From Octopus sinensis (taxonomy: Eukaryota), in contig NC_043006.1 in assembly GCF_006345805.1 (NCBI RefSeq), positions 13,640,001 to 13,704,000 on the forward strand: a DNA stretch of 64,000 nt, read 5' to 3'. The notes beneath the pieces are model-generated. The model was not told where the DNA came from and did not search any database. It saw only the letters and a program-made list of their open reading frames with translations. A program made the position numbers and the translations under genes. The first letter of the stretch is position 1. Every line of letters begins with the position of its first letter. Shown here piece after piece: positions 1 through 64,000 of the stretch.

Positions 1-641
1 CGCCCGGCGTGTTAACGTTTCTGCCGGCTCACCGCATCTCGCCTGCGTCTCTCCAACTGGATGTTATTTCTCTGTAGAGACGGGTTTTTTTTAATACTGG
101 GACATCCTCCATACAGTGGATGCCACCAAGTCGACGGAGCCTGCGTTGCCTGAGCAGAATGAACATGGTTGGGAAACCGGCACATATGTTATGTATCAGG
201 GACGTGCCGCTTAGGCAGGCGACGTAGACAGTGCCTACTTTGAATAAAATAGATCAATAGTAACATTTTCCTGTTATGGCAAAATATGCACCTAATTCAA
301 TAAAATTATGGAGTCTACTCTGATTACTATGCATAAAATGCAAATTATTTTATTCTTTTGTAGATTAGGTAGGCATAACTCTCTCCTGCCTTTCAATCTC
401 AGTATTGAAGCTACGCATAGAACTGCTGTAGTACACATGCTGCGTACATTCCTACAACAACGGTTTCTTTACGCGCTATAAAGGCCCGAAGTAAATCTGC
501 CTACAACTCAGTCGCAGGTGTATGTTTCGCTTAATTTCTTGTGTTTTAATACATAAACGTCACCAACTGCCTACTCCGAGTAATTACTGACGGCATGTGC
601 CTGGCATGTATGTATATATGCATATATATATATATATATGC

Positions 642-687
<46 letters not shown>

Positions 688-690
<3 letters not shown>

Positions 691-1010
691 GAGGCGCAAT
701 GGCCCATGGTTAGGGCAGCGGACTCCCGGTCAGAGGATCGCGGTTTCGATTCCCAGACTGGGCGTTGTGCGTGTTTATTGAGCGAAAACACCTAAGGCTC
801 TACGAGGCTCCGGCAGTGGGGGGTGGCGACCCCTGTTGTACTCTTTCGCCCCAGTTTTCTCTCACTCTTTCTTCCTGTTTTTTTAGTAACGCTGCGATGG
901 ACTGGCGTCCCGTCCAGCTGGGGGGAACACATACGCCATGGAAACCGGGAAACCGGACCATGAGCTTGGCTAGGCTTCAAAAGGGGGCACACAAATAATA
1001 AATAAATAAA
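688..1010 (+). mobile_element. tRNA-derived SINE family A (head type 1 with a V-domain-like tail)
   Basis: tRNA-like head gtggaggcgcaatggcccatggttaggg...ggtttcgattccc (A/B boxes), followed by tgcgatggactggcgtcccgtccag and an (aaat)n tail. Confidence 0.85.
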
Positions 1011-1063
1011 TTTATATATATTTGTTTTGCAAGATTTTTGATCTGAAATCGTGTGTAGAAACA

Positions 1064-1262
1064 TATTATTGTATTTAGGAATGGTCATTTTGCCAGTTTA
1101 GCCAATAAGAACACAGGGGTATGACGAAAGAACTCTGGCCGAAATAAGATTAAGATTAATGTAAAAAAATAAATAACACTGAAGCAAAGTAACACCAAAT
1201 ATATAGTGCGTGTGTTTTTATTGGCTAAACTGGCAAAATGACCATTCCGAAATACAACAATA
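1064..1262. repeat. ~200-bp foldback mini-element with ~50-bp terminal inverted repeats next to TA-rich microsatellite
   Basis: 1064-1115 tattattgtatttaggaatggtcattttgccagtttagccaataagaacac is the near-exact reverse complement of 1211-1262. Confidence 0.8.
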
Positions 1263-1998
1263 TATATATACATACATACGTACTTACATTCATACAAGCA
1301 TACATACATACATACATACATACATACATACATACATACATACATACATACATACATACATACATAAAGACTAAGCTGGCAGAAACATGGGAGTCACTGT
1401 CAATACTGTTCTTGTTAAAGAGTAATAAATATTTACTCTATGGAGTTTAATGTAAAATTGTTTGTATTATATCTTGACATAAAAACAAACACAATACTTA
1501 ATATATCTCACTACCCCGCCTCCCCAACTCCCTGTATCTATTTATCTATATATCAAACTGTTTATAAGCCTGTCTGCCTGTGTTTGTGCCTGTATGTATT
1601 ATGTATGTATGTAGGTTAATATGTACGGGGATTTGTACACAAATGAAAATATGATAAAACTTAATATAAGTAATTGGGTTCAATCTCCTTCGTCGTTAAA
1701 CCATTTTACGCATCCCTTTGAGAATCTTCGTCGAGTAACCTCTAAAATATTTAGGGAGAAAGTGAAAGCTTCTTTGATCTGAAATCCACGTGCTAATTCA
1801 ATTTCTTTTTAGGTTGTTTATAAACGGCGCCACATAGGAATCAAATGAGATCTTTCCCATTTTTGTACTGATTTCTTGAAAAAAAATCTGCATTATTGAT
1901 TTCTTTCTCCTTTCCATGTTTAAACAAATATTAAATTATAACTGTGGAGAATTGTATTTATTTATCATTCCAGCATTATTCATGATGTTTCCTTTATT

Positions 1999-3223
<1,225 letters not shown>

Positions 3224-3307
3224 AATAATGATAATATTAATGATGATAATGATAATAATAATAATGATAATGATAATAACAACAACAGCAACAACAACAA
3301 CAACAAC

Positions 3308-3359
<52 letters not shown>

Positions 3360-3596
3360 GGGTTTCATTTAAAGTAATCCTTTTAGTTTCAGGCCTAATA
3401 CATGCGCAAGAAATGATCACAAAAGGGAATTCTGATGTAAAAATAGTGGCAAATGGCTCACTTTCATGCACTTCAAAATCACTCCACACATACACACACA
3501 CGCACACGAACACACACAGATACACGTGTGTAAATATATTTATTATTTAACATATATGCATAATATGTGTTTGTGTATATACATATATATCTATAT

Positions 3597-4849
<1,253 letters not shown>

Positions 4850-4855
4850 CACATT

Positions 4856-4900
<45 letters not shown>

Positions 4901-4914
4901 ATGTCTATACATAT

Positions 4915-6070
4915 AACTAAAAATTTATCCCGTCCGGAGATTGAACGTGCAAAGAAAGATTTAATAAAATTATTTAAAAATAATAATTTAAATATAGTGT
5001 TTGAAATAAATCATACGATACCTAATTGTTTTAGACATCACTCTTAATCTTAAAACTAATATTCGACATCCATATAGAAAATCAAACCAAAACAAACCTT
5101 TCAGGACCTAAACGTTCTTTCAAATCACCCTAGATCAACCCTCTATCGTATTTTAACTACTATCTCAACTGGAATCTGAAACTGATCGGTGAACGAGGAG
5201 ATATTCAGCACCCATGCACGGTAATATAACCAAGCCCTAAAGTTAAGTATTTTTAAAAAGGAATATTTTACATCCTTGATACAATTCTAAAGACCAAAAT
5301 TTCAAATATCTTGAACTGGCTTACAATCTAGTAATACGAACCTCAGTTTAGATAAACCAATTAAACATATCAAAAAAACACTGAATGAACGAGGCCCGAA
5401 TTAATAACGTGGCATTTAGGAATTAGTAAATATAAGCCCTACATCCCCAACCGATCTAATCAGACCAATTTCTCAAAATCTAGAAAATTATATGGTTCGC
5501 CCCGCCCTCCTCTCTTCGGGTCAAATTTTTACCCAAATTATTTTTTAAGATATTGAAGGAAAACTTTCCTAAAAATCATAAATATCATCCTATTTTTAAT
5601 AAATTCTCTGTAAAATTGTCATACTCAACTACTTGGAATTTAGGTTCGATCATAGATCTAAACTCAGCTTTAAGAAATCTACCCACACAAATCTTTATAA
5701 TGAACTCTATAACTTCAAAACTGACACTGGCTCTAACGTAAATATTACGCCAGGGTAACCCCGGATAGTCGGGGGTAACTTAACCTCTAGTAATCGGAAA
5801 ATTAATACCGATGCGGGAGGGGTGGGGGACATGTAATTGTCGAATTAAGGAGTCGTGTCCTCTAGCCGAAAACTGTTTACGTAATAACGTAGTATATAGG
5901 TGTTCTATGGAAATCCCTGCTACAAATAGGGTAAGAGTTTATATAGGAAGCACTGTAGACTTTAAACTTCGATATAGGTCTCATTTGAATTCTTTTGCTA
6001 ACATAAAAATATCGATCTTCCACAACGCTAGCTTCCTCTATACAAGAACTTTAAATTGCTAGAAGTTGAC
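4915..6070 (+). mobile_element. Degraded Penelope-like element (RT C-terminus and GIY-YIG endonuclease)
   Basis: IERAKKDLIKLFKNNNLNIVFE..LDITLNL...PYRK, then CNCRIKESCPLAENCLRNNVVYRC...VYIGSTVDFKLRYRSHLNSF (GIY-YIG); several frameshifts. Confidence 0.82.
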
Positions 6071-6164
6071 GATTGAAACATAAATATTATGCGCAGGGAA
6101 AGAATCATCAAGTAAGAGGTTTTGGACGCAAGGGTTCTTGAGTAACGCTAGAAAGAGGAGAGAC

Positions 6165-6328
6165 AGGCGGCATTTCATCTACGGATCAGAGGTTTGCGTG
6201 TTGCCGACTTTGCCTTTCATCCTTTCGGGGTCGATAAATTAAGTACCAGTTGCGTACTGGGGTCACTCTAATCGACTGGTCCCCTCCCCCAAAATTTCGA
6301 GCCTTGTGCCTAGAGTAGAAAAGAATAT
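6165..6328 (+). mobile_element. MetaSINE-like family C fragment
   Basis: gactttgcctttcatcctttcggggtcgataaattaagtaccagtt domain with tail cccctccccaaaatttcgagccttgtgcctagagtagaaaagaat. Confidence 0.75.
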
Positions 6329-6639
6329 GTGCATCTTAGATCATGAGCAGGAGTAGTGGGAGAGCATAGTCATGCGCTGAGAGGGATTTTTTGGGGTTTG
6401 GATAAATGTAACAAAAGCAAAGTTTGAAGGAAATATTAGCCATTTTTCATACTTTCTTGGGGTAACGAGCAGGAAATGACAGTTACCACTCCGTCACGAA
6501 ACCTTATTACACAGTGTAATAAAACAACCGAAAAGATTGCTTGAATCAAACACAAGATAATTTTGCGCATCAATTTATTATCAGTCAAACTGATAATATA
6601 ATGTCCTACGTTTATCCGAACAAGGGTATACTTAAATAC

Positions 6640-7100
6640 GTTTAATATATTGGCATTTTACCTGATTTAAAATATTTATTTCTAAGAAATGAATGGATTG
6701 CCTCGCAGACACCCATAAAATTATTAATCATCTTACAAACAATAACTCTGAGCACCTTTTCAAACTCCACCTGTCTAACACCCGTGGACATGTTTACAAA
6801 GTCAGAAAACAGCACAGCTCCCATGACTTTCGGAAACATTTTTTCATGCTAAGAGTTGCTGAAGCAAGGAACTGACTGCCGGCATCAGTTGTTAGTTGTC
6901 GAAGCATTGCATCCTTCAAAACTTCCATGCTTCCTGAGATTCGCCAACACTACACCTGATTTTCTCCCCTCCATACACATGCAAGCATGTATCTGATTCA
7001 TACACTGGTCACTTTGCAGACATTTGTACCTTACTGCATATGCTTTATACGCATTTTTGACAAGTTGTGGTGCACCTGAGCACTGTATACAATAATTTCC

Positions 7101-7135
<35 letters not shown>
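6640..7135 (+). mobile_element. CR1-type LINE 3' end
   Basis: NTRGHVYKVRKQHSSHDFRKHFFMLRVAEA(R/W)N*LPASVV is a typical CR1 ORF2 C-terminus; followed by a 3' UTR and (TTA)n tail. Confidence 0.8.
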
Positions 7136-7137
<2 letters not shown>

Positions 7138-7198
7138 GATTATATTACATCCAGGTCCACTATTCATTAAGAATTCTCTTGGACAGATGGAAGCTTGG

Positions 7199-8022
7199 TT
7201 GCTAATGAGAATGATTAATATGGCTAGAGCTATAGTACAACTGAAGTACACAATATGATAAATGGTTATTATTCATCTGCACACAGCAACAGTAATTATC
7301 AGGCGGTTATATCAGCAAAGAAGGTTAATCACATAGTAATTAACAAATTACTTGCTCACACCATATTGCTGCAACCGCTTAAAACTAAATTATAATGCCT
7401 ACACTAAACTAATGCTTTAGGGAGAGTTTATAAATAAAATAAATGCGTCCTTTTAAAGCCTAGCCAGGCTCATGAGCCCGATTTCCCGGTTTCTTTGGCG
7501 TATGTGTTCCCCATCTGGATGGGACGCCAGTCCATCGCAGCGTTACTCATTTTTGCCAGCTGAGTGGACTGCAGCAACGTGTTTTGTTCAAGAACACAAC
7601 GCCTTGCCCGGTCCAGGAATCGAAACCACAATCTTACGATTATGATGATGACACCCTAACCACTAAGACACGCGCCTCCACAAGGGAGAGTTTAAGGCAT
7701 CAAAATTAAAAGGTAAATGAAGATCGCTATTGATAATTCTCATCAAAGACAGGGTATAGAGGCCTATTGAAAGGTGGAAAGCGTTGGAGAATGAATCTAA
7801 TCTTTGGCGAATTTAATACAGTGAGGACGGTTAAACTACGGACATATATCGTTCATAGTGAAATTTTCGTGGTTGTGTGGTAAGCAACTTGCTTACCAGC
7901 CACATGGTTCCGGGTTCAGTCCAACTGCGTGGCACCTTGGCTAAGTGTCTTCTACTATAGCCTCGGGCCGACTAAAGCCCTGTGAGTGGATTTGGTTGAC
8001 GGAAACTGAAAGAAGCCCGTCG

Positions 8023-8084
<62 letters not shown>

Positions 8085-8151
8085 TGTATTTGAGTTCGTC
8101 CCCACCAACATCACTTGACAATAGATCTTGGTGTATTTACATCCCCGTAAC
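7199..8151. repeat. Left arm of a ~950-bp inverted duplication (partner 10305-11277)
   Basis: Colinear reverse-complement match across unique DNA, a family-A SINE (7432-7681) and a family-B SINE (7870-8151). Confidence 0.93.
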
Positions 8152-8416
8152 ATAGCCTTTTACACCCCTATCACCGTTAGCAGTTGCTGTAAACATTACA
8201 GTAGTCTACCGTAAGATTTATAAATTACCCCAGTTCTCGCTGACACTACCCCACTTTATGTTGTCATTGTCTGCAATGGTCATTGACTGCAAGGGTCAGC
8301 AAAAGGTCATGTTCACATTCAAGTCCACCTGAACTTTTTTTAAATGGATGTTCATGTTATTGGAATGATGGTGTTTTGCGTTAACTAATGGAAAAAAATA
8401 CGGATTGAATACAAAC

Positions 8417-8577
8417 CTTTCCAAGATGCCAAACAGGTGAAAAATATGTCGACAAGTTTGGGAAGATGCAAAAGACCCCAACGCAAAAATCTGCCACTGC
8501 AAGATTTGCCAGGAAGAAATTGGTACGGGTTCTCATTCGTGCATTTTTCACAATGATGTAAAGGACCAAAGAATTAC
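8417..8577 (-). CDS. Coding exon 2 of the same GPCR: end of TM1, ICL1, TM2 and ECL1
   Basis: Acceptor ttttgcag|GT AAT completes the split Gly to give GNSLVLYIIVKNARMRTRTNFFLANLAVADFCVGVFCIFPNLSTYFSPVWHLGK; donor AAG|gtttgt (phase 0). The GN (TM1), TNFFLANLAVAD (TM2) and WxLG (ECL1) class A motifs are present. The segment NLAVADFCVGVFC..NLS.Y...W..G resembles insect trissin receptors as I recall them; not verified by search. Confidence 0.92.
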
Positions 8578-8767
8578 CTGCAAAACGATGAAAAAAATTT
8601 GATTAGTTTATAAATTAATTATATTAGAAATATCAATTAATACATGCACCCCATTGAAATAATTGAAGTGATATTTTTTTAATTATTTGTACATCATATG
8701 TATTTTTAATTGTTTATTTTTTTTTAGAAGATTATAGCATTATCAGCAGAATTTTTAAAAACTCATA

Positions 8768-9147
8768 CACTACCGTCAGAAATTAATTAGCACCCTTGAT
8801 TTGCTCTTCACTCAAGGTATGTGCTGTCACCTAGTGGCCATATCTCGAACTATTGCTTTGTTGCGAGTTCACTGTTGCGCAGAACGATGACGTAACTTTG
8901 TTTGCAGAGCAGTTTGAGAATCTACAGCCTTATGATGTTGACATAGCAGTGCAACAACAACTTGGAGTGCGGATGCAGACAAATCTTCCTTTGTTTAATA
9001 GATATAGGTAGCGCCTCGCAAGGACCGAAATCACACCATACTAAGTTTTCTCATCGCGTAAGACGTTTTGAACAGCTCATAGGTTAATTGATTTAACCTA
9101 TTTAATGTAGAAATTTGAGAAGTGCTAATTAATTTCTGACGCAAGTG
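8768..9147. mobile_element. Tc1/mariner-type MITE (380 bp)
   Basis: TIRs cactaccgtcagaaattaattagcac and gtgctaattaatttctgacgcaagtg, with TA on both flanks. Confidence 0.82.
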
Positions 9148-9328
9148 TATGTACGCTTCATATGTCATGCTAACCCTTGCCATCACTAAAGATCTCCCTT
9201 GAAAGAATATCTTCAGCGTAACAACAACAGCATCTCAAAAACTGATCTTTTTCTTTAGTGCCAGAAAAATACTTTCCTAACAACGTTTTACAAAACACAG
9301 TCAAGACCAGCTAGTTTGTACTGCGCTC

Positions 9329-9359
<31 letters not shown>

Positions 9360-9378
9360 CTCTTTCTCTCTCTCTCTT

Positions 9379-9409
<31 letters not shown>

Positions 9410-9884
9410 TTCTTTCCCCCCCTCTCTCTCTCTCACACACACACACACAAAAGTAAGGTAATTCATATGTGCAACATGAAGTCTCTCACTAACTCCAAAC
9501 TCGTCCCAATAAACTCATCCTTTCTCTGTCTTTGTGCCTTTTCTACAAAATATCAAATTGGTGTGTGTGTGTGTGTGTATGTTTGTGTGTGTGTGTGTAT
9601 GTTTGTGTGTGTGTGTGTGTGTGTGTGTAACTGAATGTTCCGTCGACTTTCTTTTTCTGTTTTTAGTTTAGAGTTAATTTCAACCTGCTACCAACTTAGT
9701 CGCAAGGTTATAAAAAGGTATGAAGTAAACCATCTTGTTTTGTTGAGTATCCTTTAAATGTTGCAGGCTTCTATTGCCCCAGGTATCGCGATCATTTCTA
9801 GAGTATCTGTTAAGGAGCTGCAATTCCTCCCTAAGAACCTAATTTCAGCCTTTCTTAACTTCAAGCTGAATGGTAGGTTGGATA

Positions 9885-10222
9885 GTGGAGGCGCAATGGC
9901 CCAGTGGTTAGGGCAGCGGACTTGCGGTCATAGGATCGCCGTTTCGATTCCCAGACCGGGCGTTGTGAGTGTTTATTGAGCGAAAACACCTAAAGCTCCA
10001 CGAGGATCCGGCAGGGGATGGTGGTGATCCCTGCTGTACTCTTTCACCACAACTTTCTCTCACTCTTACTTCCTGTTTCTGTTGTACCTATATTTCAAAG
10101 GGCCGGCCTTGTCACTCTCTGTGTCACGCTGAATATCCCCGAGAACTACGTTAAGAGTACACGTGTCTGTGGAGTGCTCAGCCACTTACACGTTAATTTC
10201 ACGAGCAGGCTGTTCCGTTGAT
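9885..10222 (+). mobile_element. SINE family A (long-tail subfamily), 3'-truncated and fused to an inverted family-B SINE
   Basis: Same sequence as 16780-17163 up to ttccgttgat, then an abrupt switch to ttagtcgagcaaatcgacc. Confidence 0.85.
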
Positions 10223-10304
10223 TTTTAGTCGAGCAAATCGACCCAAGGACCTATTCTTTGTAAGCCTAGTACTTATTTTTCGGTCTCTTTTGCCGAAACA
10301 CTAA

Positions 10305-10371
10305 GTTACGGGGACGTAAACACACCAAGATCGATTGTCAAGTGAAGTTGGTGGGGACAAACTCAAATACA

Positions 10372-10444
<73 letters not shown>

Positions 10445-11277
10445 GACGGGCTTCTTTCAGTTTCCGTCAACCAAATCCACTCACAGGGCTTTAGTCGGCC
10501 CGAGGCTATAGTAGAAGACACTTACCCAAGGTGCCACGCAGTGGGACTGAACCCGGAGCCATGTGGTTGTTAAGCAAGTCACTTACCACACAACCACGAA
10601 AATTTCACCATGAACGATATATGTCCGTAGTTTAACCTTCCTCACTGTATTAAATTCGCCAAAGATTAGATTCATTCTCCAACGCTTTCCACCTCTCAAT
10701 AGGCCTCAGTACCCTGTCTTTGATGAGAATTATCAATAGCGCTTTTCATTTACCTTTTAATTTTGATGCCTTAAACTCTCCCTTGTGGAGGCGCGTGGCT
10801 TAGTGGTTAGGGTGTCAGCATCATAATCGTAAGATTGTGGTTTCGATTCCTGGACCGGGCGAGGCATTGTGTTCTTGAGCAAAACACTTCATTTCACGTT
10901 GCTCCAGTCCACTCAGCTGGCAAAAATGAGTAACGCTGCGATGGACTGGCGTCCCATCCAGCTGGGGAACACATACGCCATAGAAACCGGGAAATCAGGC
11001 CCATGAGCCTGGCTAGGCTTTAAAAGGGCGCATTTATTTTATTTATAAACTCTCCCTAAAGCATTAGTTTAGTGTAGGCATTATAATTTAGTTTTAAGCG
11101 GTTGCAGCAATATGGTGTGAGCAAGTAATTTGTTAATTACTATGTGATTAACCTTCTTTGCTGATATAACCGCCTGATAATTACTGTTGCTGTGTGCAGG
11201 TGAATAATAACCATTTATCATATTGTGTACTTCAGTTGTACTATAGCTCTAGCCATATTAATCATTCTCATTAGCAA
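10305..11277. repeat. Right arm of the ~950-bp inverted duplication (partner 7199-8151)
   Basis: 11186-11275 gttgctgtgtgcaggtgaataataacc...tctcattagc is the reverse complement of 7201-7290; the match runs inward to ggggacgtaaa/tttacatcccc. Confidence 0.93.
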
Positions 11278-12315
11278 AAGATTATAATATCCTTTTCCCA
11301 ATTATTTTGAGTTTATGAATAAGATTAGTGATATAAATCATGACTTTTGTCTATCTTAGCTATACTTGAGCGCTAGTCGTCTTAATGTTTCTCATTAGCA
11401 AAAGATGAGATTTTTTTATCTGAAATTATCAAAAGTACTAATATAAATTTATACGTTGCAATTCCTACTATGGGTAAACTAAAAACTCAAACATTTTTTC
11501 TATGCTACTGATGTATAGAAAAAAAGAGGAAAGGAGTCTCCTGATACAAGGACTCGTTGTTTGTTGACCACTCCTTAAAGACATACTCTGTTTCCACCCC
11601 CAGTCAATAGCACAAAGCAGTCATAAATGGTTGTTATTGTCAGATTATTATAATCTCAACATTAGCTGCATCTTCGCATACAGAAATATCATCTCTTTTC
11701 ACGATTTGCACTCATTTACAAGCGCAAACACACACAAACACACAATTCTCATATATAACAATATTGGTTTCAACGTACCATTCAAGATAAAAATTATTGT
11801 AAAACAAATTCAAAATCGAAGGATTAATTTCTTTCCACTAAATATGTAACCTTGTACCTCGGATTGAAACGATTATCTTCTATTGTCCTCGACAATTTAC
11901 TGTTAATGTATATAATTAATATGCATTGTTCCACAATTTTGCCTTCCTTTTTCTCCTTGTCATTCTTTATTTACTTAAATGTGTTTTAATATAGAACCAA
12001 ATCAGAATTGATTTAGTTTCCATTGTTTGGTTACGACTGCAGTTGACTTATACCAGAAGTTTTGATAGAGTAAGACCTACAATACATTAGTCTAATGTAT
12101 CTAAGCAACCTACACTAAAACTTACTTTTGTGGTAGATACAATGGATGTAAATGCTTGTTAAAATACCTAAGATTTATCCATTATAAAATAATTACAGCT
12201 CGGTTAGATCTCAAATTAAGAAACAGGTAGTCTTCTAAAAGATTTTAAAAAATATATATATATGGATATATATGTGTGTGTGAATATGCATATATATACA
12301 TATATATGGATATGC

Positions 12316-12361
<46 letters not shown>

Positions 12362-12466
12362 ATAGACAGACGCACACACACACATGTATGTGTAAATACA
12401 TATATTTACATATAGACATACACACACATATATATAACTATAAATACATACATATTTATATCCATA

Positions 12467-12572
<106 letters not shown>

Positions 12573-12681
12573 TATAGATATATTTATCTATAAATATATA
12601 TGTGTGTGTCTGTGCGTATGCATATATACAACATTATATGTATAAATGTCAGAAGCTTGCTATTTTCTCTCTCTTTACCTT

Positions 12682-12751
<70 letters not shown>

Positions 12752-13344
12752 TATATACATATATATACATATATACACACACACACATATGTATATATAC
12801 TTTTGGTATATTATGATGATATCTAAATACGCAATCAATCACAGTATTATTCTAGAAAAGATTCAATTAGTACAGTTTATATTCGAGCATACAAATATAG
12901 ATATCATGGATTTTCATGTACGAAACAATATCCTCTCAAAAACCGGTTGGTGAGCTATCCTTCTTTTTCTTTGCTTTTTTTTATCTCTTTTTAATGTTAT
13001 TTTTGTTTTCCTGTGAGGAAGTATCTATTGTTGAAGTTATTTGCATTGTTAACAAAACATCAAATTATCTGCCATCTGACAGTAGTAATTAATATTTCTA
13101 AAGAGAGATTTTACTGCAGGCACATATCGATTTTTGGTACCAAGTAAGATTTCGATTTGCAAAAGATAAGTTTATTGAAGTCTATATTGTTGTTGCTGTT
13201 GTTTTTGTTTAGCCCTGAGAGATCTGTCCTGAACCAGCCGACCTATGATGAAAAGCCTTGCTACAATGATAATCAAGCCCTATATTTTTGCGATATATTT
13301 CTTCTGCACTACATGATTCCAACCGTTATTATACCTCCCTCTCT

Positions 13345-13540
13345 TTACAGTCCTCTCCCTCTCCCTCTCTATACACTCCTCTCCCTCTCTATACACTCCT
13401 CTCCCTCTCTATACACTCCTCTCCCTCTCTATCTCCTCTCTACATATCTCTTTCTTATACCACCCTCAATCCCTCTGTCCCTTTATCCCCTTTTCTAGCT
13501 CTCACTCTCCCCTCTCTCTCATTCTCCCTCATTAGACAAG
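13345..13540. repeat. Polypyrimidine minisatellite (20-bp unit atacactcctctccctctct, three or more copies)
   Basis: Direct inspection. Confidence 0.85.
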
Positions 13541-15784
13541 CAGGTGGAATTTGAGGGAAGCATTTCTATCGTTTTTATCAAGTTGTAAGACTACCCAGAA
13601 GTCTCCGTGTTGGTGTGACTTTAGCCCTTAAAAGGGCGGAAAAGGGTTGAAGGAATATGTTCCAAAAACACAAGAAAGATATCACTTTTTCTTAAGAGTA
13701 ATTTTCATCTAGGTACAAGAGTGGCTGTGCGGTAAGTAGCTTGCTTACCAACCACATGTTTCCGGGGTCATTCCCACTGCGTGGCACCTTGGGCAAGTGT
13801 CTTCTACTATAGCCTCGGGCTGACCAAAACCTTGTGAGTTGATTTGGTAGACGGAAACTGAAAGAAGCCTGTCGTATATATGTACATATATATATATATG
13901 TGTGTGTGTATATGTTTGTCTATCTGTGTTTGTCCCCCCCCCAACATTGCTTGACAACCGATGCTGGTGTGTTTACGTCTCCATAATTTAGTGATTCGGC
14001 AAAAGAGACCGATGGAATAAGTACAAGGCTTCCAAAGAATAAGTCTTGGAGCCGATTTGCTCGACTAAAGGCGGTGCTCCAGCATGGCCGCATTCAAATG
14101 ACTGAAACAAATAAAAGAGACTAAAAGAAAAGAGAGTATACTTATTTTCACTTTAGATAAGTACAAAATCTATAATAATTGTTAGTCTGTCGCTTATTAA
14201 AATTTAGTGTCATTAATGAAAAGCCCTGCAGAATATTCACTTTACTTTCTTTTGATGATGGCGATATCTACGTGAAAATTTTGAAACGTCATTTGATGAT
14301 GTCTGCCATTAAAGCATATTAAGAGTTAAAACATATTTTTTTCAATCATGACAGAGTAAAGATACTTGTGACCCCTGAGGCAATATACAATAATATCTGA
14401 GGAAGCATTAAACATTGTCACAGATTTAAATATAGTTTCATTCTCAGCGGTGTCTATTGAATAGTTCAACGTAGCATATTGCTCCTTCATTTTTCCATAA
14501 AATATTTTTTTATCATGATTCATTGCTTGCCGCAGAACAGCGAGAATCCCAACTTAGATCAAATAAAATGATAACATATTTATTCATTCTTAATATGTTC
14601 GTTATTTTCCAGAACGTATTAAATATGAATAGATACTTTTAACTATGAATAAGCATTGTTTAGATATTCGCTGTGCTGCTTGTACCCAATAGATTATTAT
14701 TTGTTCGGGCGACAACAGTATGTATAAAAAATATAATTATCTTCTGTTGATTCCTATAAACGAACGCTTGTGCTATTGTCAGATACATCAGACCAGCGGG
14801 ATAACGTTGACTGATTAGACACACAAGATCGAAACACCTTGACGTCTGAAACCTTTACACCGGTGAATCACGTGTTATGATCACCTGTCGGATAAGGAGA
14901 GAAAATATTCGCCGAAGATGAAAAACAACAGCGATCAAATATTCACATTCAAATTTGCTAGCACGTATTTAAAATGTATAGATACGTTCTTTTTTTTACT
15001 ATCTTAAAGTCATAAGGTAAGGTTGCACCTACAACCCGTCGCAGAGCCTCCAAGATCTGTGGGGTGGAGAGAAGATATCCTTAACTTGAAGGACTGGCAA
15101 GAGAGTAGACTCCGCTAAAAAACATACAAGGTACCAGGAAGTGGCGTTAAAGCGGTGACGTCTTAGTTGTAACTTAAGATTCTAACTTAATTAGACTAGG
15201 AAATTTAAGAAAATATTATAAAAAGAATGACCACTTTTTTTTTCCACTCTCCACACATGCACACATATTTACAATTAAAACAATTATGTACCAGGAACTT
15301 TATGCTAAAAATAACAAAGTTCTAAGATCGATTTGAAAAACTAATGAACTCCGCCTATCAAAGAATAAAATAGCTGAATGATTACACAGATAATAAACCC
15401 TTTTATCTTTTACTGGTTTCAATCATTGAACAGCGGCCATGCAAGGATAACGCCTTGAAGGTTTTAGACGAACAGATAGACCCCCCCCCCCTAGTGCTAA
15501 TTTTAAAAGTTTGATGCTTACTCTATCTGTTGAAACGCTAAGTTACAGGGACGTAAACAAACCAACACCAGTTGTCAAGCAGTGGTAGAAGATTAACACT
15601 AACTCGAAGACAGATACATGTGGCGGGAATCTTCACAGTGTCTGTCTCACCAAATTCACTCATAAATTCACTTACAGTAAAAGACATTTGTCCAATGTGC
15701 CGCACAGTGAGACTGAACCCGAAACCAAATGGTTGGAAAGTGAGCACAACAAGCAATCGAATTATAAAAATGGTAAACACTTAC

Positions 15785-15950
15785 CAAATACACAGCACAT
15801 GAATATCACAGAGTACAAAAAGCAAAATGTTACTTTGATATGTATTTTGTTGAACGGGTTTATAAACGTGCCCAAACTGTAACCAACTGTACCATTAAGA
15901 GTATTATTCAATTCGTCAATAACCACTGTTGAATTAAGCTGGTTTTCCAT
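15785..15950 (-). CDS. Coding exon 1 of a rhodopsin-family (class A) neuropeptide GPCR, trissin-receptor-like: extracellular N-terminus and most of TM1
   Basis: Reads MENQLNSTVVIDELNNTLNGTVGYSLGTFINPFNKIHIKVTFCFLYSVIFMCCVF+G (166 nt = 55 codons + 1). It has three N-glycosylation sequons (NST, NNT, NGT), then a hydrophobic TM1, and ends at a consensus donor TTTG|GTAAGT (phase 1) that matches the next exon. Confidence 0.9.
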
Positions 15951-16128
15951 TGTAATATATATGAAATATAATTATTATTCATTAAGGTATTTAATGCTGT
16001 TATTTCATTTCAAACTTCCCGCTGCCTTGTTGTATGTTTATATTTCCAGCAAGATTGCACACTTTTTGCACGTCGATATTAAGCATAGAGTTTGAATTTT
16101 AGCTGGAAAATAGGAAAATTAAATAAGG
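15951..16128 (-). promoter_or_regulatory. Putative 5' UTR part of GPCR exon 1 with its upstream splice acceptor
   Basis: Minus strand reads ccttatttaattttcctattttccag|ctaaaattc, a polypyrimidine tract plus CAG at 16105-16103, 152 nt upstream of the ATG. This implies a non-coding exon further right. Confidence 0.45.
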
Positions 16129-16167
16129 AAATTTAGGATCATATCAAAACAATTAGTGCAACATACA

Positions 16168-16565
16168 TCTTTATATATAAAAGTGAAGTTGTGTGTCTGT
16201 CTCCTACGATTTAGATTCCTAACTACTCCCACATTTTGCGGTGCAGTTTAACCAAAACCGGGTATCTTATAATCGTGACTCATATCGAGCCCTTCTGGAT
16301 ATTAGCGCGCGTCTACGATGAGTCTACGATTTAAAAAAAATTTACCATCGTTTTTTCCATTTTAATGCATTCTTTTCGCTATTATATAAGGAAAGTAACT
16401 CTCTAAAAATGTCTACGATGAGTCAACGATTTAAAAAAAAATTTACCATAATTTGTTTCCATTTTTAATGCATTTTTTTTTGCTATTTTTTGGCTATAAC
16501 TCTCTAAAAATGCCTATATAGTTATTTCCCTTACAAACCCGAGCAACGCCGAGCGATACTGCTAG
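16168..16565 (+). mobile_element. Non-autonomous Helitron
   Basis: A|TC start, 3' hairpin cccgagcaacgccgagc followed by CTAG|T; inserted between A and T. Confidence 0.75.
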
Positions 16566-16779
16566 TTACATATATATCTTTTGCAAAGTATTTTTCCGCC
16601 TGTATACAAATCTATAGAGAAACGAATAAAACAAAAGCATATTATACTAGTATATTATAAACCACAACACAAAAATATAACCGTATTATAATCTTCATTC
16701 TTATCATTACTTTAACCTGTTTCAGTTGGAAATAGTGGCCACGCTGAGCCACAGTCACTGCTGCTATATAGATGTTTAT

Positions 16780-17163
16780 GTGGAGGCGCAATGGCCCAGT
16801 GGTTAGGGCAGCGGACTCGCGGTCATAGGATCGCGGTTTTGATTCCCAGACCGGGCGTTGTGAGTGTTTATTGAGCGAAAACACATAAAGCTCCACGAGG
16901 CTCCGGCAGGGGATGGTGGTGATCCCTGCTGTACTCTTTCACCACAACTTTCTCTCACTCTTACTTCCTGTTTCTGTTGTACCTGTATTTCAAAGGGCCG
17001 GCCTTGTCACTCTCTGTGTCACGCTGAATATCCCCGAGAACTACGTTAAGGGTACACGTGTCTGTGGAGTGCTCAGCCACTTACACGTTAATTACACGAG
17101 CAGGCTGTTCCGTTGATTCGGATCAACAGGAACCCTCGTCGTCGTAACCGACGGAGTGCTTCC
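16780..17163 (+). mobile_element. Young full-length SINE family A (long-tail subfamily)
   Basis: tRNA-like head; 13-bp TSD tatagatgtttat (16767-16779 and 17164-17176). Confidence 0.92.
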
Positions 17164-18324
17164 TATAGATGTTTATAAAATCACAGCGAGATTTAACATA
17201 TATGATGATCTCAAAAGAAAGTGTGAGAAATATAATAGTAAAAATAAAAATAAAGGAAATTTTGGTTGAAATAAACTAAAACCTATGTATATCTGAACTG
17301 CAGACAGAAGAACATTTTGTGAGAATCAACAAGTATGAAGAAGGCACGACGAGAACTCACCATGTATTGGGCATTGAAAATCATATTAGAAGAAATTATG
17401 ATTAATGATTCCGTATGATCTTTAAACCATTCCTGTCTCTTTTTGTAGAAAAACATCATTTATTTTTAAACTGAAAAAAAAAAAAACACTAATGATTTAA
17501 TAATTATTTTTTAAACAAAACCAAAATATAGAATATGAAGTAAAAATTTATAATAGAAACAGTTATGAAAATTTCGAGTAACAATATAAAAAATAAAATA
17601 TTTCTAAAGTCTGACTGCAAAGTTAATCACATCTGGCTTCTCTTAATCAATTATTTCAATTAACACTACATGTATGATCAGGAAAAAAGTGATAGAATGT
17701 CCATACATGAAAACCAAATTTGGCTTCAATTCTATGTATCTGTCGGCGAAACACTTTGTATAGCACACAATATCATAGTTGAATTATCTGGAAATAAATT
17801 TGCTTTATGGTGTATCAAAATATTATCACGTACTTTCAGTTATATTAGCGAGTATAATTTCTTTAAAAATTTTTAATTACGTTTATGTTGTTTAGTTCGA
17901 ATTCGATATTGCTTTAACATAAGAATACTTTTTCAAAAGTAAACAGGATCAACAAGCAGAAAATTATGAAGGACAGCACGTAGCTTAGTTGCTTAGTTAA
18001 GAAATGATTAAAATTAAATTTGCTATAAGGAGACGTGCATTAGAAAACTGCATTGCGGATTCGTTGGGTTGTTTGTTTTCACTTGAAGCAGAAAAATTTT
18101 TTCTCGTGAACGACAGTCCGATCTCTATTAATTCTCAAGCCTATGAACCTTTTCTATACTGTTGCTGTTGTTGTTGTTGTTGCTGTTGTTGTTGTTGTTG
18201 TTACTTTTGCCCAAGGTCAATCCTGATAGATCAGATCTATGATCAATGTTCCGTTCTTAATCGTTCAAATTCTTTGTATATCGGAATATATAGCAATAAA
18301 CATTTCCGAAATTATTAACTGTTT

Positions 18325-18411
<87 letters not shown>

Positions 18412-19463
18412 TATATACCGTTGATATGCAGTATATATCAATATTGTATATCAGTAAATATATATCGACGTATCTACCCCGATATCTATACAGCTATATT
18501 TAGAGATGCAGCGATGTACATATATGGATACCGATATATCTAAATATCGATATAGCTGTCAATGCAGGCATACATACATACATACATACATACATACATA
18601 CATACATACATACATGCATACATACATACATACATACATACATGCATACATGCATACATACATACATACATACATACATACATACATACATAACAATATG
18701 TTTACTCCTATTCCATTGTTAAGACAGCTTCGTGTATTTGCAGGAAATTCCATTGATAAATTTAGATGATCGATCGACCACACGCAGGCTCCCTCGTTGG
18801 TTCTTACGATAACGTTGAATGGTTCATCGATGTAAACAACCGAGCACTCTATAATTAACGTGTGTTCGCTTATAATCAGTACTAAACATAATTCCATCCT
18901 CGGTGGATATGATTCAGAGAAATAGAAGCTTCCAGAAGGTTCAGCATGAATCACATTATGTGCATTTCATAAACAGGGTGACTTCAATAAATGGTGTCAT
19001 AATGTTCCTTTTGAACATTTGTAAGGTTAACACTGCACAAAATAATATGGGAAAAGAGGAAATTAGAGAATCAGGGATCTGGAAAGGAAGAAGTGGACGT
19101 AGTAATTGGCGAGGAACCGAGGGTGTGTGGAAAGAACAAGGGTGAGGGGAGAAAGAGAATCGAATGAGGCAGAAATACTTGACTAAATGCGGCAGGAGCT
19201 TAGCCAGCGCTGAGAAGCAGAGATTTTTATAACAGTTGCAGAAAATGTAGAGATCATTTGTCTGAATAATATGCATGGAGTGCTTGGTCTGACAATGTAT
19301 ATTGATTTGGCGGTTGGCTCAATAAAATATATGCAATTTACCTGAAATGGTGTTATTTAATATCTTTTAACTTTATATGTGACCACAGAGAAAGGTTTTT
19401 AAGAAGTGTGTGCCGCTTACCATTCAGAAACATGATTAGACATAGTACGCATAGTTTTCAGAA

Positions 19464-19851
19464 GTGGAGGCGCAATGGCCCATTGGTTAGGGCAGCGGAC
19501 TCGCAGTTATAGGATCGCAGTTTCGATTCCCAGATCGGGCGTTGTGAGTGTTTATTGAGCGAAAACACCTAAAGCTCCACGAGGCTCCGGCAGGGGATGG
19601 TGGTGATCCCTGCTGTACTCTTTCACCACAACTTTCTCTCACTCTTACTTCCTGTTTCTGTTGTACCTGTACTTCAAAGAGCCGGCCTTGTCACTCTCTG
19701 TGTCTCGCTGAATATTCCCGAGAACTACGTTAAGGGTACACGTGTCTGTGGAGTGCTCAGCCACTTACACGTTAATTTCACGAGCAGGCTGTTCCGTTGA
19801 TTCGGATCAACCGGAACCCTCGTCGTCGTAACCGACGGAGTGCTTCCAACC
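19464..19851 (+). mobile_element. Young full-length SINE family A
   Basis: 11-bp TSD agttttcagaa (19453-19463 and 19852-19862). Confidence 0.92.
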
Positions 19852-20230
19852 AGTTTTCAGAAACGTGGACTACCAACAAGAGTTTTTGAAAATGAATTAA
19901 GACCAACACAAAGAGCCAAGGAAATGGGAACGCTGAAGGATAAGTGGGGAAGCAGCAGGATAGGAGTGGTAACAGGTTTAACGGACATTACCTGGAAAAT
20001 AAAAATCTTAAAATCGTCTTTTGTGGGACATGTGTTTAGAAGAAAGGATAATAGATGGAATAGAAAACTGACAGAGTGGACAACACATCCAGAAAATAAA
20101 GAGGGAGGGGAAGACCGTGCAGATGTTGTAATGAAAACTATGTTCAATTCTTCGACGCCCAAACATGTATGAGGAAAACACTAAACTATGGTTGGTAGAG
20201 AGAACATACTAAGGCTTTCGTCCATCAGTA
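19852..20230 (+). mobile_element. Degraded RTE-clade LINE 3' fragment
   Basis: ...VGHVFRRKDNRWNRKLTEWT...GEDRADV resembles the RTE C-terminal motif WAGHVxRxxDxRWxxxxxEW. Confidence 0.6.
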
Positions 20231-20689
20231 GAATGAACCTGTTCAAGGATGATATCTCTTATGATAAAAGACAGATTTTCTCTGCCTGTTCCCATGTTTC
20301 TTTTTAATACAATTCTACAATATAGAATTTTTTCAATTGGAATTTACCTATGATTTTTCCAAGTAGATTCGATTGGGTCATGGCATGTAAAGTTTTTTTC
20401 AATTTGACCCCCAATTAAGCAAAAATTCGAGAAAACTCAATATTTTACGATTTGCCTCTCTCATTTCAAGTGGTTTACTCCTTCCATTACCACCACACTT
20501 TCTCCTACTTTCTCTTTGCAAGTGTGAAACTATTAAAGTGAAAGTATTATATAACAGGGATGAGCCATTAATAGTGGTCGTCCTTTTTGCTAGAGGAAGA
20601 TCCGCTATGGTCTTATATGCTACACCACTGGTTTTCAATTCATATTAATCAAATTAATATTCAGTTTTCCCCCTTATTATGTATGTGTG

Positions 20690-21855
20690 TGTCTGTGTGT
20701 GTATTAGCAATTCGTATAAAATTGCATCAATGACTTGAACTTGAATAAGTGGTTTCACATAAATGGAGATAAATTAAAAAGGTTCGTTGTTATTATTATT
20801 ACTGTTTGACTATTGTAATCACGTTTGTTGGTTCCTCGTCAGGGAAACGTTGTTGTGTTGCATTTGTTAAATAAGTGTAAACCGTAACCCTCCCCATTTT
20901 GGTTATTGTTTAAAAATTGAATTGTGTCCCTGTTTGGGAAAATTGACAATATTTTCACCGTCTTTACGGAAGCATTTTTGTTAAAATGCCTTCGATAGAA
21001 GAAAGTCCAAAAATGAATTTCGCCGCAGCCGTACATTTCTATACAAGATGGAGGACAAGATCCAATTGATCGAAATTACAAGAAGCGGGCCTACAATTCC
21101 AGTCTGTTATATATTTTGAGTATTGTTATCACTAGCGATATCAAGATATAACTTTGTATTTTGTATTTTATGTGTAGATGTATATATATAGATGTACATG
21201 TAATATGTACACATATATATATATACATATATACATGCATAATATATCTACCCATACACACATACGCACACACACACACACATACATAGGGGCAGGTGTG
21301 GATGTGTGGTAACAAACTACGTTCCAAACACATGGACCTGGGCTCAGTGTGGTGACTTGGCATGTGTCTTCTGCTGTAGCTTCAGACCAACAAAAGCCTT
21401 CTCAGTGGATTTTGTACATATATACAGGCATACATACATATATATACATGCATGTTCTATATTACCCATGCTTCATTCCCCTCTTGCCTACATAGGGCAT
21501 CCATTCTCTTTTAACACAGCATGAAGTTTTGTAACAGCACATCCGCTGCCGTTCGTGGAAAACGAAGAGACCCTATTCACCTGCGAACGTTTTACACCGC
21601 CTTCCACGACTATCAAATTCTTACAATTATGAGAACAATAACATGGCTCTTTTCAAGGCAACCTCGCATTCAATTCTTACACCATTCTACGACGGGGTAG
21701 GAACCCCTTTACACGGCTTCCTATACACTTACAAATACATTCATTCGCCGTAAACCTATATCAATATTTGCCTGAATAGTCATCATAATTCAGTGCAATC
21801 ATTAACAGTACTTTCAAGCAATTCAGCCCCGAGCATTGCCGGGCAATTCTGCTAG
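20690..21855 (+). mobile_element. Probable mosaic Helitron-like element interrupted by a SINE relic
   Basis: 3' end cccgagcattgccgggcaattctgCTAG|T; shares two internal modules with 33544-34703. The 5' boundary is uncertain. Confidence 0.45.
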
Positions 21856-22578
21856 TATATTAACAAAGATAAACACAAGTATACATTTTTAGTTCTTGCA
21901 TACGTTTGGACATTGTTGTTATTAATAACTCAGCATTAGAATGTTCCAAGTGAATTAGGATGTCTAACTGCAAAGGATCATCAAGGGAAACTTTATTGTA
22001 TTCCGAAGATACAGTAGTCATCATACGTCCAACTGTACACACATGAGATATATTAAGAAAGATTCATTTATTCATTGTTGGACCGTGGTCGAGACAATGG
22101 AATTTACTATGTTACGCCAGACTTCACGGCCCATCATAGCATTGCGGAGGTCCTGTTGCTGGATGCCTGTATCTCTGGAGATTACATCAGGGTAGGAGAG
22201 TGTGCGCCCTCTGGTATCGCGAGCAGATGGCTTCCAGATGAAAAGAGTATAAATTACCTCGTTTTAAGCTCTACAACAATGTCCAGCAAACTGGACTCTT
22301 CTACCTTTCACTAGAGATGATACTGGTAGTAATTTCCCATATATTTGTACTTTGGTTGGATGACGCCTCCACGCGCGCACACATTATTAGCCATTTGAAA
22401 AGACTATGGAATTTATAATTAAAAATGAAGATGGTGGTCAGAATTTGGATAAATGCTATTTAGTGAGCGCCTTCATTCCCATTCAGGGATTCATTATGGA
22501 TATACGACGAATCCTTGAATGGAGATGATAGCGTTCACTGAATGGTATATATTCAAATTCTAACCACCTTTTTTTTCT

Positions 22579-23215
22579 ATTATTACCTCCGTGTTTAGCG
22601 AAGGGGGAGGTACTGTTTTCGGTCGCGTTTGCTTGTTTGTCCGTGGACAAGATATCTCAAGAACCGCTTGATGGATTCGGATGAAACTTTCAGGAATGTT
22701 TGGTCTCGTGGCTGGCACGAACCGATTAGATTTTGGGATCGATCCGATACCGGACAAGGATTCTAGATTATTTTTTGTTTTATTTACTTTACTTTACTTT
22801 ACTTTACTTTACTTTAGATGAAGTCTTTCAAATCTTTCTCTGATTACCTCCCTTATATTATATTATACTATCTCCCCTATAATATATACATACATATTAA
22901 CACTTTACAATATACTTACATATATACATAATTCTATACATCGATCTAAAACTATAGGAATACTAAAGGAATGCCGGAATTTAAGAGAAAACCGAAAGGT
23001 CTCATGCTATTCATTTAAAACGGACAAGGATTCTGGATTAATTTCCCGGTTCTTTTACTAATTTTTGAGAGCGGTCGAGTTCATTTTTAGTATTTTCGTT
23101 TGTGAGAGCAGTCGAGTTTATTTCAGATATTCTCATTTTTAAATTCGTCTCCGACTAATCCTTGAGCGGTCGTTGGTGTTGCCTTGGCGGAGGTTTGCGC
23201 TCTCTGAGTGCTTTT
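22579..23215 (+). mobile_element. Helentron-associated non-autonomous element (HINE/DINE-like) with an internal insertion
   Basis: ttattacctccg near the 5' end and cggaggt near the 3' end (subterminal IR), a gtttgcttgtttgtccg microsatellite-like tract, 3' stem gcgctctctgagtgc and T-rich ends. A 20-bp direct repeat cggacaaggattct(a/g)gatta brackets 22771-23040. Confidence 0.7.
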
Positions 23216-23534
23216 GTTAGTATATAAAATTTGTCCAGCACTACAAACAGTATGTACATACATGTGTGTGTGTGCGTGTGTGAGTGTGTGTGTGTGTGTG
23301 CGGTATGTGAGTCTCTGTGTGTGTATGTGTGTGTGTGTGCGGTATGTGTGTGTCTGTGTGTGTGTGATGTGAGTGTGTGGTGTGAGCGTATGTGTGTATG
23401 TATGTAATTGACTGATTCCGTTGACTTTGACGGATGAGGTTCCATCAGCCAATATCATAGCTGTTAGACTACCCTCAATGACCATTATTTACATTATTTA
23501 CATTTGACGGATATTTGTCCTCATCTTGTTTGTT

Positions 23535-23585
23535 GTTAACACAACCTTTCAGCTGATTTACCCTTTAGCCATCATCAGGTGACTT
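23535..23585 (-). ncRNA. Degenerate minimal hammerhead-ribozyme-like motif in a Penelope-type terminus
   Basis: Minus strand reads gtcac-CTGATGA-t-ggct..(loop)..agct-GAAA-ggtt-gtgt. Both core boxes are present, with stem I (cac/gtg) and stem II (ggct/agct). Confidence 0.5.
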
Positions 23586-23611
23586 AGGGAAATTTCGAAC
23601 CTGGGTTATTA

Positions 23612-23646
<35 letters not shown>

Positions 23647-23647
23647 G

Positions 23648-23693
<46 letters not shown>

Positions 23694-23701
23694 CATTATT
23701 A

Positions 23702-24017
23702 TTCAGTAGTTTTATTTTTTTATAGCGTGCTTTCACTTCACTACCGAGCGCAGCTCTGTGTGCCTTAGGTATGTGCTGTGATTTGTTGTGATGCTCTGAT
23801 GGTTATTGTATGGAAAGTATTCTGCGTAGGATGTGTGCATTGCCTAGTAGTGCAATTTTCTGTATATTATATGTGTTTGTAAGTCCTGGTGTTTTTGTTA
23901 TGTATTTGTCTGAATATTTTTTTATCATGCCTAATGCACCTACTATGATAGGAATTGTTTCTGTTTTCAGATTCCACATTCTAGTTACCTCTATTTCCAG
24001 GTCTTTGTATTTTGAAA

Positions 24018-24020
<3 letters not shown>
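23702..24020 (-). mobile_element. Second, shorter R4/Dong 3' fragment
   Basis: Reverse-complement match to 2800-3110 (LSKYKDLEIEVTRMWNLK...GNAHILRRILSIQ plus the same 3' UTR), flanked by (TTA)n on both sides. Confidence 0.88.
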
Positions 24021-24088
<68 letters not shown>

Positions 24089-24120
24089 CATCATCATTAT
24101 TATTATTATCATCATTATTA

Positions 24121-24413
24121 TGAAAACTTTTGAAGTCTTTACGTAGGCCTCTGAGCAGGTATCGTCAAGCTTTTGGCAAAATTTGATGCTGATTCTTCGC
24201 TCAACTTTCTCTATCATTTTCAATGCGGTGACCACACACTACACGCGTTACGTCCAAGCACTGCTGTACACAGCAAAAGTAAGCTACAAAGATAAAACTT
24301 AATGCGCATGCACAGCAGAGTTTAAGGTCAATTTCTGCCAAGCGGCTTCACTCTGGGTGCTTTAGCTTCGTTACTATGACAACAGTCCGAATACTTAGTG
24401 ATCAGACCACGTG
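24121..24413 (-). mobile_element. mariner transposon 5' end (TIR and start of transposase)
   Basis: TIR-like gtggtctgatcactaagtattcggactg followed by MIEKVERRISIKFCQKLDDTCSEAYVKTSKVF, similar to the mariner N-terminal E.R..IKFC.KLG motif; cut off by (TTA)n. Confidence 0.75.
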
Positions 24414-24607
24414 TATGTATGTATGTGTAATGTTGGCAAATGAAATAAGTATAAAAATGTGCATTGTCTGTTTAATTAAAAAATTCTATATGTGGCTGAA
24501 GATTGCTCGACATTTGAAAACTGATGTAATACAGTGTTTAATAAAATGAAGTAGCATGAATCGATTGTACTACACTACCTTGGATATCCCTGTTGCTTAT
24601 TTTGATT

Positions 24608-24639
<32 letters not shown>

Positions 24640-25669
24640 TATTAATTTTATTGATTTTGTGGTTTTGTTGTACTTTAACCCAACCGGAAACAGCTTCCGT
24701 CTCATTCGTTTATAAGAATATACATAGCTTTAAAGTATCTTTGAAAGACTTTCGCATGTATTCTTGTTAAAGCAAAAACAAACAAAATTACATGTTGCTG
24801 TAAGCCATTTAATACTTCACTCACATAACGCTAATTCCTTCCTTACGATTCTTTAAAGATACTTTATTTCAAAGCAGTAGTGACAGTTTAGAATTTATAT
24901 TTTCCATAACTTTCCACCCTTCGTGTTCACTATCGGGCCTCAATCTGCTGAAAAACAGAGCCAGCTTTTCTTAAATTGCACCATAATTTTGTAAAATAAA
25001 TTAATGACATATGGGGTAATTTACTACATGTCTAAACAGATGTGATGGCCAGGTCTAGAATGTCCACTTGATCAAGGCTGACTTGGCCCTACGCAACTAT
25101 GAAAATGTTATGGCAGATTTAGGATCTTATAGGGAGTTATGTAGGCGAGGTATGGCTAAATGGGAAAGTAATCCGGGGTTCGATCTCACTACGCGAGATC
25201 TTGCGCTAATGGAATTCTTTATAACTTCGGATCGATTCGTATCTTGTGAATGAAATCGAGTAGATGGAAACTAAAAAGAAGCCTGCCGGGTGGATTGTTG
25301 CTGTAATTCAGAAGTTACAGCTTTGTGATACACTGTGTTACGCACTTTGTCACACTAATTCTGAAAATGAGAAGTCTGTGGAATACGCATCAGCTTAGAC
25401 GTTAATTGCGGAGTAGGTAATGCAGTTGATCGAAAAAAAAAATGTAGCCTCATCGTCAAACGACGGAGATCCACTACCGCAAGCGTTGGGTTTCCAATTA
25501 CAATGACAGTATGCATGCCTTTGTTTCCCGATGTTAAAAAACAAAATATTTTGATTCTATTGTTTGAGAGGAATTGAAGGGGATTTTTATGAAAGTCAGA
25601 CACTGTATAAGTAGTAAAGGTACACGCATACATACATACATACATACATACATACATACATACATACAT

Positions 25670-25700
<31 letters not shown>

Positions 25701-25845
25701 TATATATATATAAAAGACATGTACTTCAAGTTACTTTTTCATTATACACACACTCACAGTGAGAGAGAGAGAGATAGATAGATAGAAAGGGAGAGAGAAT
25801 ATCTATATGTATATATATATATATACACATATATATATATATATA

Positions 25846-25941
<96 letters not shown>

Positions 25942-26000
25942 TACACACACACATACACACACATAAATATGAGCATTGCATATAGATATATATAAATACA

Positions 26001-26033
<33 letters not shown>

Positions 26034-26042
26034 GTATATATG

Positions 26043-26092
<50 letters not shown>

Positions 26093-26764
26093 CTTTGAAA
26101 GCCTTTTGGGAAACTTCTTGTACTATGTAAAACCACCTGCTGCTTTACGTTTTTACATCTTAGTTTTTTTTCTCATTATTTTGCCCTCTGTTATATCAAA
26201 AAGAAATATATAAAATTCTTCGCTTTCTTGTTTCCATTATTTTAATAAAGCATTTACTTTCTCCTAAATAATACGTGTTTTGTTTTTTAATTATGTATTC
26301 TTTATATAAGATCTATACTTCGTTATACCGTTTACTATTTATTTTTTTGTGTGTGTGTGTGTGTTATATCTTTTTATGTCTATGATGATTATATTTTCTA
26401 TGGTTTGATGAGGATTCAGGGCAGATGTTTCTTATCTTATTTCTACAGTCGTCAACATAAATAAAATTAATGTTTACGAACCATTGTAGTACAATGTTGC
26501 TAATTCTTACGAATGTGAACCGGCAGAAGTATTAGAACTTCAAACTAACTGCCTTGTTTGTATTTATTTTCACTATTTATGTCGTGAGTTCAATTCCCGC
26601 TCAGGCCAACTTTCCCTTCTCTCCTTCCCTAGGTAAAGATATAAAAACCGGACTTGAGTGGTGAACTGGCGGAATCATTACGGTATTTATTTCCCGTGTA
26701 TTTCATTCTTAGTTCAATTATCACCATGGTCTACAACACACTCTATATACATAACCATAATTAA

Positions 26765-26994
26765 CTATTTCTTTACTACCCACAAGGGGCTAAACACAGA
26801 GAGGACAAACAAGGACAGACAACAAAGGGATGAAGTCGATTACATCGACCCCAGTGCGCAACTGGTACTTATTTAATCGAACCCGAAAGGATGAAAGGCA
26901 AAGTCGACCTCGGCGGAATTTGAACTCAGAACGTAGCGGCAGACAAAATACGGCTACGCATTTCGCCCGGTGTGCTAAAGATTCTGCCTGCTCG
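26765..26994 (-). mobile_element. MetaSINE-like family C monomer
   Basis: tRNA-like head, Meta-like domain and A-type tail; 10-bp TSD cataattaac. Confidence 0.85.
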
Positions 26995-27214
26995 CATAAT
27001 TAACGATGAATAATATTAAAGCATAATTTAAGATGAATAATACTAGAGCGACAGCGATTCGCGATTTTCGATCAGCTGATAACAGACGATAAGCAGAGGC
27101 CGATGACGCTTGAACATTCGATATCTTAACATATCGTGAATCTGTATTAATTACTTTTTAACACTCCGTTTTGTATATACATACACATATACATACGCAT
27201 ATATTTATACATAT

Positions 27215-27527
27215 GTGGAGGCGCAATGGCCCAGTGGTTAGGGCAGCGGACTCGCGGTCGTAGGATCGCGGTTTCGATTCCCAGACCGGGCGTTGTGAGT
27301 GTTTATTGAGCGAAAACACCTAAAAGCTCCACGATGCTTCGGCAGGGGGTGGTGATCCCTGCTGTACTCTTTCACCACTCTTTCTCACACTCTTTCTTCT
27401 GTTGGCCTGCTCGCTTAGCCAGCGGGGTGGCGTCATTCGAAGGCTAAAACAATGCGAACGCATTGTGACCAGCGATGTGTAACAACATCTGATGGTCTGG
27501 TCGGTCACGTGATGGTGATGGTGATGG
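27215..27527 (+). mobile_element. SINE family A with a third tail type
   Basis: Same head as 16780 but a different 3' half ending in (gatggt)n; 14-bp TSD atatttatacatat (27201-27214 and 27528-27541). Confidence 0.88.
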
Positions 27528-27705
27528 ATATTTATACATATATACAGGCAGAGATGTGAGAGCGTGGTAAGAAGTTTGCTTCCCCCCAATCACATGGTTC
27601 CGAGTTCAGTCTTACTGCGTGGTACTTAGGGCAAGAATCTTCTACAATAGTCTCAGGCAGACCACAGCTTTTTAGAGTTGATTTGGTTGATGGAAACTGA
27701 AAATT

Positions 27706-27930
27706 AAGGCAGCGAGCTGGCAGAAACTTTAGCGCGCTGGGCGAAATTCTTAGCGGTATTTCGTCTGCCGTTACGTTCTGAGTTCAAATTCCGCCGAGGT
27801 CGACTTTGTCTTTCATCCTTTCGGGGTCGATAAATAAAGTACCAGTTTCACACTGGGGCCGATGTAATCGACTTAATCCGTTTGTCTGTCCTTGTTTATT
27901 CTCTCTATGTTTAGCCCCTTGTGGGTAGTA
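27706..27930 (+). mobile_element. Family C SINE nested in a family-B SINE
   Basis: The host motif ggaaactgaaaat is duplicated on both sides of the insert. Confidence 0.82.
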
Positions 27931-28186
27931 AAGAAATAGGAAACTGAAAATACCCGTCGTGTATATGTAGGTGTGTCCCTGTGTCTGTTTGACTCAACCA
28001 CCGTTTGACAACCGGTGCTGGTGTGTTTATGTTCCGTAATTTAGCGGTAGGCAAAAGACCGATAGAATAAGTACTGGGGTTGATTCATTTGACTAAAAAA
28101 ATTCTCCAAGTCGGCGCCCCAGCATGGCCGCAGTCTAATGACTGAAACAAGCAAAAGATAGAAGATATTCATGCATAAACTACCGG

Positions 28187-28479
28187 CACTTCGTCGAGGG
28201 TTCCAGTCGATCCGATCAAGGCAACAGCTTGCTCGAGAAATTAACTTGCAAGTGGCTGAGCACTCCACAGACACGCGTCCCTTTAATGTATATCTCAGGG
28301 AGCTTCAATGAGACACAGAATGGGACAAGGCTGGACCCTTTGTATTAGAGGTACTACTCATTTTTGCCAGCTGAGTGAATTGAAGTAATGTGAAATAAAG
28401 CATCTTGCATCGATCCGCCGGTAATCTGACTCATAAGCTTACGATCGTGACTCAGATATCTATAACCATGCGCCTTCAC
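28187..28479 (-). mobile_element. Older relative of the family-A long-tail SINE
   Basis: Diverged reverse-complement match to the family-A tail (agtggctgagcactccacagacacg) and head. Confidence 0.65.
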
Positions 28480-28598
28480 CTATATATGTATACAGATATG
28501 TCGGTTAACTTTACCTATTAGTATAATTACTACTCTGATCTCTTCTTGAGATTTTACAACTTGCTACTTTGATTATACATACATACATATATACATAT

Positions 28599-28629
<31 letters not shown>

Positions 28630-28635
28630 CACACA

Positions 28636-28877
28636 ATAATAAATGCGCCCTTTTAAAGCCTAGCCAGGCACATGGTCCTGGTTTCCAGGTTTCCATGGCG
28701 TATGTGTTCCCAAGCTGGGTGGGACACCAGTCCATCACACCGTTACTCATTTATTGCCAGCTGAGTGGAATGAAGTGTTTTGCTCAAGAACACAACGCGT
28801 CGCTCGGCCCAGGAACCGAAACCACAATCTTACGATCATGATGGTGACACCCTAACCACTAAGCCTTGCGCCTCCAC
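28636..28877 (-). mobile_element. SINE family A (head type 2 with V-like tail)
   Basis: Same structure as 10785-11045 and 7432-7681. Confidence 0.85.
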
Positions 28878-28988
28878 CTTATATATATGTATATATAATA
28901 AAATATTAGGGAATAAATCCAAACTTACAGGGAAAAATCAGATTTAGGATTGAATCCAATTTTATAGTAAAATATTATATTATATTAA

Positions 28989-29229
28989 ATTAAATTAGAG
29001 ATAAAACCACTATTAGGCAAATCATACAATGAAAAACTTAAGCCAATCCATAAGATTAATTAATTTATATTATTTAAATATATATCAAAATTATTAAAAA
29101 AGATAATTAATTATCTTTTTTAATAATTTTGATATATATTTAAAATAATATAAATTAATTAATCTTATGTATTGGCTTAAGTTTTTCATTGTATGATTTG
29201 CCTAATAGGGGTTTTATCTCTAATTTAAT
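28989..29229. repeat. 241-bp spacerless AT-rich palindrome
   Basis: Centre agataatt|aattatct lies between 29108 and 29109; the 120/121-bp arms differ by two substitutions and one indel. Confidence 0.95.
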
Positions 29230-29232
29230 ATA

Positions 29233-29290
<58 letters not shown>

Positions 29291-30989
29291 GAGGTGCGTG
29301 GCTTAGTGGTTAGGGTGTCAGCATCACGATATATATATATATTGTTCTGTTAGGAAGTAATTGTGTCCATTGCTACTTAATGCTCTTCGGGACTTAGAAC
29401 ATTACAGTGATTGATGTAAGGTAACAATTGTATGGAAAAAAATAAGGGCAAGTAAATTCCGAACTGTTGACATTCTAAGGTGAACAAAGACTGGGGAGAG
29501 CGGCTAGTCTGAAGCCGGCAACGGGTGAAGAGAGTAAAAGAAACAAATCTGTGGGATAAGTTTGATGGCAGGGCAGCATGCGACATACTATTACTGAAGA
29601 ACAAAAGCCATTGTTGTATCAGGAAGAAGGTAGAGTAATAATCGCTAGTGTAACAAATACTAATTGGGTTATATATAAGAGACTTTACATGGTCTTGTTT
29701 ACTCTTGAAAGTGTAGACTTCCACTATTATTTCTCAGTATCTTTGGAGCGAAACGTTAGAGATTTCAGATAAGCCGTTAAGTAACAACGAAATTTATCGC
29801 TTAGAAAGTCGGATCTTCACCGATAGAGTAAAGAAGTGTAAAAGATCGATAAACAAAACTAAGCATAAGGAGTCTATTTACCTGATAGCATGTATATAGG
29901 AATATATGAATGAGGCAATCAAGTCTTACCTTTACAGCTGTTTCGGATAAATAATAACCAGTGTCATAACCAAATAATAAGTAAAATAATAATGTATGTC
30001 CATAGATCAACACAGATTTTAGATATCCGTGATGCAACATCATGTTATTCTCATCAAAAGATTCTGGCGATTAACGTAATGTGAAACATTGTTTATATGG
30101 AAAACTGAGTTAAGAGAGATAGAATGGGAGGTAAAGTAAGAAACATAAAGAAAAATGGACAAGATGTAGAAGGGTGGTTAGTGGCGTGCAGTTTTTAATT
30201 AGAAGACATCAGTCGGTGGCATCAAGAAGACAGAGGCATAATAATCGGAGATATTGAAGTGGAGAAAAGGAAGGTATTAGCTTTATTAAAGAGAGTGTGG
30301 TACCAAATGATTGTATCACATATACTCTTCCAAAGAAAAAGTTTATCTCTTATGAAGGAATAAAACTATAAAGAATTCATCTTATAAGACGTTCTAAGAT
30401 CTTTTCTTTGATGACAAACTAGAGAACTAACAACTCTGAAGCCATTATACTTAAATTGGATTAGAAATATTCGAAGAATTTTCGCTTGACTACAAATCAG
30501 AAATGTGATAAAAAGGACAACTCTGAAAACATGCTTGAAATGGGTTTGAATCTTAACAAAAACTTCTTTTCTAAATTGACTTATATATGTGAAGTCCGTT
30601 AAAGTTTTGCCTTGCTAAATCATTGACAATTGAACGCTCAACGACCAGAATTAATAACGATACTAAATCCACACGCAGTTATTCATCATAATTTTCTGTA
30701 CGTTCATTTGATTTATTCAACTGTGCATAATGTTTCGAATGCAAGGAAGTTTACAAATAGTTTATTATTTGCTATACATATTGAATGATTTTATTCATTG
30801 TACATATTCGATCATCCCATAAATAATGCAGTTTTTTAAAATTATTTTCTATTATTTTTCAAAATTGAAATAAACACATACATGCACACACACACACATA
30901 AAAACACACAAACACGCAAACGCATGTATATGCAGTATACATACATACAAACGTACACACATACATATATACATACGCACACACATACA

Positions 30990-31170
30990 TACATCGATAC
31001 ATACATACATACATACATACATACATACATACATACGTACGTACATACATACATACATACATACATACATACATACATACATACGTACATACATACATAC
31101 ATACATACATACATACATACATACATACATACATACGTACGTACGTACATACATAGATACATACATACAT
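30990..31170. repeat. (TACA)n microsatellite
   Basis: Direct inspection. Similar tracts at 1270-1366, 18568-18690 and 25627-25690. Confidence 0.95.
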
Positions 31171-32899
31171 GTGTATGCGCACACACTGACCCACAGACAT
31201 GCGCGTGATTAGACTCGGAAACTTTGTGAAGAAACATTTGACCCAATTTACTGACCAGTTAAATACTAAGGATGATGTTTTCGACTCTTCTCTCTATACC
31301 AAAACAAAAAATGTAACCGCATGTCACTATATAAATATGATTATTAGTGATATTCTGAATATAAATATGATCATTTTCTTTTTTCTTTTTCTTTTTACTT
31401 GTTTCAGTCATTTTGACTGCAGCCATGCTGGAGCACCGCCTTTAGTCGAGCAACTCGACCCCGGAACTTATTCTTTGTAAGCCCAGTACTTATTTTATCG
31501 TTCTCTTTTGCCGAACCGCTAAGTGACGGGGACGTAAACACACCAGCATCGGTTGTCAAGCAATGCTAGGGGGACAAACACAGACACACAAACATATACA
31601 CATATATATATATATATATATATACATATATACGACAGGCTTCTTTCAGTTTCCGTCTACCAAATCCACTCACAAGGCTTTGCTCGGCCCGAGGCTATAG
31701 CAGAAGACACTTGCCCAAGGTGCCACGCAGTGGGACTGAACCCGGAACCATGTGTTGGTTAGCAAGCTACTTGCCACACAGCCACTCCTGCGCCTATTAG
31801 TGATATTCTGAATATAAATATGATTATTGGTGATATTCTGTCTTTGAAACCCAAATGAATGCTGCGTAAAATATGCACGTAAAAAATCTGACAGGAAAAA
31901 CCGAAACTGAAAAATCCAGGAAAATATGCAATATCAGAACCGACTGGTCATTTATGATCAAACTGACACCGTTTCTTACATCCCAAACAACTCATAAAAT
32001 TCCAAAATGAAAACATGTTTTATAAATAATCCTATTCTAAACATTTGTATTCTCTAGCACACAATCGGACACTGTTGTGTGATAACTAATTTCATAAGGG
32101 ACTATGACTACAAACTGGTTTCGTTTGTCACTTAAAGGTAGCATTGTCTCCATATTCTACTAATGCCTATGGTAGTTATTTATTCAAATCAATACCTTTT
32201 CATGTTCTGCTTTCTTGTCAAACTATCGTTTTCATGTCTAGTTATCATGTCTAACACTCCCTTTCATATTTTGTAATATATCTGTGACCTGTCTGCACTA
32301 TATCTGCTGTATTGTTTCTTAAGGGATCCAGATACCATCGCAATCTAGTAAGTAATCAAAGTGTCTCAATTTTTTCTATTCTGTGTGTTGTTTACTAACG
32401 TTATTGAACATGGTTCAACTTTGTAACGAAGAAACACATGAACACTTTTTGTATCATACTACTCGACAGAGAAGACATTTTGAAAATGGCTTTAATGGAG
32501 GTGAAATTATATTTAACGAAACACTAAGTTTTTCCTATTCATGTATAATACAAAAGGTTTTCATAGAAATATTTCATTCTTAGGTATTATTACTTCAATT
32601 CATTTTCTTGTTCTTTTCTCTAGTTTTTGTGGCTATGTTCTCTGGTTATTCTTTTGTATAAGTATTATTATATACCTTCATCCGTCTATAATGGCTTACA
32701 TGAAATTTCCACTGAATGAATAGATAGATAAATAAATGAATAAATATATCATATAGAAACGTTTTGAGAAGCTACAATAAACTTGCTGAAATTACAGAAA
32801 ACTTATAAATCTGTATTGAAATTCATTGATGAAAAAAGCCCGAGGGTATATATTCTTTATACAAACATTCTACATGACAGATTCACCCATTAGTTAACT

Positions 32900-33160
32900 G
32901 CATTTGACAGATGAATTAAATGAACCATCGTAAAAGTTGTTGGATGGAGAACCAGTTTCCGTTGATAGATTACAAGGTTGAACAAAAACAGTTAATATTT
33001 CTTTAATATCCTTAGAGATTTCGAGAGCTACAATAGACATTTTCATAGTATTGTAAGTATTCTCTACATCACCATACTCACTCCTATATACTCCATCTAT
33101 CGATTTACTCACACTCAATTTATTACGACAGAAACGGGTGAGCATAGGTCGTATTGCGCC
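32900..33160 (-). mobile_element. Highly degraded Penelope-like GIY-YIG relic
   Basis: SKSIDGVYRSEYGDVENTY resembles the GVY.I.C..C...YIG endonuclease motif. Confidence 0.35.
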
Positions 33161-33543
33161 GTGGTAATATTGAAAACGTTACTATATACTCTGAGCTCAA
33201 ATCTCGCCAAATCCACGAGATTTGATTCAAAATCTCTACTTGAACATCCAACAATACAAGGATAATAAAATACAAGGATAATAACATAAAGTAATAATCA
33301 GCCTTATCCAAAATGTAAACTGTATTCAAATAAGAATTTATGTGCAACACACTTTTGGGTAAAATGTTTTTGGAGTAAAAATGTGTTTATGCTAATAAAA
33401 GTAACATCTTGCATAATGAGCATTCTGCTATGCTGAACAGTAATAAACCAGTTTAGTACTAGTTTGTTATTGAGATCTTTGCTTTTTAGAGCAAAATCTG
33501 TATTTGCGTCATTCTTAATACCTTCACTCAATTTTATCAATTA

Positions 33544-34703
33544 CTAGCATTAAAGACCCGTCGTTGCCGGGTCATAGTGCTAGTGCATGTACATATGTGT
33601 ACATATTACATGTACATCTATATATATACATCTACGCATAAAATACAAAATACAAAGTTATATCTTGATATCGCTAGTGATAACAATACTCAAAATATAT
33701 AACAGACTGGAATTGTTAGCCCGTCTCTTGTAATTTCGATCAATTGTAAAGAAGTGTGGCTACAATCCAGCCTACCTCTACTTCGGAGGAGTGGGGGGGG
33801 GCATTTTTAATTTTTATCCGGGACGTCCTACGTCCCAGATATAAAGGTAAAAATAAAATATTTCCACTTTGCAAGTTCGAGTCGAGTACTCCCTTGCACG
33901 CTTCGTTGACTCAAACCTTGCTTCTATTGTGGCGAATTTACCGCCTCTGATTAGATATCTTTCATAGTCGCACCAAGACACTTTTCGAAGCTGCTTTCCT
34001 CCAGGTGTTCAAATCTTCTTTTTTCTCTACATGGTATACTTTATAGACAATAGTCTTTTCTTTAATTTAATTTTTTATTATCCATCTGGACTATTCCATT
34101 TCTGCACGCTAATTTTATTTTTAATTTATTCCCATTCATGTGAAACCACTTATTCAAGTTCAAGTCATTGATGCAATTTTATACCAATTGCTATTTTAAC
34201 TTTTTTTATGTTACGATTATATTATACTTTAGTTTGATTTTAATTATTACTTACTACATATAATTCAATTGTTATTATTATTTTTATTGTTAAAGTGAAA
34301 GTATCTGACATAAAATAGACAAATGTTTTTGTTTCACTTTTAACACGTAATACTGAAATAGTGGAGAAGATATGATATTGCTATGGGCTCGCTCTAAGCA
34401 AGAAGTTGAACATTTTTTTCCCATGAAACTACATGGACCCTAAGTAAGGCATGTGTAAAATTTGAATGAAATTGGTTGTGTAGTTCTCAAGTTTTAGGGG
34501 ATCATAGTGGAGAAGATATGATATTGCTGTGGGCTCGCCCTGGGCAAAAACTTAAAAAATTGTTTTGCCGATGACACTCCCCGGACCCTAAGTAAGACAT
34601 GTGTAAAATTTGAATGAAATTGGTTGTGTTGTTCTCAAGTTTTAGGGAAACACACAGCCAGACAGACAGACAGATCACATTCTCAGTTTTATATATATAA
34701 AGA
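33544..34703 (-). mobile_element. Non-autonomous Helitron-like element with internal ~120-bp repeats and filler DNA
   Basis: Minus strand has an A|TC start (tctttatatatataaaactgag, tctgtctg tract), duplicated blocks at 34361-34640, and a 3' hairpin gacccggcaacgacgggtc followed by CTAG|T. That both ends belong to one element is an inference. Confidence 0.6.
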
Positions 34704-35178
34704 TTAACAACCAACACATATAACTCAAGAATTTCTGTATGATTTGTTACCCATCCCCCGCACAAGTGAGAGTTGTGATTTAGCCAGTAGGGTAAAGCTA
34801 AAACTCGATCTTTACAAAGGCCTTTGATAATATTTTCTTTTAATACAAAACTTTATACACAATATATTTTTGTCTTTCTATCGATGATATACTTTCGAAA
34901 ATTATCCACCGACTAATCAAATTGTCTGTTGCGTATGAAAGTACGTATTTAAGATTTGGTTAGTTGAAAACTTTGTATTAAATTATATCATTCTTGAAAT
35001 TCAACACAAAAATACCCGCTATATGTGCTTTGTAAAATCCACCCTAAATGCATTCTGCGTTCTTCTTAAAGATATAATCTCAGCAATAGAAGTTTGACAA
35101 ATGTAATATATGTGTAAAACACAATTGTACCCCGACATCACCGCATTCTAATGACTGAAACAACTAAAAGCTATATAC

Positions 35179-35286
<108 letters not shown>

Positions 35287-36279
35287 GTATACATATGTAT
35301 ATATATATAATACTAGGCTTACAAAGAATAAGCCCTGGGGGCGATTTGTTCGACTAAAGCCGGTGCTCTAGCATGGATGCTATCAAATGACTAAAACAAT
35401 TAAAAGAATAAAATATGTGTTTTTGTGTGTATGTATATATATAATAATAATAATAATATAAATAATATATATATGCATATATACATACGTATATGTACAT
35501 ACTTACATCTATACGTATGGGCACAGGACGTCATGAAACGTGTACAACAAAAAATACGAAGTACGAGTACATGGAATATGAACTATTTTTTCGAACAACG
35601 AAAGGCACAGATGGAAAACAAGACAAGCAACACAAAGAACGACCCCTCATCAGTGGTTGGCTTTTTGTCTAATCTCGTATTTCGAGCATTTAACAACAAT
35701 ATGCGCTTTCGATAAAACACTTTCTCCCGCAAAGCAAAGCAAATAAGTATTAAAAGTTTAACTTTTAATGCTGCACGAAGCGCACAATATATGTACACTG
35801 ACAGAAAGAGTGATGACCACACCATGAACGAAGCTAGAACACTCTTTTACTTGACTAGTTTCGTCTATCAGTTGTACACTCGTGAGCAATGCCTACTCCA
35901 TCGCTCAGCTGGTTTGGCTAAATTGATCTGCCAGTATATATATATTTACCATATAAATTCATGGCTGATTTAACGAAATGCTAATGTGTATATTAAAGGT
36001 TAAGATAAGCAACTAGCCGCAATATAACCCCATAAAGGAAAAATTAAATCGTCACGGTTATTTCTGCTGATGATCCTACAAGTCTAGTCCAGTGCTCCTC
36101 TCTTCGTTCATGGGGCGCTTATCTCCCCTGTCTGTGTTTATATAGATATATTGCGTGCTTCATGCAGTTCGAAGAGTTTTCACTATCTCTTGCAATATAG
36201 GTGCTATTCAGCACCCCCAGTCACGATTAACGACGATTCATTTTTTCCGTTATGGTTTTCTATAGCGCCTAATTCCTTG

Positions 36280-37279
36280 ACACATGTGTACGAACAGCCA
36301 TGAAGTGAAACATGGGCCATGACTGCCGAGGACAAGCGTAAACTCGCAAGGAATGACGCCAGTATACTCCGATGGATGTGTAATGTCAGTGTACATACTC
36401 GACAGAGTGTAAGTACCTTGAGAGAAAAGTTGCACCTAAGAAGCATCAGATGTGGTGTGCAAGAGAGACGACTGCGCTGGTATGGTCATGTGGCGAGAAT
36501 GGATGAGGATAGTTGTGTAAAATAGTGCCACACCCTAGCGGTTGAGGGAACTTGTGGAAGAGGTAGACCCAAGAAAACCTGGGGTGAAGTGGTGAAGCAC
36601 GACCTCCGAATATTAGGCCTCACCGAGGCAATGACTAGTAACCGAGGCCTTTGGAAATGTGCTGTGCATGAGAGGACCCGGCAAGCCAAGTGAGACCATA
36701 ACCTCGCGGCCTATGCCAGGGGTATAACCAGCCCACTTATGCGTACCTTTCCTTCATTGGACACTAAACTCTGCTTGCGAAGACCCGTTGCGGGAAGTGA
36801 AATCGAAATCAAATTCGATGACTAGCATCCGTGCCAGTGGAGCGCTAAGAGAACCATCCGAGCGTGATCGTCGCCAGAGCGGCTAACTGGCTTCCGTGCC
36901 GGTGGCACGTAAAAACCACCATTCGTGCGTGATCGTTACCAGCGTCGCGTTACTGGCACTTGTGCCGGTGGCACGTGAACAAACATTCGAGCGAGATCGT
37001 TGCCAGTGCCGCTCGACTGGCTTCTGTGCAGGTGGCACGTAAAAAGCACTGTTTGAGCGTGGCCGATGCCAGTACCGCCTGACTGGCCGTCGTGCCGATG
37101 GCATGTAAAAGTACCCACTACACTCTCGGAGTGGTTGGCGTTAGGAAGGGCATCGATCTGTAGAAACTCTGCCAGATCAAGATTGGAGCTTGGTGCAGCC
37201 ATCTGGTTCGCTAGACATCAGTCAAATCGTCCAACACATGCTAGCATGGAAAGCGTACATTAAATGATGATGATGATGA

Positions 37280-37281
<2 letters not shown>
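36280..37281 (+). mobile_element. RTE-clade LINE 3' end with a long structured 3' region and (GAT)n tail
   Basis: ETWAMTAEDKRKLARNDASILRWMCNV...ERRLRWYGHVARMDEDSCVK*...GRGRPKKTWGEVVKHDL...RGLW is an RTE C-terminus; then four ~65-bp repeats and a gatgatgat tail. Confidence 0.85.
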
Positions 37282-37347
<66 letters not shown>

Positions 37348-37995
37348 TATTGTTCTGTGATGGTAAGAAAGCAAAAAATATTCCATCTACTGAGAGATAA
37401 ATATTATTTAATAATACAATATATGTTGTTATGTGATACTATTAATTTCATGTGCTGAGAGCATGCCAAGCAGTTGTTGGTTGGTCGGTTGGTCGGTTGA
37501 TTGGCTGGTTGGCTGGGAGACTGTCTGGCTGGCTGGTTGGTTGGTCTGGTCGGCTGGTTGACTGTTTTCCATACTAAAGTTTTAGATCGCTTTGAGTTAG
37601 TATATAAGAAAGAGAGTGAATGAGCATAAGAGGTGCAAGATAACTGGCTTATACCGTTCTGAAAAATGCACATTTTTTAATGAAATTTAACAGGTATAGG
37701 TTTTCGATAGATTAGATTTATATTACGTAGATAAAATTTAGAGAAATGATAGCATATTTTTGTTCCAAATACAAAAGCGAGAAATGTGCTTTATTTTATT
37801 TCATTGGGGGGAAATTATTTTCAATTTCTTCATTTTGCATCAGAGCCAAGTAATTTGCCAAAATCTTAAATATAATTATCGCTTGAAACATATTTCGTGA
37901 TAATACTCGTGGTGGCAAAAATATCCTTCCAAAAGTTATTGTCACATGACAGGCATATCTCTTGCGCATATATTGTGATACAATATAATATAATA

Positions 37996-39056
37996 TGATA
38001 TACATACAGATATACATACATACATACATACATACATACAAACACACATACATACATACATTCATACATACATACATACATTCATACACACATACATACA
38101 TACATGCATACATGAATACATACGTACATACATACTTACATACACACACACATACATACATACATTCATACATACATACATACATTCATACATACATACA
38201 TACATACATTCATACATTCATACATACGTACATACATACTTACATACACACACACATACATACATACATACATACATACATACATACATACATACATACA
38301 TACATGCATACATACATACATTCATATATTCATACATACGTACATACATACATACATTCATACACACATACATACATACATACATACATACATACATACA
38401 TACATACATACATGCATACATACATACATACATTCATACATTCATACATACGTACATACATACATACATACACACATACATACATACATTCATGCATACA
38501 TACATACACACATACATACATACATACATACATACATACATACATGCATACATACATACATTCATATATTCATACATACGTACATACATACATACATTCA
38601 TACATACATACATACATACATACATACATACATACATACATACATACATACATACATGCATACATACATACATACATTCATACATTCATACATACGTACA
38701 TACATGCATACATACACACATACATACATGCATACATTCATACATAGGTACATACATACATACATACATACATACATACATACATACATACATACACACA
38801 TACATACATACATACATACATACATACATACAAACATGCATACATAAACACATACATACATACATACATACATACAAACATGCATACATAAACACATACA
38901 TACATACATACATACACACACATACATACACACACACACATGCATGCATACATACATGCATACATACATACATACACACACACATACATACACACACATA
39001 CATACATACATGCATACATACATACATACACACATACATACATACATACATACATT
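37996..39056. repeat. ~1.06-kb compound (TACA)n microsatellite with a 240-bp higher-order period
   Basis: The variant motif ttcatatattcatacatacgtac occurs at 38321 and 38561; it explains all of the HTYI/MYVC ORFs here. Confidence 0.93.
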
Positions 39057-39978
39057 AGGTGATTATTCAATTTGGCATAATTTGTTTTTCCTTCCTCCAT
39101 GTTCTTTTTACTCTTAGACAATTTTTTATTTAAAACATGTCTTCTATTTTGGTAAATTAGTGATATTCAACTTACCTCGAATATTTACAATTTGTTTCTG
39201 TTTTCTTTTTTCTTGGGGTTTCATGCTACTTGTCTCTTTTATTTTTATTTTTATGTTTTATTTTAATGCTACAGTTATTTGCTTCTACGCGCCTGACATC
39301 ATTAAAATATATGCTTATGAATCCCGCTATTTATATATCTGCATGTATAATATATGCATATACGTATATATGTATGTATGTTTTCTACACTCCTCAAAAC
39401 CCCGGGATTTCCGAACCAGAGTCCCTTTACGGGATGTTGTTTAAAGTTATACCCAGGACACAATCAACACCAAGGAGTCCCACACTTCTAGAGACTTTAC
39501 TGCGTACCCCGACACCAATCAAGGGTATTTCTGTGCCCAGGTACTCAAATGGAGTGTCATCGCATATGCCAATCAAACAATAGGTGGGACCCTGACAGAG
39601 GCTAATACTCCGGCTTAGAACAGACCTTGGAACAATAAGGATTAAAAGGAACCACTTCTCAGAAATACTCTTGGTTAATGTCAGGGCACGCACCAAAACC
39701 ACTAAAAGCGAGAATCCTGACTGTTACCACAGCATTCCTTAGAGGAGTGGAACACACTAATATAAAGCCTGCGGTTTTACGTGGTTACTTGTCATCTCAC
39801 TTTGGCCTGTCACTAGGTACTAATCACAGAGACTCAGATACTGGTACTGGTGTTGTACAAGCGTTTATTCCTATAATCTAATGATGAACAGATGTCTTTT
39901 CATGGCTATCCTTATTCGTCATGCCATCTACGGAAGTCCAATGGTTACAGAAGAAAGACAACACGTGCAGACCTAACC

Positions 39979-40204
39979 TATTTCTTTATTACCCACAAGG
40001 GGCTAAACACAGAGGGGACAAACAAGGACAGACATAGGTATTAAGTCGATTACATCGACCCCAGTGCGTAACTGGTACTTAATTTATCGACCCCGAAAGG
40101 ATGAAAGGCAAAGTCGACCTCGGCGGAATTTGAACTCACAACGTAACGCAGACGAAATACCGCTAATCATTTCGCCCGGCGTGCTAACGTTTCTGCCAGC
40201 TCCC
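39979..40204 (-). mobile_element. Family C SINE monomer
   Basis: 15-bp TSD cgtgcagacctaacc (39964-39978 and 40205-40219). Confidence 0.9.
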
Positions 40205-40601
40205 CGTGCAGACCTAACCAGTTAGAAGTGAATAGTAAGTTGCACCTTCCGTCTGTCTCTAAATTTCAAACTATGCAAATCCGCAGCGGGTCGGAGAAGT
40301 CATATGAGAGATCATAGACAGAATATGAGAAATGCCGTTCACAAGGAGGCACAAGGAGACGGCAATCATCTGTGAAGATGAAGCAATCCCCATAACCTTT
40401 TCCTTGTTTCCGTCAGTTGACTGTGGCCATGATGGAGCACCGCCTTTAATCGAGCAAATCGACCCCAGGACTTATTCTTTGTAAGCCCAATACTTATTCT
40501 ATCGGTCTCTTTTGCCGAACCGCTAAATTGCAGCGATGTAAACACACCAGCGTCGGTTGCCAAGCGATGTTGGGGGGAAAAAAACACAGACACACAAACA
40601 T

Positions 40602-40636
<35 letters not shown>

Positions 40637-41300
40637 CGACAGGCTTCTTTCAGTTTCCGTCTACCAAATCCACTCACAAGGCTTTGGCCGACTCGATGCT
40701 ATAGTAGAAGACACTTGGCGAAGGTGCCACGCAGTGGGACTGAACCCGGAAACTATGTGGTTGGTAAACAAGCTACTTACCACACGGCCACTCCTACGCC
40801 TATGTATGTTTTCTTAGTCTTATTTTCCGAATTTATCATCAACGGAGAAAATACTAGCTTTTAACCTAGAAACATCTTTCATGCATTCATTGGATTTTAG
40901 ACAACGTCAACAGGATAGTCTTCTATGTATGTATTTATGTACAAATGCATACGCCTACCAATTATTTATTTATTTATTTTTTATTTTTTATCTTGTATCT
41001 GCTATTTTTTCATCGTGCACGCTTCTCTCCGTTCTTTCCCTATTTTTCAATCTTATTTTACATTTTATTTTATTTCTGTATACACGCAAACATACATACA
41101 CACACGTACATATATATATATACACACGCGTACAGATACACGCACGTGCACACACATGAATGCACATATACCTCATACTTATATATGCACTGTGCACACG
41201 ACCAGTTTAAATAATAATAATAGTAATTATATCTATATATCTTATATATCTATATATCTATATATATATCTATCTATATATATATATCTATATATATATA

Positions 41301-41352
<52 letters not shown>

Positions 41353-41359
41353 TAGATAA

Positions 41360-41905
41360 ACTTAGATATGTTTCGACTAAAGATTGGTCCAGGCCATGTC
41401 TAACTTAATAGCACCACCTGATAGGATTATTCGAATCCTGTTTAAGTCAAGTTTTGTTTATGGTCCATTCAAGTAGTGAGTTCTTGTTGGGTGAGTTGTA
41501 TCCAATTATGGGTGGCTTATCTGGTATTCTCTGAAGGAATCGATCCAGACTCCGTTTAAAGTTGATGGGATCCTTTTCCTCTTTGATCTCTTTCGGGACA
41601 ATGTTAAATAGGGCAGGGCCTGTTGAGGAAAAGAAATTATGTTGCAGTGTACATGTATGTTGTGATCTTGAATTGGACAGGGGACGTATGGCCCGTGGTC
41701 CCAGTCTTGGATGAACCTTGAAGCTAATGTTCAGGTCGTTTGGGCAAAGTTGGCGGTATATTCTCCACATCGTACAAATGACGTACCTCTCACGGCGACG
41801 CTGGAGAGAGTAAAGTTTCAAGGCTTTAAGGCGATCCCAATAATCGAGAGCAGCCATGCCTTCAATTCGTTTAGTGAGTGCCCTCTGGGGTGACTCAATA
41901 CTCGA
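41360..41905 (-). mobile_element. CR1-type LINE 3' end
   Basis: LDYWDRLKALKLYSLQRRRERY...GPALFNIVPKEIK...FKRSLDRFLQRIPDKP is a CR1 ORF2 C-terminus. Confidence 0.85.
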
Positions 41906-43840
41906 GATGTTTTGTCTTAGAAACCATAATCTAGAGTTTGATCGTAAATTTTATACTTATTCTCAGCGATGTGAAAGCTTTTTATCTCTTTTATCCTCAT
42001 CTTTTACAAGGAACAAAGACCAATTGTCATTTGAAACGTATTACACTTTAGAAATAATTCTCATTTGAAACTTTAATTATCTTTTAAAACACGACATTTC
42101 GAACAAAACCCGATGTCCTTAACGTAGTAAAAAGAAACACATTATTTATAGCTGATTATATGATCTTCCACTACGAAGGAATTAATTATTTTCGACTCCT
42201 AATCTGATTCATTATTTTTGTATCAATAAACAGACAATATGTACATTATTATTAATTTCATACTAATTAATGTCTTTGTAACGGGTTTACATGCGAACTA
42301 AAATAAAGAATGAAAGTAAGAAAGAATGGTAAAGCGAACAATAGAATAAACTATAGGTTACCTTTACAATATATTATATACTTAGTAACGATATCAAGGT
42401 ATGTATTCATAGGTGAAACTAAAATATTTTGAACTTAGCTTATTTCTTAGGGTTACATATTTTAGGTTAAGTATGAAAGCTATTATTTGATTATATCATT
42501 CGCTGATGCTGAAAGATTACAATTGTTGATAATATCTAACACGAAATATAAACCATAGAATCATTTGCAAAAAAGATATAATATTCCACCTACACGTGCT
42601 CAAATTTCCATTTGTTATCAATCTATATTTTGAATATCTTTCACACCCTGTATTTTATTTCAGTATTTTCTCTCACATCTATATAATTGAAATATATCAT
42701 ATATATATACATGTTTTGTATAGGATCTTATCAATGCAATATTACTATTATACAGAAGCTGTAGTTTCCCTGTAAACTGATGACGTGGCAGGATTTTATT
42801 TTCTGACTAATGCCGATTCCTTTTGTCACTAACATATTTTTCACTCTATATTCAACCTATATTTTGGTTTTCATTCAACACAAACAAATTCCTAAGCCTA
42901 TGATGCAGCTTTTGGCCGAAATTGTGATGCAGTACAAAATACATTATATCTTCTTTCATCTACATCCTGAGATTAAAATGTCTTCTGCTGTAACGGATAT
43001 CTTCTTTGTAGATTTCCATAAGATTAAAATAATAGTAAGCTACACGAAGAATCGATAAGTGCAGAATCCTCTGAGTAACTTTTCAGTAGCTTACTGTAGA
43101 TATCTACCTCTAAATCTACCACTTCACGCCTGTTCATTACGTGCGGGTGTAGTTGTTATTTCATTTTTACAATACATTTATCATTACATAAGTTAATTAT
43201 CGTCAAGAAGCTTGTAGATATTTAGACCGAAAGTTCACCTTTTCAATTTTTAATTTTGTTCTCTTTCTAATAAAACACAACTTGACAAACTTTTGTCTTT
43301 AATAAGTTTATTCAGTTCATCCAAAATGAAAGAATGAATATTGATTATCAAAATATGAAAGAAACACTTTTCATAGATATTAAACTTTAATAGTGACTAT
43401 ATTCATGAATCTACAGCATTTTAACACCCTTCGATATTATCAATACAAAACAAAATCGGTTTAACTATCTTCATAACATCTTGTGCTGTATTTGCTCTAA
43501 GAACGTAGCTGCACCGAGATAAGTATAAAAACTAAAAATAGCATTATCTAAGACAGATGAGTTATATTTCTAAATAAAGTTCAATAAGGAATTTCTTAAG
43601 GAATTATTAATTCCTTGGAGTACTGAAGTATCTGCAATGCATAAACAACAAGCAGGTGCATTCTGAAGTGAAAGCTGATATTTTTAAGATAGATGCATTT
43701 CAAACACCAGTCTGTGTATGGAAGTCAGGAAAATAAACGAATAATCACTCCTTGATGTAGTCCTTTTAGGCGTTATTTTAATGAATTACAAGAAGCTCCA
43801 ACTAATTTCCAGTGTACGAAAATTAAACAGCATTAAATAA

Positions 43841-44416
43841 AGATAGCCGTCTATGTATATTTAAATTATATACACTGTTGACATGCACGATATTATGGCT
43901 TTCGCCCCCAAAAAGACTATCGCTTGCGGACATACTATTTTAAGAACACAGTTTAGAACAGAGGGAGACAAAAAATCGTCCTGGCTGCGGCTACCAGGAA
44001 CGCCAGATGCGTTTCGGCCTTTTAGCCCTTGTCAATGGCTTGTACTCGCCGCCATATATCTACACGAAGATTGTCTTCTCGATATATCGGAAACCACGAA
44101 TAATACTGCTTCAATTCTGAACGCCGAGTTTTTATTCAACCCGGTAACTATTCGCAATATCAGTGAATGTATTGTTCATTGTTTCCCATAAATCGGGTCA
44201 AACCTCGTTTAGTGATATAGGTGCGAAAAGACGCCATTGACAAAGCTCAAAAGGTTGAAATGTATCCAACGTTCTCACTAGCAGACGATTTTTTGTCTCT
44301 CTGTTATAAAACATATTTTTAATGTAGCATGTCTCTGAGATTTTATCGCGGACGAAAACCACAGTATTTTGCCTGTCATTAGTGTTTATACGTGAAGTAC
44401 ATGTAGATGACTATCC
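43841..44416. repeat. Old degenerate palindrome or foldback (~250-bp arms, ~60-bp spacer)
   Basis: Matching pairs include gagacaaaaaatcgtc (43963) with gacgattttttgtctc (44284), and ccttttagcccttgtcaatggc with gccattgacaaagctcaaaagg; colinear similarity runs across both arms. Confidence 0.72.
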
Positions 44417-46802
44417 AAATAATTTATATATAATTATATGTAATTTTTGTATAGTTAGATGTAATTTATAAGATATAATCATAGATGCATGTTGTTTATG
44501 GTTATTGTTTTGATGTCTCTTTCATATAGGATCGTTAGTTTTCCAGTAAACTAAAAGCAGTAGGTGTCCGAATTGGCAGAGTGCCGACCCAAATAGTTTA
44601 CAGCATATAGATGCAACATCAAAGTCGACTTCGATGCTTTTCATTTATCTTATCTGCCATTGATAAAAAATATACAGTTTTAATCATATAATGAATGTTA
44701 ATTATACATTCTGTAAATTTTCATACTTCTGCCAGCGTAATTAATATTTTCGTAAATTACATAGAATTTATAATATTTTAACTTTAGCATCTTAAGTCAT
44801 GTTAGTATTTTTATTAAATTTAAATATATTCGAGGATTATGTGATTAAGTAATGTAGGATATGTAATAATGAAGGCGACAATAACATTTAACTAATTATT
44901 GTATTAATGTTTCTGTAAATTACATAGAATTCATAATTTCATTTAAGACATCCCTGAATTAGAATTTATCTTTGAAATTGAACGTCCTCAGTGTTCAATC
45001 TAGTTCACGTTTTTTCTACGAATGTAACATTGCATGCTAATTATGAAAGTCACACACATTTTCACACAAAAAGCACTTTAAGTCTGAAAGTTTTACTCGT
45101 TCGTGTTTTTTTCTTTTAGCTAATCAGAAGCTTTTGAATCGACATGCCGAAAGTTACAATTTGGAAATTTCTTATTGGCTGAAATTAACCAAACTTTTAG
45201 ACGTTTAACTTTTAGTTATTAATTTGTATAAAAATTAATGGATCTGATTTTCCTAATCACTATGCAAGTCTACATCAGTGTAAAAAATTTGAATAAATCA
45301 ATCATTGCAAACCAAGAGAATAAGATCTCTATTTTCTCCAATTTTTTTTTCCAACGACGACAGAAAGATTCAAATCTACTTTTAAAAGCTGTAAAAGCTT
45401 TCTCCATGAAAAACAAGTCTCTGATTCTGGGTGTAGGAAGTCGAGTGTTATCGAGATTCCAGAAGCGCAAAAAAGGACCAAAAGTTTCCAAGGTATGAAA
45501 TGGAATCTTAAAATAGTAAAATTTGCATTTTATTAAAAGGACAGCATTCCTAATAAATAAATGAATGTAATCACCTCAACAAAAAAGGGATCTTATTTTC
45601 GTGAAACAAGATTCATTAAATAACGCTATGCCGTTATAAAGTTGCGCCGAACAGGTCCCAGTACCTTATAAATTTAAGTTTACCCGAATACTACTACAAA
45701 GTTAACACAGTGTATGTACTAAAAATATGGAAGTTAAGAAGGAAAGGCATATCAACTATTGATAGCAAAACATCAAGTACTTTTGCATTAAGATATATCC
45801 TAGGTCAAGAGTGTGCAAAATAGTTAGTATTCATCTCTGGGGGCGGGAGTCCATGTAGCTAACTAAGGAGTTGATGAACACCTGAAACGAGTGTGAACAT
45901 TATGGAGGCTGATTTATCAGAGTATTGAATCTGGAAGAGTGCTGAAATTTAAGATTAAAACTGACTAATAGGCGTAGGAGTGGCTGTGTGGTAAGTAGCT
46001 TGCTTACCAACCACATGTTTCCGGGTTCATTCCCACTGCGTGGCACTTTGGACAAGTGTCTTCTACTATAGCCTCGGGCCAACCAAAGCCTTGTAAGTGG
46101 ATTTGGTAGACGGAAACTGAAAGAAGCCCGTCGTATATATGTATATATGTATCATGTGTGTGTGTATTTGTTTGTGTGTCTGTGTTTGTCCCCCCAACAT
46201 CGCTTGACAACTGATGCTGGTGTGTTTACATCCCCGTAACTTTGCGGTTCGGCAAAACAGACCAATAGAATAAGTACTAGGCTTCTAAAGAATAAGTCCT
46301 GGGGTCGATTTGCTTGACTAAAGGCAGTGCTCCAGTATAGCCACAGTCAAATGACTGAAACAAGTAAAAGAGTAAAAGAATAATATACAATTAAATATTG
46401 ATGCAATAATTAGTGTTTACCGAACACAAAATTCGCTTTAAATATTCGAAATTCTTTAATATAACACGACTGAAGTTTTATTGTTCTTTATCATACGCGT
46501 GGTTTCATTAATTTCTTAAAATATTTCTTATTAAAAATTGTAATGACAAAATAATTAAAGAAATTACTGTTTTAGCGTTTTTTTTATTTGCGTTTTTTTT
46601 TATTAAATAAACTCATTGATTTTTTTAATAGAAATTACGTGGTCAGGGTCAATAAGTAATCAACGATTCCATGAATGAGTGAATAGCATAAGAAATTTAC
46701 CTCTCTCTGTTCTAGATTTAATTACATCACCAAGTACTTAAAATAAATGTAATGAAAATCATTTAGTTAAATATGTTCAGCTTGTATTATGTTTTTTTAA
46801 AA

Positions 46803-47948
46803 ATCCTTTTGGAGTCGATACAATAAATCCATTTAAACACTGGCGTCAACGTAATCGACTTCCGTCTCCCCTAAAAGTTGCTGGCCTTGTGCCAAACTTT
46901 CAAGCTGATATCTTATAATTTATATTACGATCTTTAAAACAAATTCATGGTGATTTATACATATTTTGTATCAGAGTAAAATTTTTAGAAAATTTATAAG
47001 TGGAGTCATTAGGATTGCAGGGCTATGGGGAATCTTTAGAACATCTATCAAAGTGCCTTTTGGTAATTGATCCGGCTCTTTACGTTTTGAGGTAAAATTC
47101 TACAGTTCTTATCCAAAATCCCTCCAAGATGTGTGAGAATTATGCAACGAAACCACTGCACATGCACTCGGTCAATACATTGCAGAGTTATGTCGAACAG
47201 CCGCTCTCGCGTTTAGGATTATCCCGACTAATAACTGAATCCATTGTGAAGATTGTCTTGCTACCTTCTTTTGGCCAGGAAGGACAGGCAATTTTAATAT
47301 CTCACTGAGAAAAAGAGGTTGTTTGGTGAATGAGACCAAAAGGGTTGTAGACAGGCGCTTTATTTGATCAAACCCTCCTAAATTTTTGTCAAGTTTCACT
47401 TGAAGGGAAAGTGAGATTTAGAGGAGAAAGTGCAGCCGCCCAGAAAATTTGTTGAAAAGTAGGTGTGAGTAACGAACATGATCCGAGTGAAGGGGCCTGC
47501 TCGGAGCATACGCCTAAAGATTGGGGAGAGACAGCTGCGAGAGGTTTCTTATATAGGCACAAAATTTCAAATTTAGTGAGCAAGTGGTATAGTTAGTTAT
47601 ATTAATCTGCGTACGTGGCTTTTCCATTATTATATTGATTGCAGATGAATGAAAGGCAAAGCTGGTCACTGTAGGATTTGAACTCACAACCGAATGGCAC
47701 TTTGATAGATATTCTAAAGATTCCCTATAACCCTGCATTCGTATTGACTCCACATTTTATAATTTTTCTCAAATTTTTATTTCGATACAAAATATGTATA
47801 TTTCGTCATAAATTTTTATAGATAGTAATATAAATCATACGATATTCATTTAAAATTTTGGCACACGGCCAGTTATTTCTAAGACGACCGAGACGATTAC
47901 AATGATCCTTCTGATTCTTATTTTATCGATGCCGAAGGAAATTTTTTT
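46803..47948. repeat. Old inverted duplication: ~300-bp arms (46803-47105 and 47668-47948) around a ~560-bp spacer
   Basis: gcagggctatggggaatctttagaacatctatcaaagtgcc (47017-47057) matches ggcactttgatagatattctaaagattccctataaccctgc (47697-47737). The order SINE tail, unique DNA, SINE head is mirrored. Confidence 0.75.
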
Positions 47949-47977
47949 TAATCATAAAAATATTAAAGGATCTTATA

Positions 47978-48625
47978 AGGCGGCGAGCTGGCAGAAACGT
48001 TAGCACGCCGGGCGAAATGCTTAGCGGTATTTCGTCTGCGTTACGTTGTGAGTTCAAATTCCGCCGAGGTCGACTTTGCCTTTCATCCTTTCGGGGTCGG
48101 TAAATTAAAGTACCAGTTACGCACTGGGGTCGATGTAATCGACTTAATACCTATGTCTGTCCTTGTTTGTCTATGTTTAGCCCCTTGTGGGTAATAAAGA
48201 AATAGGTATTTCGTCTGCCGTTACGTTCTGAGTCCTTGTTTGTCCTCTCTGTGTTTAGCCCCTTGAGGGTAGTAAAGAAATAGGTATTTCGTCTCTTTTT
48301 ATGTTCTGAGTTCAAATTCCGCCGAGGCCAACTTTGCTTTTCATCCTTTCGGGGTCGCTTAAATAAGTGCCAGTTACGCACTGGGGTCGATATAATCGAC
48401 TTAATCCGTTTGTCTGTCCTTGTTTGTCCTCTGTGTTTAGCCCCTTGTGGGTAGTAAAGAAATAGGTATTTCGTTCGTCTTAACGTTCTGAGTTCAAATT
48501 CCGCCGAGGTCGACTTGGCCTTCTCGGCCTTTCGGAATCAATAAAGTAATTACCAGTTGAGCACTAAGACCGATGTAAACGACTTACCCCTTCATGAAAT
48601 TGTTAGCCTTGTCCTAAAATTTGAA
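47978..48625 (+). mobile_element. Head-to-tail multimer of family C SINE
   Basis: One head followed by about four ~180-bp body units (one internally deleted), joined by gaaatagg|tatttcgt. Confidence 0.88.
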
Positions 48626-48740
48626 ACTACTGTAATCCTTCACCATTTCGCGGTTTATTATTTAAGCTTACGTCGATTCCTCTGTGCTGTTGTTTTGCAT
48701 CTGTAATAAAGTATATATAAATAAAAGTAATAAAAAATAT

Positions 48741-48833
48741 ACAGTACAGTACTGTTTCTACATCGCGGGTTTTCACCTATCGCGTGGGGTGATGTTGGAA
48801 CGTAGCACCCGCGATAGTCGAGGGATTACTGTA
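48741..48833. mobile_element. Tigger/pogo-like MITE remnant
   Basis: The right end ccgcgatagtcgagggattactgta reads as a CAGTAATCCCTCGACTATCGCGG TIR with TA; the left end is degenerate. Confidence 0.5.
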
Positions 48834-49022
48834 ATATTAAACTTTATTATGATAGTGTGATTTACAAATGAATGACTGAATCTGATTTAGGTAAAATATA
48901 GTGATTGCTACAATACAATGAATATTAAGCATAACTCTCTTGATTTCATCCAAAAATATTTAAAGATCTGTTAATGAAACTAGGAAATGCTGATACTTAG
49001 CGGATAACCTCATTGTGGCTTT

Positions 49023-49440
49023 ATTAAAGATAGCAGATCATAAGGCGGCGAGCTGGCAGAATCGCTAGCACGCCGGGCGAAATGCGTAGCCGTATTTCGT
49101 CTGCCGTTACGTTCTGAGTTCAAATTCCGCCGAGGTTGACTTTGCCTTTCATCCTTTCGGGGTCGATTAAATAAGCACCAGTTACGCACTGGGGTCGATG
49201 TAATCGACTTAATCCGTTTGTCTGTCCTTGTTTGTCCCCTCTGTGTTTAGCCCCTTGTGGGCAATAAAGAAACAGATATTTCGTCTGCCGCTACGTTCTG
49301 AGTTCAAATTCCACCGAGTTCGACTTTGCCTTTCATCCTTTCGGGGTCGATTAAGTAAGTACCAGTTGCGTACTATGGTTGATCTAATCGACTGACACCC
49401 CTCCCTCAAAATTCGAAGCCTTGCGCCTGGAGTAGAAATA
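49023..49440 (+). mobile_element. Family C SINE dimer
   Basis: Head plus A-tail unit joined at gaaacaga|tatttcgtc to a second unit with a B-type tail. Confidence 0.85.
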
Positions 49441-49689
49441 ATTAAAGATAGCAGATGCAAATGTTGGTTGGTTGATGGGTGGTTTTGTTGGTTGGTTGAT
49501 ATTACCAGTCGCTGTACATTGTATAAAGAAAGAGGGGGAGAGAGAGATTTAATATAAGAGGTGCAAACTAAGCTTGTTGATAGGCAAAAAAGAACGTTGC
49601 ACACGCAGAGATAGAGAAAGGAAGAGATGGAGGAGGAGGATGTGGAAGGAAAAGGGGTGGAGGAAAGGGAGCATGTGTGTGTATACGCT

Positions 49690-49722
<33 letters not shown>

Positions 49723-49777
49723 ATATATATATATGTATATATATATATGTGTGTGTATATATATATATATATGTGTG

Positions 49778-49812
<35 letters not shown>

Positions 49813-49821
49813 GTATATATG

Positions 49822-49882
<61 letters not shown>

Positions 49883-49913
49883 ATATATATATATGTATAT
49901 ATATATATGTGTG

Positions 49914-49944
<31 letters not shown>

Positions 49945-49987
49945 GTATATATATATGTATATATATATATATATGTATATATATATG

Positions 49988-50045
<58 letters not shown>
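49690..50045. repeat. (TA)n/(TG)n compound microsatellite
   Basis: Direct inspection. Similar tracts at 3750-3852, 4751-4900, 12250-12790, 25800-26090 and 55995-56250. Confidence 0.95.
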
Positions 50046-50503
50046 AAGGGAGAGAGAGAGAGAGAGCATGTATGTATGTGTGAATTTCCATATAAACTAA
50101 ACAAGTAGTTCTTTTGATCTCTTTTCTTACATTATAATTATTGTTTTATCGAATTTTATTTTATGATAAATATTCTCATTTGGAAACTTGAATACATTTT
50201 ATCATACTGCACAAGCGCCAACAAATTTGATAAGAGTTAAATTGTAATTATTATATGTATGCTATACTTTTCTGATATCACCCAGAGCAGCTTTTGCTGC
50301 TCCATCGTTACCTGTCGTACGACACTTCCAAATAATCTGTCATATGATAGGTAACAATCTAGCACAATAATATTTGGGTGACATCATCTGCGCCAATATC
50401 AATTCAATGATATAACTTGAGTTGCTTCTTGTTTTTAGGGAAAGTTTTCTCTTCTAATCGTTTGGATAATATCAGTTGAAGTTTTCAATTCTATTATATA
50501 TAA

Positions 50504-50886
50504 GTGGAGGCGCAATGGCCCAGTGGTTAGGGCAGCGGACTCGCGGTCATAGGATCGCGGTTTCGATTCCCAGACCGGACGTTGTGAGTGTTTATTGAGC
50601 GAAAACACCTAAAGCTCCACGAGGCTCCGGCAGGGATGGTGGTGATCCCTGCTGTACTCTTTCACCACAACTTTCTCTCACTCTTACTTCCTGTTTCTGT
50701 TGTACCTGTATTTCAAAGGGCCGGCCTTGTCACTCTCTGTGTCACGCTGAATATCCCCGAGAACTACACTAAGGGTACACGTGTCTGTGGAGTGCTCAGC
50801 CACTTACACGTTAATTTCACGAGCAGGCTGTTCCGTTGATTCGGAACAACCGGAACCCTAGTCGTCGTAACCGACGGAGTGCTTCC
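50504..50886 (+). mobile_element. Young full-length SINE family A
   Basis: Near-identical to 16780-17163. Confidence 0.9.
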
Positions 50887-51405
50887 ACATATATGATAGT
50901 CCACCGCCGAGGTTGAATTGTCTTTCCCCCTTTCATCCATTTAGGGTCAGTAAAATGAGTACCAGTCGAACATTGGGGTCGATGTAATCGACTTATTCCC
51001 TCACCCAAAATTTCTGACCTTTTACCAAAATATAAAATCTTTAAATATGTGATAACCTACTCTATATTTATTTAGTATCAAGCGTTTTGTTTCAGCCTCA
51101 CCGGTTAAAATATATACAACAAAGACCCTCACTGTCTATTGCAGCATTACCCTTTTTCTTACCAAATTAATCTGCTTAACTTCTAACTCCGACATCCAAT
51201 TATTATTTTTTTTTTGCAGCTGCATTATACTTAAGGGATGGCAATGTGATGCACAGATGACGATAAATACTATTTGCAGTTGAAACGGAATTCTGAAGAT
51301 GGAAACATAATTTTTCAAATTTTTACCACTTTCTAATAGTCTTTGAAAGTTGCCATAATTTCTCCTTCAACGGATTTCAGATTTATAATATCTTTTTACT
51401 GTAGG

Positions 51406-51793
51406 GTAGAGGCGCAATGGTTAGGGCAGCGGACTCGCGGTCATAGGATTGTGGTTTCGATTCCCAGACCGGGCGTTGTGAGTGTTTATTGAGCGAAAAC
51501 ACCTAAAAAAGCTCCACGAGGCTCCGGCAGGGGATGGTGGTGATCCCTGCTGTACTCTTTCACCACAACTTTCTCTCACTCTTACTTCCTGTTTCTGTTG
51601 TACCTATATTTCAAGGGGCCGGCCTTGTCACTCTCTGTGTCACGCTGAATATCCCCGAGAACTACGTTAAGGGTGCACGTGTCTGTGGAGTGCTCAGCCA
51701 CTTACACGTTAATTTCACGAGCAGGCTGTTCCGTTGATTCGGATCAACCGGAACCCTCGTCGTCGTAACCGACGGAGTGCTTCCTCCTCCTCC
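51406..51793 (+). mobile_element. Young full-length SINE family A
   Basis: 11-bp TSD tttactgtagg (51395-51405 and 51794-51804); (cct)n tail. Confidence 0.9.
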
Positions 51794-52892
51794 TTTACTG
51801 TAGGAAGCAACAGCATGCAAAAGTGAAATATTTATGGGTCTAACGGACCTACTGTATACATGACGTTAGCGTGATTCCACCCTGGCGTTTAATTCTTTTC
51901 CCTTTCACTGAAAATAATGATTGGGATGTTTACAAAAAATTATGTTCATTCGGGTATTTTCCTTGAAATAATTATCTTCTTCATAATTTCCGCCTGAAAG
52001 GTTAGTTTGACTTCATCATAATAAAACTGCAGAGTAGGATCTCGCACTTTATCGCCTTGGAAACACTTTTAAAGTTAACTTTTTAATCTGAAGTCGTCAT
52101 GAAGGGTTTGGCCTCAACGTTTTCGTTTTCCCATTGCATCATAGGGAAATTAAATATCTCTGACGTTGTCATTTCCATTTTGATATCTTTCAATTTAACC
52201 AATTATTTTTCGTTCAAGGCCTCTCATTGTATTTTATACTTTTCACAAAGTCCTTTCAGTTATTTTGTAAACACTTCTTTCTTCTCATTATTTCGTCACA
52301 TTTGTTCTTTTTCTCGATGTACTTCAAATAATCAGTTGAGTGTTAACTATTCATGTTCACTCTTCCTATCTGTTGAATTTCTATTTTATAATTATCCTGC
52401 AAGTTCTTTTTCAGTTAAGCTTGCTCTTATTTGCTGAGTTTTGCTCATTACTTCAAGTCTTCTATTTCCTACTATAATTAACATCATTTAGATACGAAGG
52501 AATAATATAATTTTAGAGCAAGAAAATTTACAGGCGTGTAAAATGCCAAAACGGCTCAAAGGGGGTTATTTCCCTTTGGAAGACACTCCTCTCCTTCCTC
52601 TTTAATATTTCGTTTCATACTTCAGTTTGGTGAAATGTGAACTGAGAAGGAAATTTTTAAAGCAAAAGAAAAAGAAATGCGGAAGTATAAAAAGATTATA
52701 AAATAAAATATCATCTAACAACAAACTGGAATGCTATCATCACCATATTTCCTTCAATTTGTCAACATTTGGCAAAATGATTCAAGCGAAATCTGTGAAA
52801 ATTTGGTGTGTTGTAAATTTTCATTTCATGCATAAAGTATAAATGTTCATAACATTATTGCATTATTATCATGATTATCATGATTATTATAA

Positions 52893-53285
52893 TCTCTCTA
52901 TATATGAAGCTGAATCTGTCTGTGTATGGCAGGTTTGGTAGCCTTCAACTAACACTATCTCCTCCGAGACCCGGTGGTGCAAGTTGACCAAAATTGAGGG
53001 TATGATAGAAGAAGGCTTGCTCTTTATTCCGTAGAAGAAAATATTCAAATTGGACCATGTTAACACCAAAAATTATTTACATCAAAAAGGTGCTTTTTTT
53101 AAATGAAAATCCCTATTTTTTTACGATTTTTTGACTGCTGTGTCGCCATGTTTTGGTGTATTTTAACCAGAAAAATGCTCACTTAAAAAGAATAACAAGC
53201 TACATAATGCAAAATTTTTACTTATCAAAAATTCCAATTCTAAAGGGTCGAAACAAACCCGAGCAACGCCGGGCGATATTGCTAG
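52893..53285 (+). mobile_element. Non-autonomous Helitron (same family as 62905-63292)
   Basis: A|TC start; 3' cccgagcaacgccgggcgatattgCTAG|T. Confidence 0.8.
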
Positions 53286-53629
53286 TATATGATAATCACA
53301 TTTTCCGCTACTCGTCTAAACAGGGAAACCAATACTTGTTGTAAACTATGTAATCATAATCTTCAGAGAAAATAGTAATCTTTTTGTATAAGTATATATG
53401 TCGCATGCATATATTTATGTATCTTGTGTATGTATTTGTATGTTTATATTTATACGCGTCAATTATCTTTCTAACATTTAACGTAGTCATTGTATTTTTA
53501 TATAAGATGATACAAGATTTATATTTGATACCAAGTTACGAATGTAGGGTCTTCGTTAGGTATATCATTATAACTCCTTCGACACAACTGTAACATATAG
53601 GATTCAAGAATGGTATAAATATTGCTTTG

Positions 53630-54071
53630 TTTTTTATTTTGGCACAAGGCCAAGAATTTTGAGGGATGGATAAGTCGATTACATCGACTTCAGTGTTCAA
53701 CTATTACTTATTTTATCGACCCCAGAAGGATGAAAAGCAAAGTCGACCTCGGTGGAATTTGATCTCAGAACGTAAGTACGGCGAAATTCCGCTAAGCATT
53801 TTGCCCAGTGTGCTAACGACTCTGCGAGCTCCCTGTCTTCAGGAATGGCACACATATTGATTTCAAATTTTGACACAAGGCAAGCAATTTCGAGGAGGAG
53901 CTAAGTCTATTAAATAGACCCCAGCAATCAACAGGTACTTATTTTATCGACCCTGTTAGGGTGAAAAAGCATAGTCGACCTGGGCGGAATGTGAACTGAG
54001 AACTTGAAGACGGACGAAATGCTACTAATCATTTCGCCCGGCATCTAATGTTTTTGCCAGTTCGCCGCCTT
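53630..54071 (-). mobile_element. Two older family C SINE monomers in tandem
   Basis: Each has its own head and a ...ggccttgtgccaaaa tail (53630-53839 and 53855-54071). Confidence 0.75.
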
Positions 54072-54084
54072 AAGAATGGCATAA

Positions 54085-54890
54085 ATATTCTTTTCTACTC
54101 TAGGCACAAAGCCCGAAATTTTGGGATAGGGTACCAGTCGATTAGATCGACCTCAATACGCAACTGGCACTTAATCTGTCGAGCCCGAAAGGATGAAAGG
54201 CAAAGTCGACCTCGGCGGAATTTGAGCTCAGAACATAGAGAGAGACGAAATACTTATTTCTTTACTACCCACAAGGGGCTAAACACAGAGAAGACAAACA
54301 AAGACAGACAAGCGGATTAAGTCGATTACATCGACCCCAATGCGTAACTGGTGCTTAATTTATCGACCCCGAAATGATAACAGGCAAAGTCGACCTCGGC
54401 GGCATTTGAACTCAGAACGTAGCGGCAGACGAAATATCGCTAAGAATTTCGCCCGGCTTGCTCACATTTCTTATTTTTTTTATTACCCACAAGGGGCTAC
54501 ACACATAGGGGACAAACAAGGACAGACAAACGGATTAAGTCGATTATATCTACCCCAGTGCGTTACTGGTTCTTAATTTATCGACACCGAAAGGATAACA
54601 GGCAAAGTCGACCTCGGCGGAATTTGAACTCAGAACATAGAGAGAGACGAAATACCTATTTCTTTACTACCCACAAGGGGCTAAACACAGAGAGGACAAA
54701 CAAGGACAGACAAGCGGATTAAGTCGATTACATCGACCCCAGTGCGTAACTGGTACTTAATTTATCGACCCCGAAAGGATGAAAGGCAAAGTCGACCTCG
54801 GCGGAATTTGAACTCAGAACGTAACGGCAGACGAAATACCTCTAAGCACTTCACCCGGCGTGCTAACGTTTCTACCAGCTCGCCGCCTTA
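54085..54890 (-). mobile_element. Head-to-tail tetramer of family C SINE
   Basis: On the minus strand: head plus A unit, A unit, partial head plus A unit, then a terminal B-tail unit; junctions gaaata(g/a)g|tatttcgtc. Confidence 0.88.
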
Positions 54891-55279
54891 ACAATGGCAT
54901 ACATATTAAAAAATAATTTCGATGCTTAAAAATGCATTCATATAATATCGTCAAAGCTCCATACAATTAGGATCTCTTTGAATAAAATGTATGACTTTCT
55001 CCAGATATGTTGCGGCGTCTAAGTCATTAGTAATATCAATTTTCTTAATCAATACTTTATGGATGAAGCATTCTTTTTTCCTGTTTTCGCAATTAACTTA
55101 TATAATTGACGGTACTTAATTAAGCCAATGTACAGCATTAGAGATATCTGAATAGAGAGGACGTAAATGCAAACACAGTAAGAAGATTAAATATAGAACA
55201 AACATTACCATTGAAAATTTTTTGGAGCTTATATGTAATACAGCTGCAGATAAATTTTCCATAGAAAGAGCGAAAATAA

Positions 55280-55800
55280 CTTTGATTAATACTTTCTCTG
55301 TAGTACATATGTGATTTATCCTTCACTGTCTTTAGCGTCGTCCGCTAATGATTGGTTTACGTAATCTATTAACACAAGTTGCTTGTACTGCTACAGGTGG
55401 GTAGATTATGCTTGCACGTTAAGGAGACTATAGATCTTAACTATAGTAGAAAATGTTGAGTAATGGATAGAAATTCTTTTAGATAACTCTAACGATGTGC
55501 TTCCAATGTAAAATCGTACTTTATTACGAGTACTGATTATACACTGGTATATAGAATTTTTAATCTTAGAGTTACTTGACATAAACTTAATTCTATTGGA
55601 ATTGACTTCAGATACAATAACCTTGTTATTAATATTTCTAGAGGGTTGGATGGTATTAGGTAAATTAATGTTAGTACTAGTAAATGCATTAATATTTAAC
55701 AGTTTGTTATTATGAGAAGATATAAATTGTATCTCCATTTTTTACTCAAGGAGTTACAACACCTTTACTTGTGAGATTTTTGCTGCCCTGGTAACTATTT
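55280..55800 (-). mobile_element. Degraded Penelope-like GIY-YIG endonuclease relic
   Basis: NSIYQCIISTRNKVRFYIGSTSLELSKRISIHYSTF. Confidence 0.65.
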
Positions 55801-56019
55801 ATTTATTTTCCGTGTTAATTGTTAACAAGGTAAAAATACACTCATCTATTTATTATATATATATTTAAGTAAAAGCAATTAAGATTCAAGTGAGTTCTAT
55901 TGAATTCACTTGAATGCGGTACTTAACTTAGATGCACCAGAAAACTATATGGTATTAACCATAAAATAATGTCGTATGATTATAAACAAAAAATATATAT
56001 GTGTGTGTGTGTGTGTGTT

Positions 56020-56067
<48 letters not shown>

Positions 56068-56189
56068 AGCACAGAGCACACAAACACGCTCACGCGCACA
56101 TATTTGTATGTATGTGTATATACATACATGTATAAGTGTATTATGAGTATATACAGGTACGTATACATACATATCTATAAATATGTAAA

Positions 56190-56231
<42 letters not shown>

Positions 56232-56538
56232 ATTATATATATGAATATATATGAATTCATACGTATATGTGGATACACATATATACAAATGCATGTGTAT
56301 GTGAATGCGACGGACTTTTCAATCGATTGCAGAGCGTCCATTATTTCGCTCAACAGGACAACCTACTTATTGAATTAACTTTCAAAGTGTCGAATAGTCC
56401 ACATATACATGTACTCTTAACGTAATACGCAGTTACATTCAATGTGAAACAGTTTAAATAGGTTAGACCTTGTGAACTTCTTACTCTATCTATATGTATA
56501 TGTGTGTGTGCGTATATGTGTGTGCGTGCGTGTATGTA

Positions 56539-56600
<62 letters not shown>

Positions 56601-57075
56601 TGGACAATGATGAAAAGAAATCCAGACAAAAATTTTTTGAAAGACAAGAGACCCCATTGGAGTAGGCACCTGATTTTACCATTTTTAAAGGACAAGAATC
56701 ACTTTCTATTGAAAGAACTGACCAGCTGCAAAGATGTCAACATATTTTTTCTTCTTTCTCCCTTCCTTCTTTCTTTCTTTCTCTTTTCCATTGACGCTCC
56801 TTTCAGATACACAGACACGCACACATACACACACACACACAATTCTCACAAGACGATGATAAAAAGAAATCCAGAGAATTTTTTAAAAATAACATTTACC
56901 CCGCTTAGAGTAGCCACCTGGTTTTGCCATTTCTAAAAGCCAAGAATCACTTTCTATTGAAAGAACTGACCAGCTGCAAACATAGTTTTTTTCTTCTTTC
57001 TCTCTTCCGTCTTCCTTTCCTTCTCTATTCCATTGACACTCTTTTCAGATACAAAAGCACACACACACTCTCTCT
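56601..57075 (+). repeat. Diverged ~250-bp tandem duplication of local sequence
   Basis: caagaatcactttctattgaaagaactgaccagctgcaaa occurs at about 56692 and 56942, with colinear flanks. Confidence 0.85.
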
Positions 57076-57362
57076 CTCTCTCTCTCTCACTTTCTCCCCA
57101 TTCCTCACCCTCTTCTACTATCGTATATCACTCTCCACCCCCACACACTCAATAATACTATAAAAAGAGGCAATTCTCCTGAAAAGATTCAATCCAAAGA
57201 CTCTACTAGAGTGGACGCAAGAGCAAATATATGACTTATAAAAACATGTGACATATTAATAAATATCTGTAAATATAAAACCATCCAGATTTCTGAGTAC
57301 CTCATGTCTTCTAATATATAATACTTGTACGTCATCTCCAAACCTTCTACTATATATGCATG

Positions 57363-57419
<57 letters not shown>

Positions 57420-57424
<5 letters not shown>

Positions 57425-57615
57425 ACGGGAAGCTTTATGAAAATAAACAAAAGACGAAGGCAGGTGGAGTACAAACAAACAATTGTATTAGTATGGCGCT
57501 CAGGAATATAAATAAAACAAGTCTTTTACGTTTCGAGCCTACGCTCTTCAACAGAAAGATACACAGAAAAGAAACACGGAGAGAAACAAGGAGACAAAAA
57601 AAATGCGTGCAGAAG

Positions 57616-57620
<5 letters not shown>
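57420..57620 (-). mobile_element. Short Penelope-derived terminal element flanked by (TA)n, carrying a hammerhead-like motif
   Basis: Minus strand ctttctgtTGAAGAgcgtaggctcGAAAcgtaaaagac; homologous to the terminus at 4635-4750. Confidence 0.6.
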
Positions 57621-57661
<41 letters not shown>

Positions 57662-58428
57662 GCGTATACGCACACACGTGTTTGCGTATGTGTGACATGT
57701 TTGTCGGACCGACGAGGGCCATCAAGTCACCTTTATAGATTACTGATGTGTTTCTGAGAGTGTGTGTCTGTGTGCTTAATGCGCGCACGTATGTGTGTAG
57801 CGAAACATAGGCTCTTATATGGACAAACGTTTGTGTGTGTAAGTGTATGTGTGTGTGTATGTGTTCGTGTGTGTGTGTGCCTGTGGCTGTTCATTATTTA
57901 CTCCTTAAAACCATTACTGTGTTCAAGTTGTGTCTGTTTATTTTCCTTAAAGTAGTTGTTTGTCAAGTAGAGATCTGTAATTTAATATGAAACTAAACTA
58001 CAAGTAAGAGTTAATATAATCGAATCACCCCTTGGATGCAGTGTTTCATTATCGATCCAGGGCGCTGACCGGGACCGATAGAAGTGTAAAAGAATATAAT
58101 AAAGATCTAAGTGAACAATTTCGTTTTATATTTGCTATTTATTGGTTTTTAGTCTTAAATTTATGCCTTAAAATATTTGAAGTATTGCTAAAGAACATGT
58201 ATAAATATAAAGGAAATGTGTTTAAGGTACAGCTTATTTCTGTATACATTGACATTTATGATCAATAAAATGTTTTAGGTGTGTAGAAGTTGAGTATGAA
58301 GGCATGAAATTTGAACTCATTGAAGAAAGGAAAAAAAAAAGAAAGAAAGATAGAAAGGAAAAACGATAGAAAAATAGAAAGAAGAAAACAAATGAAAGTA
58401 TGTGGGAGAGAGAAAATAGCAAGCTACC

Positions 58429-58429
<1 letters not shown>

Positions 58430-58490
<61 letters not shown>

Positions 58491-58498
58491 TATAGTTG

Positions 58499-58565
<67 letters not shown>

Positions 58566-58636
58566 GGATAGATGGATAGATAGATGGATAGATAGATATA
58601 TATATAGATAGATAGATAAATAAATAGATAAATAGG

Positions 58637-58689
<53 letters not shown>

Positions 58690-58722
58690 TGATAGATAGA
58701 TAGATAGATAGATTGATAGATA
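58430..58722. repeat. (GATA)n microsatellite, continuing at 59682-59767
   Basis: Direct inspection. Confidence 0.95.
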
Positions 58723-59681
58723 TGTTTCTTTATTAGCCACACAGGGCTGCACACAGATAGAACAAATTACAAGGTAGAGCTTTTCTTTTGAAGGTTTAAA
58801 AAAAAAAATGGATGGGGGGAGTTTCGATCAAAAGGGATCGTAAAAGGAGAGAAAGAGGACAAAAAAGGGGGGTTAAAGAAAAAGGGGGAGAGGAAAAAAA
58901 AATAAAAATAAAAATAAAATAAAATTTGATCAATAGGGATCGTTATCACAGAAATGTCAATATGAAGTGTAAAGGGGAGGACAGGTGAGGTTTACCCGTG
59001 GAAAGAAAAGCCTACGGAAAAGACCACGGTAACCTCGGTCAATGGAGTCACATGTTATATTTCTTTTTTTTTTTTGCGAATAAGCAACTCTCTGTTTTCA
59101 ATTTCTGGGTTCATCGGATTATGCTCAAGGTGGCTTCGTCATTCATACGTGCCATTCATGCTACATTCACCCATCTTTTTTAAAACATTCGCTAGACAAA
59201 ACTTGCCTCTCTACTCTCACTTTCCTTTTCAAGTGGTACTTGAAGACGTTGATGAGAGATTGACCAGAGAGGAAAGTGTTTGTCTCCAATCCTTTCAGAC
59301 GCGTCCACCAGATACATTCTTTCGCCATAGCCACAAGGATGATGAAAATAGCTCTTCCTTCCCGTTTGAAGGAAGGAGGCGTGACAATATTGACGATAGA
59401 CTGAGCTGATAAACCGACTCGTCCCACACGTGACAGCAGTTGTTCGACATAAGCCCACAGGTCGGAAATTGTTGGACACTGCACGAGTGCGTGCAGAACG
59501 GTTTCGTCGCTCTGACCGCATCTCGGGCAGGTCGGCCCCGTGTTTCTCGAGCCGTGTCTGTAGAGCTTATCCCGAACGGGTAGCGCTTCTCGGTAGCACT
59601 GCCAGGCCAGGGATCTCTGGAAGTTGTCCATGGCCCTGGCCCGAAAGTCGTCCTGAACAGGCGGGTCAGGTACTCCTCGAT
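58723..59681 (-). mobile_element. 5'-truncated Tx1/L1-clade LINE (ORF2 C-terminus and 3' UTR)
   Basis: ALPVRDKLYRHG...TCPRCGQSDETVLHALVQC (CCHC knuckle)...AKECIWWTRLK...FKKRW. The 3' UTR ends AATAAAgaaaca directly at (TATC)n with no poly(A). Confidence 0.85.
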
Positions 59682-59682
59682 T

Positions 59683-59768
<86 letters not shown>

Positions 59769-60237
59769 AAGGATCGAAGAAAGACCAGATTAATGTGTAT
59801 GATGTATTCAAGGGATAATATAAAATTAAAAGAGAATGTAAAAGAGAAGAAAAGGAATATATGAATCCGGAGCTAATCCTTGTTAATTTGTCTTAGCATG
59901 GTTTCCAGGTAAGCAATACTTAAATTAGGACACAAGCTAAAGAAAAACTTGCGAATAACGTGAGACGTCAATGTACTGAAAGCTTTAAAAGAGGATAAAA
60001 TCCATGTCTCGGACGATGGTCTTTTATCACAGCAAGAAGTAGAGGGAAAAGGAATGGACATGAAAAAAAAGGAAACAGTGAATTTAGTTATTCAACGATG
60101 CATCAAGCTCGAACAATAGGTAAGAAATAGTGATGTTTTTAACAGAGATTAATGGAAGTAAGCTTTAGAAGCGGATATGATAGAAGTTGGTGAAGAAAAG
60201 TGTGCGTGAAGTATGTTAATGGGTATGCATGCGTGTA

Positions 60238-60646
60238 TCTCTCTCTATATATAAACGGCAGTTTGTCTGTCTATGTGTCAGTGTGGCTGTCAGGTTGTAC
60301 CCTCACCCTGACCACGGCTTTCAACCGATTCTGATGAAACTTGACACACACATAGCTCAATGTCACAATTCAAAACTAACGCAGCGAAGAGTTTGAAAAG
60401 TTCCCCCAGTTCTGAAAAAAATCGATGAATTCGACATGGGTCGAGAATCTAAGCTTTTTATATGCAACACATTTTCTGTCGGGAGACAGCTAGGAACATC
60501 GTATACATAGAAGTATTCGAATGAAGAGAAGACATTGCAACCTACACATGCGCCTTCGTTCCCTAGAGGGAAAGAACTAGATTGGGATTAGTCGTTGCCT
60601 ACTAGGGGCTCTTACATACCCAGGCAACGCCGGGCTATGCTGCTAG
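60238..60646 (+). mobile_element. Non-autonomous Helitron
   Basis: A|TC start, tctgtct tract, 3' cccaggcaacgccgggctatgctgCTAG|T. Confidence 0.75.
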
Positions 60647-61202
60647 TGTAGTATAAAAGTAAGGTAGCGGGATAAAATATTTGTAAGATATTTTTAGCTG
60701 AATGTTATTAGGTAAGATGTGTATCTTTTATCTTGTACTTGTTTCAGTCATTAGACTACGGCCCTGCTGGGGCACCGCCTTGAAGAATTTTTAGTTCAAC
60801 AAATCAACCCCAGTACTTGTTCTTTTGATAATTGTTAAGTCGGGCACTTATTCTATCGGGTCTTTTACCAAAACGCTAGGTTATGAGGACGGAAACACAC
60901 CAACACTGGTTGGCAAACGGTGACTGGGAACAAGGAAAATACATGCATACACTAACATATACATATACACACACACACGCATATACACGAAGGGATTCTT
61001 TCAGTTTCCGTCTACCAAATCCACTCACAAGGCATTGGTCGGCCTGGGGCTATAGTAGAAGACACTTGCCCAAGGTGCCACGCAGTGGGACTGAACCTGG
61101 AACCATGTGGTTGGGATGCAAACTTCTTTCCACACAGCTACGCCTGCGCCTATAAAAGTTAAGAAATAGTCTTATGTGAATAAAGTGATGGAGTGTGCAT
61201 TA

Positions 61203-62740
61203 GGGAGGATCGAAAAATGCAACTTTCGAAATTGGTAACCAAGAATCGATATTTTATAGCGAATCAGGGTTAAAAGAAAGGTGTATAAAGAACTTTGTGG
61301 TTCAATATTTTTTCAAGCTCCGCTACGCAATTGAAAATTTTAAAAATTCCTATTTGGGGTCGAATTTTGTATTTCACAGATTATAAGTCGCAACGAATAC
61401 ATATTTCTACATAGCAGAATGCATAAAAGTGAATACAGTATTCTTAAGAGGTTGCATACCAATTTTCAGCACAATTTTTTAATAGCTTAAGGTTCTGCAT
61501 TGGCTGTAAATAGAACGGTAGCGTGACCTTCTCTCCAGTACTGCTGTAACGGTCGTTGCGTGTGGATATGTGTCGTAAGTGTGTGAAGTTTTCTGCTTTG
61601 TACCTTGATTTCAGGCCATTGTATTAAAATTAATGATCGTGTTAAATTTAGTGTTGTTTACATTTAGTGACGACTCATAAGCCAATAACGTGTCATGATA
61701 GTGAATGCCCAGTTTTTGCTGACTCATGTGATCTTAGCGAGCTAGTTTTGCTAAATTACAAAAACGCACTAAAATGTGTTTTATTTGAACGAGAAAAAGA
61801 AAAGAATGTAGTTAAGAAAAATCTTTGAATTAAGAAAATTGTCAAGATTGTAGCAGAAGAGATAATTCTTCTTTGGCAGAAAAAGGCATCCATCCTTTGT
61901 GTTACAACTGAGTCAGTTAAACCGAAAATCTTAAACTTTTGTCTAAAGTTCAAAGCATTACTAAAATCTGTGAAAAATAGAAAAAAAAATGTGCCATCGT
62001 TTCAAGCAAAGTGAAAAGTGTTTAAAAACAATGCAACAAAAGATTTATTTGACATTTCTAGTTGCAAGTGCAACACCTTTAGAAACTGCAGTTGTAATAG
62101 ACAAAAAAGGTATAAGAGAAAAAACAAGATTTTTTACACGATCAACGGACAAATCGGAAAATGATCATTGACAGAACAGATCAAGCAGTATCTAAGCAGA
62201 ACACTCAGAGGTTGATTAGAAAGAATCGCCCAGATCACAGTCCCCTATTCTACGTCAGCAGATTCTGAATTGATTCAAGCAATGAATCTGGAAAGGGATC
62301 AGCAGGCGAACATGAACATTTTCCAATTCCATTTTCCATGAAACGAAAAGACCTCAGCAAAAACATTTGTTCATATAACACTTCTATTCGGTGACCAAGT
62401 ATTAAAAATAATAAAGAAAACAAAGTCGTAAAGTGTATTTATTTCACATAATTTCGAAATATCAAGTGCGTTGCGGACCTTGAAGATATAAATTTTAGAG
62501 CTTGAGATTTTAATACTATTGTTTTTAAAGAGTTTTGCAACGGAAAATCGATTCGTAATGAATGTAAAACATAAAGGGAGGAATGGCAAAAATAAAGGGA
62601 GGAATGGCAGAGCTTGAAGTTGTAAATTTAAGAACTTCAGATTTTAACACAGTTGTTTCTAAAGAATTTCGCAATGCAAAATATATTCTTGAAAACATAT
62701 TTCGAAAATCTGTGTAAAAAGTACCCGTTTCGCTCCACCC
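61203..62740 (+). mobile_element. Degraded TIR DNA transposon (1.54 kb) with a remnant coding sequence; superfamily unassigned
   Basis: TA|GGGAGGATCGAAA at the left end and TTTCGCTCCACCC|TA at the right (11/13 TIR match). The internal frameshifted peptide reads EEIILLWQKKASILCV...DLFDISSCKCNTFRNCSC...FLHDQRTNRKMIID. Confidence 0.65.
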
Positions 62741-62904
62741 TAGTATACATGTGTGCTGAAAGTGGAAGGACGCATAAGGTGTGCGAGGGGGAATATTTGT
62801 CTTTTAGAAAATACGAAATCGATTGAGGCCAGTAGAGATAGCTGCTTAAACAGAATACAAGCTGTTATTCACGCTGAAACAAGGAAATAGGAATGACATA
62901 ATAT

Positions 62905-63292
62905 ATGATATATATAAAGCTGAATTTGACTGTGTATGGCAGGTTTGGTAGCCTTCAACTAACACTATCTCCTCCAAGACCCTGCGGCGCAAGTTGACCA
63001 AAATTGAGCGTATGATAGAAGATTTGCTCTTCATTCCGTAGAAGAAAAAATTTAAATCGGACCATGTTAACACCAAAAATTATTTATATCAAAAAGGTAC
63101 TTTTTTTCTATGAAAATCCTTATTTATTTTCGATTTTTTGACTGCTGTGTCACCATTTTTCGGTGTATTTCAACCAAAAAATTGTTCACTTAAAGAGAAT
63201 AACAAGCTACATAATGCAAAAGTTTTACTTTTCAAAAATTCTAATTCTAAAGGGTCGAAACAAACCCGAGCAACGCCGGGAGATACTACTAG
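62905..63292 (+). mobile_element. Non-autonomous Helitron (same family as 52893-53285)
   Basis: Colinear with 52893-53285; ends cccgagcaacgccgggagatactaCTAG|T. Confidence 0.8.
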
Positions 63293-64000
63293 TATATGAT
63301 ATATTAATCTCCAAAACAACAAGACGCAGGTGGGAGAAGCCGGCAGATTTGGAGTCATGGACCACTGGTCTGAATGGACTGATATTGTTGCGTCATACAT
63401 CGAGCAAGTCTTATCTAAAATGGTCGTCCAAACGGTGACCACTTTTTTTTACAGTAAAATGTACATGAAAGGAGAGAATATTGCAGTTAGGGAGCACTGA
63501 TCTATATCACCTGTCCCAGATATTCGAAGTAGCCAATATTACTTTCGTTGTTGCTGCAGTTGCTTTTTACGAATCTGCCTGATAATTCCGTCTTGTTTTC
63601 AGTTATAATATACCCAATACTGTTTCCCTTTTAGAGTTCTGTTTAATTTCAAGGCAGTCGGTTATATTTTTAGCTCTAAGTTGAACGACTCAGTAGAAAG
63701 TCTCCCGTCGACTCGTAGTTCAAATTGTTGTTGTTGTTGGTGGTGGTTTGCCCTTATTGAGCAGGTCTATAAGAACTTTAGTTCTAGCCATGACCTTCCC
63801 ATTTATTCCAGTCTTAGTTTATCAAGAACTGCATCATATTAAATGAGCAATTAATATTTACTTTCGTTCCATTGGAATTTGAAGTATGTTTGTATTTGGT
63901 ACCTTGTTCTAAACTAATAAAGTATTAATACTGCTATTATTACTGCAGTATTTAAATAGCAGTATCAATAGCAGTATTTTGGATTAATACTGCTTCAGTT

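What the first reader, a model, noticed from the sequence alone, without database searches (positions are those of the whole stretch)
7199..11277. GPCR exon 2 lies in the loop of a ~950-bp inverted duplication
Seen: 7199-8151 and 10305-11277 are reverse complements over unique DNA and two embedded SINEs, so this is a local duplication and not two independent SINE insertions. The 2.15-kb loop contains the 161-nt exon 2, whose donor is about 265 nt from the inner edge. The family-B SINE is cut off at the left inner edge but continues past the right one, so the right arm is probably the donor copy. Established: long intronic inverted repeats flanking an exon promote back-splicing (circRNA) or exon skipping and are ADAR substrates, and coleoid cephalopods edit RNA extensively. 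Inference: the pre-mRNA could form a ~0.95-kb duplex that controls exon 2 inclusion. Skipping 161 nt would frameshift the receptor.
Basis: partly seen in the sequence, partly recalled or inferred. Interest (0 to 1): 0.72.

Follow-up and report, generated by a model that had tools for sequence, protein, structure and literature searches.

The report
Inverted intron duplication bracketing a receptor exon
About 960 bases of one intron of a neuropeptide-type receptor gene were copied backwards into the next intron, so one coding exon sits in the loop of a potential very long RNA hairpin; the structure is real, but nothing yet shows that it regulates the gene.

Summary
Window 7199-8155 and 10301-11277 are reverse complements in one colinear alignment. 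Substitution divergence is 3.6% outside the microsatellite. Each arm holds about 425 bp of DNA found nowhere else in the window, plus two short interspersed repeats. This pair is more than twice as long as any other repeat pair in the 64 kb.

The 2145-bp loop carries a genuine 161-nt minus-strand exon (8577..8417) with AG/GT splice sites. It encodes the end of TM1 through TM2 of a rhodopsin-family, neuropeptide-type GPCR. Exon 1 lies at 15950..15785. The right arm is therefore in intron 1 and the left arm in intron 2, 261 nt past the donor. The right arm is the parental copy. There is no target-site duplication, so this is a local inverted duplication and not a transposon.

As RNA, the arms pair over about 926 bp (about -1733 kcal/mol), far stronger than any competing pairing. 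Control of exon 2 by circRNA formation or skipping is mechanistically reasonable but untested here. Published octopus data report low circRNA levels overall. The likeliest reading is a neutral structural accident that creates an ADAR-editable intronic duplex. The outer 249 bp of the arms are almost identical, which suggests arm-to-arm gene conversion. The source organism was not verified.

The parts
7199..8155 (.). Left arm, the derived inverted copy, in intron 2 of the minus-strand GPCR gene. It is transcribed after exon 2.
   Evidence: reverse complement of 10301-11277. It ends inside the family-B repeat. No target-site duplication at its flanks.
10301..11277 (.). Right arm, the parental copy, in intron 1. 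It is transcribed before exon 2.
   Evidence: The family-B repeat continues 77 nt past the inner edge, to 10224. The outer flank is shared with an older diverged partial copy at 11328-11429.
8156..10300 (.). Loop of 2145 bp between the arms.
   Evidence: It contains exon 2, a MITE-like element, (CT)n and (GT)n microsatellites, a young family-C repeat and the 77-nt tail of the parental family-B repeat.
8417..8577 (-). Coding exon 2 (161 nt) of a rhodopsin-family, neuropeptide-type GPCR. It covers the end of TM1, ICL1, TM2 and the start of ECL1.
   Evidence: 7tm_1, 51 bits; 70-72% identity to mollusc GPCR fragments; closest solved structures NPFF1, NPY2, CCKA. AG acceptor at 8579-8578 after a pyrimidine tract. 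Donor AAG|GTTTGT at 8416.
15785..15950 (-). Exon 1 coding part: ATG, an N-terminus with three N-x-S/T sequons, and TM1. It ends with G|GTAAGT.
   Evidence: When it is joined to exon 2 the junction reads ...FMCCVF-G-NSLVL, parallel to the Lottia fragment P0002 ...FICCCVGNSLVL.
7438..7681 (-). Family-A short interspersed repeat in the left arm. It has a tRNA-like head with A/B-box-like motifs.
   Evidence: Other copies lie at 28638-28877 (86%) and 885-989 (90%).
10785..11038 (+). Family-A repeat in the right arm. It carries 10 extra bases (GTGAAATGAA) relative to the left copy.
7868..8155 (+). Family-B repeat in the left arm, truncated at the duplication breakpoint. It contains the (TA)n(TG)n microsatellite.
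   Evidence: it aligns to positions 78-375 of the right-arm copy.
10224..10598 (-). Full-length family-B repeat (375 bp). Its last 77 nt lie outside the arm.
   Evidence: At least six other copies in the window at 71-82% identity.
7199..7447 (.). Outer tract of near-identity between the arms (1 mismatch in 249). Its partner is 11029-11277.
   Evidence: 0.4% against 4.8% divergence, change-point at 7447, permutation p about 0.005.
11328..11429 (+). Older, diverged direct partial copy of the right arm's outer end plus its flank.
   Evidence: it aligns to 11200-11305 across the arm boundary, which polarises the right arm as ancestral.

Best explanation
This is a real, moderately old, local inverted duplication that was not made by a transposon. 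About 960 bp of intron 1 of a minus-strand neuropeptide-type GPCR gene (the right arm) was copied in reverse orientation into intron 2, 261 nt downstream of exon 2's 5' splice site (the left arm). The mechanism was probably a replication template switch or templated break repair.

Every pre-mRNA transcribed through the locus can therefore fold into a duplex of about 926 bp that loops out exon 2. The most likely molecular fate of that duplex is promiscuous ADAR editing and degradation with the excised introns. At most a minor fraction of transcripts would be diverted to an exon-2 circle or to an exon-1/exon-3 skipped, frameshifted product.

The duplication is most likely a selectively neutral or mildly deleterious accident, not an evolved switch. 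At the DNA level the arms have probably exchanged sequence by gene conversion in their outer 249 bp.

Shown: the structure, the polarity of the copies, the exon identity and the pairing potential. Inferred: the mechanism of origin, editing, low impact on splicing and gene conversion.
For: Structure and uniqueness. Unique DNA inside the arms, and arms far more alike than any other copies of the embedded repeats. Parental right arm. No TSD, and a conserved host exon in the loop. Both arms lie in the introns flanking exon 2.

RNA duplex: 926 pairs, -1733 kcal/mol, longest perfect helix 171 bp. It is retained (924 pairs) in the MFE of the 4.3-kb pre-mRNA segment. Competing pairings reach only -532 and -551 kcal/mol.

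Neutral-looking decay: 18 transitions to 14 transversions, with no strand bias, at a level like the young family-C repeats.

[quoted passage not shown] More hairpin stability does not mean more circular RNA (PMC4201285).

Divergence step along the arms.
Against: No RNA data were available, so a substantial effect on exon 2 inclusion cannot be excluded. The geometry resembles designs that do circularise: about 800 nt of perfect repeats in an artificial vector, and at least 400 nt at mouse Sry (PMC4201285). The arm sits close to the donor, the exon 2 donor GTTTGT is weak-looking, and intron 2 is longer than 8.4 kb, which leaves time for pairing.

The near-identity of the outer 249 bp could instead reflect selection for pairing.

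The organism, and hence its ADAR activity, was not verified. The part of intron 2 beyond the window may hold competing repeats.
Confidence: 0.55

Rival explanations
1. The 0.95-kb duplex is a functional regulator. By looping out exon 2 it diverts a substantial, possibly ADAR- or temperature-tunable share of pre-mRNA to a 161-nt circRNA or to a frameshifted skipped mRNA, and so sets receptor dosage.
For: Flanking reverse-complementary matches promote both back-splicing and skipping (PMC8330042; PMC4201285). The duplex dominates all local alternatives. The arm lies 261 nt from a non-consensus donor. Intron 2 is longer than 8.4 kb. The outer arm tract is kept nearly identical.
Against: There are no expression data. 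CircRNAs are low overall in O. vulgaris and are antagonised by ADAR. Very stable or long hairpins can inhibit circularisation. The arms otherwise decay at about 4.8% with no sign of maintained complementarity. Intron 1 can be spliced before the left arm is even transcribed (inference from transcription order).
Confidence: 0.18
2. The main consequence is at the DNA level. The arms recombine with each other by gene conversion, and occasionally by crossover that inverts the 2.1-kb loop. This would make exon 2 an invertible segment, and the inverted allele would be a receptor null.
For: The arms are 957 and 977 bp long at 96% identity. Divergence steps abruptly from 0.4% (outer 249 bp) to 4.8%, as expected from a recent conversion tract. 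Inverted repeats flanking gene segments are a known substrate for inversion by non-allelic homologous recombination (established knowledge, for example human F8 int22h).
Against: In this assembly the loop is in the functional, original orientation. Both polarity markers (the inner family-B tail and the outer flank copy) agree. The arms are short for frequent crossover. There are no population data.
Confidence: 0.1
3. The hairpin is a source of small RNAs, as in hpRNA or endo-siRNA loci. Dicer would process the intronic duplex into siRNAs, for instance against the embedded repeat families.
For: The duplex is long and near-perfect, with 11 uninterrupted helices of at least 30 bp. More than half of each arm is interspersed repeat. 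Long inverted duplications give endo-siRNAs in Drosophila (established knowledge).
Against: No small-RNA data. The duplex is intronic and nuclear. ADAR editing would compete. No evidence was retrieved here for such loci in molluscs.
Confidence: 0.05
4. Assembly artefact: a chimeric or fold-back read, or a misplaced haplotig, created a second arm that does not exist.
For: Inverted duplications are a known artefact class. Neither arm could be found in an independent assembly.
Against: The arms differ by 32 substitutions, a 10-bp indel and microsatellite lengths. They are separated by 2.1 kb of unique sequence that holds a correctly oriented exon. The left copy has its own distinct flanks. Fold-back artefacts give near-identical arms with almost no spacer (inference).
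Confidence: 0.04
5. A mobile element: either a fold-back or long-TIR DNA transposon spanning 7199-11277, or two independent insertions of one composite element.
For: The arms are terminal inverted sequences of one 4.1-kb block and are rich in interspersed repeats.
Against: No target-site duplication. The interior carries a conserved host GPCR exon with splice sites. The arms' unique parts have no other copy in 64 kb. One arm is truncated relative to the other inside a repeat. The right arm's flank shares older homology with neighbouring DNA.
Confidence: 0.03

Closest known systems
Mouse Sry locus, where an exon between the arms of a genomic inverted duplication gives circSry
   Same: The complementary flanks come from a genomic inverted duplication, not from independent transposon insertions. 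An exon with consensus splice sites lies in the unique region between the arms. A stem-loop model brings donor and acceptor together, and about 400 nt or more of complementarity sufficed (PMC4201285, citing Capel 1993 and Dubin 1995).
   Different: The Sry arms are longer than 15 kb and flank a single-exon gene. Here the arms are about 0.96 kb and flank an internal coding exon of a multi-exon GPCR gene. No circular product is known here.
Inverted Alu or short-repeat pairs flanking circularised exons (ZKSCAN1, HIPK3, EPHB4), and the artificial ciRS-7 vector with about 800-nt perfect repeats
   Same: Reverse-complementary sequences in the two flanking introns pair across the exon. Pairing across introns competes with pairing within introns (PMC4201285).
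   Different: Those natural cases use independent SINE insertions of about 300 nt, with 30-40 nt being sufficient. Here one block about three times longer, including about 425 bp of unique DNA, was duplicated locally. That paper also shows that stability does not predict efficiency.
C. elegans zip-2 reverse complementary matches
   Same: Intronic complementary matches flanking an exon promote both back-splicing and skipping of that exon (PMC8330042).
   Different: The zip-2 match is 13 nt, conserved across nematodes and experimentally validated. Here the match is 0.96 kb, its conservation is unknown and it is untested.
ADAR hyper-editing substrates formed by nearby inverted repeats in introns and 3'UTRs
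   Same: A long intramolecular dsRNA within one transcription unit. In octopus most editing is reported in introns and 3'UTRs where hairpins are frequent (PMC9699675; PMC9989829).
   Different: It is far longer and more perfect than a typical repeat pair (the next-best pairs in this window are 377-420 bp at 76-80%). Editing was not observed here.
Inversion-prone inverted repeats flanking gene segments (for example human F8 int22h; established knowledge, not retrieved here)
   Same: Inverted paralogous arms flank part of a gene. The arms can homogenise by gene conversion, and a crossover would invert the intervening exon.
   Different: Those arms are about 10 kb or more with documented inversions. 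Here the arms are about 1 kb, and only indirect evidence of exchange exists (the divergence step).

Membership tests
Exon flanked by intronic reverse-complementary sequences (circRNA/skipping architecture) | Complementary sequences lie in the intron upstream and the intron downstream of the same exon | tested here: met
   Right arm in intron 1 (15784..8578), left arm in intron 2 (from 8416 downwards). Exon 1 and exon 2 were located on the minus strand.
Exon flanked by intronic reverse-complementary sequences (circRNA/skipping architecture) | The bracketed exon has functional-looking 3' and 5' splice sites | tested here: met
   Pyrimidine tract plus AG at 8579-8578. Donor AAG|GTTTGT at 8416, which matches the consensus at +1, +2 and +5 only. 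The exon boundaries coincide with where homologous mollusc ORF fragments diverge.
Exon flanked by intronic reverse-complementary sequences (circRNA/skipping architecture) | Cross-intron pairing outcompetes pairing within each intron | tested here: met
   -1733 kcal/mol against -532 kcal/mol (within intron 1) and -551 kcal/mol (another cross-intron pair). The MFE keeps 924 arm pairs. Only the part of intron 2 inside the window could be examined.
Exon flanked by intronic reverse-complementary sequences (circRNA/skipping architecture) | A back-splice junction, an RNase R-resistant product or a skipped isoform is observed | not testable with these tools
   No RNA-seq access. The protein and contig look-ups found no record of this locus.
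ADAR hyper-editing substrate | A long, largely perfect intramolecular duplex in one transcript | tested here: met
   926 pairs, 11 uninterrupted helices of at least 30 bp, the longest 171 bp. Both arms are intronic in the same gene.
ADAR hyper-editing substrate | Clustered A-to-G mismatches in RNA, in an organism with active ADARs | not testable with these tools
   No RNA data. The organism was not identified. It is only mollusc-like by the best GPCR hits.
Local (non-transposon) inverted segmental duplication | A colinear copy that includes unique DNA, located near its source | tested here: met
   A single HSP spans two unique segments and two repeats, 2.1 kb from the source.
Local (non-transposon) inverted segmental duplication | Breakpoints lack transposon hallmarks (TSD, TIR, poly(A)) | tested here: met
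   Only 3-nt chance matches between the flanks. The inner breakpoint falls inside a repeat.
Local (non-transposon) inverted segmental duplication | Microhomology at the junctions, as template switching would leave | tested here: inconclusive
   The pre-insertion target sequence is unknown. Inspection of the junctions shows nothing decisive.
Fold-back or long-TIR DNA transposon | Terminal inverted repeats bounded by a target-site duplication, with multiple genomic copies | tested here: not met
   No TSD. The unique arm segments are single-pair in the window. The interior holds a host exon.
Rhodopsin-family (class A) GPCR exon | Significant match to 7tm_1 with the TM1 GN and TM2 NLAxAD motifs | tested here: met
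   51 bits against a cut-off of 30.5, profile positions 1-63. Sequence ...G-NSLVL...FFLANLAVADF. The closest solved chains are NPFF1, NPY2 and CCKA receptors, E about 1e-13 to 1e-10.
hpRNA / endo-siRNA locus | 20-23-nt small RNAs from both arms | not testable with these tools
   No small-RNA data.

The most novel reading that the evidence does not exclude
The inverted duplication is a selected RNA switch kept complementary by gene conversion. The duplex loops out exon 2 and, depending on how strongly ADAR edits and destabilises it (for instance with temperature or neuronal state), gates production of functional neuropeptide-receptor mRNA against circular or frameshifted products. That would link cephalopod hyper-editing to receptor dosage through intron structure and not through recoding.
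Probability: 0.05. Interest if true: 0.75.

Novelty: new member of a known kind. Interest (0 to 1): 0.3.

Why it matters
If the duplex affects splicing, it would be a clean natural example, outside vertebrates and model invertebrates, of a genomic inverted duplication governing inclusion of an essential receptor exon. It would also be a natural example of interplay between ADAR editing and back-splicing in an animal group known for heavy editing. It is unusually testable, because there is one exon, one dominant hairpin, and arm-specific variants that allow unambiguous read assignment.

If, as seems more likely, it is neutral, it is mainly a well-resolved example of how small inverted duplications arise and decay, and possibly exchange sequence, inside introns. 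It is also a caution that such structures need RNA evidence before a function is claimed.

Tried and rejected
1. Independent copies or orthologues of the locus. A protein search with the exon 2 peptide returned only mollusc fragments at 72% identity or less. Exact look-ups of the exon 1, exon 2 and arm ORFs found nothing. Neither cross-assembly confirmation nor cross-species dating was therefore possible.

2. Identifying the organism. A retroelement ORF (2380-3009) hit unnamed contigs at 79-87% identity, from GCA_024449705.1 and SRR7158634. These accessions appear in no paper held in the library. The taxon remains unverified.

3. Finding exon 3 in the window. A Pfam scan of whole minus-strand frames with stops replaced by X returned nothing, not even exon 2. 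That test is insensitive, so I rejected it. A motif and hydropathy scan for a TM3/DRY exon in 1-8416 found none.

4. RNA families and tRNA genes in 6500-12000. Only sub-threshold hits driven by microsatellites turned up, and no tRNA.

5. Transposon reading. I searched for a TSD at the left copy's flanks and found none.

6. Editing-like bias in the DNA differences between the arms. There is none: 10 pyrimidine against 8 purine transitions on the plus strand outside the microsatellite, counted by hand from the mismatch list.
Full report
**Observation**

The inverted repeat is real and sits at the stated place. The repeat finder reports three adjoining inverted segments: 7199-7581/10895-11277 at 98%, 7579-8087/10379-10887 at 94% and 8023-8160/10296-10433 at 91%. 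blastn joins them into one colinear match, 7199-8155 with 11277-10301, over 977 columns at about 94% identity with E = 0.

A gapped alignment and a column census give 32 substitutions in 891 non-microsatellite columns (3.6%). Of these, 18 are transitions and 14 transversions, and 5 are CpG transitions. There is also a 10-bp indel in the family-A repeat and a length difference in a (TA)n(TG)n microsatellite.

Within the 64-kb window, segments 7199-7437 and 7682-7867 match nothing except their partner arm. The two embedded repeat families have other dispersed copies at only 71-90% identity: family A at 885-989 and 28638-28877, and family B at 3598-4015, 13721-14069, 31441-31785, 40445-40791, 45980-46322 and 60790-61142. 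The arms are therefore one duplicated block. No other direct or inverted repeat pair in the window is longer than 421 bp.

**The gene**

It is preceded by a pyrimidine tract and an AG (8579-8578) and followed by GTTTGT (8416-8411).

Its third frame reads NSLVLYIIVKNARMRTRTNFFLANLAVADFCVGVFCIFPNLSTYFSPVWHLGK. This matches Pfam 7tm_1 positions 1-63 at 51 bits, against a gathering score of 30.5. It is 70-72% identical to single-exon ORF fragments from Lottia, Elysia and unnamed contigs. The closest solved receptors, searched with exons 1 and 2 joined, are neuropeptide FF, neuropeptide Y2 and cholecystokinin-A receptors.

A scan for an upstream exon ending in phase 1 with a hydrophobic tail found one clean candidate. 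It runs from an ATG at 15950 to 15785, followed by GTAAGT, and encodes MENQLNSTVVIDELNNTLNGT...IKVTFCFLYSVIFMCCVF. Joined to exon 2 it gives ...CCVF-G-NSLVL, parallel to the Lottia fragment ...CCCVGNSLVL. Calling the 161-nt exon "exon 2" is therefore justified for the coding region.

Intron 1 is 7207 nt (15784..8578) and holds the right arm. The left arm lies in intron 2. No TM3/DRY-type exon was found in 1-8416 on the minus strand, so intron 2 exceeds 8.4 kb. A cruder Pfam scan of whole frames failed its positive control and is disregarded. Because 161 mod 3 = 2, skipping the exon shifts the frame and removes TM2.

**Which arm is the source, and how it arose**

Two independent markers point to the right arm as parental. 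First, the family-B repeat is full-length (375 bp, 10224-10598) at the right arm. It runs 77 nt beyond the homology boundary, whereas the left copy stops at 8155. Second, the right arm's outer end together with about 28 nt of its flank has an older, diverged direct partial copy at 11328-11429. The left arm's homology to that copy stops exactly at the arm boundary.

The flanks of the left copy share no target-site duplication. The interior carries a conserved host exon. These facts exclude a fold-back or long-TIR transposon and two independent insertions of a composite element.

I infer, but have not shown, a replication template switch or templated repair of a break in intron 2 using sequence 2.1 kb away. 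The junctions give no decisive microhomology, because the pre-insertion target is unknown. Both polarity markers agree and exon 2 has the same orientation as exon 1, so the loop is in its original orientation in this assembly.

An assembly artefact is unlikely. The arms differ at 32 positions plus indels, and they are separated by 2.1 kb of unique sequence. I could not confirm the structure in any independent assembly.

**A divergence step along the arms**

Divergence is not uniform. The outer 249 bp (7199-7447, paired with 11029-11277) have one mismatch (0.4%), against 4.8% for the rest. The maximum-likelihood change-point is at 7447, with a permutation p of about 0.005.

Composition does not explain this step. 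The middle unique segment has a similar G+C content (35% against 32%) but 3.8% divergence. The simplest explanation is a later arm-to-arm gene-conversion tract. Selection on that segment, or a polishing artefact, cannot be excluded.

**RNA consequences**

The gene is on the minus strand, so transcription produces the right arm first, then exon 2 after 1723 nt, then the left arm 261 nt after the donor.

ViennaRNA duplexfold pairs the arms over 926 base pairs (531 A-U, 385 G-C, 10 G-U) at -1733 kcal/mol. There are 11 uninterrupted helices of at least 30 bp, and the longest is 171 bp. The minimum-free-energy fold of the 4.3-kb pre-mRNA segment keeps 924 of these pairs. The only other inverted pairs of at least 80 bp in the transcribed part of the window are diverged family-B or family-A copies, at -532, -551 and -181 kcal/mol. 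If the transcript exists, this duplex should dominate its local structure.

**What is known, and how it bears on the interpretation**

Flanking complementary sequences do promote back-splicing. Deleting them abolishes both the circle and the skipped isoform in C. elegans zip-2 (PMC8330042). Mouse Sry is circularised through a genomic inverted duplication, and an artificial vector with about 800 nt of perfect repeats circularises efficiently (PMC4201285).

Three points weigh against a strong effect here:

1. The same paper shows that thermodynamic stability is a poor predictor, and that stronger or longer repeats can inhibit circularisation.
2. In Octopus vulgaris most A-to-I editing is in introns and 3'UTRs. 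[quoted passage not shown]
3. Intron 1 can be removed before the left arm is transcribed, which would leave only an inert intronic hairpin partner (inference).

The pattern of differences between the arms looks like neutral decay, with no excess of any transition class.

**Verdict**

The structural observation is confirmed in every detail that could be checked. The functional inference is plausible but untested, and I rate it a minority possibility. My best estimate is a neutral local inverted duplication that makes a long, probably hyper-edited intronic dsRNA around exon 2, with possible arm-to-arm gene conversion at the DNA level.

The kind of structure is well known, so this is a new member of a known kind, of modest interest. 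It is nonetheless an unusually clean and testable case.

The assumption that the source is an octopod is consistent with the mollusc-like GPCR hits and with the repeat- and microsatellite-rich, 30-43% G+C sequence. The tools did not verify it.

Noticed in passing
window 7199-7447 and 11029-11277: The outer 249 bp of the arms are 99.6% identical, while the remaining 642 compared columns differ by 4.8%. The change-point is at 7447 with a permutation p of about 0.005. This suggests a later gene-conversion tract between the arms, or constraint on that segment.
   Followed up: partly
window 8764-9151: A 388-bp element in the loop, 187 nt upstream (in transcript terms) of the exon 2 acceptor. It is bounded by 30-nt terminal inverted repeats at 93% (CATACACTACCGTCAGAAATTAATTAGCAC). 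It looks like a MITE and has no other copy in the window.
   Followed up: no
window 9884-10223; also 16777-17163, 19462-19848, 50501-50887, 51411-51785: A young repeat family (C): five copies at 95-98% identity, all in the plus orientation. The loop copy directly abuts the tail of the old family-B repeat at 10223/10224, and its alignment to the 387-bp copies stops about 45 nt short of their 3' ends. Its roughly 105-nt head is about 72% similar to the head of family A.
   Followed up: partly
window 11328-11429: A diverged direct partial repeat (about 70%) of 11200-11305, that is, of the right arm's outer end plus its flank. It indicates an older small tandem duplication at the parental site.
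   Followed up: yes
window 15785-15950 (minus) and 15673-15735: Exon 1 of the GPCR, with an ATG, three N-glycosylation sequons, TM1 and a consensus GTAAGT donor. A diverged family-B-like fragment lies within about 50-110 nt of the donor in intron 1, in the same orientation as the right-arm copy.
   Followed up: partly
window 2380-3009 (plus), 5784-6059 (plus), 41450-41950 (minus): Open reading frames that look like retroelement remnants. Only the first was searched: it matched proteins that sources name reverse transcriptase or reverse-transcriptase zinc-binding, at 79-87% identity to unnamed contigs from GCA_024449705.1 and SRR7158634. The other two readings rest on inspection of the translations. 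The first two lie inside intron 2 of the GPCR gene.
   Followed up: partly
window 8410-8416 (minus-strand donor of exon 2): The exon 2 donor is AAG|GTTTGT, which matches the 5' splice-site consensus only at +1, +2 and +5. The exon 1 donor is the consensus G|GTAAGT. A weak donor next to the hairpin arm could make exon 2 more sensitive to structure. This was not quantified.
   Followed up: no
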